In this document: positions 1 through 64,000 of the stretch, in pieces | How the letters are laid out: every line of letters begins with the position of its first letter | How positions within the stretch are numbered: position 1 is the stretch's first letter | Virus record (IMG/VR): IMGVR_UViG_3300006056_000027 | Coordinates: 56,648 to 120,647 of that record | Strand: one strand, 5' to 3' | DNA: 64,000 bases | Source of the DNA: a virus | Taxonomy: Duplodnaviria > Caudoviricetes | Position numbers and translations under genes: made by a program | Notes under the pieces: generated by a model | What the model was told of the DNA's origin: nothing | What the model saw: only the letters and a program-made list of their open reading frames with translations | Databases searched by the model: none

Positions 1-339
1 ATCTTTTTAAAGTACCTAGGTATAGCTATTGAATTTGATGGTAGACAGCATAGTCACTATGTTGAACATTTTCATAAGGATATGAACGGATATATTAATT
101 CTAAGAACCTAGATAATAAAAAGAATGAGTGGGCTAAGTTGCATAATATAACGGTCATCAGATTCGATGATTCAAATATGCCTAAATCCGCTCAGGATCT
201 TAGAACGATAATAATAAAATCATTGTCCGATTCACCTAATGACGAATATTCCTTTTCATCTTTTGATGTTGAGAAGTCTCAACGACTTGTTGATGCGTCC
301 AATTATAGAAAAGATCTTTATAGAAAAAATAAGAAATGA
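1..339 (+). CDS. Partial (5'-truncated) DUF559/Vsr-like endonuclease
   Basis: Frame 1 is open from base 1: IFLKYLGIAIEFDGRQH...D-x-x-K-NEWAKLHNITVIRF. This matches the IExDGxxH...DxxK...IxVIRF pattern of DUF559/Vsr-type nucleases. The ORF track starts it at an internal Met (82). Confidence 0.65.
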   Translation: MFLKYLGIAIEFDGRQHSHYVEHFHKDMNGYINSKNLDNKKNEWAKLHNITVIRFDDSNMPKSAQDLRTIIIKSLSDSPNDEYSFSSFDVEKSQRLVDASNYRKDLYRKNKK

Positions 340-1451
340 CAGATATTAGAATATTTCCAAAACTGTACGGCACGTCTTCGTCTGGCAAGATTAAAGAGTG
401 GCAAATTACCGTAGAGGAAGTAAATGGTGTTGGTGCTATCAATACTTATCATGGCTATGTTGGCCAAAAGATTACGCACAATATTAAGTATATCTATACT
501 GGTAAAAATATTGGTAAGAAGAATGAAACATCTCCTTATGAACAAGCGGTCTCTGAAGCACAAAGCACTTACAATAAGAAGATTGATGAACAGTACAAAT
601 TAAATTACAATGACCCTATCTTAGTTAACGAAATTCCTTTGCCTATGCTGGCACATGAGTTTTCAAAGCGAGGTAAGTCAATTGTATATCCCTGCTGCGT
701 ACAGCCAAAACTTAATGGCGTTCGTTGCTTAATTACTAGGCTTACTGATCGTATGCGCGCTACTAGTCGCGGTGGTAAAGAATATAAAGCCATTTTTAAA
801 ATCCTTGAAATATTAAACAACAAGCTATGCGTACATAACATGCTTGATGGGGAACTTTATTCCCATAATTTAACCTTTCAAGAGATTGTTTGCGCTATTA
901 AGAATGAAACAGAGTTAGATATTAATTTAGACAAGATTGAATATTGGGTATATGACTATCCAGTTGAAAATGTTTCGTTTGCTGCTCGTTATGAGATGCT
1001 TGTCGCATTTACAAATCTTGTTAATGATCCATTGATCAAACTTGTTCCAACTTATATTGTAAACAATGAAGAAGAGTTGATGCAAAAACATCTTGAGTTT
1101 GTTAATGCAGGATATGAAGGCACAATGATTCGTAATACTCTTGGCTTGTATACCTTTAAGCATCGTAGCGTTGACTTGCAAAAGTTAAAAGACTTTATGG
1201 ATGATGAGTTTGAAATAATAGGTGGCGAAGAAGGCTGTGGACTTGCTGAAGGACAATGTATATTTATTTGTCAGACTGCAAAAGAACAACCATTTAGAGT
1301 TCGCTGTATAGGGCCTAATTCTATTCGTGAAGAACAATGGAATCACTTAAAAGATTATATCGGTAAAATGGTTACTGTTAAATATCAATGCTTAAGTGAT
1401 GATGGTATTCCTATATTCCCTGTTGGCATTGGAGTTCGATATCTTGACTAA
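336..1451 (+). CDS. lig: ATP-dependent DNA ligase
   Basis: PMLA, motif I QPKLNGVRC, SRGGK, LDGELY, YWVYD, YEGTMIR, LQKLK, and a C-terminal OB fold ending TVKYQ...GIPIFPV. Confidence 0.93.
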   Translation: MTDIRIFPKLYGTSSSGKIKEWQITVEEVNGVGAINTYHGYVGQKITHNIKYIYTGKNIGKKNETSPYEQAVSEAQSTYNKKIDEQYKLNYNDPILVNEIPLPMLAHEFSKRGKSIVYPCCVQPKLNGVRCLITRLTDRMRATSRGGKEYKAIFKILEILNNKLCVHNMLDGELYSHNLTFQEIVCAIKNETELDINLDKIEYWVYDYPVENVSFAARYEMLVAFTNLVNDPLIKLVPTYIVNNEEELMQKHLEFVNAGYEGTMIRNTLGLYTFKHRSVDLQKLKDFMDDEFEIIGGEEGCGLAEGQCIFICQTAKEQPFRVRCIGPNSIREEQWNHLKDYIGKMVTVKYQCLSDDGIPIFPVGIGVRYLD

Positions 1452-1477
1452 GTACATTTATAATAAAATAATATTCT

Positions 1478-3727
1478 TTGGATATTATAGTGATAACAAA
1501 ATTAAAGAAAAGAAATGGTACTGTTCAGGATTTTAATCCAGACAAATTAAATAAGTGGGCTGAATGGGCTGCTAATCTTAATGTGGAGTGGGCATCGGTT
1601 GCCCTTGGCGCTTATAAGAAGTGCTACGACGGGTGTACGTCAGCCGAATTGCAGGACGCAATGATTTCAGAGTGCCTTGATAGAGAAGACACTCCACATT
1701 TAAAGATGGCTGGTAGACTTTATGTTGGCAATATTTATAAAAATGCTTTCGGGCATCAAGATAATATTCCTACATTAAAAGAAATGTATTACAGAATGCA
1801 TCTCCAAGGTCTTTGGGCCAATATGAGATATTCTGATGCCGAACTTGATGAGCTTGAAAGTGTTATTGATCACAGTTTAGATTTGAATTGTGTTCATTCA
1901 GAAGTTAAACAGTTAGCTACTAAGTATACTGCTTCTGATAAAACTACTGGCAAGATTTTTGAGTCTCCGCAATTTGTTTATATGCGTGTTGCTTTAGGCG
2001 TGATGAATATTCAGCCTGCCGAAAGACGTATTCAGGATGTTAAAGAAGCTTATTACTTTTTAAGTCGTAAGATATTAAACGCTCCTAGTCCAAATATGCT
2101 TCATCTAGGTACTATGCATATGGGATTAGCTTCCTGTTGTATTTATACTGCTGGAGATAATTTGCCTTCACTGGCTGCTGGTGACCATATAGCTTATATG
2201 ATGACTGCTGCTTCTGCAGGTATTGGATCTCATTTAATGACTCGTAGTGTTCTTGATCCAGTCCGTAAAGGCTCGATTAAGCATCAAGGTAAGTTACCCT
2301 ACTACCGTGTTATTGAGAAGTCTGTATTAGCGAACATGCAAGGTGGAAGAGGTGGCTCTGCTACCGTTCATTATAATGTTCTTGATCCAGAAATTGAAGA
2401 TTTGATTCATCTACGTAATCCTACTTCTGTTAATGAAAAGAAAATTAAAGAGCTAGATTATAGTGTTGGTTATAATTCCTTCTTTGCTAAAAAGGTTGCC
2501 AAGAACAAACAGTGGATGAGTATTAGTTATCTATATGCTCAAGACTTATGGCATGCAATGTATCAAGGTGATCAATCTGAATTTGAACGCTTATACAAAA
2601 AGTATGATGCTGATCCGAATGTTCCAACTAAAAAATATATGTCTGCTCGTAAGCTGGCATTACGCTTTTTAACTGAAGCTGTTGAAACTGGTCGTCAGTA
2701 TATTCATGCTATTGATGAGATGAATCGTCATACTCCGTTCTACGATATTATTTGGTCTTCTAACCTATGTCAGGAAATTGGCTTACCAACCAAAGCATTT
2801 AAGAATGTTATGGATGTTTATAGTAAAGACTCTCAAGGTGAAATTGCTTTATGTAATCTAATGGCTATTTGTTTAGGAAAGGTAACTCCTCAAACCTACG
2901 AAAAGGCTGCCTATTACGCATTGTTAATGGTTGATAATGTTATTGAGATTATGGATTATCCGTTCCCAAGTTTAGAGCGTACTGCTAAAGCTAGACGTTC
3001 TGCTGGTATTGGTGTTATGAATCTTGCATATGATATGGCTAATAAAGGTCTTACATATGATTGTCAAGCTGGCAAAGATTATATGCACAGACTTGCTGAA
3101 CAGCATTCCTATTGGCTGCATCGTGCTTCATTGAAGCTTGGTAAAGAAAAAGGTAATTGTGAATGGACTCATAAGACTAAATATCCTGATGGCTGGCTAC
3201 CTATAGATACTTATAAGAAATCTGTTGATCAAATTACTTCTCAAAAGAATATGTTTGATTGGGAGACTTTAAGAATAGAGATTGTAGAAAACAAAGGTCT
3301 ACGTCATTCTGTATTAGAAGCATTTATGCCTGGAGAGTCTTCAAGTGTTGCTAGCAATACTACTAATGGGTTGTATCCTATTAGACAAGGTATTGTAATC
3401 AAGATGAATGGCACAGAGAAAAATGTGTTCATTGCTCCTGAATGGGAGGAGTTGAAGTATCAGTATCAATTGGCTTGGGATATTAAAACCAGAGACATGA
3501 TTGATACCTATGCTATTTGGCAAAAATGGTGTGGTCAAGGTATATCAGCTGATCTATATATTAAGTTCTCGGATGCTAATAATCGTAAGGTTAGTGGCAA
3601 ACAGTTAATTATGGACTTCCTGTATGCTACAGAAAAGGGTCTTAAAACAAGATATTATTATAATAGTGCTACTGGTACTATTGAATCAGAAGAACGTGGT
3701 TGTGCAGGAGGTGGTTGCGTGTTGTAA
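1478..3727 (+). CDS. nrdA: Ribonucleotide reductase class Ia, large subunit
   Basis: N-terminal ATP cone (KKRNGTVQDFNPDKL), ESPQFVYMRVA, ASCC, SNLCQEI catalytic loop, MPGESSS, KTRYY tyrosine pair, C-terminal CAGGGC. True start may be GTG at 1490. Confidence 0.97.
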   Translation: MDIIVITKLKKRNGTVQDFNPDKLNKWAEWAANLNVEWASVALGAYKKCYDGCTSAELQDAMISECLDREDTPHLKMAGRLYVGNIYKNAFGHQDNIPTLKEMYYRMHLQGLWANMRYSDAELDELESVIDHSLDLNCVHSEVKQLATKYTASDKTTGKIFESPQFVYMRVALGVMNIQPAERRIQDVKEAYYFLSRKILNAPSPNMLHLGTMHMGLASCCIYTAGDNLPSLAAGDHIAYMMTAASAGIGSHLMTRSVLDPVRKGSIKHQGKLPYYRVIEKSVLANMQGGRGGSATVHYNVLDPEIEDLIHLRNPTSVNEKKIKELDYSVGYNSFFAKKVAKNKQWMSISYLYAQDLWHAMYQGDQSEFERLYKKYDADPNVPTKKYMSARKLALRFLTEAVETGRQYIHAIDEMNRHTPFYDIIWSSNLCQEIGLPTKAFKNVMDVYSKDSQGEIALCNLMAICLGKVTPQTYEKAAYYALLMVDNVIEIMDYPFPSLERTAKARRSAGIGVMNLAYDMANKGLTYDCQAGKDYMHRLAEQHSYWLHRASLKLGKEKGNCEWTHKTKYPDGWLPIDTYKKSVDQITSQKNMFDWETLRIEIVENKGLRHSVLEAFMPGESSSVASNTTNGLYPIRQGIVIKMNGTEKNVFIAPEWEELKYQYQLAWDIKTRDMIDTYAIWQKWCGQGISADLYIKFSDANNRKVSGKQLIMDFLYATEKGLKTRYYYNSATGTIESEERGCAGGGCVL

Positions 3728-3744
3728 GACATGTGCTAAATATT

Positions 3745-4305
3745 ATGCCTAAAGCTAAAAATACTTCACATATAAATTGGTCAGAATATTTTCAATATGA
3801 TGACTCATCACCTTCACACCTTCGTCATTTACTCTCTAAGGGCGGCATTAAGTCTGGTTCTGTTGCTGGCTATATACATCATACAGGATACTACATAGTT
3901 AAGCTTAATAGTTTCCAATATAGAGTGCATAGAATTATTTGGGAAATGCACAATCCTCCTTTAAGTGAGAATGAAAAGGTTGATCATATTGATGGAAACA
4001 AGTTAAATAATAAAATATCTAATCTTAGAGCTGTTTCGGAAACTTTAAACATTAGAAATGGTAGAATGCGTAATACTAATACTACTGGAGTTACTGGTGT
4101 TTCTGTCAATATGTTTAAAGAATATAAATATTATATGGCACATTCTGTTAATTTGAATGGCAAACAGAAATCTGTTTATTTTTCTGTGTCCAAACTTGGA
4201 GAAGAGAAAGCATTTGAAATGGCTTGTAATAAAAGAAAAGAAATGATAGATGCCCTTAATCTACAAGGTGCAGGCTATACGGAAAGACATGGAGTTGCAG
4301 CATAA
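3745..4305 (+). CDS. Free-standing HNH homing endonuclease with C-terminal AP2-like domain
   Basis: YRVHRIIWEMH, VDHIDGNKLNNKISNLRAV, then NTTGVTGV...FSVSKLGEEKAFEMAC. ATG 3745 is preferred over 3700, which overlaps nrdA. Confidence 0.9.
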   Translation: MPKAKNTSHINWSEYFQYDDSSPSHLRHLLSKGGIKSGSVAGYIHHTGYYIVKLNSFQYRVHRIIWEMHNPPLSENEKVDHIDGNKLNNKISNLRAVSETLNIRNGRMRNTNTTGVTGVSVNMFKEYKYYMAHSVNLNGKQKSVYFSVSKLGEEKAFEMACNKRKEMIDALNLQGAGYTERHGVAA

Positions 4306-5396
4306 TGTCTAGTATTTTTAATATAGATAATGATGAGTGGCGTACTGGAGAGGGATCATTAATTCTTGGTCAAGCTCCTGGCCTTTACGATAGTATCAAT
4401 GTGAGACATCCACCTTTGTTTAACTTGTATAAGTTGCAGAAGTCTATGGATTGGGCTGAAGATGAAATAAGTCTTGAGCAGGCCCGTGTCGATTTGGCCA
4501 CATGCCCTAAAGCTATTAGGGATATTATGTTAATGAATATTGCATTTCAATGGCCTACAGATAGCGTTGCTGCTAGATCTGTTGCTCCTTTGTTTGCTCC
4601 GTTCATTACTAATTCTGAATTCTGGGCAGGGATGCTTAAGAATTGTGAAATAGAAGTTTTACATGCCTTAACTTATTCTGAAATTGTAAGACAATGTATT
4701 CCTGATCCTACTGAAGCATTTGAACTCATCTTAAAAAATGATGAGGTAATGGTTCGTCTTGCGCCAGTCCTTAAACACTTTGAGGCATTGGCAAAAGCAG
4801 GTGCTGAGTATAATCTTGGTATTAGAAAGAACGATCAAGAAACTTACAATATTGTTATGACTGCTTTGGTTGCATTATACGTAATGGAACGTTTGCAGTT
4901 TATGTCTTCGTTTGCTCATACCTTTGCCGTTGTTGAACAGGGTTATGCTTTACCTATTGGCAAGTACGTACAAAAGATTATGCTTGATGAGTTAACTTGT
5001 CATTCTGAACTTATACGTACTGCTTTAGAGATTGAGTTTAAAACTGCTCGTGGTCAGATCTTCTTAGAACAATGTCGTGATATAATTGATAGCATCTTTT
5101 ATACAATCAGGCAATGTGAATATGATTGGAATGCTCACACCTTCAGCGAAGGTCGATCTATTGTTGGCTTAAATGAAAATCTTGCCAATGGTTGGTCTGA
5201 TCATAATGCTTATTTTGTTGCAGTAGTTTTACGTATTGATTTTCCATTCGTTCCTAATCCATTAAAATATATGGACAACTGGATTGATATTGATAAAATA
5301 CAAAATGCTCAACAAGAAGAGTCTGGTAATAACTATGCTCTTAATTCCGTCGTAGATGATATGACTGAAGATGAAATCTTTGCATTTGAAGAATAA
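4305..5396 (+). CDS. nrdB: Ribonucleotide reductase class Ia, small subunit
   Basis: WAEDEI, QWPTDS, EVLHALTYS (iron ligands plus radical Tyr), ERLQFMSSF, DELTCH, C-terminal QNAQQEE...Y. Confidence 0.95.
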   Translation: MSSIFNIDNDEWRTGEGSLILGQAPGLYDSINVRHPPLFNLYKLQKSMDWAEDEISLEQARVDLATCPKAIRDIMLMNIAFQWPTDSVAARSVAPLFAPFITNSEFWAGMLKNCEIEVLHALTYSEIVRQCIPDPTEAFELILKNDEVMVRLAPVLKHFEALAKAGAEYNLGIRKNDQETYNIVMTALVALYVMERLQFMSSFAHTFAVVEQGYALPIGKYVQKIMLDELTCHSELIRTALEIEFKTARGQIFLEQCRDIIDSIFYTIRQCEYDWNAHTFSEGRSIVGLNENLANGWSDHNAYFVAVVLRIDFPFVPNPLKYMDNWIDIDKIQNAQQEESGNNYALNSVVDDMTEDEIFAFEE

Positions 5397-5421
5397 CATA
5401 AGCTATTAGTAGCTAAAAATT

Positions 5422-5450
5422 AGGGGTGCTTTGCATCCCTTTTGAGTTTT
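5422..5450 (+). terminator. Probable intrinsic terminator after nrdB
   Basis: Stem AGGGGTGC / GCATCCCT with a TTT loop, followed by TTTGAGTTTT. Confidence 0.6.
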
Positions 5451-5457
5451 ATAATTA

Positions 5458-5892
5458 ATGAATAAACAACAAGTCCCAACACAACTAGAATTTGATTTTC
5501 AAGATTCTATACATCCATCTGTATCTGATCAGCTTATTAGCCTTAACTTAGGTGTAGTTAATAATCCAAATATGACGCATACCACTGGTTTTCTTACTAC
5601 TACTGGTGTCAAGTATGATTCTTCTAAAATAAGATTGTCATTGTATCCTGCTGAAGCTATGTATAAGATTGCTGAAGTTCTTGAGTTTGGTGCTAAGAAG
5701 TATGCTGTTGATAATTGGAAATATGTCCAACCAATTGAAAGATACTTTGATGCTGCTCTTCGTCATTTGATGGCAATTAAGACTGGCGAATTAAATGATC
5801 CAGAAAGTGGGCTAAGTCATTTAGCGCATGCTGGTACATGTATTGCGTTTATGCTATATCACGAATCTAAAGGTTTAAATCTAAAACTTTAA
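5458..5892 (+). CDS. dATP/dGTP diphosphohydrolase domain protein (DUF5664-like)
   Basis: GVKYDSSKIRLSL...VLEFGAKKYAVDNWK...YFDAALRHL...DPESGLSHLAHA, the typical family pattern. Confidence 0.88.
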   Translation: MNKQQVPTQLEFDFQDSIHPSVSDQLISLNLGVVNNPNMTHTTGFLTTTGVKYDSSKIRLSLYPAEAMYKIAEVLEFGAKKYAVDNWKYVQPIERYFDAALRHLMAIKTGELNDPESGLSHLAHAGTCIAFMLYHESKGLNLKL

Positions 5893-5893
5893 T

Positions 5894-6106
5894 ATGTCAG
5901 AAGTTCAAATATTAGAAATGGAATATGAAGCTGTAGGTCCTAGTATGGATCTTGTAAGCTCGTCTTCCTCTTGCTATCTTAACGATGAACAGGCCATGTC
6001 CGTAAGGTCTGCCTTTTCAACTATTCAAGTTAGATTTGAGTATGATCCAGTTTGGGGATATTCAAAGATCATTGCTGTAAATGGAATGTTAGTAAATGTC
6101 ATATGA
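5894..6106 (+). CDS. Hypothetical protein
   Basis: 70-aa ORF packed in line with its neighbours; no recognisable motif. Confidence 0.6.
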   Translation: MSEVQILEMEYEAVGPSMDLVSSSSSCYLNDEQAMSVRSAFSTIQVRFEYDPVWGYSKIIAVNGMLVNVI

Positions 6107-6338
6107 TGGTATCTTATGGAAGGATGTTGATCCCGATCTTCATTATGAGTCCATAGAAGACGTTCTTATGACGTGCTGTCACATATGTGGTGAGCGTCTT
6201 GAATGGGATGTTAAGACTACTTACAACTCATATATGGATGCTCCTACTATAAAAGGTGAGTCATTCAGTTGTGGTGTTAAGTATATGTTTGAATACGATC
6301 ATGTCGATTCTTGTTATAAGATAATGGTTTATTACTAA
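6096..6338 (+). CDS. Hypothetical protein, possible zinc ribbon
   Basis: 80 aa with CCHICG...CG...C; overlaps the preceding gene and abuts the next. Confidence 0.6.
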   Translation: MSYDGILWKDVDPDLHYESIEDVLMTCCHICGERLEWDVKTTYNSYMDAPTIKGESFSCGVKYMFEYDHVDSCYKIMVYY

Positions 6339-7109
6339 ATGTCAGAACAATCTAATCACACAATACTTCCTTACAAAGAAAGGCTTGAGAAATTCAAACT
6401 TAAGCAAGAACGTAAGAATAAAAGGGAAGCTCTTAAACTGCTTCCTAAACGTCCTCGTGGTCGTCCTAAAAAAGAAAAGCCTCCTAAGACTCCTAAGCCT
6501 CCAAGAGTTTATCCTCCTAAGAAGCAAAGAAAAGATGGATGCATAATGATATCTCCCATTTTAAATATTGGCCAGTTTAATAGACTGATCTATAAGACGG
6601 TTGATATTATGATGTTTGATAGAGATAAGACTGCTGCGGTAATATGGAATGCTTATAAGGATTATGAGTATTTGCTACGAAGAGAATTGACTGGATATCA
6701 GGACGATACCTTTCATGACATCTTGGTAACTATTAACTATTACCACGACCAAAATATTCGTGATCGACTTCATATCGACTGGATAGAAGTATTAGGTATT
6801 ACTATATGTAAGTGGCTTATAGAGGTTGAGACAAGTTATAAAACTAAAGGCCCAGGACGTACTGGGTCTAGCTTATATAATTTCTTTCTTCATGCTTTTG
6901 CCAGAATATTTCAAAAGTCTTATATAGATTACTGTAGGCTTATGTACAAGGAATATGTTCCTCGACTATCTTATGCTCAACGATATGAGTATTTAGACGT
7001 AGATGTCGATGAGATTCCTAGTCTTACTAATCCAGCTATATTTGATAATGAGCTTTTCTATCATATACAAAAACGAATGGAGCCGTTAGGCCCCATTGTT
7101 TGCAGTTAG
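6339..7109 (+). CDS. Putative DNA-binding protein with AT-hook
   Basis: Basic, Pro-rich N-terminus containing PKRPRGRPKK (AT-hook core RGRP), followed by a helical-looking domain. Confidence 0.6.
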   Translation: MSEQSNHTILPYKERLEKFKLKQERKNKREALKLLPKRPRGRPKKEKPPKTPKPPRVYPPKKQRKDGCIMISPILNIGQFNRLIYKTVDIMMFDRDKTAAVIWNAYKDYEYLLRRELTGYQDDTFHDILVTINYYHDQNIRDRLHIDWIEVLGITICKWLIEVETSYKTKGPGRTGSSLYNFFLHAFARIFQKSYIDYCRLMYKEYVPRLSYAQRYEYLDVDVDEIPSLTNPAIFDNELFYHIQKRMEPLGPIVCS

Positions 7110-7529
7110 TTCTAAGATTTTAATCTTATCTATCAATGGTGCTATTACTACTGACATCTCTTCTTTAGAGATTCTGTTCATAAGTGCCTTATTGATATTC
7201 TTAATTGATCCATTTATTGCATCAATTGATTCCATGATGCCAATTAGTTTGGCAACATCCCACGGTTTTAGACCTTCTAATGCCGTACTTGCCAGTTCAA
7301 TGGATTCATCATTGTAGTCGTAATACACTATAATCTTGGATCCGTTTTCTGGCACTTCTGTGGTTTGATAAAACCCATTCCCTATCTCGCTTACTGTTAA
7401 ACTATGTAAGCTCCTATCTGCTTTATTCTCAAAAGCTACTATGCTTCCATCTACAAAGGTTGTAGGTACTTGAAATAAAACTGTTGCGCCGTCTGGTGTC
7501 GTATCAGTATAAATTTTATTTACTATCAT
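7086..7529 (-). CDS. Putative virion accessory protein (small beta-sandwich plus coiled coil)
   Basis: TPDGATVLFQVP...PENGSKIIVYY resembles the DG-x-T-x-x-F repeat domains of phage structural proteins. Last gene of the late block. Confidence 0.55.
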   Translation of the reverse strand: MIVNKIYTDTTPDGATVLFQVPTTFVDGSIVAFENKADRSLHSLTVSEIGNGFYQTTEVPENGSKIIVYYDYNDESIELASTALEGLKPWDVAKLIGIMESIDAINGSIKNINKALMNRISKEEMSVVIAPLIDKIKILELTANNGA

Positions 7530-9301
7530 TCTGCTCTCACTATTATTCTAGAAATTTCTGGTATTATTAAATTGTTTGTTGACTTCAATGTTCCTCTGAT
7601 TTGTATTTTATCTACAAATGAATATAGATTATAAAAACAGCAATACACTTCCTTCACTTCCTTATCCGTACTTATTACTAAGTTATTGTCAGTTCTTTCT
7701 AATTTAATATCATTCACTTCAAATAGTTCTTTTCCAAATACAAAATCAACATTTTCCTCTATTAGCAATTTAATATTATAAGGATACATTGTATCTGTAA
7801 TTGTTGTTGAGCCAGAAGCTAGTTCTATTGTAATTAGGTTTCCGTTTATACTGTATGACTTGACTAAGGCTTTGTTAAATAATTTTAAGAAGTCATCTGC
7901 CAAGATACCTATCTTTGTTAGCCCTTTTGGAATCGTTACAACTCCAGTGTATTCTATGTCATTTATATAAATTGTTTTTATGCCAACATCTATCGTCTTT
8001 TCGGTATATGAAAGTACATGTGCGGTATAGATATATTCTTCGTATGACCAATCTTGATTTTTAGTAAAATATCTTGTCTTGTTAGATATTAAGAATGGTT
8101 GAGGTATTTCTAGGTTAAATCTATTTCTACCATCTACAAGATCTCTTTCTGCTATCTTGATAATCTTATTGTCGAATATCTCTTGGCAATTAATGATTGA
8201 GCTCAATCTTCTATTCTTTGTTTTGTTGACAGGCCTGATTGTTTGCCATTCTTTGTCGTTTACTTTGATTTCATAATTGATGTTGATATTGTTGTCATCG
8301 TACATATCTTTAGTATCAATAATAATCTTTGATAGGTTGGCGGCTAAGTCTATACTTTTTGTAGTAAACTTAACTTCCTTCTTTTCAAATTCTGATGATA
8401 TCTTAATCTGCGTCAATGGAACTTCGTAAACGTATTTGTTTCCGTTCTTGAATGATGCATCATCTTTGTATACTATCAATCTAATAAACTGGACTGGTTC
8501 TCTTTCTGTTGTGAATGTCGTATCAATGGAAATAGTCTTGCTTGTGATTGTTGTGTATGTAATTCCATCTTTTGATTTTAGAATCTTTACCACTTCTGGT
8601 CCAACAAATACTGGGCATATTGATTCTATATCTGTCTTCTTATTCAGATTGATATCTATAGTAATCTTCTTTTTGCCATTGAATCTTGTTTCACATTTGG
8701 CTTTATATGTTCCCGATGCTTCTATAATCGTATCTATGCCAACTATATTCCAGCCATTACCTGCCTTGTTATAAATGTATCCATACACATCCTGTCCGTT
8801 GTCATCAATCTGAACAGACAATGATTCCATTCTTATAGACGATGTATCTATAATTTTGTTTGCACCATTGTTCTCAGATGATATCCCAAGTAGCTTGTTT
8901 GACATAATAGCTGCTGTCGTATTATCCATGTCGAAAGAATGTGCAGAGATATCAATTATTTTTGTTATAGATTCATTAGACATATTGGATTCTAATAGTC
9001 TTGCTGCTTTTATCTTCTCATACGTAACTGTTCTAATTCTTCTATTCAAAATATCAAATGAGCTTTCAATATCTTCTAAAAGATTTTCTGCTCTTTGTGA
9101 CTTCTCATTAAACTCCATAAAGATAGCCATCATATTGATAACGTATTTGTACAAATCCAATTCGTTAGCAAATGAAAATGTTGACATATCAATCTCAAAC
9201 GTAGACTGGATCAAGTCGATCATCTCGTCTACGGTCTTAACTGTAACTGGTGCATTTTGTATTCTCACCAAGTTTTCTGCGTTTCTACTTAAAAAATCCA
9301 T
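7526..9301 (-). CDS. Putative baseplate/tail peripheral structural protein
   Basis: Beta-rich protein in the tail module that resembles 9303-11870. ATG 9301 (MDFLSRN) follows directly on the upstream stop. Confidence 0.55.
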   Translation of the reverse strand: MDFLSRNAENLVRIQNAPVTVKTVDEMIDLIQSTFEIDMSTFSFANELDLYKYVINMMAIFMEFNEKSQRAENLLEDIESSFDILNRRIRTVTYEKIKAARLLESNMSNESITKIIDISAHSFDMDNTTAAIMSNKLLGISSENNGANKIIDTSSIRMESLSVQIDDNGQDVYGYIYNKAGNGWNIVGIDTIIEASGTYKAKCETRFNGKKKITIDINLNKKTDIESICPVFVGPEVVKILKSKDGITYTTITSKTISIDTTFTTEREPVQFIRLIVYKDDASFKNGNKYVYEVPLTQIKISSEFEKKEVKFTTKSIDLAANLSKIIIDTKDMYDDNNININYEIKVNDKEWQTIRPVNKTKNRRLSSIINCQEIFDNKIIKIAERDLVDGRNRFNLEIPQPFLISNKTRYFTKNQDWSYEEYIYTAHVLSYTEKTIDVGIKTIYINDIEYTGVVTIPKGLTKIGILADDFLKLFNKALVKSYSINGNLITIELASGSTTITDTMYPYNIKLLIEENVDFVFGKELFEVNDIKLERTDNNLVISTDKEVKEVYCCFYNLYSFVDKIQIRGTLKSTNNLIIPEISRIIVRAE

Positions 9302-9302
9302 C

Positions 9303-11870
9303 TTACACCATGTAATAAATATTAATGTCTTTAATGATTGGAGATGACTGTACAATTCTTAGACCCTTTTCTTTAGGCTCTAGTTGAATATAGTATTTTC
9401 CATCTTCTCCGTTAATGATAATACTACTACCTGTATTTATGTATACGCTGTCATCAACTGGTTTAACCGCATTGTATGATGCATAGACTAATGAGTATTG
9501 ATATGTAATATTTATTCCGCCATCTATTGGCATTTCTGTATATAGAATACCATTTGCATAATCTATAGAGAATAGTCCAGATGCATGATATGCGGATATA
9601 GAGTCAAATCTAATTTCTGTTTCTACGAATTGAGATGGGAATATATCGGTTGGAAGCTTAATCTTGTTTCCGTCAATCATATAGTCGCCTTCCTCGATTA
9701 GCTCGTCTGAAGAATATACTCTGTTGATAAATAACTCTACTTGTCCATAGAAGCTGAACTCTGAATTGCTAGCTATCCTATGGCCAAACTGTTCTATGTC
9801 TATAACAGTCAAGTTATCAACAACGTCATACTGTCCTAGAATCTTAATAGATGTGGTGGACTTAATAATAAACTCTTCGCGACCATCCTTGTATTCGACT
9901 TCTTTATTCACACTTACAATTGATGCGCCAGAGCTATCTACTACGACTGTTCCTGGAATGATATTGGTATGACCTAGTTTACATATTCTATTATATTCTG
10001 CAGGCGCTAATGATTGAGTGTTCTTCCCTTTCTTTGTAAATGCTAATTTAGCACTTTTACTTCCAGTGAAAATCTCTTCATCTTTAATGATTTTATCTGG
10101 ATGAATAACGAATGCATGGATGTCTTTAGATATGTTTCCTGATCTTACGATCTTGTTCTTACTAATAGAATATTTATTTACATTTTCTATAACTGGATAG
10201 TATTTGTTAAAGTATGTATCTGGGATTGGTTCAAAGAACACGTCGTATAAAGACATGATATATTTCCCGCCAACGATAGCAGAGTTAACTGTTGCTATTA
10301 AGTCGCCAATAGAATTGTAGATATGGAATATATCTCCGTCTTTAGCTTCGTAATTAAATCTATCTATCGAACCAGCAAATCCATTTCTTAGATCGAATGT
10401 AAATACGGTATCATTGTATATCGCTCTATAAACGTCATGAGCAACCTTTAGCTTCAAACATACACTATCAGTGCTTCCAGTTCCAATCGTCTGGTATATC
10501 GGCGTAGAGATACCGTAGAATGCTACCTCTTTATCAATGTAATCGTATGCTGTATATACTGAATTATTATAGATAGAAACTTTTTCATAGTCGTAGAACA
10601 CTCTTGTTGGTGTTGTTGACTCTTCTGAAAGAGATAGTTTTTTATTGTCATACAATCCATATATTGTTTGTATTCCGTCAAGGCTGTCTTCTGTTTTAAT
10701 TTTACCAAATGCTTTATCCGCATAGATGTATACGCCCTGAACTTCATAGTCGGCGTTGTATCCGTAATCTATATAACCATTGATTGTCTCTACGATATTG
10801 AATAGTTTTGGTAGCTTTCTAAAATTGATTGTTTCTGATACTGATGAAAGTTCGAACTTTACATAAAACTTTTTAACTGAATCTGTATTAAAAATTGAAT
10901 CTTTGTCTACGTTGTTGAAGTTAATTATCTTCTTTGTTTGTGAGATGGAGTTGGATTGAGATATTGGTAGCCAATTTACTGCATCTACTGAGACAGATGT
11001 ATTTACATTTTTATAGTGATCGTTTATTACGCTGTATTGTAAAGCTATCTTAAGAACGTCTAAGTCTGATGTTATTGGGCCGATTATGATATCGCCGTTA
11101 GAGAATGTATCAGCACTAATTACATTTATTTTTTTAAAATCTATACGACTAGTTATTGTTCCGTTTACTAGCTCTGAATCATCTTGTACTAGTGAAATGA
11201 TTATTTTCTTTGCCATCACTGGCTCTATCAATAATCTAGAATCATCATTTAGAAGTTGTTTTGACTGAGTGTTAGTATTTTGGAATGTGCACTTACTAAA
11301 TGTGCCATTGCCACGAATAGCTGTTACTGACTTAATCTTTGGTAAGTTGATACCATTATTATTGATGTTGATATCTATTGCAGAAACTAATTCCTCTGCG
11401 ATAAAAGCTATCTCAATTTCAAGATTCATAAATGGCTTGGTGTTCGTTAATAGAAGGCCATTGCCGTTTATAAGATCTGCCGTGTCAATGTATTTAGATT
11501 TATCAAAGTTGCCATCAAGCTTGATCTCTCTTGTCAGGATAACTTTCTTATCCTTTTGATCAAGATACATTGTTAAGTCAAATCCATTAAGGACTATATT
11601 GTTTGATTGAGATTTAACATTACTCTGAAATGGTGATGCTGTTTTAGCCAATGCTCCGCCAACAATCACTACGTCTTGTAATTGATTTGCCAAGATTGAT
11701 AAATTGGATGTTATTAAGTCTGCATATGAAATAGATTTGTCTACAATGGACAGCATCGTATTATTAGTTTGATTTATGTTTTCAATGGCGTCATTAATAC
11801 TAAGTCCTGCACTTCTTATATATTCAAGCAGTCCTGTTTTTGTTTTATTACTAATCTGCTTTACTATCAT
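9303..11870 (-). CDS. Putative baseplate/tail peripheral structural protein
   Basis: 855 aa, beta-rich, with FSIDYANGILY-type strands; lies in the tail module. Confidence 0.55.
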   Translation of the reverse strand: MIVKQISNKTKTGLLEYIRSAGLSINDAIENINQTNNTMLSIVDKSISYADLITSNLSILANQLQDVVIVGGALAKTASPFQSNVKSQSNNIVLNGFDLTMYLDQKDKKVILTREIKLDGNFDKSKYIDTADLINGNGLLLTNTKPFMNLEIEIAFIAEELVSAIDININNNGINLPKIKSVTAIRGNGTFSKCTFQNTNTQSKQLLNDDSRLLIEPVMAKKIIISLVQDDSELVNGTITSRIDFKKINVISADTFSNGDIIIGPITSDLDVLKIALQYSVINDHYKNVNTSVSVDAVNWLPISQSNSISQTKKIINFNNVDKDSIFNTDSVKKFYVKFELSSVSETINFRKLPKLFNIVETINGYIDYGYNADYEVQGVYIYADKAFGKIKTEDSLDGIQTIYGLYDNKKLSLSEESTTPTRVFYDYEKVSIYNNSVYTAYDYIDKEVAFYGISTPIYQTIGTGSTDSVCLKLKVAHDVYRAIYNDTVFTFDLRNGFAGSIDRFNYEAKDGDIFHIYNSIGDLIATVNSAIVGGKYIMSLYDVFFEPIPDTYFNKYYPVIENVNKYSISKNKIVRSGNISKDIHAFVIHPDKIIKDEEIFTGSKSAKLAFTKKGKNTQSLAPAEYNRICKLGHTNIIPGTVVVDSSGASIVSVNKEVEYKDGREEFIIKSTTSIKILGQYDVVDNLTVIDIEQFGHRIASNSEFSFYGQVELFINRVYSSDELIEEGDYMIDGNKIKLPTDIFPSQFVETEIRFDSISAYHASGLFSIDYANGILYTEMPIDGGINITYQYSLVYASYNAVKPVDDSVYINTGSSIIINGEDGKYYIQLEPKEKGLRIVQSSPIIKDINIYYMV

Positions 11871-12623
11871 TTAATATCCAACTACGCTTATTCTTTTTAT
11901 TACTGGTGTATGATCTGTCTTTGCAAACTCTATGTTTATAATATCAACTGTAATGGAAATCTTAATAAAAGATGCTTTTGCTTTTACTTTGATTAATCTG
12001 CCATCTGTATAAATAAGCTGGTTAGATTGCTTAGGAATTCCGAACTTAAATAGCTCCTTAGAATTACTTTGTAAAAGCAAAATGTCATCTATATACTTAT
12101 TGTCTATATAACCGTACAGATTATTATAATCTTCCAAATTGTCGTTATTAACATAAACAGTATCAGAAGATACAGGTAATCTAACATCTTGTCCTGTGAC
12201 TTGTTGCAAATTTTCATCTAGTAATCCTATGCTGCATACAGCACTTATATGTGCATCACCAATATTATCATAATCAATATTTACCTTAATATTTTCTTTA
12301 TATGGAATAATCTGCTCAATTGTTTTAAACGATCCGTGCTTACCATATTTAGAATAAGAAGGAATAATAGCAATATGTCTTACGATATCTTCTGGAGTTA
12401 ACGTGTGTTGGTAATATATTCTTATCTTTTTAGATAGTGATAGTTTATATACAATGCTTGAAGAACCAAATATTGTATTGAAAACATCTGATAATACCAC
12501 CTCGGATCCATCCAAGTCTATACACGTTATTTTCTCTATAAATAAATCCTCTAATTGAGTTTTAATTGATATTATATTATGGGCATCCACTAGGATATTC
12601 TTGTCCAATATATAGGATGGCAT
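11871..12623 (-). CDS. Hypothetical virion protein
   Basis: 250 aa in the tail module; C-terminal TPVIKRISV strand like its neighbours. Confidence 0.5.
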   Translation of the reverse strand: MPSYILDKNILVDAHNIISIKTQLEDLFIEKITCIDLDGSEVVLSDVFNTIFGSSSIVYKLSLSKKIRIYYQHTLTPEDIVRHIAIIPSYSKYGKHGSFKTIEQIIPYKENIKVNIDYDNIGDAHISAVCSIGLLDENLQQVTGQDVRLPVSSDTVYVNNDNLEDYNNLYGYIDNKYIDDILLLQSNSKELFKFGIPKQSNQLIYTDGRLIKVKAKASFIKISITVDIINIEFAKTDHTPVIKRISVVGY

Positions 12624-13000
12624 TATTTTGTCTCCAGTATAATTCCAACATTAGATATAAATGTTGTTCCATTTTTTACAGTATTATTTAAATCGAATGA
12701 TACACATATTCCATCCTTATCTGGAGGGATTTGATTCTTTGATGCTATTAAGCTGTCTGCTAAATCTTCTATGTATTTAATTTTATTACTAATTCCATTA
12801 AAGATCAGATGATATACGGATTCAATTTCATCAAGATACGTAGATAGCGTTTCTATTTTTGCAGAACTTAAATCATTGACAGACTTGAACTGATCAAGTG
12901 CCACCTGCATAGATGGCGCTCCGTCCAAACTAGTTAGATTTTGCGCATATGTTTTTCTATCTAAAAATAGACCTGCTCTATTTTCTAAATACTCTTTCAT
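12623..13000 (-). CDS. Hypothetical virion protein
   Basis: 125 aa with stop/start overlaps on both sides. Confidence 0.5.
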   Translation of the reverse strand: MKEYLENRAGLFLDRKTYAQNLTSLDGAPSMQVALDQFKSVNDLSSAKIETLSTYLDEIESVYHLIFNGISNKIKYIEDLADSLIASKNQIPPDKDGICVSFDLNNTVKNGTTFISNVGIILETK

Positions 13001-14763
13001 ACATTTATTCCATATGAACTAATCTTGCCATTATATGATACGAATATCTTTGTGTCTGCCCTATTTTCTACAACTGCGAATAATTCTTTTGTTGTACTAT
13101 TAAAGAACAACTCTGGATCTACTGTGTCAATGTCACCGTTGCTTTCCATAAAGGCTATCTTAATCTTTTCCTTATCATATGACCAATCAGTGTTAATGAA
13201 ATCTATGCCTTGTACGAAGGCTAGAACATCAACATCTGTCGTAACTAGTGATCCTATGTAGTCTTCTAGACCTGATACGTCTATTGAGATAGATATAAAA
13301 TCATCTGTTTTGTTATCAATAAAGAAATCAATTGGTAAAATATTACCACTTACGACTCCAATTCCAGCGCCAGCCTTAACAACCGCGTCAGTATTAACCT
13401 TAACAATAGAGCCTGAGTAATACTTGTATTGATCAAAATCAGTATTTACAATTCCAGCAACCCTACCTATTGATTCAATTTCTTCGTCTATTCCATTTTC
13501 TATTCTAAATGCTCCACATGATTTAAGGTTTATACTGTTTAGGTATTTGTCTATATCGTCTGTTTGAGATATGTAGAATTCGGATATCATATTTGGAGAA
13601 GCTATCTGGATTGATGAAGTGTCTTGATAGTCGAATGAGTAGTTTGGGCCAGCCTGTGTCACAGTAAATGATAGATCGTCGATATTAGTTGCAGTGATAA
13701 ATTCGTTGCTGTATGTAATAAATCTTAAATCTTTTCTATGTACTTCATCTGCTACTGAAGGCTTTTTGATTAGTGTAGGATGTATAAAGATTTGATGAGA
13801 AGTGTTGTAATCTATGTTCGCGTATCCTAGGTTTCCACTGGGCTTAAAGATTGATAGGTATGAGTAGGTTATTTCTATTTCATCTCCTACGCCTATAGCG
13901 TTTGAGTTTACAAGTTGTTCTAATGAGACAAATCCAGTTGACTGGTTGATAGCAAAAGTTAGCCCTATATTTGTGGCAAATCCATTAATCAACGATACCT
14001 TACAATCATCTAGCTTGATATTTCTATTAGCCAATTTAACACACAGGTCGTTCTTAACATAAAATGTTTCTTTATTGTTTAGTACAAGATTGTGCGGATT
14101 GTTTAGATAGTTGTATTCAACTAGTGCGTTTACATTGCCTATCTTCTTAGACTCTGAATATATAAATTCGTCTACAAGATATGTAAAGTAAGTTTCGTTA
14201 AATTCAATTCTTGTATCAAATATACTTCCAGCCTTATTCACAATGTCAGTAATATCCTTACTAAAAGAAACCCTTACGCTATTGCCAGCTTTCTTTGGAG
14301 TATATGTTTTGCCATCAAGGTCATAAACATATTTAAGATCAAGTCTTCTACTGTCTATAAATACTGGAAAGAAATCTACGATAATAGAGGAGTGAATAAC
14401 GTCTGCCACATATATTGTTACTAATCCTGTTTTGTTTTTCGAATACACAAAATTAGTATCTTCAAATTCTGGCGTATCGCCATTGACAGTAATAAGACTT
14501 GCACCAACATACTTTGGATACTTATAAAAATATCCATCAATATCTGTTGCAAGCATATCTGTGTAATTTGATTCGACTTGTTTTGAAGATAATTCTTTTA
14601 TATAGAAGGGGATAGAGTCCGAAGACTCTACCGTTATTTTTCTTAGGCCGTTATCAATATCAAAAAACTTCTTTGATACTGATCGAGTATGTAGTTCGCA
14701 GTTTTGTGTTTCGAAGAACTGGAGCTTCTTTAGAAGCCCCATATCGTATGATTTTTCTATCAT
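12997..14763 (-). CDS. Hypothetical virion/baseplate protein
   Basis: Long beta-rich ORF just after the fibre gene. ATG 14763 forms an ATGA overlap with the fibre stop (ORF track start is 14778). Confidence 0.55.
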   Translation of the reverse strand: MIEKSYDMGLLKKLQFFETQNCELHTRSVSKKFFDIDNGLRKITVESSDSIPFYIKELSSKQVESNYTDMLATDIDGYFYKYPKYVGASLITVNGDTPEFEDTNFVYSKNKTGLVTIYVADVIHSSIIVDFFPVFIDSRRLDLKYVYDLDGKTYTPKKAGNSVRVSFSKDITDIVNKAGSIFDTRIEFNETYFTYLVDEFIYSESKKIGNVNALVEYNYLNNPHNLVLNNKETFYVKNDLCVKLANRNIKLDDCKVSLINGFATNIGLTFAINQSTGFVSLEQLVNSNAIGVGDEIEITYSYLSIFKPSGNLGYANIDYNTSHQIFIHPTLIKKPSVADEVHRKDLRFITYSNEFITATNIDDLSFTVTQAGPNYSFDYQDTSSIQIASPNMISEFYISQTDDIDKYLNSINLKSCGAFRIENGIDEEIESIGRVAGIVNTDFDQYKYYSGSIVKVNTDAVVKAGAGIGVVSGNILPIDFFIDNKTDDFISISIDVSGLEDYIGSLVTTDVDVLAFVQGIDFINTDWSYDKEKIKIAFMESNGDIDTVDPELFFNSTTKELFAVVENRADTKIFVSYNGKISSYGINV

Positions 14764-17700
14764 GTCACTCTTATCCATATTGCTGCAACAGTGTATGGTT
14801 GCATGTTATTATGCGCAGCTCCAGACCCAGAAGAGCTAGTAGTAAGTGTGGCAGTAGACGTTATTGCGTTACCACCACCACTTCCGTCTTGACCAACGTA
14901 TGTCATTCCGTTAACCCCATTAAAAGTATGAGTATGTGGTGTTAGCTCTGAAAGCGTAAGTGTGTGCGAATACTCTCCTGCGGATGCACCATTTACGAAA
15001 GTCCTAGATTCCATGTTGGAGTCAGTATATTGCCCGCTGCCTATAATAGTTTTCCCTTCTGCAAAAGGCGACCAGGTTCCAAATGCATGATTGCCAAATG
15101 GTCCGCTTTGTAGTCCTGGATTCTGCTGATTGATTTGATTTGAATATATTGTTCCAATAGGATATATAGCCTTTAATAACGATAATCTCAAAACTCCTTT
15201 TATTTCATTTATAACAAACTCTCTATTTACTGCATCCTTAGGATTAGTAATAGCCGCTACTGGAACAATATCGTAGTCATACGGGAGGTCTTCAACTTCT
15301 AGGTTTCTAATATAGCCATTGCCACAGTTGATAGGATTGCCGCCAGCCATTTCAAGTGTGTCATATATCTTTGTTGGTTCTCCGCCAAATCCAAGAACTG
15401 TTTCACCGTATGAGGTAAATTTACCATTAGCTCTTATGTCGCCATTAATTGTTGCATTTCCAGTAGTTTCTATTTCACCACAACTAATTTTGTTAGTAGT
15501 CGTAAAGTTTGTATCAATAACCAATGAATGAAAAACTGCGTTACCAGTAATTGTTAATGATGTTCCATTTATAATGTTTGCATTAATAATAGAGCTAGAT
15601 GTAACTGTTCCGCTTACTGTTATTTCATTTGCTGTAATTGCATTATTAAAGAATGTATTGTCAGAGAATGTAACTGGTTGTGTAAATTCGGATGATACAT
15701 TTGACTGGAATGATCCAATATTTAAAAGTGTGGATCCATTAATAGTATTGGTAGAAGTAGCATCGCCAGCTGTTATGCCTTTTGATATAATTACTGTTCC
15801 GCCAATTGTTGTGTTGCCGCCAATTGTTGTGTTGCCACCTATTGTTGCTGTTCCTGTAACATTTAAGTTGGTCCCAACTGATAGGGCACCATTTGCCTCA
15901 AGTGAAGGTCCAGAGATAGCCCCGTCTACACTTAGGCTGCCACCTAACGTTGTATTACCACTAACGATTAGAGTGTTGATTGTTGCAACAGCTGTGATTG
16001 CTACATCGTCATTAAATGCAATTGAATTACCGAAGATTACATTACCATAGAAGGTAGATGTCGAATCTAGGTTTGTTGTGAACGATTCAGATATAACAAC
16101 TTCTGTAGCTGTTACTTTGTCAAATACCACATCACCAGCAAACGTAGATGTTCCAGAGATGTTTAGATTGCCAACGCCAGTAATATTTTTAGCTTTAATG
16201 TCTGAATAAACAACATTGTTAAAGTCTATATCATTACCCTGTGTGAAGAATACGCCATTAGGAGATTCAACTACCAAAGCATTTCCTGGATATAGGGCAT
16301 TAGAAGATGTTGCAAATATATTTATTGGCCCACCAAATGCTATACCATTTCTAATTGTGCCGTCACTCTTGTTGAGAGTTGTACTATTTAATATAGCGGA
16401 CTTAGCAAAAACGCTAACTCTTGGCCACTCTGTAAGATTATCTATTCTTGTTTCTTCATTCGACTGGAATGAATACTGAACACCATCTTCTTCTTGAATA
16501 CTATCAGTTGGCTTAATTAAGTATAGTCCACCATCTGTAATCTCAATGAATCCGTTATTATTACTTAGGGATGCCGCTGAACCATTTTCCGCTGATGCAT
16601 ACAATGTTAAATATCTGCTTGCATCTTCTTGGAAGTTTAACCCTGTTAATCTACCAGTATTTCTAATATCTAAAGTAAAGTTAGAAACGTATACGCATTT
16701 ATTATCCACTGTTGTGAAATAGGAACTGTTTGGAGCTAGACTTGTTCCGAATAGAATCTTAGATCCTTCCTCTAATGCAAGTGTTTTAACTGTTAAGTTA
16801 TCTATTGTAGCTTCTTCTGATTCAATATTTAGAGAAGAAATAATCCTAGATAGTCCATATGATGAAGTTATTACAAGATTGTTACTGATTGCGGATAGAG
16901 AAATTACGCCAAGCTGAATAGATCCATTTACTGGGAGCGTCAGCTTATTGTTAATTGTTGCAAAATTAAAGTTTAACGAGCCACCCTTAATGTCGTGTAA
17001 TGTTCCGTTTAGGTCACCGAATGTCGTTAAATGCGGATCATTAAGGGCTGGTACGGCTTTCTTATTAGATGTAATAAACAGTCCATCATTCTTATTTGCA
17101 AGATTATGATTATTAATTCTTAGCCCATAGTCGTAGTCATCTGAGTTATAAGATATGGATACGCCATTAGCTGTAGACGCTACATTAAGATCTTCTTCTG
17201 TATATCTTCTTTTTACAACATGACCAGAGTCAGTTGAGCCGAAGATAAGAGAGTAGGAGTCATCATCTGCATTATTAAATAAGTTATTATCACTTTGAGA
17301 TGAGATAAGAACGTCCCCAACAATCGCATTGTTTAATGTTGCTGGATCTTCCGTGTAGCCTTCTCTGTTGAAATAGTTTGGGTGGTCATTACCTGGAATT
17401 GAAGACTTGCCATACTTAACATTAGTCCTAATTCCTTTTACAATTAAATCTAATAGGTTTGCATGTGACAACGGTGTAGAAATATCGCTTCCATCATGAC
17501 TGTGAGTCTGCATAGTTCTAAGCATGACTTCAACATATTGCCACAAGGACATGTTTGCAATTGATATAACAATAATGTCTGTTGCAAGATTAATAGTATC
17601 CGATGTTGCAATTTCATAAATATTATTAGCAACAATATAAATTGATTCTGAATCTATTTTTACATACGTATCATTTCCAGAATCGTATTTGTAGGCACTA

Positions 17701-18428
17701 ATATATTCCTTTGGACACACAATGTTGCCGCTACCATCTATAAATTGTTGCAAGTAGTCACTTAGAACAATGTCGTATGCGCCATCAAGATCGGTATTAA
17801 CGTTATGCCCATTGGCAGTTCCGACTGATACTCTAATTCTTCCATTTACTTCTAATGTAAGTGTTGGCTTATTTAAGCTGTTTACTGTATTAGGATTAGG
17901 AATTACGTTTGGCATGTAGCCATTATCCAAACCTTCAACTGTAGGATAGTTACCACTATAGGTGATTGAGAATGGACTTGTTGGTGGAGTTTGGAATATT
18001 AACTCTCGATTAGTTACGGTAAAGTCATTAACATTAAGTAGCTCTTCTGGTGTTGCAACTAGATTCCAGAACGATGTTGAATTTACGCCATCATCAATTG
18101 TGAAGCTTGCCCCAATATCTGGAACGAGTGTAAGTGTAAATGTTTTATAATTTGTTAGAACTCCACTATCTGTGAAGCTGCTAAACGATTGACCGAATGG
18201 TGCCGCTGGATCATTCTTTCTTGATCCTATATCTGTGGCAATACTATTAGTGAATTTAGTATCGTCAAATTGATAATCACCAAGTCCATACAAGTTACCA
18301 ATTGCATCGCCTACTTCGTTTAGGGAAGTCTCAATACCGTAAGCAATGCTTAGCATGTTTTCTTCTGATACGAATCCATCCACAGTTACTACTGGTGGTA
18401 GATTGAAGTCTTGTGTTAGCTGACTCAT
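14760..18428 (-). CDS. Tail fibre / baseplate fibre with gp10-C-like C-terminus
   Basis: Central beta-helix-like repeats (TIGGNT, LxVxG). C-terminal AIYPIGTIY...NPG...FGTW...GEYSHTLTLSELTPHTH...AHNNMQPY...WIRV is characteristic of T4 gp10/gp12-like tip domains. Confidence 0.8.
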   Translation of the reverse strand: MSQLTQDFNLPPVVTVDGFVSEENMLSIAYGIETSLNEVGDAIGNLYGLGDYQFDDTKFTNSIATDIGSRKNDPAAPFGQSFSSFTDSGVLTNYKTFTLTLVPDIGASFTIDDGVNSTSFWNLVATPEELLNVNDFTVTNRELIFQTPPTSPFSITYSGNYPTVEGLDNGYMPNVIPNPNTVNSLNKPTLTLEVNGRIRVSVGTANGHNVNTDLDGAYDIVLSDYLQQFIDGSGNIVCPKEYISAYKYDSGNDTYVKIDSESIYIVANNIYEIATSDTINLATDIIVISIANMSLWQYVEVMLRTMQTHSHDGSDISTPLSHANLLDLIVKGIRTNVKYGKSSIPGNDHPNYFNREGYTEDPATLNNAIVGDVLISSQSDNNLFNNADDDSYSLIFGSTDSGHVVKRRYTEEDLNVASTANGVSISYNSDDYDYGLRINNHNLANKNDGLFITSNKKAVPALNDPHLTTFGDLNGTLHDIKGGSLNFNFATINNKLTLPVNGSIQLGVISLSAISNNLVITSSYGLSRIISSLNIESEEATIDNLTVKTLALEEGSKILFGTSLAPNSSYFTTVDNKCVYVSNFTLDIRNTGRLTGLNFQEDASRYLTLYASAENGSAASLSNNNGFIEITDGGLYLIKPTDSIQEEDGVQYSFQSNEETRIDNLTEWPRVSVFAKSAILNSTTLNKSDGTIRNGIAFGGPINIFATSSNALYPGNALVVESPNGVFFTQGNDIDFNNVVYSDIKAKNITGVGNLNISGTSTFAGDVVFDKVTATEVVISESFTTNLDSTSTFYGNVIFGNSIAFNDDVAITAVATINTLIVSGNTTLGGSLSVDGAISGPSLEANGALSVGTNLNVTGTATIGGNTTIGGNTTIGGTVIISKGITAGDATSTNTINGSTLLNIGSFQSNVSSEFTQPVTFSDNTFFNNAITANEITVSGTVTSSSIINANIINGTSLTITGNAVFHSLVIDTNFTTTNKISCGEIETTGNATINGDIRANGKFTSYGETVLGFGGEPTKIYDTLEMAGGNPINCGNGYIRNLEVEDLPYDYDIVPVAAITNPKDAVNREFVINEIKGVLRLSLLKAIYPIGTIYSNQINQQNPGLQSGPFGNHAFGTWSPFAEGKTIIGSGQYTDSNMESRTFVNGASAGEYSHTLTLSELTPHTHTFNGVNGMTYVGQDGSGGGNAITSTATLTTSSSGSGAAHNNMQPYTVAAIWIRVT
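15799..15852. repeat. 18-bp coding tandem repeat, 3 units
   Basis: CCGCCAATTGTTGTGTTG twice exactly, plus the degenerate unit CCACCTATTGTTGCTGTT; encodes TIGGNT-type hexapeptides in the fibre. Confidence 0.85.
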
Positions 18429-18442
18429 TTATTATTCCTGTG

Positions 18443-20164
18443 CTATAATATTATTAGCATTGTTATAAGCGATGACTTATATTCGCCAAGTGTTTTGGCT
18501 ATGTATTCTTTTGAAACATTGAGAAGAATGTTATCACTATTTAAATAATAGTTGCTATTGCCTTCTTTGTCTGTTGATGAATAGGTAATTGTGATTGTTT
18601 TCTTACCTAAGATTAATAGTCCTGTCAGGGTGTTGTATTCTACAAATGGATCGCCACCTGTTAACAATCTTATAAATCCTGGTTCTACTTCTTTGATGAT
18701 TGGGCTAATAAAGCTTGTGTAGGTTATTCTGTACGATTTGTTTGGATCAATTTTGCTTACATCAAATGATACTACATCTGGTTGAAAATATGTGTAATCA
18801 GTGAATGTGGCTGATCCAGATAGATCATATTCTGTTACCACAAGCGTACCTATATTTACTGCTGATGGTAAAGCAAATTCATATCCATACTTATCAAAGT
18901 CAACTTCTACCAATATGTCAAATAGGTACGTCGTCTCTGCTATTGATCCGTTATAGCTAGTTGCAAGTGTTCCAGCATATGTGCCATCTAAGTATTGTTC
19001 ATAGTCAGAAGAATCATCTGTTCCTACTGATAATGCAGATAATCTAATTTGATTATTGTAATTAAATATTCCATATACAGCAACATCTATATTATCTTGG
19101 TCGTCATTAATTGTTATGGAATAATCTGGCCCAGCCACGTGCGCAGTAGGATACATATTGTCCATGATATTTGTTGATGCGGATAATGTAATGCTTAGAT
19201 CGTTGACATGTTTAGAGTTGGTATTTTCATTGCCTATTCTTAACGGAGAGGATAGTTCGATTGTTCTGTTTTGGTTGTTGTTGTCTATTGATAGTGTTAT
19301 TTTGTCTGAGCCTGGATATGGATTAAGCGTATTACTAGATAGATTAGTCTCTATTACCGCTATCGTATCCATTGATTTGTATTCGACAAACTTATAATCA
19401 GGAGTGGATGACTTAGTTACAACAATATCGCTCTTTCCAATTGCAACTGGTCTTAAGAAATAAAAGACTCCTAGTTTTGTTGCTGTAGTATTTGTGAGGA
19501 TTATCTCTCCAGTTTCTTGATAAACTGATTCTATTAAATTTGTAACATCTGTCCATCCTGTATCGTAGGCGTATACTGCAATATTACCACCAATCGGAAA
19601 GTGATCCGTTTTCAAGTATAGCTTGCCAGATACTATGATTGGGTCATGTCGCTCCATAGAGTCAATTACTTCAGCCTGATTAGTAGATAGATAGTTTGCC
19701 TCATTTGAATGTAGAACGTATCTCTTGGATCCGTTTAGGTTTGCACAACTAGTATTATCTTTATCAATTGATATGATATTCTCATCCAAATATGATTCTT
19801 TAACAAAGTTATAGTATTGATATATTTTGATTTGATCTTTATACCTGATAAATGATACGACATTCTGAAGGATATCTAGGTTTGCATGATCGTCTGTGGC
19901 GTAATAATAGGCGCCGTCTTTAAGAATGAAGCTATTAAGTAATGCATAACTGCCACCAATACTTCCATTCATAATGAACTTATCATCAATATAATCCGTA
20001 TTACTTAGGCCATCTGTTTGATTATTATGCCAAGATTCATTTCTAACTGTCTTGAATGGAACTGACTTAACTTGCTCTATATCTAGTGATAGATACGCTT
20101 GTTTGCCAGTGTCAAATTTAGAGACAGTCTCTACGTCTAGGCTATAACTTTTATTAATTGTCAT
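18443..20164 (-). CDS. Putative baseplate-associated structural protein
   Basis: 573 aa, beta-rich, between the baseplate wedge genes and the fibre. Confidence 0.5.
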   Translation of the reverse strand: MTINKSYSLDVETVSKFDTGKQAYLSLDIEQVKSVPFKTVRNESWHNNQTDGLSNTDYIDDKFIMNGSIGGSYALLNSFILKDGAYYYATDDHANLDILQNVVSFIRYKDQIKIYQYYNFVKESYLDENIISIDKDNTSCANLNGSKRYVLHSNEANYLSTNQAEVIDSMERHDPIIVSGKLYLKTDHFPIGGNIAVYAYDTGWTDVTNLIESVYQETGEIILTNTTATKLGVFYFLRPVAIGKSDIVVTKSSTPDYKFVEYKSMDTIAVIETNLSSNTLNPYPGSDKITLSIDNNNQNRTIELSSPLRIGNENTNSKHVNDLSITLSASTNIMDNMYPTAHVAGPDYSITINDDQDNIDVAVYGIFNYNNQIRLSALSVGTDDSSDYEQYLDGTYAGTLATSYNGSIAETTYLFDILVEVDFDKYGYEFALPSAVNIGTLVVTEYDLSGSATFTDYTYFQPDVVSFDVSKIDPNKSYRITYTSFISPIIKEVEPGFIRLLTGGDPFVEYNTLTGLLILGKKTITITYSSTDKEGNSNYYLNSDNILLNVSKEYIAKTLGEYKSSLITMLIIL

Positions 20165-20768
20165 TTTTATTTAATTCCTGAATAACAATATTGTGTATTG
20201 TTGTTGTGGTGTTATCTAAAATATTTTCACTATTAAACACCTTACCATCTTGTACTAGAATAAAGTATTTTGTATATCTTTCTTCTATCATTGCACTAAT
20301 CTTGTTTTTTGATATTGCAAATATTGTTTTATTCACAACCTCATAATTGACCGCGCCTTCTACGTCATATACACCAAGCACGTTGTATGTGATGTCTTCC
20401 GTATTCATTAAATGTGCTGGATCGTGAGTACCAGATAGAATCATTTCATATGGACTGATATCTACTTCGTTCACTGAAAGACTTCTATTGGAAAAATCTT
20501 TACACATAGCAGCTGGATAAGCTGTGTATTGAGCAGATGTCAGCCATACGTTTGGAGTGTATGTAGCAATCAATTGCACTAAATCTAGTATTGTCATACC
20601 AGACAAGTCGTAGACGTCATCGCTTATAGTAAATTTTATACCATCTATTTCTAGGTTAACATCTGATTCGATATAAATTGCTGGAGCTGTCTTAAATTGT
20701 TTATTGAGTTTTTTAAGGCTTGGTGTTGTTTGTACTAACTTACTGTCGTCTAGATTAATATATTCCAT
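20154..20768 (-). CDS. Hypothetical baseplate-region protein
   Basis: 204-aa ORF in the late block; assigned by position only. Confidence 0.5.
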   Translation of the reverse strand: MEYINLDDSKLVQTTPSLKKLNKQFKTAPAIYIESDVNLEIDGIKFTISDDVYDLSGMTILDLVQLIATYTPNVWLTSAQYTAYPAAMCKDFSNRSLSVNEVDISPYEMILSGTHDPAHLMNTEDITYNVLGVYDVEGAVNYEVVNKTIFAISKNKISAMIEERYTKYFILVQDGKVFNSENILDNTTTTIHNIVIQELNKNDN

Positions 20769-20770
20769 AG

Positions 20771-22234
20771 TTATTCCTGCAGATCTAATTGACTATCTGT
20801 ATATAGATATTGGCCATCATGCGTATAGCAAAGCCTAATCGGTGACACTTTAAAACTTGTAGTTGTTAATAGGCTATCTGGCAATGTTTCTATAAGCTCA
20901 TCATCTGCATCTATAAGTATGTCTCTCCCTAGTCCTACGTTGCTTAAAAAGAATGATGCTGCATTTGACGTAGTTATATACAAGCTGCCATTGTTAATAA
21001 CTATCGTACTAACATCATCGAGAAGCTTATAAGAAGCTATCATATTATTTGTAACGCCACAGAAATAGCTTTCTTCTATATTGCTCATCTCTAATTTAAA
21101 GACATAGGACAGGTTATCTACACGAGGAATGGTAAACTTAAATGAGTTACCATATTGATTAGCATTGATCAGGACTGGGGTAAGCCCAAGTATTCCATCA
21201 GCATCAAAATATTGCTCAATGCCGTTATGAATCATGGACACCTTGTAGGTGTAATCCATTCGCTTAATCATATCATTATTTACAACTAATACAATATCAT
21301 CACCAATTCTTGTTTCTGTATCTGTCACATTTATTAGTTTGTTATTATTAAATGTAGAATTACTAGCCAAGATTTCTGGAACATTAAGATAAGGCTTGGA
21401 TGCATATAGATCTCCTGCTGACAAGAAGTATATATCTAAATGATCTGTAACAAATATTTCTCCATCATCAATTACTCTGTCCATATAGAAGTTGTAAACC
21501 TCTCTGTCGTTACTTGTAACAGAGATGTATCTAAACTCATCTACGGTAAACACTGGTTCGAAGTATGCGCCATCCTTGTCTGTTATTCTTTTAAAATCTA
21601 AATACTTAGACTTGTACGATGCAGTAATACAGTAGTTTGTAATTGTCAGACTTACTTCTGAGTAGATCTTAATGATTGATTTGAATCTATTAATCGTCAT
21701 GTGACTATTGTAGGACTCAAGGTTGATTGTTTCCTTAATTACTTTGCCGTCAATACCTAGTCCAACTAATTGTATTTGTGCCAATGCATCTGGTGGAGTT
21801 ATGTATACGAATGTTTCTTCTGGAAAGATAATTGGTTGAAAAACTTGAGTTACTGAGAATGAACGAATGATGTTTGAGAATGATAATACTGGCTCTAGGT
21901 AACACGCAGAAACTGGATATGAATCTATCCATGCATCTGATAGCTGTCCTATGTTTTCTGCCAGATCCCAAATCAAATCTACTTCTTGTTTAAGCTCTAC
22001 ATATGGCTGTCTGTATAGTCTGCACTTTTTAAAGTCTATCGTCTTGTTTGCATTTATCAAATTTGCAGCAGAACTATAAAACGCTTTTGACTGAGCATCG
22101 CAGATAGATTGATATATTGGTTCGAATATTTTTGCTACATTAGAGTTGTGACTTTGACTAGCAAATGACCACTTAGGGAAATAAGATAGAAATCTGTATA
22201 GTTCTAGATTTGATCTTTGTCTATGCACTGTCAT
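20771..22234 (-). CDS. Putative baseplate wedge protein (gpI/gp7-like position)
   Basis: Directly follows the J-like gene; N-terminal FLSYFPKW resembles wedge-subunit N-termini. Confidence 0.5.
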   Translation of the reverse strand: MTVHRQRSNLELYRFLSYFPKWSFASQSHNSNVAKIFEPIYQSICDAQSKAFYSSAANLINANKTIDFKKCRLYRQPYVELKQEVDLIWDLAENIGQLSDAWIDSYPVSACYLEPVLSFSNIIRSFSVTQVFQPIIFPEETFVYITPPDALAQIQLVGLGIDGKVIKETINLESYNSHMTINRFKSIIKIYSEVSLTITNYCITASYKSKYLDFKRITDKDGAYFEPVFTVDEFRYISVTSNDREVYNFYMDRVIDDGEIFVTDHLDIYFLSAGDLYASKPYLNVPEILASNSTFNNNKLINVTDTETRIGDDIVLVVNNDMIKRMDYTYKVSMIHNGIEQYFDADGILGLTPVLINANQYGNSFKFTIPRVDNLSYVFKLEMSNIEESYFCGVTNNMIASYKLLDDVSTIVINNGSLYITTSNAASFFLSNVGLGRDILIDADDELIETLPDSLLTTTSFKVSPIRLCYTHDGQYLYTDSQLDLQE

Positions 22235-22235
22235 C

Positions 22236-23411
22236 TTAAACCCCTACAAGGATATTGGTTTTTTGTAATAGTAGGTACGACTTATGATCTAAGGTAATAG
22301 ATGTTTGATCGGTTGATACGTATGCAGACAATGCTGTGTCGTATATAGAAAAACTATTAATCTTAATTGATGATCCATATTGATATGTTTCTGATAGGAT
22401 CTGATTTAATGTACCAGTTGTAATAACTTGATTGTCAGAATATCTATAAAAGTCTCTAAATATAAAAGCTATAATGCCTTGCACTGTTGTGTCTGTTAAA
22501 GTTAAAAGAGAGTTTGTTACGTTCATGTGAAGTTCTAATTGCTTGGGCAAGATTACGTCGTATGTAACGCCAGACTGTAAATTAGATTTTAATGCACCAA
22601 TTACATATCGTGCTAAATCTTGGTATGACGTATCAAATCCTACAGTCTTCATTAGAGATGTTAAAAAATACACATTAAAGAAACCAGAACCATTTTCATT
22701 AGACTTAACAACAAATTCTGCCGTACCTGGGATTGATTGTATTAGACTTCCAACAAATTGCTCAGATGTTGTAGAGGTAAGAATCTTTGCTGCCTGTATC
22801 CTGTTTCTATAAGTATCGTCATCAATCTTGTCAACTGTAAATGATACTGGCTTACCAAACTTTAAGCTAATAAAGCTTGTGTATGGATTTGTATAGTTTG
22901 ACATTTCATATATAGAGTCTTGATCAATACTTAGATTGCTTAGGTTTGCAATCGGCTTAATCTTAACAAAGACAGCTACGTCCTGAAACTTATTGGTAAT
23001 AACTACAGATTCTAAGAATAGAACTATATATGATCCATCTATTTCAAATTCTTCACCAGCACTAATGATTTGATTATTAACAATGATATCGTCGAATCCT
23101 AGCGTCTCATTAAGTGGAGAGATAAATACTACGTTATCATCTTTTAATAAATTAACCGCTGGTACAAATGTTCTATAGATGCCATGCTCAGATCCGTTAA
23201 TATCCAATGCGTCACCTGTTGCGGTAGTAGTATAAACTCTTGACAACACTTCACTGATATTTGTATTTGTATTAAAGACCTCTTCTGCAAAGGCATCAGA
23301 TAATAGTTTGATCTTAGAAGAAGACGAAGAGTTATCAATGCCAGTATTAAGATTAATAGAATTGATTAAGTTTACGCTTGTTGTGTTTTTATTAAATTGT
23401 TCAATAGACAT
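22236..23411 (-). CDS. Baseplate J-like wedge protein
   Basis: YTTTATGDALDINGSEHGIYR and DDDTYRNRI match the TAxGxxLD...G..R and ExDxxYRxRI motifs. Confidence 0.85.
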   Translation of the reverse strand: MSIEQFNKNTTSVNLINSINLNTGIDNSSSSSKIKLLSDAFAEEVFNTNTNISEVLSRVYTTTATGDALDINGSEHGIYRTFVPAVNLLKDDNVVFISPLNETLGFDDIIVNNQIISAGEEFEIDGSYIVLFLESVVITNKFQDVAVFVKIKPIANLSNLSIDQDSIYEMSNYTNPYTSFISLKFGKPVSFTVDKIDDDTYRNRIQAAKILTSTTSEQFVGSLIQSIPGTAEFVVKSNENGSGFFNVYFLTSLMKTVGFDTSYQDLARYVIGALKSNLQSGVTYDVILPKQLELHMNVTNSLLTLTDTTVQGIIAFIFRDFYRYSDNQVITTGTLNQILSETYQYGSSIKINSFSIYDTALSAYVSTDQTSITLDHKSYLLLQKTNILVGV

Positions 23412-23814
23412 TTATTATTCCAGATATCATATTTATTGTTGCTGTTATATTAATTTGAGTAGATGTAAAGCCAGACAGGAGTGTTGCTATAGACACCTTA
23501 ATTACCATTGACTGATTTTTAATCAGTGCAATTACTTCTATGCTGTTTCCGTCTAAGAAGCCATCTTCTGTTAATGAATTAGTTATATTTGATACTGCGA
23601 TATCTTCTAATGTGTTTGAAGTTTTGCGACCTATCAATGATGCTAGATCGGCACCGAATGAATTATATAAAGGATAATCATACTTGGCAGATCTAATTCT
23701 ATCTACAGCATTTTGTCTTATAATTTCAGTCTTGTTATGTATTAATTTAATATCCTTATTAGATATCTCTATATCGCCAAAGTCATTAAATTTTATATCT
23801 CTTAATATTTCCAT
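23401..23814 (-). CDS. gp25-like baseplate wedge / sheath initiator
   Basis: GDIEI...DIKLI...RQNAVDRI...YPLYNSFGADLASLIG pattern; immediately upstream of the J-like gene. Confidence 0.8.
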   Translation of the reverse strand: MEILRDIKFNDFGDIEISNKDIKLIHNKTEIIRQNAVDRIRSAKYDYPLYNSFGADLASLIGRKTSNTLEDIAVSNITNSLTEDGFLDGNSIEVIALIKNQSMVIKVSIATLLSGFTSTQINITATINMISGIINVY

Positions 23815-23819
23815 TGTAT

Positions 23820-24131
23820 TTATACCGTAGATAATATCATGCCAGCTAATGCAGCATATGCTATAGCATGTTTTGCTGGTATATCAAATATAAAAGTTGA
23901 TATTGGTGTAACTAGCGTTGAAGGAATACAGCTTGCTGTTAATGGATTGAATTTGAATATTGGCCCAAACCTAATACTGCTTAGCCCAGAACTAATTGAT
24001 ACTGGTCCATTAATGAATGTCCCACCCTGCCTATCTGTTGTTACAGACATTGGGCCTGATGCTATTCTTGCGAATGCCGTTCCTGCTTCTAGGAATGAAG
24101 TGGAATCAATTGAGTCTTTAATAATGCTCAT
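23820..24131 (-). CDS. Small baseplate-region protein (possible spike component)
   Basis: 103 aa with short beta-strand periodicity; lies between hub and gp25-like genes. Confidence 0.45.
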   Translation of the reverse strand: MSIIKDSIDSTSFLEAGTAFARIASGPMSVTTDRQGGTFINGPVSISSGLSSIRFGPIFKFNPLTASCIPSTLVTPISTFIFDIPAKHAIAYAALAGMILSTV

Positions 24132-24811
24132 TTTGCACTAAATGCTCCTATATGTAAATGACATGTTTTAGTTTTAAGTCTGCCTTCTGGTAATCCTGTT
24201 ACCGAATCAAGCGATACCTTTTTAGATATATCTGCCTCTTTATTACCATCTGATACCGATACTTTATTTTGTGTAACATAATCGCCATAAGATATAATCT
24301 TTCCACTAACGCCCAATCCTTCATAGTAGCTTTGATTAAGATCTATAATATCTAGATTCGTATATCCTTTACTCTTGAGGTACTCAATAGCTTCCACACT
24401 CGCCACATCTCCAGTATCGGATATCATTCTGGCTTCTATAATATGTAGTGGTGCTATTGTTCTGGCATGTCCAATTGTCCCAGCTATGTAGGCCATAACT
24501 GGGCGATCATTAATTAACTCTACCTTAACTTCTCTTCCGATAAGCACATTATAATTAAACTTGGATATATCCGTAGACATATCCAATGGTATCAATATTT
24601 CATGAAGCGATACTAATGTTTCGGGCAGATTAAATATGTTACCAAAAAGACCAGTATTGATCTTTACAGTTTCTAGCTCCATATCTATAACATCATCACC
24701 TTTTCTTCTTACGACTGCATATATGCCATATCCTTGTGGAGATATGGACTCTATAATGCCAACCTCGAAAGTTGGCGCGCTATTTACGTTGTATCCGTTT
24801 CCATTCTTCAT
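24128..24811 (-). CDS. Putative baseplate spike OB-fold protein
   Basis: Occupies the usual spike position after the hub. EVGIIESI...IGREVKVELINDRPVMAYI resembles gpV/gp5 N-terminal OB folds. Confidence 0.4.
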   Translation of the reverse strand: MKNGNGYNVNSAPTFEVGIIESISPQGYGIYAVVRRKGDDVIDMELETVKINTGLFGNIFNLPETLVSLHEILIPLDMSTDISKFNYNVLIGREVKVELINDRPVMAYIAGTIGHARTIAPLHIIEARMISDTGDVASVEAIEYLKSKGYTNLDIIDLNQSYYEGLGVSGKIISYGDYVTQNKVSVSDGNKEADISKKVSLDSVTGLPEGRLKTKTCHLHIGAFSAK

Positions 24812-24813
24812 AA

Positions 24814-27800
24814 TTAAATACCAGACTTGCCAGCAGATGTTATTGATACAGTGTTTTTTGCTTCTAAGGCATTATTTAGTTGGTACAGATTTCCGCCAGA
24901 TAATATTTGTCCAACAACATTATCTCTTGCTGTTCTAATTGCGTCCATATTTGTCTCATAGTTTTTAAACTTAGAATCTATATAGCTATTCATTTCAAAT
25001 CCTGAAATACCGCCAAGGTATGGAGATCCATTATTCAGCAATGGAAATAGTCTAACTGGTTCTCTAGTTTGCTCTATTTCTACAATAGTATCATGAACTG
25101 CTATTCCAACAAATGCCACACCAAGCAATAAGAATGAACTAACTGGATTTGTTAATGCAATTGATCCTATTTGCAGACCAGTTCTTAATACTACTCTAGA
25201 GGCTACCTTGCCAACCGTTCCAAAGAATCCACCAGCTTCTATTTTTGTTAGATGAATAGCTGCCTCTACAAGACTTCTAGAGACAGCAGGTATTGCTCTA
25301 ACGAATTTAACTGTAGAGTTTCTAGCGGCATTTGCTAATACTCTTACTGGTCCTGCGTCTGCTGCTAATGCCTCTGCTGGTAATAATGCACCTTGCACAA
25401 AGCTATAAAGCATACGTATAGAGAATGCAGTGAATGCGGCAGGAGCTGCAAATTGCATAGTTCTAGCAGTTAAGCTCTTATCTGAATTCATAATATCTCT
25501 AAGCTGTCTGGACTGTACTAGTCCAAGCATTGAAGATATTGTAGTCATTTTCTTATTATCAAAATATCCACTTTGTGTTTCAAGCTTAATCTTGTTAGAG
25601 ATAAGCGCCCATCCAATACCAAGTTTAGTAAATAGATTTGAGTAGTTATACATAGATGCCTCAGTATAAAGACCTGGAGTTATTACTGTTACGTATCCAT
25701 CATTTTCATTAAAGATATGAGAACATTCTCTAATTTTAATAATACCATTTAATCCTCTGAATGAATCTGCAAGATATGCATAGTCACCAGCTTTCATATT
25801 TGGATTGCCAATAATTACAATCTTGCCTTGATACATCTTCTCCGCTTGATTTTTTAATTCAGCAGTACCATATCTGTAAGCTGTAAACTTATGGTCGCAA
25901 CCATTCATTTCTAACTCCATACTTCTTATAGAGTTATTTTTTAGATTGTCATCTAGCAGCATATTGTAGTATTTGAATCCAGTACCAGTTCTTAAATCGT
26001 CAGCATCTGGATTGTCATCAAAGTATCTAATGTTAATTTTTGTTTTAAATCCAGAACTTATTTTTAACTGATTAGAAATAATATGATTTTCACTTGTTAT
26101 TAAATGAAACTCTGCTGCTGGTTTTAAATCTTTCCATCTTAAAGCTTCTACGTCTTTATCAACTATTTGATATGCTGTTGGCTGATTTGCCTTGTATAGA
26201 TAAACTGGAGGATCTCTAAATATGAAAAGCTGTTCCTTGATTCCGAAGAATAAAGAAGCTCTTTCTTTATAATTCATAACATTCATCCAAGTTCCTGGAT
26301 GTCTATAATTCATTTCCTTAACTACTTCCCAAACTGTAGAATTGAAAATAGGGAAGTTGACTAAAATGCCTCTATCCATTGATACTACCGCACTAACTCT
26401 ATCTCTCCAGCTTCCGTCTAATGAGAAGTGGTTATCTACTGCTTCAATAGAAGGTGAGTAAATGTTTGTAAACACTTCACTATTAGTGTCCCACCAAACT
26501 CCAAACAAGAAGTCGTTCGATGCTTCGCCTCTATCGGTTCCGCCAGTTGTTCCGTTAAGATTGGATTTTGAATTAGCCCCTCTTAGGATTGATCTAGCAT
26601 AAGGATTTCTAGAGTTAACAACATAGTATGTTTGTCCAAAGTGATAGATTTCTTCCGATCTTAATATTTCATTTAGAGTGCCACTGGTAGAAGCATTTAG
26701 AATACCAGATGCTTTACTAATACCTTCTTGGTTGTGAGTAACAGCAATAAGCTCTCTTCCGTATCCCTCTGCAACAATCTCTAATAATGTTTCACCTTCT
26801 ACTTCTGTAATCTCTCCGTTGAATACTGTTTCAAGTTCATTAGGATCATTCGAATACCCAATTCTTACATGCAATCTTGTCCCTGCTGTAAGTCTAACCT
26901 TACCAATCTTATCTCTGTAATCTGCATTGCTATTAAGTTTTGCATAGTCAAATTTTCCTTCAAAGTTCTTTGCTATAGCAGCAGCATCGGTATAGATGGC
27001 TCCTGGATTAGCTACGGTAAATGCCATAACAGCTACTGGATTATCATTGTCAGCAGTTTGAATCCTTACATCGGATATACCGAATACTTCATATAGATTT
27101 GTATCTCTGTTAGGAATAAAAGAAATTCGAGCATACTTATCATCTCTGAGTCCTTCTACCATGTATATTTTAATAGTAGGCACAGCCATATCCAATCCTG
27201 TAGACATGTAGTTGCCAGTTCTTAATGCCCTATATTGAGCTTGATGAGCCTCATTGAATAGATTAATTCCAGATGTTTCCATTCCTTTAAAGGTAAACTT
27301 TCTATCTGTCGTTAAGAATCCAGCAGGCTTTCTTATGTCTGGATTTTTAGCTAGCTCAATTCCGTCTACCACAACTCCACCGTTATCAATAACTGCTTGT
27401 GACTTAGTAGGGATATCATCAAATCCAACTCCATTAGGTAACTTGATTGAGTCTATAGTTGTCAATGAAGGATTACGATTGTTGTTTATGTTTTCTTCTG
27501 GGGCTTGCGATCCAGAATATAAACCTATCTTATCTCGTTGAGCTAGAATGTTTCCTTGGTTATAGAACTTAGCTTTCTCTGGAACCTTTTTAGCAAATAC
27601 TGGTTCTAGTTCTGCAAGGCCACTACGAAGCATTTCATAGTTAAAGTCTACTCCGTTAGAGTCAATGATATTGGCAACATCCCTTGCACCTGAATCGTTT
27701 AGTGCTGGATACTTATAAACCTTAATTGGATACTTAGCGTTATCAAATAATTGTTGCAATCTCATTCTAGCTTCTATGCCAAACTTGCCAGGTTTTCCTG

Positions 27801-30800
27801 AGTAGCTTATTTGCTTTTGATCTAAAGGATCTCTCTTTAAGGTTTCAGGAGTATCTACACCAAACACCCTTACAGTTAATCTTCCGTAGTTATTAATCTT
27901 ATTATTAACTTCTGTAAGAAGACTTACATTAATAATATTCTGAGTCATTGATACAGTGTCACCGTCGGTAATTGATGCACCCTTTCTTAGAATGGTTGCA
28001 TATAATTGAGCGTCTGGTGCTGGCTTAACTCCCTTTGTTACTGCTGGATATTTTGAACCAAGCTTATCTGATGTAACTTTACCATGTGCTGGCGGTGGAA
28101 CATCTGCATCAGATAAGCTAGATATCGCTGCTGGCAATCCAGTTTTTCTTGTAAATAGCGCAGACCATCCTTCAACAAAATTTCTATACGATATTCTGTT
28201 GTTGATATAATTTTGTTCTTTAGATAATCTTTTGTCTCTTCCTTTGATCGGATTATTTGCTGCCATCATTGTTCTAAGAGTTAGTTTGCCGAACTTGATA
28301 GAAGGGTCCGCAATTGTTTCTCTTAGTGCAATATTATTATATCCCTTTAATATTTTTGGCCATGCATAACCTTGTTGGTGCGTCATGTACAAATTAAATG
28401 TTGTTAATGGAAGTCTATTATCTGCCAGAGCCTTCATTACAAAGCTATACCAAAAATTCATAGCTGCATATGTGTTTAACTTAACATCTGCATATTGAGA
28501 AGGGGATGCGCCTATAGCTTTCAATTTATCATCACTAACTTGAAATAATCCTTTGTATAGACCGTTAACTGGATTAATTAATGTTGGATCTAAAGTTCCC
28601 CCTGTTTCTATCTTAGCCATTGCTATAGCCATCTCTGGTGTTATAAGTGGTTTGCTTCCAATTGCCTTTGCGTTTAAGAAGTTGTACGAATTAACGGCAG
28701 CAATAATTTGCTCCACAACTGTTTGCTGTTTACCAGATAAGGCTAATTGGGCTCCTACGGATACAGCTCCAAGGATTTGTTGCGTAGCGTTATTTGCGCC
28801 TTCAGTTAAGGCTTTAGATCTTACAACTAAAGAATCTATATATCCGTCTGTCATGTTTTCCATGTTGACAGAAGATTTAAGTATGTCTTTTGTAGACTTA
28901 TCCGCAAACTGATACGCAGCATTAAATGACGATGCGTCCACATATATGTTTTGATGAATAAAAAAGAACGGAGAAAATCTTTTACCGTCACCTTCTCCAA
29001 GATAAGACATTTTCTTTGCAGAATTTAATTGTCCTTTTGCTGCAACTAATGAGCTAAATATTCCTAGGTCTTGAATTGCTTCTGCATCAATCTCTTTAAT
29101 CTCTGTTTTAATAATGGATTGTTGCAATGAATCCAATATTTTTGCTGCAACGTTTCCATACTGTTGTTGCTTTTGATCTTTTGAATAATTCTGTAAGTTT
29201 AAAAATCTAGTAACAACATTGTCCATAGTATGAATTAGGGTTTGATATTCATCATGTCTCTCATCTACCTTTTTCTCTTCTACTAATTTTGCAATGTAAT
29301 CGTACAGCTTAATACTTTTTCTTAAATCATCTCCATAAACCTTAGAGAACGTAGCTGGTTCTTTGCCATGTACTCTTTCATAATAAATCTCAGCACCAAC
29401 AAACGCCTTCATTAGGATAGCTTCTATGCTGGCGTCCGAATCTAAGAATGATTTAACTTGAGTGGATAGAGCATTAATATATGTTTTTGTTTTATTTAGT
29501 ATTGGCTTTAATGTAGGATGACTTTCTAATTGCGCATTTGCAACAGCCTTTGCCCTTGCTTCAACTTCTGCAATATAGTTGCTTCCCGTTTTTAACAGCT
29601 TATCTGCTACGTCTTTATTACCATTTAACACCTTACCTTCTGGAGTAACAAACTGATAAGAATGATGTTCCTTTTCTAAGAAAGCTTCTGTAACTGACTT
29701 GATAACTTTAATCATAGTTAAAACATCGAAGTCGTAATCCTTAACGCCAGCAGGTTTAAGTTTATTCTTGCCGATAAGTTTGGTTAGATCAGATTCAACA
29801 AATGATAGGCTAGCAATTTGAAGGCCTTGATCTTCTGCTGATTCAAATGATGTTTCTGAATCAAGAACAAAGTAATGAGAGTCCGCCAACAAAGTTAGAA
29901 GATTTCTTATACGCAATGACTTGAATGGAAGTATCTTATTCGTAGCAACAACCTGAAGTCTTTCTGCTTCTCTAAGCATGTTGGTTAATATTTCATATGG
30001 CTTAGGTGCGTCATCGTTGTATGACAGGTTTGAGTTGTTGATAGACAGGTCAATCTTTAATTGCGCTGGTGACTTACCAAGATATTGCACAAATGGAAAG
30101 TCGTACATTTGCATTGTTTGAATAGCAATCGTATTGCGCTTAGTAATGCTTACAGATCTAACTTCATATGCTGAGTGTCCACTAATCTCATTGATTCCAT
30201 CCAAAATATTAATATCTTGATAGACAAGCCAGAAGTTTCCAGAAGCATTTTCTATATCTGTCGCTGCATCGTAATATGTGTTAACAAATGTAAGCTCTTT
30301 AAAGTCTTGATCTGTAAATCCAGAACTGAAAACGTTATTTTCTAAGATTTCTTTGGGCTTGTCATCAAACTGAGGAGATGCTTGCATCATTAATGGTCTA
30401 CCAAATGTAAGTGAGGTAGTGTTGAATTTAGCCATTAATGTATTGAATTTCTTAGTACAGTTTTTATTATCAGCAGCAAAGTAGTCTGCAAACACATTTG
30501 ATTCTTCTAATGAGTCTACTGTTTTTAATACGAAATCCTTCAACTCGATTGGAGCATTCTTAGCTCTTGGAGTTTTACTTGCTTCTTTATGCTCATCGTA
30601 GGCTAGGAAAGACCATGATTTGACATATGGTATATGACTAAAATAATACATATCAAATGTTAAAAAGATAACCTTCTTCACGTTTGAGTCTATTTTCATA
30701 GTCCATTCTTTTATAGCAAATGCAGTATACTCATTTGTTTTGGTTCCTATAGGCGTTATAAATTGATTCAATCTATTTGATTTAATCCAAACGAATGGAT

Positions 30801-31032
30801 ACTTTCTTAATTCAACAGAAAGCTTAATTAGATTATTCACATCAATTTGACTATTAAGATCAAAGGCTATGGTAACGCTATACGTCGCCACAGCACTGTT
30901 TGATGAATATGCATATGTAGAATTTTCTCTAATGAACGTACTGACATCAACAAACTTCTGATTGAATGCTTGGATATCTGTTGGGTTCACTCTAAGAGTA
31001 ATATCATTAATAATGAATTGTTCTGTTGACAT
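24814..31032 (-). CDS. Giant baseplate hub-like protein fused to lytic transglycosylase and thermonuclease (SNase) domains
   Basis: SLT: AMAKIETGG...YKGLFQ...YMTHQQG. SNase: TDGDT...VRVFGVDTPET...DSGAR...NYEMLRSGLA...AQRDKIGLY. Hub-like: GTRLHVRIGY...VFNGEITEV...IVAEGYGREL and GKIVIIGNPNMKAGD. Hydrophobic C-terminal helices. Confidence 0.8.
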   Translation of the reverse strand: MSTEQFIINDITLRVNPTDIQAFNQKFVDVSTFIRENSTYAYSSNSAVATYSVTIAFDLNSQIDVNNLIKLSVELRKYPFVWIKSNRLNQFITPIGTKTNEYTAFAIKEWTMKIDSNVKKVIFLTFDMYYFSHIPYVKSWSFLAYDEHKEASKTPRAKNAPIELKDFVLKTVDSLEESNVFADYFAADNKNCTKKFNTLMAKFNTTSLTFGRPLMMQASPQFDDKPKEILENNVFSSGFTDQDFKELTFVNTYYDAATDIENASGNFWLVYQDINILDGINEISGHSAYEVRSVSITKRNTIAIQTMQMYDFPFVQYLGKSPAQLKIDLSINNSNLSYNDDAPKPYEILTNMLREAERLQVVATNKILPFKSLRIRNLLTLLADSHYFVLDSETSFESAEDQGLQIASLSFVESDLTKLIGKNKLKPAGVKDYDFDVLTMIKVIKSVTEAFLEKEHHSYQFVTPEGKVLNGNKDVADKLLKTGSNYIAEVEARAKAVANAQLESHPTLKPILNKTKTYINALSTQVKSFLDSDASIEAILMKAFVGAEIYYERVHGKEPATFSKVYGDDLRKSIKLYDYIAKLVEEKKVDERHDEYQTLIHTMDNVVTRFLNLQNYSKDQKQQQYGNVAAKILDSLQQSIIKTEIKEIDAEAIQDLGIFSSLVAAKGQLNSAKKMSYLGEGDGKRFSPFFFIHQNIYVDASSFNAAYQFADKSTKDILKSSVNMENMTDGYIDSLVVRSKALTEGANNATQQILGAVSVGAQLALSGKQQTVVEQIIAAVNSYNFLNAKAIGSKPLITPEMAIAMAKIETGGTLDPTLINPVNGLYKGLFQVSDDKLKAIGASPSQYADVKLNTYAAMNFWYSFVMKALADNRLPLTTFNLYMTHQQGYAWPKILKGYNNIALRETIADPSIKFGKLTLRTMMAANNPIKGRDKRLSKEQNYINNRISYRNFVEGWSALFTRKTGLPAAISSLSDADVPPPAHGKVTSDKLGSKYPAVTKGVKPAPDAQLYATILRKGASITDGDTVSMTQNIINVSLLTEVNNKINNYGRLTVRVFGVDTPETLKRDPLDQKQISYSGKPGKFGIEARMRLQQLFDNAKYPIKVYKYPALNDSGARDVANIIDSNGVDFNYEMLRSGLAELEPVFAKKVPEKAKFYNQGNILAQRDKIGLYSGSQAPEENINNNRNPSLTTIDSIKLPNGVGFDDIPTKSQAVIDNGGVVVDGIELAKNPDIRKPAGFLTTDRKFTFKGMETSGINLFNEAHQAQYRALRTGNYMSTGLDMAVPTIKIYMVEGLRDDKYARISFIPNRDTNLYEVFGISDVRIQTADNDNPVAVMAFTVANPGAIYTDAAAIAKNFEGKFDYAKLNSNADYRDKIGKVRLTAGTRLHVRIGYSNDPNELETVFNGEITEVEGETLLEIVAEGYGRELIAVTHNQEGISKASGILNASTSGTLNEILRSEEIYHFGQTYYVVNSRNPYARSILRGANSKSNLNGTTGGTDRGEASNDFLFGVWWDTNSEVFTNIYSPSIEAVDNHFSLDGSWRDRVSAVVSMDRGILVNFPIFNSTVWEVVKEMNYRHPGTWMNVMNYKERASLFFGIKEQLFIFRDPPVYLYKANQPTAYQIVDKDVEALRWKDLKPAAEFHLITSENHIISNQLKISSGFKTKINIRYFDDNPDADDLRTGTGFKYYNMLLDDNLKNNSIRSMELEMNGCDHKFTAYRYGTAELKNQAEKMYQGKIVIIGNPNMKAGDYAYLADSFRGLNGIIKIRECSHIFNENDGYVTVITPGLYTEASMYNYSNLFTKLGIGWALISNKIKLETQSGYFDNKKMTTISSMLGLVQSRQLRDIMNSDKSLTARTMQFAAPAAFTAFSIRMLYSFVQGALLPAEALAADAGPVRVLANAARNSTVKFVRAIPAVSRSLVEAAIHLTKIEAGGFFGTVGKVASRVVLRTGLQIGSIALTNPVSSFLLLGVAFVGIAVHDTIVEIEQTREPVRLFPLLNNGSPYLGGISGFEMNSYIDSKFKNYETNMDAIRTARDNVVGQILSGGNLYQLNNALEAKNTVSITSAGKSGI

Positions 31033-31033
31033 A

Positions 31034-34000
31034 TTAGTATCTTTGTTCTCGTTTATCTCTTATGTTGACATTGGTTCTACTACCACCTTTGTCACCAAAT
31101 AATGTTCTTTGTAGATTTGAAACTTTTTGACCGTCTCGTTTTGATTGGCCGTTGATATTAGTTGTTTGTCCGTATCCAGACTTTTTATAGGTAGGTGCAT
31201 TCTCGGATTGCAATGGACCAAGTATACCATCGCTTGTTGAGAATGGTACAGCTTCTTTTGTCATCTCTGGTGTTTCAGCTCCTACGAACATAGCCGTTGC
31301 AGCAAGTGCAGCAGCACCAACACTTAGTGGCATTCTATTTTTATACATATTTCTTTTAGCGGCATGAAATATATCAGATCCTCTTTGGCCAATACTCTTA
31401 ATTCTAGCTTCAGTATTAGCTGCTAATTCTTCAGACTCTATCATGTTTGCATTTGCCATAGTTTGCAAATACTCAATCATCTTATCGAATGAATGCACAT
31501 CTCTAGCGTCTTTAATTCTTGCACCAGATCTTTCTATTTGATGAGCAAACTCTACAGTTCCTTCGATTACGTCAGAAATACCTTGATTGTAATTCTTCAT
31601 AATATTGTCAGCTAAATCAATATGTCCTTCCGCTCTCTTACCTTCTGCAAATGATTTTACTTTATTTCCAAGCAAGTTTTCTAGAGCCTGTTTAGTTTGT
31701 TCTCTATACTCTCTTGTATTTCCACCTAGTAATTTCTTATAGGCACTTTGTAATGTTTCAATTTCTGAAACACCCATAGTTCTTCTTATATCTTCATTTG
31801 ATCTATGAGCTGACTTAATTAGACTTTCTGTAATGTTATGGATTACTGTTCTTCCAGTAATACTTCTAGACATTCTTTCTTCTGCAGATAATGTAGTATC
31901 ACTATCAAGCCTATGAATTAACATATCCGTCATATTCATTGCAAGGTAAGTTGCTGGTGCCGCTAAGATCTTTCTTTGTCTTCCTTTAAATGAAGATGTA
32001 GCTTGGTCTGCGTAATATGCTGCGGCTGAATTGTAATCGCCTAAGAATGATTTAGGATTGATTGCGCCATTCTTTTGTTTAGATGCCATAGCATCCATTA
32101 AATGTTGTGACTCATCAAACGCTTTATTTTGAGTGGCCATCATAGCTTCAAACATTTTCTTATGTTCTGGATTCTTAAAGTCTATACCTGTCACCCTAAT
32201 AGTGTCATAGTCATAGTCGGTAAATTGGCCTTTTTCAAAGATGTTTTTATTGCTGTTATGAGCAAACCCAACTTCGTCCTTGCCTAATTGTGCTGAAGGA
32301 TCAAAGTATGCATCACCACTAATAATAGAGAAGGCGCCTTGTGATGGTTCACGAGTCCACATATTTCTAAGCGGCCTTATGTTGCCCTTCTTATCTTTAA
32401 TCATGGCCTGCTGAATGCCACCATGACCGACATCTTCCCAATGAATGCTCTTGCTATCAATACCCATTCTTTCTGCAAGGCCGTATATTGTTGCTTTAGA
32501 ATAAGCAGCGCCAGCATTCTTCGCTGCACCACTTTCCATGAATGATGCAAAGTTTCCGCCAACACTTCTAGCTCTCATAAATGAGCTACCATCTACAGTT
32601 GACTTAGAAGCAGCCTTAGCAATATTGCCATCCCCTTTAAGAAGTCTAACGTGCATCTCTTCAACTTGTGAAAGTACATCCATATATCTAGCAGCATATG
32701 CCTTCTTATGAGCTGGTTCAGCATTGATATATTCTAAGTCTGCCTTGATTAAATCTCTTCTCTTTTTGTCTAGCTTACTAAGTATGTCTGCTTCGCCAAC
32801 TTGTAAATGTCCAGTTCTATTAGTAGTTAAAAAGGATATTGGCACACTTTTAATTTTGCCACCCTTCTTGCCATATTCTTCTGGAGTTGACAGGTTGTAG
32901 GACAGGAAGTCTCCTTGAGCGGTTAACGCGCCTTTAAGTGCATTCTTTCTATTCTCTGGAATAAAATCAAATGAATCAACTATTTGATTACCATGCGTAG
33001 CTTTAATATTGTCAGGTATTTCCTTATCAATAGCAGCCATAGACTGAATCATTCTTAATTCAAATGCTGCATCAGCACTAGGTCTAGTAATTACACCAAG
33101 CATGTCATCAGTCCATCCAGAAGCTTTTAATTGCTTTCTTTCTAGCCATGACATTGAACCAACGTTTCCGATACCATGCAATCCTTCTCCTAGGTCAGCA
33201 ACAACTCTGGTTTGTAATGCTGCTACATCTGACATTGACTTAACATTTCTATCAATTACACTACGTAATGCATTTTCAGCAACATCTCTATTCTCAACTA
33301 ATAGTCTTCCGCCGCGAAGATTATCTAAATCCTGTAAGCCTTTTGTATCATTGTTTTTAGATGCAAGGTTTCTTAGCGTTACAAACAGATCAGAATTGCC
33401 TTTAAAGTCCATCTGAGACTGAATGAATATAGATGCCTTGGTTTTAGATAGCTCGTCGCTTTTCGCATCCTGGAGTATCTTAACGGCATTCCCAAATAGT
33501 CCTTTCTCATTAAGCTTGTTGGCATCTGTAAGAGTTTGTATAAGCTTGTTGTGGTCATATAGTGCATCAGCTCCAGAGTCTTTTGCTCCAAGCATAATAT
33601 CGCCAGCTATCCCAAATCTATTTACAAGATGCTTTGCAGCGCCATCTATATTTCCAGATGTCATTAATGAATTGATTTGTAGTTTTGCAACATCAGCATT
33701 TGCTGTATAGCCTTTTAGTGCGTATCTTTTTCTTCTTAATTCTAAGACATAATCTTTGAAGCCTTTAGACTTTTCATCAATTGAATATCCAGAAGCACTT
33801 GAGTCGAATGAAATAATACCTGACCTTCTTAGGTTCTCCATTGTTGATATGGCTTTAAACTGGCTATCTGTAACTGATGTGTAACCAGCTTTAGAAGATG
33901 TACCAAATAGTTTTAACCATCTTTGTATTGATGCGTCAAATGATGCTTCTACGTTTATTTTTAATGCAGAGTTGTTTGTCCAAGCAGATTTAATTATTCC

Positions 34001-35809
34001 ACCTGTGTAAACATTTCCAATCCTTGATTCCTTGCCAAGCTTATCAAATCCTACGACGTCATTTGCTCCAAGTTTAATATTCTCAAGCATTGCCTGTCTC
34101 TTGGTTAAGTCACTTTCCGACATAGCTTTTGCAAGTTCTTCATGGATAATTGGATAAAGACCATTCTCTCCTTTTGCTATTTCTAAAGAGATGTGTTGCT
34201 TCTCTGACAGTCTAGCAAGAGATTCTTCGTTAATAAGACCAGCACCATCTGCAATACTTACATGTCCTCCAAATAATTTAGAGATATAACTACTCATTCC
34301 TGAATCAATATCTACTCTTGAAACTATCTTTTCATTACCAGCACCGAGTCTGGCCCCAGGCTCTTCAATGTATCCTCTGCCAGTTACGACATCTGTAGCA
34401 CGTTCCATCGTCGGTACAAAGGCATCATCCAAGGCTAGGTTCTTAAAGTCCAATGCAGAGAAGTATCCAACAGTGTTTAGTCCTTGTCCAGCTAATGGAT
34501 TATACCCTTCGTGCGCGAACTCATTGCCTAGTCTTCTTAATAGGTTGCTCATCTCTGATGCGCTACCGTTCTCAGAAATAGACTTAATTTTGTTTAATTT
34601 CATTAAGCCGTCGTCTTTAATTTCAATAGCGTCTTCAAAGTATACGGATGCACCAGATAGCCTTCTCATATATTCTGAAAACTTACTATCAGGCATCGAA
34701 GTAAGATCTCCTAGTTTGTTATAGGCAAGTGGAGAGTCTGCAGCAACATACTGCATTTGCTTCATTGTTTTTTCATACCAGTCCGCTATATTAACCTTGC
34801 CATCTTTCTTTTCCATGAAGCCTATAATGTCTTCTGGAGCCATCTTCGTCTTAATAAGTTCAGATATATTATCTGATCCCATAATGTCTTTTAGTAGTGG
34901 TTCATTAAAATATGCTTGGCCATTGGCGTAGAGTCTTCCAAATGGATTAATTGGCTTTGATGCGTATAGCGTATCTCCAATTTTTGCAAAGCGAGCACTA
35001 CCACCTTTGTTTTGAACTGTTAGTGGAATCTCATGCGCTACACCATTTTGTTGAGCTATTAATGTGCTTCCTTTCACAACAAAATCTGTACCATGAAGGC
35101 CATGCAATAACAGTCCTGCTTTTCTAGTAGCTTCTTCTTTGCCATATCCTAATTGATTAATAAAATGACTAGACAGTATATTGAGACTATTTGCCTTATT
35201 TGAGGTTGAGTTTATATGTACTGTTTTAAGTGTTTCTTGGAACTTATTATCTGCGGCATCTACTAATTGGATTTTAGTATCTAACTTTCTAGCATTACTA
35301 ATTGCCGATATAGCTTTTTCTTCTGTGTCAGATCCCATAATAAACTTAGAAAGATTATCTAGGTAATCATTAGAATTAGATCCAAGCTCTGCTGGTAGCG
35401 TAACACCTCTAGCGCTAGCAAGTGTCAATACGTTGTGTTGCAATATTTCTATTCTTGATTTAAGCCTATCAACGTGATTAATAGCTCTATCTAGCTTCTT
35501 GGCATTGTTTCTAGTTTGTTTCCATCCACCTATTGCAACTACAAGATTCTCAGCTTTCTTTAACTTGGAATTAAGTCCTGTAACCTTATCTGATAAGTTT
35601 TGACGATCAAATTGTTTAGACATAAGCATAGAGCTGTCATATTTGAATACAGCATTCTTTTTAGAAAAAGGAGATACCACTTTTGAGTAAGAAGAATAAT
35701 ACGCAGTAGCAGCTCCTATACCGCTACCTAATATTCCAGCGATAGGATGATCAAGTGGATCTTGTGATAGGCCACCTATAGCAGCCCCTGTTAATAATTT
35801 TAATGACAT
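31034..35809 (-). CDS. Putative single-subunit two-barrel (fused beta/beta'-like) DNA-dependent RNA polymerase, probably virion-associated
   Basis: Collinear motifs: IADGAGLI, KLFGTSSKAG, ERKQLKASG...ML, LLKGDGNIAKAASKSTVDGSS, TREPSQGAFSI, TDYDYDT, TESLIKSAH. Details in the findings. Confidence 0.78.
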   Translation of the reverse strand: MSLKLLTGAAIGGLSQDPLDHPIAGILGSGIGAATAYYSSYSKVVSPFSKKNAVFKYDSSMLMSKQFDRQNLSDKVTGLNSKLKKAENLVVAIGGWKQTRNNAKKLDRAINHVDRLKSRIEILQHNVLTLASARGVTLPAELGSNSNDYLDNLSKFIMGSDTEEKAISAISNARKLDTKIQLVDAADNKFQETLKTVHINSTSNKANSLNILSSHFINQLGYGKEEATRKAGLLLHGLHGTDFVVKGSTLIAQQNGVAHEIPLTVQNKGGSARFAKIGDTLYASKPINPFGRLYANGQAYFNEPLLKDIMGSDNISELIKTKMAPEDIIGFMEKKDGKVNIADWYEKTMKQMQYVAADSPLAYNKLGDLTSMPDSKFSEYMRRLSGASVYFEDAIEIKDDGLMKLNKIKSISENGSASEMSNLLRRLGNEFAHEGYNPLAGQGLNTVGYFSALDFKNLALDDAFVPTMERATDVVTGRGYIEEPGARLGAGNEKIVSRVDIDSGMSSYISKLFGGHVSIADGAGLINEESLARLSEKQHISLEIAKGENGLYPIIHEELAKAMSESDLTKRQAMLENIKLGANDVVGFDKLGKESRIGNVYTGGIIKSAWTNNSALKINVEASFDASIQRWLKLFGTSSKAGYTSVTDSQFKAISTMENLRRSGIISFDSSASGYSIDEKSKGFKDYVLELRRKRYALKGYTANADVAKLQINSLMTSGNIDGAAKHLVNRFGIAGDIMLGAKDSGADALYDHNKLIQTLTDANKLNEKGLFGNAVKILQDAKSDELSKTKASIFIQSQMDFKGNSDLFVTLRNLASKNNDTKGLQDLDNLRGGRLLVENRDVAENALRSVIDRNVKSMSDVAALQTRVVADLGEGLHGIGNVGSMSWLERKQLKASGWTDDMLGVITRPSADAAFELRMIQSMAAIDKEIPDNIKATHGNQIVDSFDFIPENRKNALKGALTAQGDFLSYNLSTPEEYGKKGGKIKSVPISFLTTNRTGHLQVGEADILSKLDKKRRDLIKADLEYINAEPAHKKAYAARYMDVLSQVEEMHVRLLKGDGNIAKAASKSTVDGSSFMRARSVGGNFASFMESGAAKNAGAAYSKATIYGLAERMGIDSKSIHWEDVGHGGIQQAMIKDKKGNIRPLRNMWTREPSQGAFSIISGDAYFDPSAQLGKDEVGFAHNSNKNIFEKGQFTDYDYDTIRVTGIDFKNPEHKKMFEAMMATQNKAFDESQHLMDAMASKQKNGAINPKSFLGDYNSAAAYYADQATSSFKGRQRKILAAPATYLAMNMTDMLIHRLDSDTTLSAEERMSRSITGRTVIHNITESLIKSAHRSNEDIRRTMGVSEIETLQSAYKKLLGGNTREYREQTKQALENLLGNKVKSFAEGKRAEGHIDLADNIMKNYNQGISDVIEGTVEFAHQIERSGARIKDARDVHSFDKMIEYLQTMANANMIESEELAANTEARIKSIGQRGSDIFHAAKRNMYKNRMPLSVGAAALAATAMFVGAETPEMTKEAVPFSTSDGILGPLQSENAPTYKKSGYGQTTNINGQSKRDGQKVSNLQRTLFGDKGGSRTNVNIRDKREQRY

Positions 35810-38800
35810 TATGCACCAATGTTAAAGTTTAAATTGTCTGTCTTGCTTATATGGAATTGTACGCTATCAACGTCTACTCCACGTTTATATAGTTCACTTT
35901 TAATACTAGCGGAAGATCTTTTTTCTTCCTTGATGGAATTTTTGATCTGCTCGATTTGTCCAGTAACTTGTTTTTCTTGTTGAACTATTGATAATCTTCT
36001 TAGTCTATTCTCATCGCTATCCCAAAAGCCATACTCTCTTACATCTTCTTTGCCAATTGATAATGTTTGTAGCTTGATATCTTTCATATCTATCCTAGGA
36101 TCCCATCCAGCAAAGTTTCTATCTGGAACGCCAGTTGTTCTTTTTACATAACTTTCTACTTCTTTATCTTGTACAAATTCAGAGAATGAAGATGATTCTT
36201 TTTCATTACTTCTTTTGTATTGTTCGTATAGGCCTCTATTATCTGATATTAAGTCTGACTCTTCATTGCTAACTATATTCATAACAGCAGCAGTTTGAGC
36301 TTCTGGACTTGAGGCTCCAGCGATAGCGTCTCTACGTTTCCACAACTTGCTATATAAATTTGCTATATCTGTAGGAACCATATCAACTATTTGAGATCTT
36401 TCTTCTGAACTAGTAGCTCCTGAGAATGCTGCGAAGTACGCTTTCTGTCTATCTGGTAATGCTATGTAAGCTCTGGTCACTTCCATATTCTCATCTAAGC
36501 CAGTAGTCAATGCCCCAGTAACGGTTGCTTGATATTTCTTTTTATACTCATGTGCGTTGCCATCTCCGCTTGCCACAGACTCTTTGTATAGATTTCTATA
36601 CTTCATATACTCTAATCTGTCAAAATATGTATCTATAGCATTTCTTTCTTGTGCTTCTTCTGGCATATCATTTGACGGATCTAGCTTATTAGCAAACGGT
36701 TTAAGGAAATGATCGTATGGCTTTGTCCACATACCGACATCAGAACCTTCTATTTGTGTTGCTATATAATCTTCTGTAGCTGTTCTTTGATGTATAAACT
36801 TAGCTGCTGGTCTAAAGAATGTTAATGTTTCTGTTGGAGCTTCAGCAAGACGTGATGAGACGCTCCACAATGACGATAGAGCCGTGTCAACGAATCCAGC
36901 ATCTTGCATATCCTCTTTGGTTAAAGGTGTGGCAAAACGCTTCTGTATGGATCTCTGAGACTCTTGATCCTTGATTGTGGAATACATTCCTTGTTCATAG
37001 TCTGTTAATTGACCCTGAACAGATCTTGCTTCCATAATATCTTTGTATTGATAGTATTCGTCACTACCTAAAGCGACATCTGAAAGGATTTTATACTTGA
37101 AGATATCTGGATAATCTTTTGGATCAATACCTTTAAGTTCTGGGAATAATTCAGAATAGCCTTCGCCAGGAAGTCTATAGTATCCTCTATCTACTTTTGA
37201 ATAAGGGTCGCCAATAGAGAAGTCTTGCCAGTAATTATTAGGATCATGAGGTAGCCATTCTGGCATTAAGTTTCTTAAAGGGTTTGCAGAATCAACAATA
37301 GATCCTGAGTTTGTAGGAATAAATCTTCTAAGTGATTCACCTATTGGACCCATACCGCCGAGATTTCTTTCTAATAAGTCTCTAGCTATATTATTGCTTT
37401 CACCAGATCTAGCTAGTTGTAATCCAGAATCACCAACTCCAGTATGGGTATAGTCGTTCATCAACGACACAGCCCAACCTTTTAAGCCAGCAAAGTCTGT
37501 TAAAGCATTATAAGATCCATCTGCAAGTTCTCTATTCAGATTCATCTTTGCATTTTCAGGGGCTAACATTTTGCCTTCCTGAACTAAAGATGCTTCCTCG
37601 TCTGTCACTTTCTGCTTAAGAGATACGCCCTGTTCTGAATCTAAAGATCCGCCATCAACATATTCACTTAGTCTTTCATTAACTAAGTCAGGCTTAATTA
37701 CTCTTCCAATTGTTCCTTCAAATATTTTACCGAATACACCAGCATGAGATACTGACATTCCCCAAACTGGATATGGAGATCTTTCTTGGTTAAGTTCTTC
37801 GTATCTGTATGGGTTTCTTAAATAATCAAATGGATGTAGGAATGGATTAAGATCGCTCTTTGTTTCTTGATCGCCGTACTTACCAACTGTTTCGGCATCG
37901 TTCATTAACTGTGAATACCAAGACTTTGTAAAATACTTAATCTTACCGCCTTCATATTCAGTACCACCAGATGTCCAGAATCTTGTTGATCTGATTGCTA
38001 CATCTTCTTCACCAGAATATTCTTTTCTTAATTGCTCTGAAGACTCACCTACTAGTGCTCCTGGAAGGAATGGTAATGCTGGAATTGCACCGACTATAGC
38101 ACCTAATGCTGCGAGTTTCTTAACCTTGGTCAGCTTAACTCCGTCTGCTGGATCTCTAAGTAAAACCTTATTAACTAGAGAAGACTCTGTTTCTCTAGCA
38201 AAGATCTTTTCCGTTTCTGCAAAGCCTCTAATCGCTGTTGAGGCAAGTCTTGTTGAATAACCTACAGTACCACCAAACATGGCACCAGCTAATGGAAAAC
38301 CTGCTAATGCAATTACGCTAGTAGACCCAGGCGCATAATATTCTTGTCTTTCTTTATATCCCTGAAAGTTATCAGACCATGCAGATGCAACACCAACTCT
38401 AGCAGTTGTATATCCAGTTGCTAATCCAGGAAGTATCCCTTTATCAAATGGAGAAGACTGATCTGCTACTGATTTAACTACTTCATTAAGAATGCTTAAA
38501 CCAGCTCCAGCCATCAATGATGCTTTTGCTATATTGCCAGCACTCATTGCAAATGATCTAGGAACAGACTTTGTATAATCTCCTTTAGTGCCTAAGCCTA
38601 AGCTAAGACTATCTCTAACGCCATGAAGGAAATTGTACTTCTGAGGAAGACCAGTTTTATCTATTAGTTCTGCAAAGAAGTCTAATGGCTTATCAAATAT
38701 CTTAAAGCCAGGCTCTATAGATAATCTACCAAAAGCCCTAGACCATCCAAGCATCATGTCACTTTGACTCTTACCAGCTATAACACCTAATTTTCCATTC

Positions 38801-39495
38801 TCTGATAAAGCAGCGTTATAGAATCTAGAAGCATCTTCTACTCCCATAACATTTCTAAACTTTTCATATACTCTGTTTAGGAATGGAGAGCTTTTTTCAC
38901 CAAGACCTTTATCTACATCTGGAGACAGGGAAACGATTCTTGCATGCTCAAGTAAGGTTGATGACATATCTGCCGAGTATAATTTACCAGATTGATATAC
39001 GGCACCACTTCTAAATACTTCATCTATTACTTGTGGATGTAGATTATTACCCTTCTCTGCAAATAGTTTTCTAAAATATTCTTCATCTAGAAACAATTGC
39101 GTTGCAGTTATGTTAATTGGAACTGTGTCTTTTGGAAGATTAGTTACCGATAACAGACTTGATGTATGAAAGGTTCTTAGGATTTTAAATGGAGATAGTT
39201 CTTCAGCACCTTTAGCGAATGCAAGGCTTAGGTCACCAAGAGTAACCTTTCTTTTAATAGCAAGATCTGACCATGCCGTATCATTATATCTAATATAATC
39301 ATTTAAGATGTTTAACTTAAACAACCTAGACGCAGCAGACTGACCTATATCTGTATTTAATAAATAGGCAGCACCAGCCATAGATGCAGAAACGCCACCT
39401 ATTTCTAAGATGGCGTTATTACTTTTCTCTTTTCTTGCTCTCTCAAATTCCTCGTAGGTATTCGCAGATGAGCTAACATAGTTTGCTTCATTCAT
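35809..39495 (-). CDS. Tape-measure-position protein / putative ejected membrane-channel protein
   Basis: 1228 aa directly after two chaperone-like genes; several Gly/Ala-rich hydrophobic segments in the N-terminal half. Confidence 0.5.
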   Translation of the reverse strand: MNEANYVSSSANTYEEFERARKEKSNNAILEIGGVSASMAGAAYLLNTDIGQSAASRLFKLNILNDYIRYNDTAWSDLAIKRKVTLGDLSLAFAKGAEELSPFKILRTFHTSSLLSVTNLPKDTVPINITATQLFLDEEYFRKLFAEKGNNLHPQVIDEVFRSGAVYQSGKLYSADMSSTLLEHARIVSLSPDVDKGLGEKSSPFLNRVYEKFRNVMGVEDASRFYNAALSENGKLGVIAGKSQSDMMLGWSRAFGRLSIEPGFKIFDKPLDFFAELIDKTGLPQKYNFLHGVRDSLSLGLGTKGDYTKSVPRSFAMSAGNIAKASLMAGAGLSILNEVVKSVADQSSPFDKGILPGLATGYTTARVGVASAWSDNFQGYKERQEYYAPGSTSVIALAGFPLAGAMFGGTVGYSTRLASTAIRGFAETEKIFARETESSLVNKVLLRDPADGVKLTKVKKLAALGAIVGAIPALPFLPGALVGESSEQLRKEYSGEEDVAIRSTRFWTSGGTEYEGGKIKYFTKSWYSQLMNDAETVGKYGDQETKSDLNPFLHPFDYLRNPYRYEELNQERSPYPVWGMSVSHAGVFGKIFEGTIGRVIKPDLVNERLSEYVDGGSLDSEQGVSLKQKVTDEEASLVQEGKMLAPENAKMNLNRELADGSYNALTDFAGLKGWAVSLMNDYTHTGVGDSGLQLARSGESNNIARDLLERNLGGMGPIGESLRRFIPTNSGSIVDSANPLRNLMPEWLPHDPNNYWQDFSIGDPYSKVDRGYYRLPGEGYSELFPELKGIDPKDYPDIFKYKILSDVALGSDEYYQYKDIMEARSVQGQLTDYEQGMYSTIKDQESQRSIQKRFATPLTKEDMQDAGFVDTALSSLWSVSSRLAEAPTETLTFFRPAAKFIHQRTATEDYIATQIEGSDVGMWTKPYDHFLKPFANKLDPSNDMPEEAQERNAIDTYFDRLEYMKYRNLYKESVASGDGNAHEYKKKYQATVTGALTTGLDENMEVTRAYIALPDRQKAYFAAFSGATSSEERSQIVDMVPTDIANLYSKLWKRRDAIAGASSPEAQTAAVMNIVSNEESDLISDNRGLYEQYKRSNEKESSSFSEFVQDKEVESYVKRTTGVPDRNFAGWDPRIDMKDIKLQTLSIGKEDVREYGFWDSDENRLRRLSIVQQEKQVTGQIEQIKNSIKEEKRSSASIKSELYKRGVDVDSVQFHISKTDNLNFNIGA

Positions 39496-40009
39496 TTTGA
39501 ATTGTTTCTATTGGATTAACTTCTTGCTGGAACGTTGTCAAGCATATTGTATAAAGCCTAAATAGTTCATTAACTGGAAACTGTTCAACTTCTCTAAATG
39601 GAGTAGACATAAATCTTGATACTATAGCTTGCATAGAATGCAGGACATTTATCTGTGCCTTGCATTCTTCTATATAGCCTAGAACGTTTTCCACATACTG
39701 CATGCTCTTGCCAACTATTGCGGTTGCCAAGGTAGATACAATACCAGCTTCCATTCCGTCCCAATCAACCGCATCGGTTATGCCAATAAAGCTTTCAAAT
39801 GTGTTGTTGACAATATCTTGTTCTATTTCTATTGATGCAACTGGTTCATTAAGATCAAATAGGTTTACCCTTTCTAATTCTTTAACAGTTAACAACCTAG
39901 CTATGCAAATCGGTTCATCATATACAATACCATTAATAGTAACGCATTGCCCTAAGAGAGGAATTGATACTCCGCTTATGCCAGCAGAAAGAATATTGTC
40001 TAGCTTCAT
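39488..40009 (-). CDS. Putative tail assembly chaperone
   Basis: ARLLTVKELE motif, acidic, second of two chaperone-sized genes after the tube genes. Confidence 0.5.
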   Translation of the reverse strand: MKLDNILSAGISGVSIPLLGQCVTINGIVYDEPICIARLLTVKELERVNLFDLNEPVASIEIEQDIVNNTFESFIGITDAVDWDGMEAGIVSTLATAIVGKSMQYVENVLGYIEECKAQINVLHSMQAIVSRFMSTPFREVEQFPVNELFRLYTICLTTFQQEVNPIETIQNE

Positions 40010-40425
40010 TAGATGACCTTAATTAAGTTCAATGCCATTTGATCCGAAACAAATCCCGATCTGTATAGTATCTGTTTTGCTAAAGTAGGAACAACTCCAG
40101 CATCTGATACAGATACATTCTCTGCCGATACTTTTGGCCAAAGAACACATCTACGAACAACGGTTTCTTCGTATAACATTGGATTCTTTACGATTCCGTT
40201 ATTAACCATTTGCTTATATTCTTGCCTGTTAATAGTTCTCCATACATAAATAGAGTCGTCTCCAAGGACAGATGATACAAAGATTTTGCCGTAGTTATCT
40301 TTCCATGCTTCTACAGTTAGTTCATCTGGTGCATCTTCGTATGTTGACAGAACTGCTAATAGCTCAGCTAGATTGTCGTCCTTTACATTAACCGCTTCTT
40401 CTTGTGTTTCAATTGTGTCTGACAT
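40009..40425 (-). CDS. Tail assembly chaperone
   Basis: WKDNYGKIF...YVWRTINRQEYK...CVLWP...AGVVPTLAKQILYRSGF; acidic N-terminus; canonical position. Confidence 0.65.
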   Translation of the reverse strand: MSDTIETQEEAVNVKDDNLAELLAVLSTYEDAPDELTVEAWKDNYGKIFVSSVLGDDSIYVWRTINRQEYKQMVNNGIVKNPMLYEETVVRRCVLWPKVSAENVSVSDAGVVPTLAKQILYRSGFVSDQMALNLIKVI

Positions 40426-40433
40426 TTAAGTTC

Positions 40434-41033
40434 TCATTTTGTTTGTTCTGTTATTTCTTTGCCTAAGAATGTATATCTTCTTACAACTTGAGAATCATCA
40501 TTTACAGATGTCCCAATGCTGCTTTTAATAAGTTTACAATCTTGGATTAGGATTGATGACGCAAAGCCATCATTTTTAATATTATTTGAATTATCAAATT
40601 CTACAAGAATATTGAATCCGTATGGTAGCGTAACCACTCCACTCGTTTCAACAACATTCGCTTGATAATCTCTTAATAGTTTTAAGTCCTTCATATCTTC
40701 TAGACTCATATTTTGTAAGTCATCTTCTGATATGTTTTCTATATTTTTCTCTGGTTTAGTTAACTCTTCTATTGCGCGATTCTTCATCACTTCTTGAATT
40801 GCAAAAGTCATATAAGAAGTATGACACATGTTTAAGTCTATGTATCCACTAACTATGTAATTGCCTTGTGTGATAAATCCAAATTTACTATCTCCTAATC
40901 CGTACACTGGATAGGATGTAGATTCTTCTTCCATCATAATGCCGTTTAGTTTATCTAGATAGATTTGTTGACCTCCTCTAACAAGATAGACGTAGCAGTC
41001 TGCAGATGAGTAGTATTGATTATATAGTGCCAT
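40434..41033 (-). CDS. Tail tube-fold paralog 3 (tube initiator-like)
   Basis: YYSSADCYV...PVYGLG...QGNYIVSGYI...SVNDD...YTFLGK aligns by eye with the main tube protein. Confidence 0.65.
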   Translation of the reverse strand: MALYNQYYSSADCYVYLVRGGQQIYLDKLNGIMMEEESTSYPVYGLGDSKFGFITQGNYIVSGYIDLNMCHTSYMTFAIQEVMKNRAIEELTKPEKNIENISEDDLQNMSLEDMKDLKLLRDYQANVVETSGVVTLPYGFNILVEFDNSNNIKNDGFASSILIQDCKLIKSSIGTSVNDDSQVVRRYTFLGKEITEQTK

Positions 41034-41034
41034 A

Positions 41035-41766
41035 TTATTTAACCTTTCTCATTAGTAGAGCTGTTGCTGAATTTGCTATTCTATTATTAGCTATACCAGC
41101 AGATCCACTGCTCACATCATCCATAGTCTTAACGCTCCTTGCAACATAAGATAGTGTTGATTCTGTAATGATATCATTAACCGACATGACTTGGCCATTG
41201 TTGATAAAGTTAGCACCATAGATGACTTCATGTTTAACTGCACCTGTAAGTTCTGATGCATATACGATATTAATATCACAAGTTATCAAATCATCCTTCA
41301 TGATGTTCTGAACTTCTTTTGACTTAGCTGGGATTATGATATCTGCTATTTGTTTATTTTGTAGATTGTCTTTTACTATATTTAGGAATCCATTAAATTC
41401 GTCATCTGCAAAAACTGATTTGATTAAGCTGCCAGCCACGTATTTGTTTCCGATAGCAAACCCATCAATAGTATTATCGCCACAGTTAAATACTGATTGC
41501 TTGCTTCTGTATACTGAATAACTGATTGTGATTACGGATCCAAAGTAGATTGGAACAGATATGATGTTGTCGTTTTTATCTAGTAAGTGAAAGTCGATAT
41601 AGATATGAGTAGAAGATCCGCCATAGGATCTGAATTGATTAAGTGATTCTTTTGATAAGAACTTAGTAGTGTCTTTAACTATCTTGTTATTGGCTTCGTT
41701 GATACCAAATCCAGTAGCCTTATTAAACTCTTCTGTTATTCCATCCGTATTAATTTGTAGTGCCAT
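41035..41766 (-). CDS. Tail tube-fold paralog 2
   Basis: FRSYGGS...ISYS...IGNKYVAGSLI...MSVNDIITESTLSYVAR aligns with 41840-42460. Confidence 0.7.
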   Translation of the reverse strand: MALQINTDGITEEFNKATGFGINEANNKIVKDTTKFLSKESLNQFRSYGGSSTHIYIDFHLLDKNDNIISVPIYFGSVITISYSVYRSKQSVFNCGDNTIDGFAIGNKYVAGSLIKSVFADDEFNGFLNIVKDNLQNKQIADIIIPAKSKEVQNIMKDDLITCDINIVYASELTGAVKHEVIYGANFINNGQVMSVNDIITESTLSYVARSVKTMDDVSSGSAGIANNRIANSATALLMRKVK

Positions 41767-41781
41767 TAAGTTTCCTCCAAT

Positions 41782-41807
41782 AAAAATGCCCAGACATACT
41801 GGGCATT
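41782..41807 (-). terminator. Intrinsic terminator after the tail tube gene
   Basis: Minus strand reads AATGCCCAG-TATGT-CTGGGCATT-TTT. Confidence 0.75.
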
Positions 41808-41839
41808 ATATATGAACGGTTTATGAAATTTCTATTACA

Positions 41840-42460
41840 TTATTTCAATTTTGCTTTGATTGGGTTACGAACCGCAGACCAAGGCTCAATACGTCTTGCG
41901 ATGAATGAAACTTGTTTTTCAAGAACCATATCGTCGATAGACATACCACCAGCTTCAGTCATCAATTCTACGCCTTTGATAACCATTCTAGATACGTTAC
42001 CATACTCGTTAGAGCCTACGATTGTAATATCGAATGGTAGTAATTGATCTAGATGGAAAGCATATTCTTGTTCAGTGAAGTCTTCAGGATTGTTATAACG
42101 AGCTCCTGAAAGAACACTAGCTGTACCGCCAGATTTTGCAGCTTCATCGAACACTCCACCACCGTTTCTTTGTGCAAGTTCATCTTTGCTAATGAAAGGA
42201 CGTTTTTCTTTGCCGTTCTCTAAGTTCATCGCTTCAAGTAAAGCATCTTTATCAAATACAACGAATACGCAAGCGCCTGTAATTAATCTCTTACCACGAG
42301 CAATAGTTCTAAGGTCTGGTGAGCCCATTGTGTAAACTGGAGCCTTCTCTCTGTCCTGCTTGTAAGAAATCATTTGGATTTGACCAAAGATAGTGCTACC
42401 AAACACGGCATGGATGTCAGAACCTGAATAACTTGCGAATGTATTAATATTCTCTGCCAT
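41840..42460 (-). CDS. Major tail tube protein
   Basis: Follows the sheath gene, strong AGGAG RBS, own terminator. FASYSGSDI...RGKRLITG...DQLLPFDITI...SFIAR. Confidence 0.75.
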   Translation of the reverse strand: MAENINTFASYSGSDIHAVFGSTIFGQIQMISYKQDREKAPVYTMGSPDLRTIARGKRLITGACVFVVFDKDALLEAMNLENGKEKRPFISKDELAQRNGGGVFDEAAKSGGTASVLSGARYNNPEDFTEQEYAFHLDQLLPFDITIVGSNEYGNVSRMVIKGVELMTEAGGMSIDDMVLEKQVSFIARRIEPWSAVRNPIKAKLK

Positions 42461-42475
42461 TTTTATTTATCTCCT

Positions 42476-42501
42476 AAAAAGAGGGAGGCTAGCTCCCCCT
42501 T
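42476..42501 (-). terminator. Terminator-like hairpin between sheath and tube genes
   Basis: Minus strand reads AGGGGGAG-CTAGC-CTCCCTCT-TTTT and abuts the tube RBS AGGAG. Confidence 0.65.
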
Positions 42502-42504
42502 GTA

Positions 42505-44670
42505 TTAAATATCGTATGATAATTTAACGATATTATTAATGTCTCTCAGTTCAAACACTGGAACTACTGTATAAGGTATTGTAACCCCGAATACGCTAGT
42601 TGGAATAACTGTAGCCACGTACTTCTTAATCATTCCAGCTCTTGCGCCTTCTTGGAATACGCTATCAACAGCAGTCTGCATAGCAGCCAATTTGATCTCG
42701 TCGATTCCTTTACCTAGGTAAACATCAAGTCTAGTACGAATTCTGTTTGTCAATTCTCTGATGATAATTGATGTAGAAATGTAGTCATAGTCTGAATTAG
42801 GATTTGTAGCTAACTCACCTGAACAACATACAACGCCTCTTGTTTTCTCTTGGAATACAACATAACCAACTAATGACAATTCATCTAGTTTAACTTTCTT
42901 GATTTGGAAAGGTAAAGATACTCTTGGTAGCAATTCGTTTGTTGTTGAATTACCTGGAGTAACTGTTGTCACTAAGCCAGTATACATAGCGGCAGCGTTA
43001 GTAGTTGAAGCAATTAAACCTGAAGAGCTAATTGTAGGAACACTAATAACTGCAGGTACAACTGAAAGGAATTTACCTAAATCAATTAATGCACCATTAC
43101 TATCTGTTTGTGGAATGCCGTCTGGGAAACCAGAATCTGTATGGTAGAAACCACCAACTCTTGTTGTAGAACCAGCCATGAACTTGTTACCAAGTAAACC
43201 AGTACCATTCCCAATGATAGCTCCTTCAATGTCAGTCTCTGGAAGAGTACCAATCCAGGCAGCGATCTTAGCATTTGTAAATGCAACAGGACCTGATGTA
43301 CCGATAGAGCAAAGAACAAATCTTTCATTCTCAGTGATAGAGAACGCAAACTCACCTAATTGATGCACAAAGTTAACTTCGTTAAATTTCTTGTAGATAA
43401 TAGGTTGACCACTTGTGTCAAGATCAGTATCAACTGTAATAACTGGTTTAGCATAAACAACTTCAATGTTACCTACGCCAATAGTAGCGTTAAGAGTAAC
43501 AAGATCTGTTGTAGCATCGAATGTATAAGCATGTGCAACTCCACCAACCGATACAGAAATGATTTGAGTATCAGCACTTGCAGCACCAGTTAATGCGTAA
43601 TCTACAGATGCACCTGTACCATCAAATGTTTGTGTTGCTTTGTATAGAGTTTTTGATCCTGACCATTCGTAGGTTACATCGCCATTAGCGTCTGTTCCTT
43701 TTAGTAAGTAGTCAAGTTTATCAGTAGCAACTGATCCATCTGCTACGTTTGGAGCGTCAAGAATAGCTTTGTCTACGTAAACTTCAGTAGCGATTGTTGT
43801 TTCTAAATCTGTATATGCCTTATCTAAAAGTTCATAATACTTCTTATATGAAGCACCAATGTTGTTTTCACCAGCAGAATATGATGCACCTGCAACTGTT
43901 ACTGGACGATTGAATTTGATTTCAATTGTTGCCAAGTTAGCTGGAGCCACTGCGAATGTGATTTCATCTGCACCAGCAGTACCAGAACCAATACCTACTG
44001 TGTAAGCTGTTGTTAATGTTCCGTTTACTTTGATGTATTCGATTACTGTTGATGCGCTTGATGTTCCAGGAAGATCAAAGTCAGTTAATACAGCGTTACC
44101 AACTTGGTTGGAAATAACATCTGCTTTTAATGCAGCTAAAGCACTTTCTAGTAACACTGGTGATGTAGGAGTACCTACTCTATATGCAAAGTCTACATCG
44201 AATCCTTCAACTGTAATCTTACCTAGGTTAACTAATGCACCAGGGATATTAGAATAAACAATTTTTGATCCTTCAAATACAACTAAGCAAGCATCAGCAG
44301 CGTTATTTGGTTGAGGACCTAGATAGATTGAATACTTAGAACCAGCTGTTGATGATTGTTCAACAGTAGCAATAGATGTGTCATCGCCAAATAAGTTTTT
44401 AAGCTCTGCGGCTTTTCCACCAATTCTATAAAGCACTACATTCTTAGCGCCACCTAGTTTGATCTCATTTGCTTTTTTAATTATAGGAGAATCTTCTCCG
44501 TATGTTTTTCTAGCCAGATTGGAATCTCTTACAAGCACTTGCTGATCAGTAGGACCTGAGTAAGCTGTACCTATAACAAGAACAACGGGACCACTAATGG
44601 TATCGTCTACAATCAAGTTACCATCTAGCAGTTCTAGTCTATTAGCTGGTAAGTTTCTATATGTTGGCAT
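42505..44670 (-). CDS. Contractile tail sheath protein
   Basis: N-terminal MPTYRNLP...VLVIGTAYSGP...GGAKNVVLYRIG; C-terminal LDELS..GYVVF...YLGKG...VPVFELRDINNIV. ATG 44670 has a GGAG RBS (ORF track start is 44685). Confidence 0.88.
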   Translation of the reverse strand: MPTYRNLPANRLELLDGNLIVDDTISGPVVLVIGTAYSGPTDQQVLVRDSNLARKTYGEDSPIIKKANEIKLGGAKNVVLYRIGGKAAELKNLFGDDTSIATVEQSSTAGSKYSIYLGPQPNNAADACLVVFEGSKIVYSNIPGALVNLGKITVEGFDVDFAYRVGTPTSPVLLESALAALKADVISNQVGNAVLTDFDLPGTSSASTVIEYIKVNGTLTTAYTVGIGSGTAGADEITFAVAPANLATIEIKFNRPVTVAGASYSAGENNIGASYKKYYELLDKAYTDLETTIATEVYVDKAILDAPNVADGSVATDKLDYLLKGTDANGDVTYEWSGSKTLYKATQTFDGTGASVDYALTGAASADTQIISVSVGGVAHAYTFDATTDLVTLNATIGVGNIEVVYAKPVITVDTDLDTSGQPIIYKKFNEVNFVHQLGEFAFSITENERFVLCSIGTSGPVAFTNAKIAAWIGTLPETDIEGAIIGNGTGLLGNKFMAGSTTRVGGFYHTDSGFPDGIPQTDSNGALIDLGKFLSVVPAVISVPTISSSGLIASTTNAAAMYTGLVTTVTPGNSTTNELLPRVSLPFQIKKVKLDELSLVGYVVFQEKTRGVVCCSGELATNPNSDYDYISTSIIIRELTNRIRTRLDVYLGKGIDEIKLAAMQTAVDSVFQEGARAGMIKKYVATVIPTSVFGVTIPYTVVPVFELRDINNIVKLSYDI

Positions 44671-44700
44671 TAATTTTTTCTCCAATTAGATTGTTTAGAT

Positions 44701-45390
44701 CTATTTAATGTCTTCTCGTATTAATTGTGGCAATTTATTTAATATTGCTTGTTTAGAACAACTAATCTCGTATGTTCTAATAAATAATCTTACAGGAACT
44801 CCAATCAATCGTTTGTCTCCATAAGAAGTTTTAATTATTGGCGTTCCTCGTTCTCTAAATACTGCTGCTCCAACGCGTTGCTTGATATAATAGTAAGAAG
44901 ACAAAAATGTATTCTCAATTAGTGATGCAATGTTTTTAGCATATTTTGCTTTTTTAGCCCAGCAATAAAAAGTAATTTCATTATCATATGGCTGTAACCA
45001 ATATGTTGTCGAGCCGCCATTTTCCATGTCTTGTTGTTCACATAAGAGCATTGGCCTATAGTTTGTATGTGATGCGGACATATATTCCGTTTTAGCTTTT
45101 AAATCCGCACACTTTCTATGAGTCACTTCAAATGTAACAGTACATGAGTCTGTCTCTACTTCGTCTGGATATTCCTCTGTAAAAACAAATTTATTATATT
45201 TATCGTTTTCAAGTATTGAATCGTTTCTTTCCAAAAGAGAGTTCGTATCAAAAAGATGGTAAAATAGATCGTAAATATTGTCAACACTTATATACTGATT
45301 TTTAATATCTTCTGGATTTGTTGACGATAAGTTTAACATTTCCATCGAATCTTTTCGAATCTTATTAAGCAACAGACTGTAATTATCCAT
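44701..45390 (-). CDS. Putative tail terminator / tail completion protein
   Basis: Immediately upstream of the sheath; YDNEITFYCWAK...A-x-x-I-A-x-L-I-E pattern. ATG 45390 has a GAAGGA RBS. Confidence 0.5.
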   Translation of the reverse strand: MDNYSLLLNKIRKDSMEMLNLSSTNPEDIKNQYISVDNIYDLFYHLFDTNSLLERNDSILENDKYNKFVFTEEYPDEVETDSCTVTFEVTHRKCADLKAKTEYMSASHTNYRPMLLCEQQDMENGGSTTYWLQPYDNEITFYCWAKKAKYAKNIASLIENTFLSSYYYIKQRVGAAVFRERGTPIIKTSYGDKRLIGVPVRLFIRTYEISCSKQAILNKLPQLIREDIK

Positions 45391-45391
45391 A

Positions 45392-45919
45392 TTAAGTTCC
45401 TTCAACTATGGTAGACATATAAAATTCTACCTTATTATAATCTAATCTCATAGGTTTACCAGATACAACTAAGTGTTTCTTTTCTTTAACTACTGGAACT
45501 GTTATTCCACCGTTATCGTTGCAATTCACTTCATAAAGTATATCACCACTATCTATTTTATATTCCACTGGAGTTATTAATAGATTTGATCCATTCTTCG
45601 TTCTGCCTACGTTAGCAGCATATCCCATTTGGTCAGATAGTCTTATGTATTGAGGCCTATAAATATAGCCCACTATAAGCTTCTCATCCCATAGATATCC
45701 AACACCATCACAGTCTGGACATCCAGTTCTACCTTCGTTGCTATAATCCTTGTTGCATGTTTTACAGATTCTTTTACCAATATATGGATAATGGTCAATG
45801 TCTTTTCGCATCTGTCGTTGCAAGAGGATATTAAACTTTGGCGTTCCGAAATCTTTGCCAGAAAGTATATCTATAACTTCTTGCCTTAGATCTATTTCCA
45901 GATTATTTATATTGGTCAT
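45392..45919 (-). CDS. Putative head-closure/neck protein with Zn-finger insertion
   Basis: Neck position; CKTC...CPDCDGVGY. Confidence 0.55.
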   Translation of the reverse strand: MTNINNLEIDLRQEVIDILSGKDFGTPKFNILLQRQMRKDIDHYPYIGKRICKTCNKDYSNEGRTGCPDCDGVGYLWDEKLIVGYIYRPQYIRLSDQMGYAANVGRTKNGSNLLITPVEYKIDSGDILYEVNCNDNGGITVPVVKEKKHLVVSGKPMRLDYNKVEFYMSTIVEGT

Positions 45920-46571
45920 AATAAACAGTATTAACTGCCCCTATTTTTTGATTTGATTTAGCATTGCTATTATATTGCTTAGTACCAGCCACTGGAACAG
46001 ATCTGATTGGATAGTCGTGCCACCACTCTCTTTCTGAAACCTTAGACGATGTGTTACATTCGCCTTTAACAAATGTAGCCATCATAGCTGTTGAATCATT
46101 CCATGTTTGGAACATTGCTTTAATAGCTGATATGCATTCTGATGCGCTATCTAATTTATCTTTAATAAAGACAGGATTCTTAGATATGCCAAGACTGATC
46201 TTGACGTCACCCATGAACTTATCTTTGTTTGTAGAGCTTAGATAGTCTAAATAGATAACACTACCAAGACGAGCTATTCCGTAGCATGTAACATAATCTC
46301 TTTTAATAAGAGCTAATTGTTGAGCTGTAAGTTTTTGATTCAATCCGTACATTGATATAAAGTTATCAACTTCAATTGAACCATTAAACACAAGCTCTCT
46401 CACTTGATCTATATAGGCCGTAGACGTTGGTTCTAAGAATTCCTGCATGATATCATACTCGGTACAATACATAGGGCTTAGTAGAGTGTTTACGGCGATA
46501 GAGTCGATTTGTAATACTTCATCAGCATTGTTAGTTATGCCTTCAAAGCTTATTGTAAATAATTCATTCAT
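45903..46571 (-). CDS. Putative head-tail adaptor
   Basis: Neck position; PMYCTEYD...SIEVD...KFMGDVKIS pattern resembles adaptor proteins. Confidence 0.5.
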   Translation of the reverse strand: MNELFTISFEGITNNADEVLQIDSIAVNTLLSPMYCTEYDIMQEFLEPTSTAYIDQVRELVFNGSIEVDNFISMYGLNQKLTAQQLALIKRDYVTCYGIARLGSVIYLDYLSSTNKDKFMGDVKISLGISKNPVFIKDKLDSASECISAIKAMFQTWNDSTAMMATFVKGECNTSSKVSEREWWHDYPIRSVPVAGTKQYNSNAKSNQKIGAVNTVYYDQYK

Positions 46572-47650
46572 TCTGCTACCACCTCATATCTTGCTCCTAA
46601 TAGTATTCCTTCTCTATTTGTTACAGAGAATCTAATTGATCTACTAGATAGGATCTTATAAGTTATAAGATATCTTTGTGATGGATTGTAATAACCTAAT
46701 GACTCAAGTATGTAATTACCATACGCTTCTGATAAGTCTATTTTAAACGAATTAGGAGTAACTGATTCTGCTTTTATGTCTTGTGAGAAGGTTAGTATGA
46801 ATGTGGATAAACCAATATAAGACAATGAAACAGTTGTTGCAGTTGGTGACTGAACTACTGGAGCTGGCGTCTGACCAAATACATTGTTTTGATAAAAGTT
46901 TAATATATCTGTGTATTCTAATCTTTGAGATGGATTGTCTTCAAGCTTGATAACATCTGCATCAATGAATGTAGATATTTCCTGAATCTTATTGCCGCTT
47001 AATCTAATACAGTCATCAAGAACTACTCTAAACTTCTCTCCTGAAATAAACGGGAATGATGAATTAAACTTAATACTTGTTGATGGGTTAAGAACTAGAT
47101 TTGTAGATAAGATATCAATTTCAAGATTGGAAGAGATTACAACACTATTCTTGGATACGTTAACCCTAATTTTGTGCTGACCATTGCTTAATACGGATGT
47201 TTGAATTACGTCAATATCGTATTGTGCTATTTCATTAATCAATACAGATGATTCTGTAATTACTCTAATGCTGGAATTGCCTACGCTAATAGGTTTAGTC
47301 TTTGTGTAGTATTGTGGCTGTAGTCCTTTCTCAATAAACAACATGTATTTTGAGTTTGTGTACAACTTGCTAGATGGGGTTATTTTAAGTGAGTTATCTA
47401 AATCGTTAAATGTGAATGTGTAGTCTACAAGACCGAATCTTTCTTTAACGTATTGGATTTGTTTATAATTAGGATCGCCAACCGATGGCCAAACATGATC
47501 ATCATCTATTCTTGACAATGATACATATTGTTCAATGTCCTCAAGATCTGGTTTACCTGAAAACAGAATAGATACGCTCTCCTCAATTGGAAGAGCGTTT
47601 AATTGATGCGTATTGTTTTTTATTCCTATAACATCAATCAATATAGTCAT
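46568..47650 (-). CDS. Virion protein with Ig-like domains
   Basis: VSILFS...LKITPSSKLYTNSKYMLFIEKGL and ILTFSQDIKAESVT resemble Big_5/SbsA-type Ig domains. Confidence 0.5.
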   Translation of the reverse strand: MTILIDVIGIKNNTHQLNALPIEESVSILFSGKPDLEDIEQYVSLSRIDDDHVWPSVGDPNYKQIQYVKERFGLVDYTFTFNDLDNSLKITPSSKLYTNSKYMLFIEKGLQPQYYTKTKPISVGNSSIRVITESSVLINEIAQYDIDVIQTSVLSNGQHKIRVNVSKNSVVISSNLEIDILSTNLVLNPSTSIKFNSSFPFISGEKFRVVLDDCIRLSGNKIQEISTFIDADVIKLEDNPSQRLEYTDILNFYQNNVFGQTPAPVVQSPTATTVSLSYIGLSTFILTFSQDIKAESVTPNSFKIDLSEAYGNYILESLGYYNPSQRYLITYKILSSRSIRFSVTNREGILLGARYEVVAE

Positions 47651-47652
47651 GG

Positions 47653-48138
47653 TTAAACTTCTGTAAGTGCAGCGATAATTGTCGCTCTATTTTTATTTGC
47701 TTTTTCTAGCTCTAATACTGTTTCAGTATCTACTTCGGAAAGTTTAGCTGATCTAATCTTTTCTAATACTTGTTTCACGGATCCATCAAGGATGCCTGCG
47801 ATGTCTACTTGCACTTCTTCTTTTTCATCTTCTTCGTACTCCACATCTAAAACTTCTGCTACTACTTCTTCTACGAATTCTACGACCTTCATAACGTCTT
47901 GTATGAATCCGTACTGTTTTTGTAATCCAACTCTGGTAAGAGGATCTTTAACAAAGCGTAATAGGTCTTCGGCTTGAATATCTGCCTCAACAATTCCGCC
48001 AATAATAGAAGATACTAATCCTTGAATGAAACCATCAGGCCTGTCTGATAGATCTACTTCTGTAGAGTTATTCTTTGTTAGCACTAAATCTTCTAAAAAG
48101 TAGAATGCTGATTTAATAAGTGCGACATTAATTTTCAT
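47653..48138 (-). CDS. Head-associated hypothetical protein
   Basis: Follows the capsid gene; acidic linker and C-terminal LELEKANKNRATIIAAL helix pair. Confidence 0.5.
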   Translation of the reverse strand: MKINVALIKSAFYFLEDLVLTKNNSTEVDLSDRPDGFIQGLVSSIIGGIVEADIQAEDLLRFVKDPLTRVGLQKQYGFIQDVMKVVEFVEEVVAEVLDVEYEEDEKEEVQVDIAGILDGSVKQVLEKIRSAKLSEVDTETVLELEKANKNRATIIAALTEV

Positions 48139-48157
48139 ATTTATATTCCCTAGACTT

Positions 48158-48186
48158 AAAAAGGGGGCGCTAAGCCCCCTTCTTTT
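48158..48186 (-). terminator. Intrinsic terminator after the major capsid gene
   Basis: Minus strand reads AAGGGGGC-TTAGC-GCCCCCTT-TTT. Confidence 0.85.
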
Positions 48187-48205
48187 GTTTGCGCCTTAAA
48201 CGTTA

Positions 48206-49435
48206 TTAAGGTTTTTGTACGATTGGAGCTAAACCGCTAATTGTAGCCTGTGGAGGCAGAACTAGAGCATTAGGCTCAACACTGATATTTCTTGCAATCG
48301 AGATGCCTTGGCCTTGGTTATACAATGCAAAACCATAACGCTCTCTCATCTTGATCTTATAGATATCAGTTGACTGATCTTTCCATTCTTCCATGTGTGG
48401 ATCTTCACTAACAACCATAGCACCAACTTGGTTGGTATCAATCATAATGATTGAAGTTGTTTTGTTTAGTGGATCAAACGGCACGTGTGCAGTTGGGATC
48501 ACTGTAATTCCACCAAATGGGAACATTGAAGGGAAGCCCATTTTAGATTGCTGTGTTCCTTCTCTTTCTTCTTTTGTTGGGTTAGTAACTGTAGGACCAG
48601 TTAACTTACCTGCTGATTTCCATGCTTGGCTCATTGATGGATACACGTTTGCTGGGGATCCATTGAACCAGTTGCCTAGCCCACTACCAGTTTCAAGAAC
48701 GATAGAACGCATGTTCGGATCTTTTACAAACATTGCCCATGTTAAAGGATGACATAGAACTACGTTTGGTGTGAAGCCTCTTTCTAGAGTCTTAGCATAC
48801 ATATCGTAGAAATCATCTACTGTCATTGAACCATTACCAGCACCAGCTAAGTTACGACCAGTTGTACGTCCAATTTCAGCTGTTGTTGGGTTTAAGTTAT
48901 CGAAGATAACAACGCCAGCAGCATTAAGCATGTTGAAAATCAATCTTTCTTTGTGTCTAGCCAGAGCACGTGAAGCTTGTCTAACATGTAGACCGATAAC
49001 ATCCCATTGTGATTGGTTAATCATTTCTTCAGATACTTTGATCGCGATACCGTGTTTACCGATATTCGCAGTAGCTGTACCACCACCCTTTTGGATGCTG
49101 AATTCTGGATATTCTTGACCTTCAGACATTGATAGATCAGCAGGACCAGTAGCACCAAGTGTACCGAAGTTCACCTGTGTACCATATCCGTCCATACGGA
49201 TAACATCAATTAGTCTTGTACCAATAAGGATTGGTTCAATAGCTTCTTGGATAACTTCAGTAATAACACGTTTGAAAGCCATTGGAGCACTAGGAGTTGT
49301 GATGGTATCTCTTAAAGCGACTTTAGCGCCAACTTCTGATACACCACTATTTCTAAATGTAAAGGCAAGATCATTAATCTCGTCTTTCATTTTTAATTCT
49401 TTTTCGCTCCAAGGAGTTTGGTGAATTCTTGACAT
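48206..49435 (-). CDS. Major capsid protein (HK97 fold)
   Basis: EGQEYPE...KHGIAIKVSEEMINQSQWDVI...ALARHKE...PNVVLCHP...IKMRERYG; strong RBS and terminator; follows protease and decoration genes. Confidence 0.9.
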   Translation of the reverse strand: MSRIHQTPWSEKELKMKDEINDLAFTFRNSGVSEVGAKVALRDTITTPSAPMAFKRVITEVIQEAIEPILIGTRLIDVIRMDGYGTQVNFGTLGATGPADLSMSEGQEYPEFSIQKGGGTATANIGKHGIAIKVSEEMINQSQWDVIGLHVRQASRALARHKERLIFNMLNAAGVVIFDNLNPTTAEIGRTTGRNLAGAGNGSMTVDDFYDMYAKTLERGFTPNVVLCHPLTWAMFVKDPNMRSIVLETGSGLGNWFNGSPANVYPSMSQAWKSAGKLTGPTVTNPTKEEREGTQQSKMGFPSMFPFGGITVIPTAHVPFDPLNKTTSIIMIDTNQVGAMVVSEDPHMEEWKDQSTDIYKIKMRERYGFALYNQGQGISIARNISVEPNALVLPPQATISGLAPIVQKP

Positions 49436-49473
49436 AATATTTAATATTCCTTTCTAGTTATTTTATTTGTCTA

Positions 49474-50418
49474 TTAACGATTTAAGCAGATTCTAACTAG
49501 GCCATACCCGCCAGAATATGTAATGGTGTCAGACTTACCTACTGTAGCAGTACCAGGCATTGCCTCTAATACAGAAACTCCGTTTTGCGCAGTTCTTACT
49601 CTGTCTAGTAATTGGAATGGACCAGATCCTCTTACGGATGTTACTTGCCCTAGGACGTCTTCTTCGCTGAATGAACCATAATCATAACCTGAAACAACGA
49701 AGTTTGAGTTCAGATCATAAGATACAAACATACCAGGCTTAACAGTTCCAGCAGCAGCAACGCATGCAGCAATACCTGGGAATGGAGCAGCTTTGTATGT
49801 AGCTGTGTCTTGCACTAATGGCAATTCAATTTGGTAGTATCTTAAGAACCCAATACGTGATTGTAGGTTATAGTTAGATCTATTGAATGTAGCTGGGTTG
49901 ATACCGTCACCACCTGGATGTGGCCAGCAATCCATATATGTAATACCAATGGCACTAGATATAGTGTTCAATTGAACAAGGGGAAGAGCTGTAATATTGA
50001 AGAATGATTTAACAACTGGTTCGCCAACAGTAACTGCTGCGCCTGCTGCATTCTTAACACCATTTTGTACATCTACTGCTGTATATTTGTCAATAGTAGT
50101 TAGTGCATCACCAAGAGCAAGTCCAGCGCCAATGTTTGCGCCTGCATCAGCTGCAACTTTATAAGCTGCTGCTTGAAGTCTTAGACCAGCAGGTACTACA
50201 TACCCAGACACGTCAAAGCCAACTACTTTACCTTGTGAAAGAACTTTAAACTCTCTATTGTATGCGTCATATCTTACAAGAGGTAGATATGGTGCTATTT
50301 GGAATTCCCCAGCAGGACGGTATCCTTCTGAGAATTCAACGTTAGGGGTAATATGACCCCAATCATCCCATTCCTTATAGCCTTGAGTTGGGTTGATTGA
50401 AAATTGGTTAGCTGCCAT
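49474..50418 (-). CDS. Putative capsid decoration/stabilising protein
   Basis: Ala/Gly-rich 314 aa between scaffold and capsid; GKVVGFD..GYVVPAG and VKPGMFV beta-tulip-like segments. Confidence 0.55.
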   Translation of the reverse strand: MAANQFSINPTQGYKEWDDWGHITPNVEFSEGYRPAGEFQIAPYLPLVRYDAYNREFKVLSQGKVVGFDVSGYVVPAGLRLQAAAYKVAADAGANIGAGLALGDALTTIDKYTAVDVQNGVKNAAGAAVTVGEPVVKSFFNITALPLVQLNTISSAIGITYMDCWPHPGGDGINPATFNRSNYNLQSRIGFLRYYQIELPLVQDTATYKAAPFPGIAACVAAAGTVKPGMFVSYDLNSNFVVSGYDYGSFSEEDVLGQVTSVRGSGPFQLLDRVRTAQNGVSVLEAMPGTATVGKSDTITYSGGYGLVRICLNR

Positions 50419-50420
50419 GT

Positions 50421-52121
50421 TTAGTTAGCTCCGTGGAAAGTGAAATTTTCTGGTATTTTATTTTCGTCTTGTAGACCTTTAATATATTGTTTAGCTGCAT
50501 ATAAACCTTTTTCTCTAACAAGGTTTTTATACGTATCAATAATCTCTTCTGTACTAGTTTTTTCTACGACGTTCTTAGGGTCAGCAACTGGTGGAGTACC
50601 ATCTTCGCCTTCTACCTTTGCTGCGTCTGTAATAGTAACAGAATTGGGATCTAGTTGTTTCGAGTTATTATCATTACTATTGGTTTGTGTGTCAACAGTT
50701 TTCTTTTGTCCTAGGTCTGATAATTTATCTTCAAGAGATAAAATGTTTCTTGTGTTTAAAACAGTATTATATTCTGCATCACTAACTTTATCTTCTAAAG
50801 CTAAAATTTGATTGATAATACCTTTTCTATATTTATCTGAAAGACCTTGGACTTCTTTTTCAAGATTAATATTTTCTTTTTGCAAAGCTTTAATTCTTTG
50901 TGCTGAGAATGAATCGGAAACATTGAATGCTTCTTTTAAACTCTTAGTAACGCCAGCAATAATACCTGCAATTTGATCTTCTGACAATACTACTTTCAGA
51001 TTATCTGCAACAACAGGCTCAACTTTCGTAACTGGAGTGTTTTCTTCTTTATCTTCTAATTCTTTTAATGCATCTTCAATTAAGAATTTGCCATCATACA
51101 AAGTATTTAGTAAGTCTTCAACAGTCTGAATCATTACTTTTCTATCATCGCTTGTATCTGTTGAGTCATTCAAAATCATCAACGAAGCTACGGCATGAGC
51201 CTTATCGAATACTGGAAGAATTTTACCTTCAGCAATTAAGAACTGAGATTCTTTTGCATTGGTAAATCCATCTTCATTAATACTCTTAGATAATTTCTTG
51301 CCTTCCATATATTTCTTAAAATCTTCATAAGATCCGTAAGTAGATTTTAGAAAGTCTAAAAATGTCATTGGTTGTGTATCCTTTTTATCTTCTAGAACAT
51401 AATCTAGTATTGTTATCTTTAATTGGTCTGAACTATCTAATATTTCAGATGTTGTATTCATATCTGCTGGGCTGTTCACGTAAGAGACATGATCAAAATC
51501 CATAATATCGCCTGATATGAAGTAGCATGTTTGGTCTTCATACTTTTGTCCAGGATAATGTTCGCAGTAATTGTCTTTATTGTCAACACCGCAAATAGAA
51601 CAATACATATGGTTTGATCCACCACCAATAGAAACCGTCATGTATCTTTTGTCCATGATTCTTTCTATAGCGACCTCATCCGAGATCTCTGCTGTCAAAT
51701 ATATATGTCCTAATCCTTTATATCCTGCTTCACTATAAGAATCAGAAGATATAAATTTTTGAACCTTATCTAAAAACTTTGCATTAGACGATGGATTAAG
51801 AGTATTAACATCTGTCTTAATATTATAGCTAACATATTTTGCATCTATTACTCTACCGATAGGTGGAGCAGCTGGATCATGATTTACTGTTACTGGTTTA
51901 TTGTATGGTTTTACAAATGAATCGGCTCCATTACTCATTCCAGCTGGAAGATAGAATTTATAATTCTTATTAACTATACCAGCATGAGTAGCTTCTATGC
52001 CAACCTTTATACTTTTTATTTTTTTAGAATCAGATATTGCTGATTTCATACTAGCGATATCAGAATCTTTTAAAGTAAGATTCAAGACGGTTCCTAGTTC
52101 TGCTATTTTTGTTTTTGGCAA
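50421..52121 (-). CDS. Prohead protease fused to scaffold-like region
   Basis: ATHAG..NKN...KPVTVNHD...IGRV...TVSIGG...CSICG...CEHYPG...HVSYVNSPAD, then an acidic coiled-coil C-terminal half. TTG start with GGAG RBS. Confidence 0.82.
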   Translation of the reverse strand: MPKTKIAELGTVLNLTLKDSDIASMKSAISDSKKIKSIKVGIEATHAGIVNKNYKFYLPAGMSNGADSFVKPYNKPVTVNHDPAAPPIGRVIDAKYVSYNIKTDVNTLNPSSNAKFLDKVQKFISSDSYSEAGYKGLGHIYLTAEISDEVAIERIMDKRYMTVSIGGGSNHMYCSICGVDNKDNYCEHYPGQKYEDQTCYFISGDIMDFDHVSYVNSPADMNTTSEILDSSDQLKITILDYVLEDKKDTQPMTFLDFLKSTYGSYEDFKKYMEGKKLSKSINEDGFTNAKESQFLIAEGKILPVFDKAHAVASLMILNDSTDTSDDRKVMIQTVEDLLNTLYDGKFLIEDALKELEDKEENTPVTKVEPVVADNLKVVLSEDQIAGIIAGVTKSLKEAFNVSDSFSAQRIKALQKENINLEKEVQGLSDKYRKGIINQILALEDKVSDAEYNTVLNTRNILSLEDKLSDLGQKKTVDTQTNSNDNNSKQLDPNSVTITDAAKVEGEDGTPPVADPKNVVEKTSTEEIIDTYKNLVREKGLYAAKQYIKGLQDENKIPENFTFHGAN

Positions 52122-52122
52122 T

Positions 52123-53823
52123 TTAATCTCCCATAGTTTCTAGTATCAAATTCAATATATCGTTTGATATGATATTTGATAAATTATTTTTGTCAACAGT
52201 ATTGTACATATTTAATAGCGTTTTACAATAGCTGATTATCTTATTGTCATTAATAACATGATCATTGTCTGTGTCGATTACATTGTATTTAATAAAATTA
52301 TATAATCTTGCAGCCTTCATCGTTGATCCTGAATCTAGAATGGATATGATTCCAGTTGCAATATCAGAATGTTGATTCTTAGGCTTAGCAATAGATTTTG
52401 TTGTGTTAGAAGATCCAGCGGCCTTCTTCTTTGCAGCAGTCGTCTTAGATGCAGCTGATGCCTTAGCTCCAATTTTAGCTGTTTCATTAGTCATCTCAGC
52501 GTTTGGATCATATTGCAATTGTTGTTGCATCTTCTTAAGCTCGTTATCATTAACTGGTTTAAGTTTAAGTCTGCTACGTGTTTCATGAATACCTTGAGCA
52601 CCTTGAGTCATCTTGTTTAACTCGTGCGATTCAATTTTAATTCTAGATCCAATATCTAAATCATTAAATTCAAAAGTAACTAAGTCAGCATCTGGAATGG
52701 AATACATATTCTTATATTTGCCACTTTCTACTAATAACTCTTTAAAGATGAATTCTGTAATATAATTCTTAAATGAATCTTGATAAGCCATAACGCTTTC
52801 TTTTAAGGATTCTGATAATACTTCACCAGTAGCTCTACCAGTTGAATCACCAATACCGAAGTCGATACCAGACATACCTAGACCAATAAATACCCTTTCT
52901 TTGAAATGGCCAAGATATCCTTCAACCCTTAATGCTAATGATTCAGCACCAATGGCTTTAATCTCTACCTTTTGATCTGTAACAATACCACCGTCGTCTT
53001 CAATATGACGTAAGTGTTGAGTTGCTATGTCTACTTCAGAAGTACCATCTGGAAACTTCTTAGCTGGATTCTTATCAGTACCAACCTTAACGTGTATGAT
53101 TGGGAATAGAGATTTATAGATTAATGTTTCGATTGATTCTTCAATACGTCTTAAAGCTAAGATGTCGTCCTTTACTGGTTCTAATGGTGGAGTTCCCATT
53201 AAGAATCCTGTTCTCTTATTAAAGTGTAAGTGAATAACGTCTTGGGCACTATATTCAACATATCTAGATGCTGAAACATATTGTCTGTACTTCATCACTT
53301 TGCCACTCTTGTCAATTTTAACCTGAACTGTTTCTGGAGCTATATTAAAATAGCCAGCAATAGGATCAACTTCTACCGCACCTCTTTTAACTCTATTGCC
53401 ACTAGATGCATTTTGATTTCTAATCTTAACTAGATATGCATTATGGAATGTAATAAGGTTTGTTGCCGTTTCCTTTAAGAACATGTCAAAAGGTTGGCCA
53501 GTTACGTATCCAATCTCATTAAGTCTTTGTGCAATGTATTTAGCATTCTTCTCGTTTTCAGAAGAAACAGAATATCCAGCTTTGAACATTAAGGTTATTT
53601 TCTTATTAAATGCTCTAGCTACAAATGATTCTGTATCTATGATTCTACCATATTCGTAAAGGTCGTAAGCATGACTCTGCCAGTATGTAACTCTAAGAGT
53701 GTCCTCAAGTGGTCCAAAGAATGATAGTGTAGGATTCTTAACCATCTTAAATCTTTTAACTTGGAAGTCTTGAACTACAGATCTGCCTTTTGACATATTT
53801 GTTTTATATAAAATATCTGACAT
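52123..53823 (-). CDS. Portal protein
   Basis: FHNAYLVK...IAPETV...YRQ...DVIHL...GTPPL...LRRIEE...PIIHVKVG; upstream of the protease. Confidence 0.88.
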   Translation of the reverse strand: MSDILYKTNMSKGRSVVQDFQVKRFKMVKNPTLSFFGPLEDTLRVTYWQSHAYDLYEYGRIIDTESFVARAFNKKITLMFKAGYSVSSENEKNAKYIAQRLNEIGYVTGQPFDMFLKETATNLITFHNAYLVKIRNQNASSGNRVKRGAVEVDPIAGYFNIAPETVQVKIDKSGKVMKYRQYVSASRYVEYSAQDVIHLHFNKRTGFLMGTPPLEPVKDDILALRRIEESIETLIYKSLFPIIHVKVGTDKNPAKKFPDGTSEVDIATQHLRHIEDDGGIVTDQKVEIKAIGAESLALRVEGYLGHFKERVFIGLGMSGIDFGIGDSTGRATGEVLSESLKESVMAYQDSFKNYITEFIFKELLVESGKYKNMYSIPDADLVTFEFNDLDIGSRIKIESHELNKMTQGAQGIHETRSRLKLKPVNDNELKKMQQQLQYDPNAEMTNETAKIGAKASAASKTTAAKKKAAGSSNTTKSIAKPKNQHSDIATGIISILDSGSTMKAARLYNFIKYNVIDTDNDHVINDNKIISYCKTLLNMYNTVDKNNLSNIISNDILNLILETMGD

Positions 53824-53831
53824 TAGTAATC

Positions 53832-55604
53832 CTAAATTTTGATTTTGCCAATATTTCCAAATACATTATCAATTTTTAATGATAGTGTTTCTATGGAATC
53901 TATATCTAAGTTATTCTTTTTAGCCTTATCTCTTAGTATTGATACTTGTTCCTTAAGGTCTATGTTGTTGTATTGTTCACTATTATCAACTGGATTGATT
54001 CTGTCGTCTACAATATCTTCATACGGATTCTTGATATTTAAGAATGACAATATAGTTTTTACATGTTCTAGCACATCATCATTTTCTATGTCAAATGGAA
54101 TAAAGTTGTCGCCAGCATTTACCTTTATGTATTCTGATGACACATATGTAGGATCGTTCCCTTGTCCAACAAGATTATTTTCAGCAAATGTTTTAGCATC
54201 TGCAATGATATGTTGTAAATTTGCCTCTTTAATAAAGTCGTTTAGATTACATCCACAGATATCTAGCGGCTGATTCAAAGAATTCTTTGGCTTATCAAGT
54301 ATCAGTATCCCAATATTGTCATCTGCTGATTGTGCTATTGCAACGTTAGTATCTATTGATTCTCCTATTGCGTCAGCTATATCTGTCAAAGATAAGTTGT
54401 TGTGCGTAGCATTATATGTAGGAGTGTTATTGTTTCCTACTATGTTCATTGCAAGGTTTCTTGTCTTCTTTTTAATGATTGATCTGATTAAGTTGATAAG
54501 TCCAATATACTGAGTAAGTTGTTGAAGCTTACTTGATATCTTATTAACTGATCTTTCTGATTCGCATTGTAAGTATTGAGCGATACCAAAGATTTCTAAG
54601 ATAGTTTCTTCTACGGCAACTATTGAGGAATTAATTGTATCCTTTAGCTTTGATATATCTTGTTGAAACTTTTCTACGCCTTCTTGAGTTGGTAACTTTT
54701 TCTTTAAGCCTTCTCTTAGTGCTGCTGCCTTCTTTAGATTTGGCACATTGAATGATGCGGCATATACTTTTTGTCCAAGGAAGATAGGCTTTTCATCAGA
54801 GTCATCTAATTTCTTTAATTTAGCATCTCTTTTTTCTATACTCTTTAATACTTCTTCTTTTGTATCTTTATTAATTTGTAATCCATAGTTGCTAATAGAT
54901 AAGCCAGTATTAATATCCTGCTTCTCCGATAAGTTCTCGCCCAATTGTATTAAGGCGTCAAGGATACACATAACAGACGACATAGAGAAGTTGATGGATG
55001 TATGTGCAAACTTTAACAAGCTTTCTAATAGTCTATTAATAATTGCCTTGATTAGGGCCATTAAACTAAACTTACTAAAGTCCAATGAAAAGCTGAGTCT
55101 TATTACGGAAGCTAATAAAAGAGATAGTAATTTAATCAAGTCTGGGATACAGAATGAAGAGAATAAGAAAGCAAATGATGGTAGCTGACTATTAAATACT
55201 GCACCTTTTAAGCTCTTTATATTTTCAAGGAATTGTTTAGCGTCATTTAAAAAATCTCCTCTCATGCCAGCTAAATTAATGGTTGGTAGCTTTGGCTTAC
55301 AATCAAGACAGTCCTTACCTATAGCTTTTTTAATTGCTAATGAGATTGGATCATTTGCAAACGGAGTAGATGCACTGTCTGGATTGGTTGGCTTAGTGTC
55401 TACGTTTGGATTTTCTATTCTGTCAAATATTCCAGATATGGTTTCTAGGTTGGTCTTATGCTCATCTGCTTCTTGGTATAGTGTTATGGGAATTGGTGTT
55501 AAACAATTGCTGCTTCTAATCTCTGAGTAGAAATGATCTATAATTTTTTGTGCACAGAACGATCCTTGCTCTGATGACATTGAGTCTTTATTAAGATACG
55601 GCAC
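53832..55604 (-). CDS. Hypothetical protein (helical, Cys-containing)
   Basis: 590-aa ORF between TerL and portal; CLDC and an amphipathic/hydrophobic stretch. Confidence 0.55.
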   Translation of the reverse strand: MPYLNKDSMSSEQGSFCAQKIIDHFYSEIRSSNCLTPIPITLYQEADEHKTNLETISGIFDRIENPNVDTKPTNPDSASTPFANDPISLAIKKAIGKDCLDCKPKLPTINLAGMRGDFLNDAKQFLENIKSLKGAVFNSQLPSFAFLFSSFCIPDLIKLLSLLLASVIRLSFSLDFSKFSLMALIKAIINRLLESLLKFAHTSINFSMSSVMCILDALIQLGENLSEKQDINTGLSISNYGLQINKDTKEEVLKSIEKRDAKLKKLDDSDEKPIFLGQKVYAASFNVPNLKKAAALREGLKKKLPTQEGVEKFQQDISKLKDTINSSIVAVEETILEIFGIAQYLQCESERSVNKISSKLQQLTQYIGLINLIRSIIKKKTRNLAMNIVGNNNTPTYNATHNNLSLTDIADAIGESIDTNVAIAQSADDNIGILILDKPKNSLNQPLDICGCNLNDFIKEANLQHIIADAKTFAENNLVGQGNDPTYVSSEYIKVNAGDNFIPFDIENDDVLEHVKTILSFLNIKNPYEDIVDDRINPVDNSEQYNNIDLKEQVSILRDKAKKNNLDIDSIETLSLKIDNVFGNIGKIKI

Positions 55605-56148
55605 TTTTAGCTCCTTGTACTAGATACTGTGGAATGCTAGGCATTTGAAGAATTCTTATTGGTGTCGCTCTTCTTTTATGAGGACCATCTTCACCAGCAT
55701 CTACGTTGGCAGATATATTTAAGTTAATTTTATTATATCTATTAGTTATTGCTGTAGTTGTATTTGTCAGTGTTAATGGCATTCTTGTACGAGGCCAAAA
55801 TATTCTTGGCTTCTGAGTTGGTAGTAATCCTTCTATTGGAAGATTTGGTAAGGTTACCGTTGGAGTCGGTGATGTCGGATCTCCAGGTCTTCCAGATATA
55901 TGAAGATGAGGAGGAATGTTATGCGTATGTGGCACTATCTTATGTGTATGGTTTTGTAGGATAACGAATAGATTTATAAGCTTTTGTTCTATGGTGTTAA
56001 TATAGATAAATAATTCTTGTATAAAACTGTACATGTCTTGATAGTTAACAAAGTCTTCAGACGCATATTGGTATAGGCGACTATATAGATCCGCTCTTCT
56101 TTTCTCATTCTCTATACTTGTAGGATTGCCTCCTCTAAATATGTTCAT
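55591..56148 (-). CDS. Hypothetical virion protein with HxH repeats (spike-apex-like)
   Basis: Coiled coil followed by NHTHKIVPHTHNIPPHLHISGRPGDPTSP. Confidence 0.5.
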   Translation of the reverse strand: MNIFRGGNPTSIENEKRRADLYSRLYQYASEDFVNYQDMYSFIQELFIYINTIEQKLINLFVILQNHTHKIVPHTHNIPPHLHISGRPGDPTSPTPTVTLPNLPIEGLLPTQKPRIFWPRTRMPLTLTNTTTAITNRYNKINLNISANVDAGEDGPHKRRATPIRILQMPSIPQYLVQGAKSAVS

Positions 56149-56408
56149 AGTATATAAGTACCCATTAACTGCTTGCCTTTGTCATCGCCAGCAATTTTAA
56201 TTATTTCCATACATTGTAAAAACATGTCAAACGTAATATATGACCCGTTTGCTTTAATAAAATCTGCGCCATACAATGTAGTTACTGCTTCATAAACATC
56301 GGCATTATTAATTGGATCAAGAGAAACCCTTACGTGTTTTAATTTCTCGTAAAGGTCTTTCTGAAAATCTTTAATCTCATTAATGGCGTTTAATATCTCT
56401 AAGTCCAT
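56145..56408 (-). CDS. Hypothetical protein
   Basis: 87 aa with stop/start overlaps on both sides. Confidence 0.55.
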   Translation of the reverse strand: MDLEILNAINEIKDFQKDLYEKLKHVRVSLDPINNADVYEAVTTLYGADFIKANGSYITFDMFLQCMEIIKIAGDDKGKQLMGTYIL

Positions 56409-56842
56409 TATTCAGCCTCTAAAGATATATTAACTGATAGTTTTGTATTTGATGACAAAATAGGTTCTATTAATATCCATACTGGTATCAAATGATTTTG
56501 TACAGGATTTAATACAGTAGCTTCATTGTAGTAAACCAGATTATCAAAATCTGCTACAACTGGCTTAACTTCATTAATTAAAACCTTTGTTCCGATATAT
56601 AACTTGTCATCAACAGAGGCATCTAGTTTTATCTTGATATATGATAACGGAGCTACTGTGTCTGCAACTAAATAATATTTTTTAATTATAGGTAGCATAG
56701 GCGCAATAGAGCACTCATTAATATCTAGTGACGATAATTCTAGGATAGTTTCTGTTTCATAGTCGTAGTAGCACAGTCCGATGTCCGAAACTGTGCCTCC
56801 TGTTATCATTGCATCAGATGCAGTGTTTATTATATTTATCAT
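56408..56842 (-). CDS. Hypothetical protein
   Basis: 144 aa, starts immediately after the TerL stop. Confidence 0.55.
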   Translation of the reverse strand: MINIINTASDAMITGGTVSDIGLCYYDYETETILELSSLDINECSIAPMLPIIKKYYLVADTVAPLSYIKIKLDASVDDKLYIGTKVLINEVKPVVADFDNLVYYNEATVLNPVQNHLIPVWILIEPILSSNTKLSVNISLEAE

Positions 56843-58798
56843 TTAGAATTGTGCTCTTTTACCTTTGTTTTTAAATAATGTTCCACGTCTTGAAGTATTG
56901 ACAAAATCCATTCTAACTTCTGAAGACTTATGAGGCCAATCGTTATCTCTATTAGCTAATGAACCAGCTATTTGTGATACTCTTGAATTTGGAGCACAAT
57001 TCTCTCTCTTTTTGAACTTTATTTCAAGTCCATCTTTCTCTTCGTTTTTACTGTAAGTATTTGATGGATTTAAATGATCAATATTTTTACCATGCACATC
57101 TTCTGCAGAAAGTATTTTAATTGCTAATGGTGTTCTTAGGTTTGCAAATAATTCTGAATACTCAAAGTTATAAGCTAATGAGGCTAGCATCAATGCATCT
57201 AAGTCATGGTCGCCAACTGTAGAGCTAGCAGCAAAGTAAGTAGGTCTGCCATGAATACTTCTCTTCTCTTGATATCCTTTTAATTGATCTATCAACTTCT
57301 TATCCTCAATAGGATCAAGTTTTAGAACACTCTTTTCTATCAATCTGTTTAATGTTTCAACCATGTATGGCTTAATATCTTTCTTGACATCTTGATCGCT
57401 ATAAGGATCTCTAACCTCAATTTTAGATGAGAAGTTAATTGATTTTAATTCTGCCAATAGTAAGTCTGGATGATTTGGAGGTATCTTCCCATATTGCCCT
57501 ATTGCGAATCCTTTTAAAATCTCTGCTTGCGTAGCGCCGTATCCTTCGTCGATGTATATCTTATCAAAACGATACTTACGATTCAGCTCAATAATCTTTT
57601 CCATAGCCGTTGTTTGAGTCCAGCCTTCTTTTGATATTTGAACCTTTTCAGCGATAAAGAATACCTTCTCTGTCTTGTCAAATGCTAATACGCATATACG
57701 TGTACCTATCTGATCATGGTTCCAATCGCATCCCATCGTTACGATAAAGTTGTTTCTATAACGCAATAAGTCTTCTTCTGTTTTCTTAAAGGCTAATTTG
57801 ACACATTGGTCAATATAATACTTCTGGAACACACCCATACGCGAAGCACCGAACTCGGCCAATACTTCTTGCACATAGCCCATCTCGTCACTTTGACTTC
57901 TTAAGTCTTTGTCAATATTGTCATTATAGTGAGGCAATACTGATGAAGGGAAATGGAATTCTTTAAATGCTGAATCCTCAGATAATTTATACATTTGTCT
58001 TTCACCATCTGGAGTAGATGATACCCATAATTCTGTATTTGGCTTATCTAATAGAATAGCTAAGATTGAGTTAAAATCTTTTTGATCTAATAAGTCTGCT
58101 TCGTCAATATAGATAACATCAGCTGGTTGTCCACGAATCTGTCCACCACCGCTACTACCTACTGTGAAAGCTTTTAATCTTGAACCATTATGAAATTGAA
58201 TTAAATAGTTTGGAGATTCTTTGGAACGCTTAACAATAGAATCAAATGTCTCTGGCAAAGCATTAAGAATCTTTTTCATTGTTGTAAATACTTCTTCAGC
58301 TTGAGCATCAAATGGGGTTACAACTAATATGTTATAGTTCTCATTTGTCATCATTCTATGCAGAAGAGCTAATACAATACCAAATGTTTTACCGATACGA
58401 CGACCAGATCTAATTGTTTTACGCTTTGCACTACAAGATGTATAGAACTCTTGATACCATCTTCTACTAAATAGTCTTTCATCTTTACCAATCTTTTCTA
58501 AATCAATATTCTTATCGGCCCAATAGTAAGGATTAAACGTCTGTCTTAGTAGATCAAACTCTTCCTCTGTAAACATATGTCTAACTTCATCCGTAACCAT
58601 ATTTTCAGCAGTTAGCATTCCACTACATTGTATTGTAATTTCTCCATATCTTTTCTTCTGATCAGCTATACATGTTGTACACATATTGTTGATATTTTTA
58701 TCATAGTTTTTAGATTGTAAATAATCTTTCCACGGAATTTGGGCAAAGTTTCTTACTTCACCATTGTCTCCGTTAAACTTCCCTATCATTTCTACCAT
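56843..58798 (-). CDS. terL: Terminase large subunit
   Basis: RWYQ adenine-binding motif, Walker A SGRRIGKT, Walker B IYIDEAD, VSSTP coupling motif, nuclease MGCDWN...IDEGYG...DHDLDALML. Confidence 0.95.
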   Translation of the reverse strand: MVEMIGKFNGDNGEVRNFAQIPWKDYLQSKNYDKNINNMCTTCIADQKKRYGEITIQCSGMLTAENMVTDEVRHMFTEEEFDLLRQTFNPYYWADKNIDLEKIGKDERLFSRRWYQEFYTSCSAKRKTIRSGRRIGKTFGIVLALLHRMMTNENYNILVVTPFDAQAEEVFTTMKKILNALPETFDSIVKRSKESPNYLIQFHNGSRLKAFTVGSSGGGQIRGQPADVIYIDEADLLDQKDFNSILAILLDKPNTELWVSSTPDGERQMYKLSEDSAFKEFHFPSSVLPHYNDNIDKDLRSQSDEMGYVQEVLAEFGASRMGVFQKYYIDQCVKLAFKKTEEDLLRYRNNFIVTMGCDWNHDQIGTRICVLAFDKTEKVFFIAEKVQISKEGWTQTTAMEKIIELNRKYRFDKIYIDEGYGATQAEILKGFAIGQYGKIPPNHPDLLLAELKSINFSSKIEVRDPYSDQDVKKDIKPYMVETLNRLIEKSVLKLDPIEDKKLIDQLKGYQEKRSIHGRPTYFAASSTVGDHDLDALMLASLAYNFEYSELFANLRTPLAIKILSAEDVHGKNIDHLNPSNTYSKNEEKDGLEIKFKKRENCAPNSRVSQIAGSLANRDNDWPHKSSEVRMDFVNTSRRGTLFKNKGKRAQF

Positions 58799-59517
58799 TA
58801 CAACATTCCTCTCATTAGCATTGCTTCCGATCCAAGCAGACTTCCTCTATCATTCATACCTGACTTAGATAGCTTATTTAAAGCTCTCTGTCTTGCAGAT
58901 AACGTGTTTTGTGTTTGCATTCCTTGAGTATTGAATAAAGGTTTATTTAAATCCCAAGCTGTTTTCTGAATTATATTATCATTTGATCCCAGTAATGATC
59001 CAGCGTAGGCTGCCGTACCAGTCGCAACACCTATTGCCGTACCTACACCTAGTCCTAGTGTGGTTCCAAATAGCCATGATGACTTAGTACCCATTCTAAG
59101 AACACCTTTGCTTAATGCGTGTCCTAGCTCTTTAGCTGGCCTAAATGCACTAAGGAATCCTATCTCTGCTCCTGCAAATCCTGCAAATCCTGCATAGTCT
59201 CCAGTATCAACAGCATCATACGCGAAATATCCAGCAGATGCTGGAATCATTGTTCTTGCAAGCCAACTATTCTTTTGATGCCTAGTGGTCATACCTAAGG
59301 CATTCATTACGTTTTCTCTGAATACTCCGCTCATAAATGGCATAGAGAAATTACCAGCACGTTTTAAATGGTCCATAGCAGTAGCCTGACCGTACTTACC
59401 CATTAGACCAAAGTCTTTTACTTCATTCTTACCAGCGTACTTATATCCCTGAAAATACTTTCTTCTATCTTTACCCTCAAGACGTGCTGCTTCTAAATCT
59501 GTTAATTTATTTGACAT
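58798..59517 (-). CDS. Gly/Ala-rich hydrophobic protein, putative internal virion/membrane protein
   Basis: Glycine-zipper-like LFGTTLGLGVGTAIGVATGTAAYAGSLLG and YAGFAGFAGAEIGFL; TAATG overlap with TerL. Confidence 0.55.
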   Translation of the reverse strand: MSNKLTDLEAARLEGKDRRKYFQGYKYAGKNEVKDFGLMGKYGQATAMDHLKRAGNFSMPFMSGVFRENVMNALGMTTRHQKNSWLARTMIPASAGYFAYDAVDTGDYAGFAGFAGAEIGFLSAFRPAKELGHALSKGVLRMGTKSSWLFGTTLGLGVGTAIGVATGTAAYAGSLLGSNDNIIQKTAWDLNKPLFNTQGMQTQNTLSARQRALNKLSKSGMNDRGSLLGSEAMLMRGML

Positions 59518-59519
59518 AA

Positions 59520-61022
59520 TTAATACTCATGATGTTTTGTTCTTTCATTCCAATCTGCAAATCCAGATCCATGATATGTTTGTATTCTTGGCTTTTGATT
59601 TGAGTATAACTTCAAATTACTTTCTACTGATTGTCCGAACTGATCTTTCATTTTCTTTTTATTCTTCACTTTATCAATATCTTCTTTTGAGTTATCCAAT
59701 GCCATAGTTGCCAATAATGCAATACCACCTAGTCCCATTGCAAGCTTAGCGCGATTATTTAATCCTTTAGCAGCAGTTTTACTATTCTTAATATCCTCTG
59801 CTACTCTTTCAAGTATCTCTTTCTTCTTAGGTACGTCTTCTTCTTTAAGTAGTTCTTCTGCCAGTATCGTCTTATCAACGTGCTTTGTTTCTATATTCTC
59901 ATATCGTTTCATCGTATCTGCAATAGCAAGATTAGGATCATTAGTGGCATGACCTGATGTTTTAAACATCCTTGTTATCTTAGTTGTCTGACCAGATGAG
60001 TTGATAAATTCTTGGGTGTATGGAGCATTCTTTCCATATGTGTCGTATAACTTATATCCAGTTGGCTCTGATGCCTCGTTTACAGCCCTTACAAGGCCTC
60101 TCTGCAATTGGTTAGCTGCTTCTATTGGTTGAACTGCCCTAATCTTTTGTAGCGTCTTAAGCGTCTCATCAGAAGGATTACCAGTCTTAAGATCCTCGTA
60201 CAGAGTTAATATATGATTAAATGCTGTTCTTGCTGTTTGGCTAGAGTCGGATCCAGATGTATGGCTTTCTGCTTCTTTAAGGAAGAACTCAGATAAGAAG
60301 CTTTGTGCAGTGCCTACAGATGCGTATTGCTTATCTAGCAATCCCATATTAGCAGCTTTTATATATAGACCTTTGGTAAAGTCTAATTGGTCAACTACCT
60401 TAATCCTGCCACTTCTATTATGTATCTGGTCTAAGTAGCTATCCATAATGTCGTCATAAACGGCTGCAGCTTCTCCAAACAACTTCTCATTTTTCTTTGG
60501 ATCTGCAAGATATTCTGAAAACTTACCAGATGCTATATTCTTCTTTTCTAATATATCTGGTGATGGTCCAAGATATGGAAGGCCAGTGTCTGCGTATCTA
60601 GTTTCAAATAGATCTCCAAATGCCTTTACATCTGCCGCACTTGATATCTCCATTAAGCCTTCTATTGCTCTTCTTTCAAAGTTGGCATTCTGCATCAATA
60701 GAATATCTGTGCCCTGCAGCTTGGCTGTAAGATCTTTAAGAATACTTTTCTGATCTTTAAAAGTCCCAAAGTTTTGGAAGTATGAATTAAATACACCAGC
60801 CTTAGCTTGATCTTGACCAAACTTATGAAGCTCCATTATTCTTTGGGATTCTTTTTTATCTATACCAATTGGCCTATAGAAGTCTTCAGTAAATGAAACT
60901 CCATCTTTTGCAGTATCATCAAATTTAGACACACCAACTGACCACGTAAAGAACTTTTTATCCTTTGCGTTTAGGCCAGATGTTTCAATATCGAGGGAGG
61001 CTATGCCTTTTTTATCAATCAT
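59520..61022 (-). CDS. DEDDh (DnaQ-like) 3'-5' exonuclease with C-terminal hydrophobic segment
   Basis: ExoI SLDIETSGL, ExoII QNANFE, VVDQL, ExoIII HTSGSD; C-terminal LAMGLGGIALLATMAL. Confidence 0.72.
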   Translation of the reverse strand: MIDKKGIASLDIETSGLNAKDKKFFTWSVGVSKFDDTAKDGVSFTEDFYRPIGIDKKESQRIMELHKFGQDQAKAGVFNSYFQNFGTFKDQKSILKDLTAKLQGTDILLMQNANFERRAIEGLMEISSAADVKAFGDLFETRYADTGLPYLGPSPDILEKKNIASGKFSEYLADPKKNEKLFGEAAAVYDDIMDSYLDQIHNRSGRIKVVDQLDFTKGLYIKAANMGLLDKQYASVGTAQSFLSEFFLKEAESHTSGSDSSQTARTAFNHILTLYEDLKTGNPSDETLKTLQKIRAVQPIEAANQLQRGLVRAVNEASEPTGYKLYDTYGKNAPYTQEFINSSGQTTKITRMFKTSGHATNDPNLAIADTMKRYENIETKHVDKTILAEELLKEEDVPKKKEILERVAEDIKNSKTAAKGLNNRAKLAMGLGGIALLATMALDNSKEDIDKVKNKKKMKDQFGQSVESNLKLYSNQKPRIQTYHGSGFADWNERTKHHEY

Positions 61023-61468
61023 ATTGTTTTAAGTAGATCTATATATTCTTTATAGTTTTCAAAAATGTCTTCTTCAGTTATGAACTTATATTCTATAACT
61101 GCGTCTTTATGGTTTCTCTTTAAGAAGGCTCTTGCTGCTGAAGCTTTTCTTTGTACTCGTGCATTCTGTAGCATTGATTTTGGTTTAATTTCTATAAGGT
61201 CAATATTACCATTGGCTTTAAGAACTACAATGTCTGGAATATACACATGCTTATGCCCTCTTTCATCAAGGTATGGAATCTTAAATGGCTCCACAATAAA
61301 GTTGACAACATTGTCATCCTTCTCAAGTTTTACTAAGTATGCGTATTCATATGCAGATCTATAAACAAATCCACTATTGTTTTTCTTCGAAAAGAATGTG
61401 CCAGTCTTATATTTGCCGCCCATATCATTCTTCCTTTTGTTAAAATATACATTAGTGGATTTTCTCAT
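61019..61468 (-). CDS. T4 gp4-like head completion nuclease (TnsA N-terminal / PD-(D/E)XK fold)
   Basis: YRSAYE...EPFKIPY...YIPDIVV...LIEIKPK...FITE. Confidence 0.82.
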   Translation of the reverse strand: MRKSTNVYFNKRKNDMGGKYKTGTFFSKKNNSGFVYRSAYEYAYLVKLEKDDNVVNFIVEPFKIPYLDERGHKHVYIPDIVVLKANGNIDLIEIKPKSMLQNARVQRKASAARAFLKRNHKDAVIEYKFITEEDIFENYKEYIDLLKTI

Positions 61469-62319
61469 TACTCTATAACCTCGCCATCTACCACTTTCAT
61501 CTTTTCTACTTGTTTTGATAGTTCAAATATTTTAGATTTTAGATCTGCCATCTTTGATGAACTACTTGTTTTTTCTGAAACAGTTGCAATCACTTTCAGC
61601 TTCTCTTTTCTTGTAGCCATTAATGCTTCAAGCACTTTCATTCTATTTTTCTTAATTCTTTCCTTTAAGTCGAATGCTCTTGAGATTTCTTGGTTTTGAA
61701 TAATATTCCCATTAGGATCAACGCCAGTCATTACGTCTTGCAGTAATGTTTGATGATTCTCTGCTAAGTATTTTGTTATTCTCATTTCATATATATTAAA
61801 TTCTGCTAGTTCTGAAACTAAGTGCATTTCTGTAATATGATTAGGATCAACATTAAACTCTTCTAAATATTGCTCTGTCCAATAATGGATTAGTTGTGCC
61901 TCTACTAAGCAAGATTGGCCAAGAGGTGGTTTGCCAATTTGGAAGTAAGGACATGAATTCTTAAATGCACATTGGTCTCCAGTGCATCTAATAGGAACTG
62001 CTGCGTTAATACCTGTCGTTAATCTTTTCATCTGATTAGAGATTTGTTTAATCTCAGCTTCTGAAAATGTTAAGTGACCGTATTTGTCTTCATCTACATT
62101 TAATAAGTCTAGATAGTTTGTTTTTGTTATTGTTCCATCTTCTCTTATTTTAATTCCACTAAGACCTTGATATCTTGCTGGTAGATTTTCTTGTTTTGGT
62201 AATTCTTCTTTTACAATTGGTATTTTCTTAGATTCAGGAATACGATCCCTTAGTGCCTTTGCTTGAGAAAATATATCCTTAACCTTGTCGTTATAATCTA
62301 AAATGTTCTGCTCTTTCAT
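61468..62319 (-). CDS. Putative terminase small subunit
   Basis: First gene of the packaging block. Helical hairpin, beta-hairpin (GVDPNGN) and ISRAF...LEALMATRKEK resemble P27-type TerS; has a four-Cys cluster. Confidence 0.4.
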   Translation of the reverse strand: MKEQNILDYNDKVKDIFSQAKALRDRIPESKKIPIVKEELPKQENLPARYQGLSGIKIREDGTITKTNYLDLLNVDEDKYGHLTFSEAEIKQISNQMKRLTTGINAAVPIRCTGDQCAFKNSCPYFQIGKPPLGQSCLVEAQLIHYWTEQYLEEFNVDPNHITEMHLVSELAEFNIYEMRITKYLAENHQTLLQDVMTGVDPNGNIIQNQEISRAFDLKERIKKNRMKVLEALMATRKEKLKVIATVSEKTSSSSKMADLKSKIFELSKQVEKMKVVDGEVIE

Positions 62320-62331
62320 ATGTTCACCTAT

Positions 62332-62360
62332 TTGTATTTGTCCTTAATAAGATGTATTCT
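62332..62360 (+). promoter_or_regulatory. Possible sigma70-type promoter for the hydrolase gene
   Basis: TTGTAT-17 bp-TATTCT, with AGGAG RBS at 62385-62389. The AT-rich background weakens the call. Confidence 0.35.
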
Positions 62361-62395
62361 TTATATAACGCAATGTTAACATATAGGAGATATTT

Positions 62396-63052
62396 ATGAA
62401 ACACGTCGTATTCTTGCATGGGTTGGGTAGTCATGGTATGACAATGACTTTTTTAAAAAAATACTTTGATCTTTATTATGATTGTAAAACTTATTCATTT
62501 TCTTATATCTCAATTACATCATCTTTAGATAAAATAACAGATACTTTGGTTTGCGAATTTAATAATCATTTTTCTTGTATGGATGACGTTTATATAATTG
62601 GCCATTCTCTTGGCGGAGTAATAGCAAGAAAAATATCGTTATCGTCACAGATAAAATGTAGAATAAAGAAAATAGTAACACTAGGAACTCCTCATAATGG
62701 TGCTATTCTTGCTTCTAAGATTATTAATAAATTACCATTTATTAAATATGTATTTCCTATAGTTGGTGAATTATCAACTAATTCAGATAAGTTAGATTAC
62801 ACTATTAACAGAGATTGTAAAGTTGGAGTTTTGTCGGGTAATAAGCGTAGGTCAAAATGGAATCCACTTGTATTTATTGGATCCGCAATAATAGGCAATA
62901 AATATATAAATGATGGGGTTGTTTTATTAAAGGAAAATGGTATGGCATGTCATGATTCTATATGTATACATGTCGATCATATTAATATGCTGTGGAGTGA
63001 TGCCGTTGTTAAGCAATGTGTTAGTTTTATAAATACTGATAAGTTTAAATAA
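62396..63052 (+). CDS. Alpha/beta hydrolase (lipase/esterase family)
   Basis: VVFLHGL oxyanion motif, nucleophile elbow GHSLGG, VTLGTPHNGA, NDGVV acid, DHINML His. Confidence 0.92.
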   Translation: MKHVVFLHGLGSHGMTMTFLKKYFDLYYDCKTYSFSYISITSSLDKITDTLVCEFNNHFSCMDDVYIIGHSLGGVIARKISLSSQIKCRIKKIVTLGTPHNGAILASKIINKLPFIKYVFPIVGELSTNSDKLDYTINRDCKVGVLSGNKRRSKWNPLVFIGSAIIGNKYINDGVVLLKENGMACHDSICIHVDHINMLWSDAVVKQCVSFINTDKFK

Positions 63053-63060
63053 GTTCTAAA

Positions 63061-63090
63061 CAACAAAAAGGAGGCTTAGCCTCCCTGTTG
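63061..63090. terminator. Probable bidirectional terminator between convergent genes
   Basis: CAACAAAAA-GGAGGC-TTA-GCCTCC-CTGTTG; the U-tract is on the minus strand. Confidence 0.7.
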
Positions 63091-63168
63091 TCTTTATATA
63101 CTATCGTATCTTTAGTGGCCTAAAAATCACCTGACTGGCCGTAGCTAAGCGCGGCTTTAGCCGTCATT

Positions 63169-64000
63169 TTATTTCTCTTCTCCTTCAGCTACCGCAGACA
63201 TTGCAAGATTTTTAATTTCTGTTGCAAGCAGGCCTGATGGATTATTGGCTAGTTCCATGTAGAAAGATTCGCTTAAATAAGCTTGAATCATGACTCGAAT
63301 AGCATCATCTGATAAAAGACGACTGACAACACAATCTGTGCCATTAGCAAAGAATGTCACAAAATCGCCTGCCTTCAATAATTTACCGTTAATAATGCTA
63401 TTTTCATTTGCACCCGTCACTAAGTAGGTTTTGCCATCTGAATTTTCAGGTGCTTGTACCTCATACGCTACTACCTGCATGGCAGGGTAATCAGTATTTG
63501 ATATATCAAAAGATACAGGCGTATTGCCAAAAATAAATAGTGATCGTGATTCTGCGAAAGATGGGAAATTTCCCAAATCACATGAGATTAGTCCTAAATT
63601 TTGTGTTTCGTTTACAAAAGAAAGAATGTTTGTACCGTACTCTAAAGTAATGAGAATGCTGTCACCTGTCGCTACTTCATTAGGTAGAGATGTGCTAGCG
63701 GGGCTATAATTTAGATATTTGTATGTTTGCATCAGTATTCCGTCAACACAGCTAATAGCGACAAGTTCTGCAGTGCCAGTTACTGAGAGTTCATCCATGT
63801 TAGTAATGCTGGTTGGAGTCCACAGCCCTACTATCATCTGAGTATTCTCATCAGTAGCAGGCCATGTAAATCGTAACTGTGCTTTAGCGTCAACCTCTTG
63901 AGCAATATGAGTCGCGCAAGCCGTCGCATAGCCCTCAGGTGTAAATACATTATTAACAATAGTGCAGTTAGTTAACGCATCAAACACAGCTATATTGGCT
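63169..64000 (-). CDS. Hypothetical protein, probably 5'-truncated by the window edge
   Basis: The frame stays open from the ORF-track start (GTG 63987) to base 64000; beta-rich, no recognisable motif. Confidence 0.6.
   Translation of the reverse strand, partial: ANIAVFDALTNCTIVNNVFTPEGYATACATHIAQEVDAKAQLRFTWPATDENTQMIVGLWTPTSITNMDELSVTGTAELVAISCVDGILMQTYKYLNYSPASTSLPNEVATGDSILITLEYGTNILSFVNETQNLGLISCDLGNFPSFAESRSLFIFGNTPVSFDISNTDYPAMQVVAYEVQAPENSDGKTYLVTGANENSIINGKLLKAGDFVTFFANGTDCVVSRLLSDDAIRVMIQAYLSESFYMELANNPSGLLATEIKNLAMSAVAEGEEK

Follow-up and report, generated by a model that had tools for sequence, protein, structure and literature searches.

RNA polymerases carried in the virion free a phage from the host enzyme at the start of its programme, and they bear on how DNA enters the cell. 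Those of the phiKZ and AR9 type are packaged in the head, and the head or muzzle, not a long tail, houses gp66 of the crAss-like phage phi14:2. The phiKZ/AR9 enzymes are multisubunit and virion-packaged, and the N4 enzyme is a T7-like RRM-palm polymerase from a family other than the two-barrel one (PMC7824862). The phi14:2 virion RNAP (PDB 6VR4) is a giant protein of two-barrel type, encoded beside very large genes whose products are thought to be ejected. In the literature searched, tail-associated two-barrel RNAPs are confined to the P23-45 group of Thermus siphoviruses. Here gp96 (also in P74-26, G20c, and TSP4) is a tape measure protein of 5,002 aa whose N-terminus is a two-barrel virion RNAP (Chaban et al. 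2024, PMC10770324; PDB 8H2M/8H2N), and both its activity and its virion location have been shown. For gene order, the nearest described system is gp145/gp146/gp147 of phage 0305phi8-36, which follow the chaperone genes (Hardies et al. 2007, PMC2147016). In that phage gp147 was placed within the gp27/gpD family, the hub was called "hyperplastic" and has wall-degrading domains, and the BtI1 homologue carries a staphylococcal-nuclease (SNase) domain (PMC2147016).

In the window, the whole 64,000-nt stretch of viral DNA analysed here, the same post-chaperone order is found within a contractile-tail module, between the genes in the tail-chaperone position and the baseplate genes:

42505..44685, sheath gene of the contractile-tail module
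41035..42460, tube-like gene of the same module
39488..40425, minus strand, two small ORFs (138 and 173 aa), placed by position only as tail-assembly chaperones
35809..39495, minus strand, P0003, 1,228 aa, cysteine-free, four hydrophobic segments; tape-measure position, highly conserved family
31034..35809, minus strand, P0002, 1,591 aa, cysteine-free, single-chain, two-barrel RNA-polymerase-like
24814..31032, minus strand, P0001, 2,072 aa, baseplate hub with enzymatic inserts
23401..23814, sheath-initiator/gp25-like gene of the module
22236..23411, gp6-like wedge gene of the module

A first-pass annotation made from the letters alone had described three tightly coupled giant genes, and the ORFs and junction sequences bear this out. 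P0003 and P0002 meet at GCA-TAATG-TCA, where stop and start overlap by 1 nt, and P0002 and P0001 at TAC-TAA-t-ATG, with a 1-nt gap. The upstream 173-aa ORF overlaps the P0003 ORF by 8 nt, and a downstream 227-aa ORF starts 2 nt past the end of the P0001 ORF. The two small ORFs match phrog_29362, a PHROG of unknown function, and lie in the same place as ME3_33 ("putative tail chaperonin") and ME3_34 and as 0305phi8-36 gp143 and gp144. A Kyte-Doolittle scan likewise recovered the Gly/Ala-rich hydrophobic helices reported for all three giant proteins.

Profile searches with P0002 returned no sequence match in Pfam, PHROG, NCBIfam, or PDB, the last including P23-45 gp96, and neither PF00623 (RNA_pol_Rpb1_2) nor PF05183 (RdRP) matched even at an E value of ≤10. 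No profile match is to be expected when a two-barrel RNAP is very diverged (PMC10770324). By sequence, P0002 is outside the Pfam families PF00623/PF05183, yet it is not thereby outside the two-barrel superfamily. Its features are as follows:

35690..35797, minus strand, N-terminal glycine-zipper-like hydrophobic segment, residues ~5-40, from family alignments
33770..34330, minus strand, beta/Rpb2-like barrel region, residues ~494-680, from conservation and a beta-rich domain in model 2
33911-33913, minus strand, K633
33890-33892, minus strand, K640
32180..32590, minus strand, beta'-like double-psi beta-barrel (DPBB), residues ~1074-1210, from conservation and DPBB alignment
32345-32353, minus strand, R1153-E-P1155
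32204-32218, minus strand, metal loop D1198-Y-D-Y-D1202
31037..31372, minus strand, C-terminal module, residues ~1480-1591, a hydrophobic helix and a conserved tail
31277-31333, minus strand, the hydrophobic helix, residues 1493-1511, from the Kyte-Doolittle scan

AlphaFold models of residues 820-1500 (model 1; pLDDT 87, pTM 0.80) and 470-1500 (model 2; pLDDT 87.8, pTM 0.85) match two-barrel RNA polymerases with two independent aligners, Foldseek and VIA-align. Every one of the 49 Foldseek PDB matches listed for model 1 is a beta'/Rpb1 chain (best E value, 3.4e-4), and the BFVD matches include annotated viral RNAPs. VIA-align ranked QDE-1 first (Z scores of 11.1 and 11.6) and plant RDR2 second (10.9 and 10.0); next came the largest subunits of cellular and viral enzymes, with Z scores of ~9. 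The best structural matches, QDE-1, RDR2, and P74-26 gp62 (Z score, 9.3), thus span Z scores of 9.3-11.6; P23-45 gp96 (7.0-7.3, the higher score over 305 residues) falls below QDE-1 and P74-26 gp62, and phi14:2 gp66 reaches 6.5 over 368 residues. For each of these five proteins the alignment covers both halves of P0002. Separate subunits divide between the halves, with beta/Rpb2 chains aligning to residues 470-880 (model 2 residues 1-411) and beta'/Rpb1 chains to residues 922-1459 (model 2 residues 453-990). The matches to the first half include plastid PEP chain 8qma_A (Z score, 7.2), Pol I A135 (6.9 over 237 residues), and Xanthomonas beta (6.1 over 245 residues). Generic DPBB domains align to model 1 residues 255-390, the stretch that contains the DxDxD loop; these alignments run to 85-110 residues, versus 250-400 for RNAP cores (Z scores of 9-11.6). 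On a large and partly helical model, Z scores of 9-12 are good but not overwhelming, and the Foldseek E values are just 1e-3 to 1e-4.

The catalytic residues were followed through a family of 108 cluster representatives (clusters at 50% identity), with conservation counted over the 96 full-length members at a clustering identity of 50% or lower. The Asp triad D1198/D1200/D1202 is kept in 95/96, as are K1065 and P1155, and R1153 is kept in 94/96; K633 and K640 are conserved in at least 90% of 44 diverse members. A published filter, [RK]xPx{20,100}DxDxD (PMC10770324, Suppl. Data 4), is satisfied by R1153-E-P1155, then 42 residues, then D1198. A further 24 more divergent syntenic genes each contain DxDxD once, at the same relative position. 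P0002 carries each of the features that we looked for in a two-barrel superfamily member: DxDxD, [RK]xP, a second barrel with two conserved lysines, and the overall fold. On the evidence of the models and these residues, P0002 is probably a relative of the two-barrel cellular RNA polymerases, in one chain and with its catalytic residues intact, as the first-pass reading of the middle gene as RNAP-like would predict. The large family as a whole, the 108 clusters and the divergent syntenic genes, is probably a polymerase family.

One could instead suppose that P0002 is a tape measure or tail-lumen structural protein of polymerase descent that kept the fold and gave up catalysis. Its slot is labelled "hypothetical tape measure" in 0305phi8-36, and its N-terminal part, which could hold a ruler, varies in length across the family (608-1410 residues before K640). 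Position 1201 is Tyr in place of the usual Gly, giving a loop of DYDYD where P23-45 gp96 has DFDGD. This position varies freely across the family (Q/A/Y/G), however, so the Tyr is no lesion. The slot label carries over poorly, since 0305phi8-36 gp146 lacks DxDxD and resembles neither P0002 nor gp095 of Bacillus phage WH1. Against a structural role, the family core is globular and of constant length, and 94-95/96 members retain the Asp triad, R-x-P, and lysines, as do far more divergent loci, a retention that is unlikely without selection for catalysis. We consider loss of catalysis very unlikely.

We give equally little weight to a virion-delivered two-barrel enzyme with another reaction, one that copies RNA, makes primers, synthesizes DNA like archaeal PolD, or yields an anti-defence nucleotide. 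The top structural matches, QDE-1 and RDR2, are RNA-dependent, but the phage enzymes of this type point the other way. YonO and phi14:2 gp66 are DNA-dependent RNA polymerases. So are P23-45 gp96 and gp64 (PMC10770324), and PolD is absent among the matches listed. Like QDE-1, RDR2, YonO, and P23-45 gp64/P74-26 gp62, P0002 has both barrels in one chain. Unlike P0002, the QDE-1/RDR2/YonO/gp64 clade consists of soluble cytoplasmic proteins of 600-1400 residues that lack hydrophobic termini and tail-gene context.

The reading of P0002 as a two-barrel polymerase leaves the question of whether the enzyme travels in the virion. A real two-barrel polymerase could be encoded in the tail operon, expressed late, and left unpackaged. 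The YonO-like RNAP of 0305phi8-36 lies elsewhere in that genome, outside the tail module (PMC7824862), and a search of the partial contig revealed no other RNAP, so P0002 could be this phage's sole polymerase. Yet an enzyme produced only alongside the late structural proteins would come too late to start phage transcription, and translational coupling joins P0002 to the hub and to a homologue of a virion protein. Like its neighbors, and unlike the plus-strand genes, P0002 is cysteine-free: there is no cysteine in its 1,591 residues or in the 1,228 of P0003, while cysteine makes up 0.55% of the structural module and 1.59% of plus-strand genes. Both of its termini are hydrophobic, the N-terminal segment being conserved family-wide with the consensus GAxxGAYTQD....P.....GAxIGAxxG. 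Distant family members WH1 gp095 and KLEB27-3 gp034 bear the record label "structural." Finally, two related loci (L035 and L037) retain the C-terminal hydrophobic module without the rest, still placed after the P0003-like gene and ahead of the hub. A 193-aa ORF of L035 matches positions 994-1088 of the P0002-family profile, and the module is the only part of P0002 retained in phages without the polymerase body. An unpackaged enzyme is therefore unlikely. Judged from the genes, the coupling, the lack of cysteine, the solitary module, and the virion record of the gp145 homologue together suggest that P0002 is tail-associated, and the lineages that keep the module alone suggest a separable cargo-anchoring element.

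The neighborhood is conserved, the check that the first-pass annotation had proposed. Because the three-gene order is kept in 52 of the 54 informative related loci of a wider set, loss of synteny cannot be held against the cassette. In this set the middle protein has one polymerase signature each, 370-495 aa from the C-terminus. The order also occurs in 7 loci and in phage ME3 (ME3_35/36/37), and the cassette is distantly syntenic in the Bacillus phages WH1 and KLEB27-3.

The same annotation implied that a tape measure was absent. This does not hold up well, as P0003 more likely fills the role. Its features are as follows:

39358-39414, minus strand, fourth hydrophobic segment, residues 28-46, from the Kyte-Doolittle scan
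38050..38532, minus strand, Gly/Ala-rich cluster, residues 322-340, 394-412, and 455-482, from the same scan
36898..38097, minus strand, conserved core, residues ~467-866, common to Bacillus jumbo phage virion proteins

P0003 is 33% identical to ME3_35 across 98% of its length, and its core matches 0305phi8-36 gp145, whose record states that it is a virion protein by mass spectrometry. It lies after the chaperone genes and before the hub, has hydrophobic segments, and has a virion-protein homologue, all of which we looked for in a tape measure. We assign it this role, by position, as most likely, because of the gp145 homology, its place directly after the chaperone genes, and the fact that in L035 and L037 the P0003-like gene is the sole giant gene remaining before the hub. 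The PHROG library, which includes tape-measure families, gave no match. For a tape measure, the family is unusually uniform: its members share 63% identity in comparisons that give 42% for P0002, and their lengths stay near-constant at 1,211-1,336 aa. Positions 465-486 are mostly invariant. In relatives, inteins are inserted near residues 507, 716, 748, and 766 (P0003 numbering), and SNase domains lie at ~610-650.

The third protein, P0001, had been read as a hub with transglycosylase and nuclease, and homology agrees on each part:

28333..28650, minus strand, lytic transglycosylase (SLT) domain, residues ~795-900, catalytic Glu in IETGG, with GLFQ
27514..27876, minus strand, SNase domain, residues 1053-1173, PF00565
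25513..27378, minus strand, gp27/VgrG-type hub region, residues ~1219-1840, phrog_8809 at an E value of 1e-131
25081..25452, minus strand, C-terminal hydrophobic helices, residues 1861-1984 (1861-1884 and 1966-1984), from the Kyte-Doolittle scan

Searches with tblastn identified ME3_37 (E value, 7e-90) and 0305phi8-36 gp147, "baseplate hub"; residues 1726-1794 gave weak VgrG_rel and YQBQ matches, and the gene precedes the gp25-like and gp6-like baseplate genes, as expected of a hub. Direct matches to the SLT domain are weak (Pfam E value, 0.11; PDB lytic transglycosylase, 0.057), and the region aligns with homologues assigned to PF01464 by Pfam; the Glu is kept in 12/12. The SNase domain exceeds its Pfam cut-off (E value, 7.9e-9; 36.4 bits against 21), and its motifs DGDT and R..G.D.PET and a downstream Arg are conserved among homologues. 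As homology shows at the sequence level, P0001 is a gp27/VgrG-type hub, with a predicted lytic transglycosylase and a staphylococcal-type nuclease.

The cassette of ME3-like and 0305phi8-36-like phages, in which gp145 corresponds to P0003 and gp147 to P0001, is on balance best read as a conserved set of tail-interior and hub proteins whose middle member we propose to be a tail-delivered polymerase. The arrangement suggests a phage whose tail brings along its own transcription enzyme. Of the precedents offered earlier, the crAss-like gp66 matches in fold, and N4 RNAP is of a different family; P23-45 gp96 is closer (PMC10770324). Like gp96, P0002 is a very diverged single-chain two-barrel RNAP-like protein in the tape-measure region of a long-tailed phage, bears hydrophobic membrane-type segments on the polypeptide itself, and is detectable in sequence solely via [RK]xP...DxDxD. 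The two differ in that P0002, known here from its gene, is a separate gene between the tape-measure-position gene and the hub, in a contractile-tailed phage. Phi14:2, by comparison, is a podovirus whose gp66 lies outside any tape-measure, hub, or sheath context and is not similar to P0002 in sequence.

The earlier proposal of an injected entry, transcription, and nuclease system is partly supported, with virion location, ejection, and activity as its inferred parts. On contraction of the sheath, the hub would breach the wall, and the tail-lumen proteins would exit before the DNA, with P0003 inserting into the membrane upon ejection. The C-terminal module of P0002 would probably anchor the polymerase within the tail or hub. 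Its beta-like barrel would supply the two lysines and its beta'-like barrel R-x-P and the DxDxD metal loop. By analogy with what has been proposed for the tape-measure-fused polymerase of P23-45, it would transcribe the first-entering genes; as with the phiKZ/AR9-type and N4 virion RNAPs, delivery with the genome would make early transcription host-independent. More tentatively, contractile-tailed phages of a broad and nearly all-uncultured group may deliver a self-contained two-barrel RNAP from the tail or baseplate and not the head, within a three-protein ejection set of a membrane-inserting tape-measure-like protein, a polymerase on a separable C-terminal "tail-lumen anchor," and a lytic/nuclease hub, as modular cargo gained and lost between lineages; transcription could then help draw the genome in. 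A folded polymerase of ~1000 residues cannot fit the lumen of the tail tube, which counts against storage of the folded enzyme there.

If confirmed, these findings would extend tail-borne transcription to contractile tails, prompt one to ask how a tail can store an enzyme of ~1000 residues and let it pass, and provide a tractable cultured system for the coupling of ejection and transcription. The P0002 family includes a protein of the cultured Acinetobacter phage ME3 and, distantly, proteins of Bacillus phages WH1 and KLEB27-3. No RNAP is entered for the ME3 group in a jumbo-phage survey from 2021 (PMC7824862). In cultured phages, genes of the P0002 family are labelled "hypothetical," "minor tail," or "structural protein," and ME3_36 itself is annotated as "hypothetical protein."

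The three giant ORFs that the first-pass annotation had described as a tightly coupled cassette are all present in the window, all on the minus strand, and their setting is a contractile-tail module:

35809..39495, minus strand: P0003, 1228 aa, first protein, in the tape-measure position
31034..35809, minus strand: P0002, 1591 aa, RNA polymerase (RNAP)-like middle protein
24814..31032, minus strand: P0001, 2072 aa, baseplate hub
42505..44685: sheath gene of the contractile-tail module
41035..42460: two tube-like genes of the module
23401..23814: sheath-initiator/gp25-like gene of the module
22236..23411: gp6-like wedge gene of the module

As had been claimed, the P0003/P0002 junction reads GCA-TAATG-TCA, a stop/start overlap of one base, and the P0002/P0001 junction reads TAC-TAA-t-ATG, a gap of one base. 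The cassette is coupled to its neighbors on both sides as well: an upstream 173-aa ORF overlaps P0003 by 8 nt, and downstream a 227-aa ORF begins 2 nt past P0001. Genes for TerL, portal, and capsid are found farther along the window, and a hydropathy scan bears out the Gly/Ala-rich hydrophobic segments noted earlier in all three proteins. The window comes from a 120,647-bp IMG/VR viral contig whose completeness is estimated at 66%. The genes in the tube position (41035-42460) match phrog_9206, labeled "major head protein"; this label looks wrong for them, given their position and the annotations in phages 0305phi8-36 and ME3 (tail tube and its paralog).

A megablast search of the cassette region against phage genomes gave no match. 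The nearest annotated genome is that of the Acinetobacter jumbo myophage vB_AbaM_ME3, which has the same order as the window: sheath, tube genes, a "putative tail chaperonin," and then ME3_35 ("virion structural protein"), ME3_36 ("hypothetical protein"), and ME3_37 ("baseplate hub"). The same block occurs in Bacillus phage 0305phi8-36 as gp145, gp146, and gp147, the last being the hub. According to the record annotation, mass spectrometry identified gp145 as a virion protein, and gp146, annotated "hypothetical tape measure protein," was likewise detected in virions. The hub of this phage has been described as a "hyperplastic" gp27 homolog with wall-degrading domains (Hardies et al. 2007, PMC2147016), and an SNase domain was noted in its BtI1 homolog (PMC2147016).

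With the middle protein as the query, we found seven IMG/VR loci in which both the arrangement and the tight coupling are kept. The better-conserved P0003 family yielded a wider set of 56 loci (25-63% identity), 54 of them informative. A P0003-like gene is followed by a gene of 1390-1810 aa in 52 of these 54, with the hub gene next wherever the locus reaches far enough. Synteny in relatives, which the first-pass annotation had proposed as a check, is therefore present, so the loss of synteny that would have refuted the proposal is not what the relatives show. In one related locus (L022), read under table 11, matches to the three families (P0003-like, polymerase-like, and hub) are confined to short ORF fragments, which could be due to a different genetic code, many frameshifts, or poor assembly.

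We found no Pfam, PHROG, or NCBIfam family for P0002 and no match in PDB sequence or profile searches. The Pfam RNAP models PF00623 and PF05183 had no match on the genome, even at an E-value of ≤10, and as judged from sequence P0002 lies outside the Pfam RNAP families. The ESM Atlas has entries for P0002 and P0003 without structural models. In a first alignment of P0002 with five metagenomic homologs and ME3_36 (21% identity), D1198, D1200, D1202, and the R1153-E-P1155-x-Q-G block were invariant, as were other charged residues. Searching 1.84 billion cluster representatives with a profile enlarged the family to 108 members, mostly 1450-2440 aa long, that have the C-terminal 700-1100 residues in common. 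Among 96 full-length members, D1198, D1200, D1202, K1065, and P1155 are each kept in 95, R1153 and K1332 in 94, K1244 and K1280 in 92, R1279 in 90, and H1335 in 84; in an upstream block, K633 and K640 are kept in at least 90% of a diverse set of 44 members. Read from these alignments, the conservation has the pattern of an enzyme active site, unlike that of a ruler. P0002 also passes the [RK]xPx{20,100}DxDxD filter of Chaban et al. for two-barrel RNAPs.

To examine the fold, we built AlphaFold2 models from a 44-sequence alignment, covering residues 820-1500 (first model; pLDDT 87.0, pTM 0.80) and 470-1500 (longer model; pLDDT 87.8, pTM 0.85). In a Foldseek search of the PDB with the first model, all 49 matches listed were largest subunits of multisubunit RNAPs, including Pol II Rpb1, bacterial beta', AR9 nvRNAP, and vaccinia (best E-value, 3.4e-4). 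An independent VIA-align search with this model ranked QDE-1 first (Z 11.1) and RDR2 second (Z 10.9), followed by the vaccinia, Pol I, archaeal, Pol II, and Mycobacterium largest subunits at a Z of ~9 and then by the phage enzymes AR9, phiKZ, P74-26 gp62, P23-45 gp96, and phi14:2 gp66. Generic double-psi barrels matched only residues 255-390 of the model, the stretch with the DxDxD loop.

The longer model divides clearly into two halves by its matches. Its residues 1-411 (protein residues 470-880) align to beta/Rpb2-type chains (plastid PEP 8qma_A, Z 7.2; Pol I A135, Z 6.9; Xanthomonas beta, Z 6.1), and its residues 453-990 align to beta'/Rpb1-type chains (Z 9.0-9.7). Both halves are spanned by single-chain QDE-1 (Z 11.6, 343 residues) and RDR2 (Z 10.0), as well as by the single-chain phage enzymes P74-26 gp62 (Z 9.3), P23-45 gp96 (Z 7.3), and phi14:2 gp66 (Z 6.5). 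Foldseek also ranked QDE-1 first for this model, at an E-value of just 1.9e-3. Taken as predicted structures, and with Z scores and E-values that are moderate, the models make it very probable that P0002 contains a two-barrel polymerase core of the fused beta/beta' type, in which the catalytic residues are intact. P0002 has all the computable defining features of the two-barrel superfamily, and the proposal that the 1591-aa gene encodes an RNAP candidate has held up in both predicted fold and conserved catalytic residues.

In BFVD, the best match to the P0002 model was ME3_36, in an entry named "Uncharacterized protein"; lower matches were unnamed or "minor tail protein" entries, Microcystis phage giants, and annotated viral RNAPs. 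Two of the giants, the uncharacterized proteins A0A075BUT7 of phage MaMV-DC (E-value, 1.4e-5) and A0A7J4 of phage Ma-LMM01 (E-value, 9.4e-5), are similar in fold to the two-barrel model, and these proteins, from cultured Microcystis myophages, may be further family members.

Polymerase-like genes appear to extend beyond the family as delimited by its HMM. At a cutoff of 1e-5, the middle gene falls below threshold in 24 of the 56 loci, yet a single [RK]xP...DxDxD signature is present in each of these 24 genes. Where the ORF is complete, the signature always lies 370-495 residues from the C terminus (393 in P0002), and many of the genes show weak colinear HMM matches. Several of the divergent motifs come nearer to the canonical form (for example, RHPIVHP...MAGDYDADQVAV and LRGDYDGDNVIV). 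KLEB27-3 gp034 (L068:11004-18308; 2434 aa, annotated "structural protein"), whose gene is flanked by a split P0003-like pair on one side and the hub gene on the other, has the signature RYPTINQ...ADYDGD and matches the P0002 family profile across the catalytic region (E-value, 8.4e-9). Its full-length homolog WH1 gp095 (L069:12593-20140; 2515 aa, annotated "virion structural protein") has RYPTINK...ADHDGD, so that the two have NRYPTIN...AD[YH]DGD in common. WH1 and KLEB27-3 are cultured Bacillus jumbo myophages.

We also considered 0305phi8-36 gp146 as a homolog of the middle gene and rejected it: it has no HMM match to the P0002 family, no DxDxD, and no BLAST match to WH1 gp095, and is unlike either family. 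That phage encodes a YonO-like RNAP at another place in the genome; for the group of ME3, none was listed (Iyer et al. 2021, PMC7824862). In the literature we searched, no myophage was described with an RNAP at this position. On the 120-kb contig (~66% complete), we found no paralog or signature of a second RNAP and no sigma70_r2 match. BFVD did return a second ME3 protein of 798 aa (A0A172Q0S6) similar in fold to the polymerase model; the sole ME3 CDS of that length that we found, ME3_309 (KU935715.1 224453-226849; L073:154-2550), lacks the Asp triad, and the window genome has no counterpart of it.

P0003 resembles P0002 in having neither a family in Pfam, PHROG, or NCBIfam nor a match in PDB sequence or profile searches. 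It is 33% identical to ME3_35 across 98% of its length, and 0305phi8-36 gp145 matches its core (residues ~467-866). The family has more than 200 members of nearly constant length (1211-1336 aa) and is better conserved than the polymerase: in the same relative, P0003 is 63% identical versus 42% for the polymerase. Some relatives carry inteins at three or four different positions in the core (window 36898-38097), near residues 507-509, 715-720, 747-748, and 766, with at least three of these sites at or adjoining invariant residues. With some reserve, P0003 is the most likely tape-measure equivalent: its gene comes immediately after those in the chaperone position, the protein has four hydrophobic segments and a homolog proven in virions, and no other giant gene remains ahead of the hub in L035 and L037, the two loci that depart from the common arrangement. 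A tape measure would not usually be this well conserved, and P0003 could have a different role.

Other P0003 relatives have an SNase domain inserted in a variable stretch (~610-650). In P0001, the SNase domain scores above the Pfam cutoff; the same nuclease module thus occurs in either protein, depending on the phage. The SLT domain of P0001 is weak by direct search and aligns with Pfam-labeled SLT homologs, its catalytic Glu being conserved in 12 of 12 aligned sequences. Together with a gp27/VgrG-type hub region and C-terminal hydrophobic helices, these domains agree with the hub, transglycosylase, and nuclease assignment made earlier for the 2072-aa protein. Relatives of the hub carry differing sets of SLT, SNase, M23, LysM, and glucosaminidase domains, which indicates that its enzymatic load is modular, as noted before for this lineage (PMC2147016).

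Several features of P0002 suggest that its C-terminal module is the tail- or hub-associated element, to which the polymerase body is attached as cargo. Its gene is translationally coupled to the hub and to the homolog of a virion protein. P0002 has no cysteine in 1591 residues and P0003 none in 1228, where ~9 and ~7 would be expected at the rate of the minus-strand structural module (0.55%, versus 1.59% for plus-strand genes); WH1 gp095 and KLEB27-3 gp034 also have none. The N terminus of P0002 has a conserved glycine-zipper-like segment, and the C terminus has a hydrophobic helix (1493-1511) followed by a conserved tail. L035 and L037 lack the polymerase gene and have only a 193-aa ORF (L035:13659-14240, with an equivalent in L037) between the P0003-like gene and the hub. 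The similarity of this ORF to the polymerase-like proteins is confined to their C-terminal module, and the ORF contains a strongly hydrophobic helix. Length variation in the family is mostly N-terminal (608-1410 residues ahead of K640), and the last ~390 residues are almost fixed in length.

A 500-aa putative DEDDh exonuclease (59520-61022), with no Pfam family at an E-value of ≤0.001, is without cysteine as well. A C-terminal motif common to it and P0002 was considered and rejected, since BLASTP aligned only 8 residues (E-value, 1.9).

In the proposed mechanism, all three proteins would be located in the tail or baseplate. On contraction, the SLT domain of the hub would cut the wall, the proteins of the tail lumen would exit first, and their hydrophobic segments would insert in the membrane. 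The polymerase could then transcribe the first-entering DNA, by analogy with what has been proposed for P23-45 (PMC10770324). The nuclease might act on host DNA or on envelope or biofilm nucleic acid. Among known systems, P23-45 gp96, a virion RNAP fused to the tape measure, comes closest. In contrast to gp96, P0002 is encoded by a separate gene and represents a new sequence family; unlike in P23-45, no second polymerase was seen on the ~66% complete contig, and the tail of the window phage is contractile.

Follow-up and report, generated by a model that had tools for sequence, protein, structure and literature searches.

Phage-encoded single-chain two-barrel RNA polymerases (RNAPs) are, to our knowledge, few, and YonO, crAss-like gp66, and P23-45 gp96 and gp64 have each altered views of the ways in which this ancient enzyme may be reduced and delivered. 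The virion RNAP of the crAss-like podovirus phi14:2, gp66, is reportedly carried as cargo of the capsid or muzzle. In the Thermus siphovirus P23-45, the virion RNAP gp96 is fused to the tape measure protein (TMP) and transcribes the pre-early genes (PMC10770324; PDB 8H2M/8H2N). Both the enzyme type and the tail-borne virion RNAP are already known. Here, we describe P0001, a candidate single-chain two-barrel RNAP from a wastewater contractile-tailed phage, in which the gene lies inside the tail operon, next to the baseplate hub.

Position of P0001 in the contractile-tail operon

The window analyzed, a stretch of 64,000 nucleotides, is the structural half of a 120,647-bp IMG/VR virus record with a completeness of about 66% (CheckV). 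Read along the minus strand, genes for the terminase, the portal, and the major capsid protein come first, then the sheath, two tube paralogues, and three small ORFs, the second and third of which occupy the chaperone position; giants of 1228, 1591, and 2072 codons and then the baseplate genes follow. The contractile-tail module around P0001 includes chaperone-like ORFs, the hub, and a baseplate wedge (Table 1). P0001 is the middle giant, with 1591 uninterrupted codons. Its ATG overlaps the stop codon of the upstream 1228-codon giant (TAATG), and a single base lies between its stop codon and the hub's ATG. No family match to P0001 was obtained in Pfam (E 0.1), PHROGs, or NCBIfam.

Both flanking giants have identifiable relatives. 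The 1228-aa protein shares 33% identity over its full length with ME3_35 of Acinetobacter phage vB_AbaM_ME3 (ME3), while its blastp matches to gp145 of Bacillus phage 0305phi8-36 are partial. The hub matches Pfam SNase (residues 1053-1173), phrog_8809, and an endolysin PHROG, and is homologous to ME3 gp37 and 0305phi8-36 gp147. A DYDFD sequence in the hub (residue 432) was considered as an RNAP-type motif and set aside, as it is not kept in ME3 gp37.

The module is of the 0305phi8-36 type, a phage in which gp143 and gp144 are chaperonins, gp146 is the assigned tape measure, gp147 is the hub, and mass spectrometry identifies both gp145 and gp146 as proteins of the virion. Because the giants flanking P0001 are homologous to gp145 (in part) and gp147, P0001 occupies the position that gp146 has there. 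Five IMG/VR loci have an identical gene order, namely sheath, tube, tube, ORF, chaperone, chaperone, 1228-aa giant, P0001, hub, baseplate, and so do ME3 and a 183.7-kb contig that encodes a 1735-aa protein from a distant subgroup of the family. Among six metagenomic relatives, as in ME3, the gene invariably lies between the gp145-like giant and the baseplate hub, and the two ORFs at the chaperone position are kept in all related loci. Related phages with this arrangement span 120-235 kb. P0001 founds its own sequence family with a fixed place in the 0305phi8-36/ME3-type operon, after the chaperones and the gp145-like giant and before the hub. Within the module it is also the least conserved protein, at 33-42% identity versus 53-70% for its neighbors, which makes it the fastest-evolving gene. 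Sequencing runs of wastewater, sludge, and freshwater, from 13 studies, contain closely similar DNA, and metatranscriptome contigs cover the P0001 gene in three runs from two studies, although contigs in RNA libraries are no proof of transcription.

Table 1. Features of P0001 and of the surrounding tail module, in window coordinates.
Feature	Position	Strand	Basis or remark
Sheath	42505-44685	-	Part of the contractile-tail module
Two small ORFs, 173 and 138 aa, at the chaperone position	39488..40425	-	Position corresponds to gp143/gp144 (0305phi8-36) and ME3_33/34
Upstream giant, 1228 aa, homologue of ME3 gp35 and 0305phi8-36 gp145	35809..39495	-	blastp
P0001, single-chain two-barrel RNA polymerase candidate, 1591 aa	31034..35809	-	ORF and translation
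N-terminal Gly/Ala-rich hydrophobic hairpin, residues 5-40	35690..35797	-	Family conservation
Beta-like barrel DPBB-B (predicted) with D521 and K633/K640, residues about 494-677	33779..34330	-	
SIADGAGLINEE	34223-34258	-	Contains D521 (34247-34249)
WLKLFGTSSKAG	33884-33919	-	Contains K633/K640 (33890-33913)
Inter-barrel connector, mostly helical, residues 678-1073	32591..33778	-	Model secondary structure
GSMSWLERKQLKASGWTDDML (motif 3)	33098-33160	-	Located in translation
LLKGDGNIAKAASKSTVDGSSFMRARSV	32561-32644	-	Located in translation
Beta'-like catalytic barrel DPBB-A (predicted), residues 1074-1231	32117..32590	-	R1153-x-P1155, D1198-Y-D1200-Y-D1202
WTREPSQGAFSI	32324-32359	-	Contains R1153 (32351-32353)
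GQFTDYDYDTIRV	32192-32230	-	Contains DYDYD (32204-32218)
Bridge-helix-like long helix, residues 1262-1303, KGRQRKILAAPAT...	31901..32026	-	42-residue model helix (838-879)
FKGRQRK... helix	31919-31990	-	Located in translation
Trigger-loop-like helical hairpin, residues 1309-1344, with ITESLIKSAH	31778..31885	-	Model helices 885-907 and 914-920
ITESLIKSAH	31805-31834	-	H1335 at 31805-31807
C-terminal hydrophobic segment (residues 1493-1513) and conserved tail	31037..31333	-	Hydropathy scan, conservation
Downstream giant, 2072 aa, baseplate hub with staphylococcal-nuclease domain and lysin-like region	24814..31032	-	Pfam, PHROGs, homology

Predicted fold and conservation of the active site

The first-pass annotation had read P0001 as a divergent single-polypeptide RNAP, beta-like and then beta'-like, in a myovirus tail module, and had placed seven motifs along it, all of which were found in the translation where it had put them. 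A word-indexed search of 5.8 billion proteins returned only five matches, at 33-43% identity. We then scored a family profile comprising residues 425-1400 against 1.84 billion representative proteins and obtained 82 relatives, 80 of them below an E-value of 1e-10; most are 1500-2400 aa long, within a family range of 1241-2424 aa. Among 50,697 phage records, tblastn with P0001 and ME3 gp36 as queries identified ME3 gp36 as the sole member, a protein of 1603 aa that is annotated as hypothetical and matches the family in hhalign with a probability of 99.9%. Single distant family members used as queries matched no IMG/VR loci, an ESM Atlas look-up of the P0001 core named no family, and a profile HMM search of PDB sequences gave a chance match only (E 0.3).

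In a 32-sequence alignment with identities down to 18%, only 20 columns are invariant, and these include D521, G522, K633, K640, R1153, P1155, D1198, D1200, and D1202. Eight residues are universal to two-barrel RNA polymerases, which in QDE-1 are D709, R738, K743, R962, P964, D1007, D1009, and D1011, and the reference residues of the beta-like barrel are D837, K979, and K987 in Rpb2 and D709, R738, and K743 in QDE-1 (Ruprich-Robert and Thuriaux, PMC2919709). The P0001 family keeps all eight, in unchanged order. We counted each residue in an alignment of 79 full-length relatives: K633, R1153, P1155, D1198, D1200, and D1202 are present in 79/79, as are K1065, K1244, E1328, and K1332; K640 is present in 77; and position 521 is D in 76 and E in two. 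Several members carry the variant DFDGD. Conservation of D521, K633, K640, R1153, and the DxDxD in homologues, which the annotation had singled out for checking, therefore amounts to 76-79 of the 79 relatives. As the catalytic residues are among only 20 invariant columns and are kept in 76-79 of the 79 relatives, the P0001 motifs are more than chance resemblances.

We modeled residues 425-1400 with AlphaFold2, using the 32-sequence alignment as input, which yielded a core model with a mean pLDDT of 83.2 and a pTM of 0.81. Foldseek comparison with the PDB gave weak E-values (0.004-0.02), and the best 50 rows were all two-barrel RNA polymerases, namely bacterial beta', QDE-1, AR9 nvRNAP, vaccinia, Pol I, and Pol II. 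A second, Foldseek-independent structural search of 48,161 PDB representatives ranked QDE-1 (11.5), maize RDR2 (10.6), P74-26 gp62 (9.8), and AR9 nvRNAP (9.6), with further matches to the largest subunits of Pol I, archaeal RNAP, Pol II, and vaccinia RNAP. Isolated and designed double-psi barrels superposed on model residues 650-807 with an rmsd of 2.1-2.3 A over about 86 residues, and the DYDYD loop falls within this barrel. The beta' structural alignments continue through the bridge-helix region to model residue 976. These searches indicate that both halves match, beta-like before beta'-like; the comparison for which the annotation had called returned almost only two-barrel RNA polymerases and covered both halves.

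Two domains of the double-psi beta-barrel (DPBB) type are accordingly present in the model, the beta-like one first. The beta-like barrel, DPBB-B, holds the fourth Asp (D521) and two basic residues (K633 and K640), and a beta-rich insertion of about 100 residues separates D521 from the Lys pair. In DPBB-A, the DxDxD triad is preceded by R-x-P. The connector between the barrels carries a conserved GIGNxGSMSW motif and a switch-2-like KGDGNIAKAASK motif with K1065, and its S887 is found in 78/79 relatives; to judge from the sequence, motif 3 is plausibly the counterpart of beta GGQRFGEMEVW. Downstream of the catalytic barrel, the model places the 42-residue helix and then the helical hairpin where a bridge helix and trigger loop are expected, and the conservation of K1280 (77/79), T1287 (75/79), E1328, K1332, and H1335 (73/79) agrees with this placement, with H1335 a plausible equivalent of the trigger-loop His. 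Neither the absence of a barrel pair nor the loss of these residues among homologues, both named by the annotation as grounds for abandoning its reading, was observed. Collectively, these results largely support a two-barrel polymerase fold with a complete and strongly conserved active site in the P0001 family.

Outside the core, the N-terminal hydrophobic hairpin has the consensus GAxxGAY(T/S)QDxxDNP...GxGIGA, which is kept in nearly all members; the hairpin is a hallmark of the family and possibly an anchor in the membrane or tail lumen. Each member also has a hydrophobic segment about 100 residues before the C-terminal end, followed by a conserved tail (PEMTKE...QSENA..YKK...FGD...RTN.NIRDKR).

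Proposed role of P0001 and identity of the tape measure

We consider it probable, with moderate confidence, that P0001 is an active nucleotide polymerase with both barrels in a single chain, most likely a DNA-dependent RNAP, that is packaged in the virion and ejected to transcribe the first phage genes. The active-site conservation and the synteny with translational coupling are established, as is, at the level of a confident model, the fold. P0001 would be synthesized late together with the tail proteins, and a few copies would be incorporated into the particle, probably alongside the gp145-like protein in or at the tail lumen. Assembly or passage across the membrane may be the task of the conserved hydrophobic segments at its two ends. 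P0001 would then be ejected ahead of or together with the DNA and would transcribe the first phage genes independently of the host RNA polymerase. Packaging, injection, and early transcription are proposed by analogy with P23-45 gp96, crAss-like gp66, and the N4 vRNAP, and from the gene context.

The 120-kb record, about 66% complete, yielded no second RNAP, and of its other ORFs with 250 codons or more, none encodes an unassigned protein with a DxDxD. A crude exact k-mer count of this incomplete record found no phage-specific promoter motif, the only repeated motifs being tRNA arms. In ME3, the 798-aa protein A0A172Q0S6 was considered as a second RNAP and rejected; its Foldseek match is weak, it has no acidic triad, and it has no homologue in the phage genome studied here.

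The lumen of an ordinary tail tube is an estimated 4 nm or so wide. Since a folded core of ~110 kDa should not fit such a lumen, P0001 in the tail would need to be in an unfolded or extended state. A bolder version of this scheme, which we regard as possible though doubtful, is that the polymerase took over the 0305phi8-36 tape-measure slot in ME3-type phages, where it would be stored within the tail tube in a state that is unfolded at least in part, held there by its conserved hydrophobic termini, and fired through the envelope at sheath contraction, refolding at the membrane pore to transcribe, and perhaps help pull in, the incoming genome; P0001 would then act as a 'transcribing ejectosome' of the tail lumen in myoviruses without a second phage RNAP.

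An alternative that accepts the enzyme and dispenses with its packaging is that P0001 is a true two-barrel RNAP made late and acting inside the infected cell, for example in priming or in transcription at late or very late stages, and that its place in the tail operon is regulatory only. YonO and 0305phi8-36 gp99 are non-structural two-barrel RNAPs, the latter with no virion mass-spectrometry note, and the catalytic core of P0001 is modeled as a large globular body. Nevertheless, we find this reading unlikely, given that across phages of 120-235 kb the gene always stands between two giants of the virion whose start and stop codons overlap or abut its own, that conserved hydrophobic termini are unusual in a soluble cytoplasmic enzyme, and that a polymerase produced solely alongside late proteins cannot launch transcription unless it is carried into the next cell.

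The remaining alternatives turn on which protein is the tape measure. P0001 might be a TMP, or a TMP-equivalent of the tail lumen, that absorbed a polymerase; it would then correspond, in a myovirus, to the TMP-RNAP fusion of P23-45, with its two end regions in the structural role. It stands in the gp146 slot, one gene removed from the chaperones, neither it nor its 1228-aa neighbor matches any TMP family, and gp146 likewise has a hydrophobic segment about 100 residues before its C terminus. However, about 1000 of the 1591 residues form a confident globular fold of mixed alpha/beta domains, which does not fit a tape measure, and only about 420 N-terminal and 190 C-terminal residues, with no TMP family match, lie outside this core. 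Homology between the C termini of P0001 and gp146 was rejected, as the alignment scored 6.5 bits and 2000 shuffles reached a maximum of 8.2. In addition, the length of the P0001 family varies from 1241 to 2424 aa, whereas that of the helical, chaperone-adjacent neighbor is steady at 1228-1276 aa in phages of 120-235 kb. That neighbor directly follows the chaperone-like ORFs and has three hydrophobic segments, its model is mostly helical with low confidence (pLDDT 40.5), and an ESM Atlas look-up named no family for it. On account of its place after the chaperones, its steady length, its hydrophobic segments, and its helical nature without a confident fold, the 1228-aa giant is a better ruler candidate than P0001 and the best candidate for a tape-measure or ejection protein, and we judge a TMP-polymerase fusion in P0001 to be quite improbable. 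Further still from the evidence is a purely structural tail protein or tape measure whose RNAP-like motifs arose by chance: tape-measure-like size and position and the missing family match would suit it, but the retention of all eight catalytic residues in 76-79 of 79 relatives at identities down to 18%, together with a confident model whose best structural matches are almost all two-barrel RNAPs, leaves it scarcely credible.

P0001 and known polymerases

Whether this lineage had been reported was a doubt raised by the first-pass annotation, and it can be answered in part. No earlier description of the P0001 family was found in the literature searched, which covered few subscription journals. 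The paper announcing the ME3 genome describes no RNA polymerase (PMC5000817). ME3 gp36 is also missing from two phage RNAP censuses: the two-barrel RNAPs listed by Iyer et al. (2021) belong to group 1 jumbo phages and two group 3 phages, with ME3 (group 2.2) absent, and in the accessible part of the phage RNAP table that supplements Chaban et al. (2024) there is neither an entry for ME3, Acinetobacter, or Metrivirus nor any motif variant of the P0001 family. A 2026 jumbo-phage review does not mention ME3. The P0001 family adds 82 representative sequences unrecognized by any profile library and corrects the annotation of genes such as ME3 gp36 and its kin, which are labeled hypothetical and could be mistaken for tape measures. 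It places a candidate two-barrel RNAP in a contractile-tail operon, conserved next to the hub, and raises the question of how a ~110 kDa polymerase core could pass through a contractile tail. Because ME3 is cultured, virion proteomics, rifampicin-resistant transcription, and in vitro assays on gp36 are within reach.

Among the structural matches, QDE-1 and RDR2, polymerases of eukaryotic RNAi, share about 11% identity with P0001 and differ in biology. PF05183, the Pfam family of RdRP/YonO-like enzymes, was not found in the present record (G000), ME3, G001, or G002, and P0001 has no PF05183 match at Pfam E 0.1. The stretch from the Asp to the Lys pair in the beta-like barrel measures 112 residues in P0001 versus 29 in QDE-1, whereas the R-x-P is kept and its Arg stands 45 residues before the first Asp, a spacing shared with QDE-1.

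YonO of SPbeta and 0305phi8-36 gp99 resemble P0001 in being phage single-chain two-barrel RNAPs, and the phage of gp99 shares the tail-module type. Unlike P0001, gp99 is encoded in the far right arm beside the terminal repeat, outside the tail operon, and carries no virion note. An hhalign comparison of the family profile with gp99 found nothing (probability 0.1%). Where P0001 stands, 0305phi8-36 carries gp146. Neither gp145 nor gp146 has a DxDxD or matches the P0001 family profile, and hhalign of the family against gp146 likewise found nothing.

Virion RNAPs offer the functional comparison. For phi14:2 gp66 (PDB 6VR4), of 2180 aa, no sequence similarity to P0001 was found, and the structural match to it is weaker than that to QDE-1. 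The N4 vRNAP, with its two ejection proteins, shares the logic of a giant polymerase ejected with partner giants to start transcription; it is, in contrast to P0001, a T7-like right-hand polymerase of an unrelated fold and a podovirus capsid cargo. P23-45 gp96 makes up the first 1200 residues of a 5002-aa tape measure, that of a non-contractile tail, and has no clamp, whereas P0001 has a gene to itself (1591 aa) within a contractile-tail operon and possesses an inter-barrel connector of ~400 residues and hydrophobic termini, and no sequence similarity between the two was detected. As neither this type of enzyme nor the notion of a virion RNAP borne in the tail is new (PMC10770324), P0001 is not the first of its kind; what appears to be new is the sequence family, its place as a separate gene in the tape-measure slot of contractile-tail operons, and its conserved hydrophobic termini.

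Metatranscriptome contig depth and the giant tail genes

In two metatranscriptome runs from one study, contig depth falls about tenfold, from 67-81 to about 5-7, at window position about 39400-39500, and this drop coincides with the border where the giant genes (1228, 1591 and 2072 codons) follow the tube and chaperone genes. Depth remained even across the same border in a probable DNA library. The pattern weakly hints that RNA levels are lower for the giant genes.

Within the 1228-aa gp145-like giant, residues 120-250 form a small, confidently modelled alpha/beta domain, and hydrophobic segments lie at 28-46, 393-412 and 458-485. Trp, Pro, Gly and Tyr are abundant among the conserved positions of this protein, a composition that is unusual for a simple ruler protein. 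In the baseplate hub, the staphylococcal-nuclease domain occupies residues 1053-1173, with the lysin-like region downstream of it; the hub motif DYDFD (residue 432) is not conserved in gp37, the hub homologue of Acinetobacter phage ME3. The same unusual pairing of hub and nuclease has already been described for BtI1, a relative of Bacillus phage 0305phi8-36 (PMC2147016).

Features of the tail module, the other half of the record (G000:C1 1-56647) and phage ME3
Feature	Position	Strand	Remarks
gp145-like giant, 1228 aa	window 35809-39495	-	largely helical, low-confidence fold
Baseplate hub, 2072 aa	window 24814-31032	-	staphylococcal-nuclease domain and lysin-like region
DNA polymerase III alpha subunit	G000:C1 47205-51628 (= L011 9205-13628)	+	split into two ORFs
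Reverse transcriptase	L011 1202-2554		plus-strand half
TROVE/Ro60-like protein	L010 7891-9381		plus-strand half; VWA domain
ME3 protein A0A172Q0S6, 798 aa	L024 15456-17876	-	weak Foldseek match to polymerase model

Genes in the other half of the record

The first DNA polymerase III alpha ORF carries the PHP domain and the beginning of the NTPase domain, the second the remainder, and a 194-aa ORF separates them. This plus-strand half also encodes a ThiF/E1-like protein, a JAB protein, an AAA ATPase and a primase-helicase, together with a cluster of tRNA-like genes in which the T-arm word GGTTCGAATCC is common to nine places.

Further relatives and structural matches of the polymerase

Three members of the polymerase family lie on contigs binned with bacterial MAGs (uncultured bacterium, Neisseriaceae and Saccharimonadales). 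These are probably phage contigs swept in by binning, and the MAG assignments do not give a host.

Compared with the AlphaFold2 polymerase model, ME3 protein A0A172Q0S6 gave a weak match (E 5e-3, 722 columns); it lacks the acidic triad and has no Pfam family. In BFVD, the model matched A0A8S5SD80, a 'minor tail protein' of the uncultivated Siphoviridae sp. ctnpt50 (E 9e-8, about 1086 columns), and the same virus encodes a separate 'RNA-dependent RNA polymerase', A0A8S5SEF1. These two proteins of ctnpt50 may be a further pair like that of Thermus phage P23-45, which would suggest that tail-associated two-barrel RNA polymerases are more widespread.
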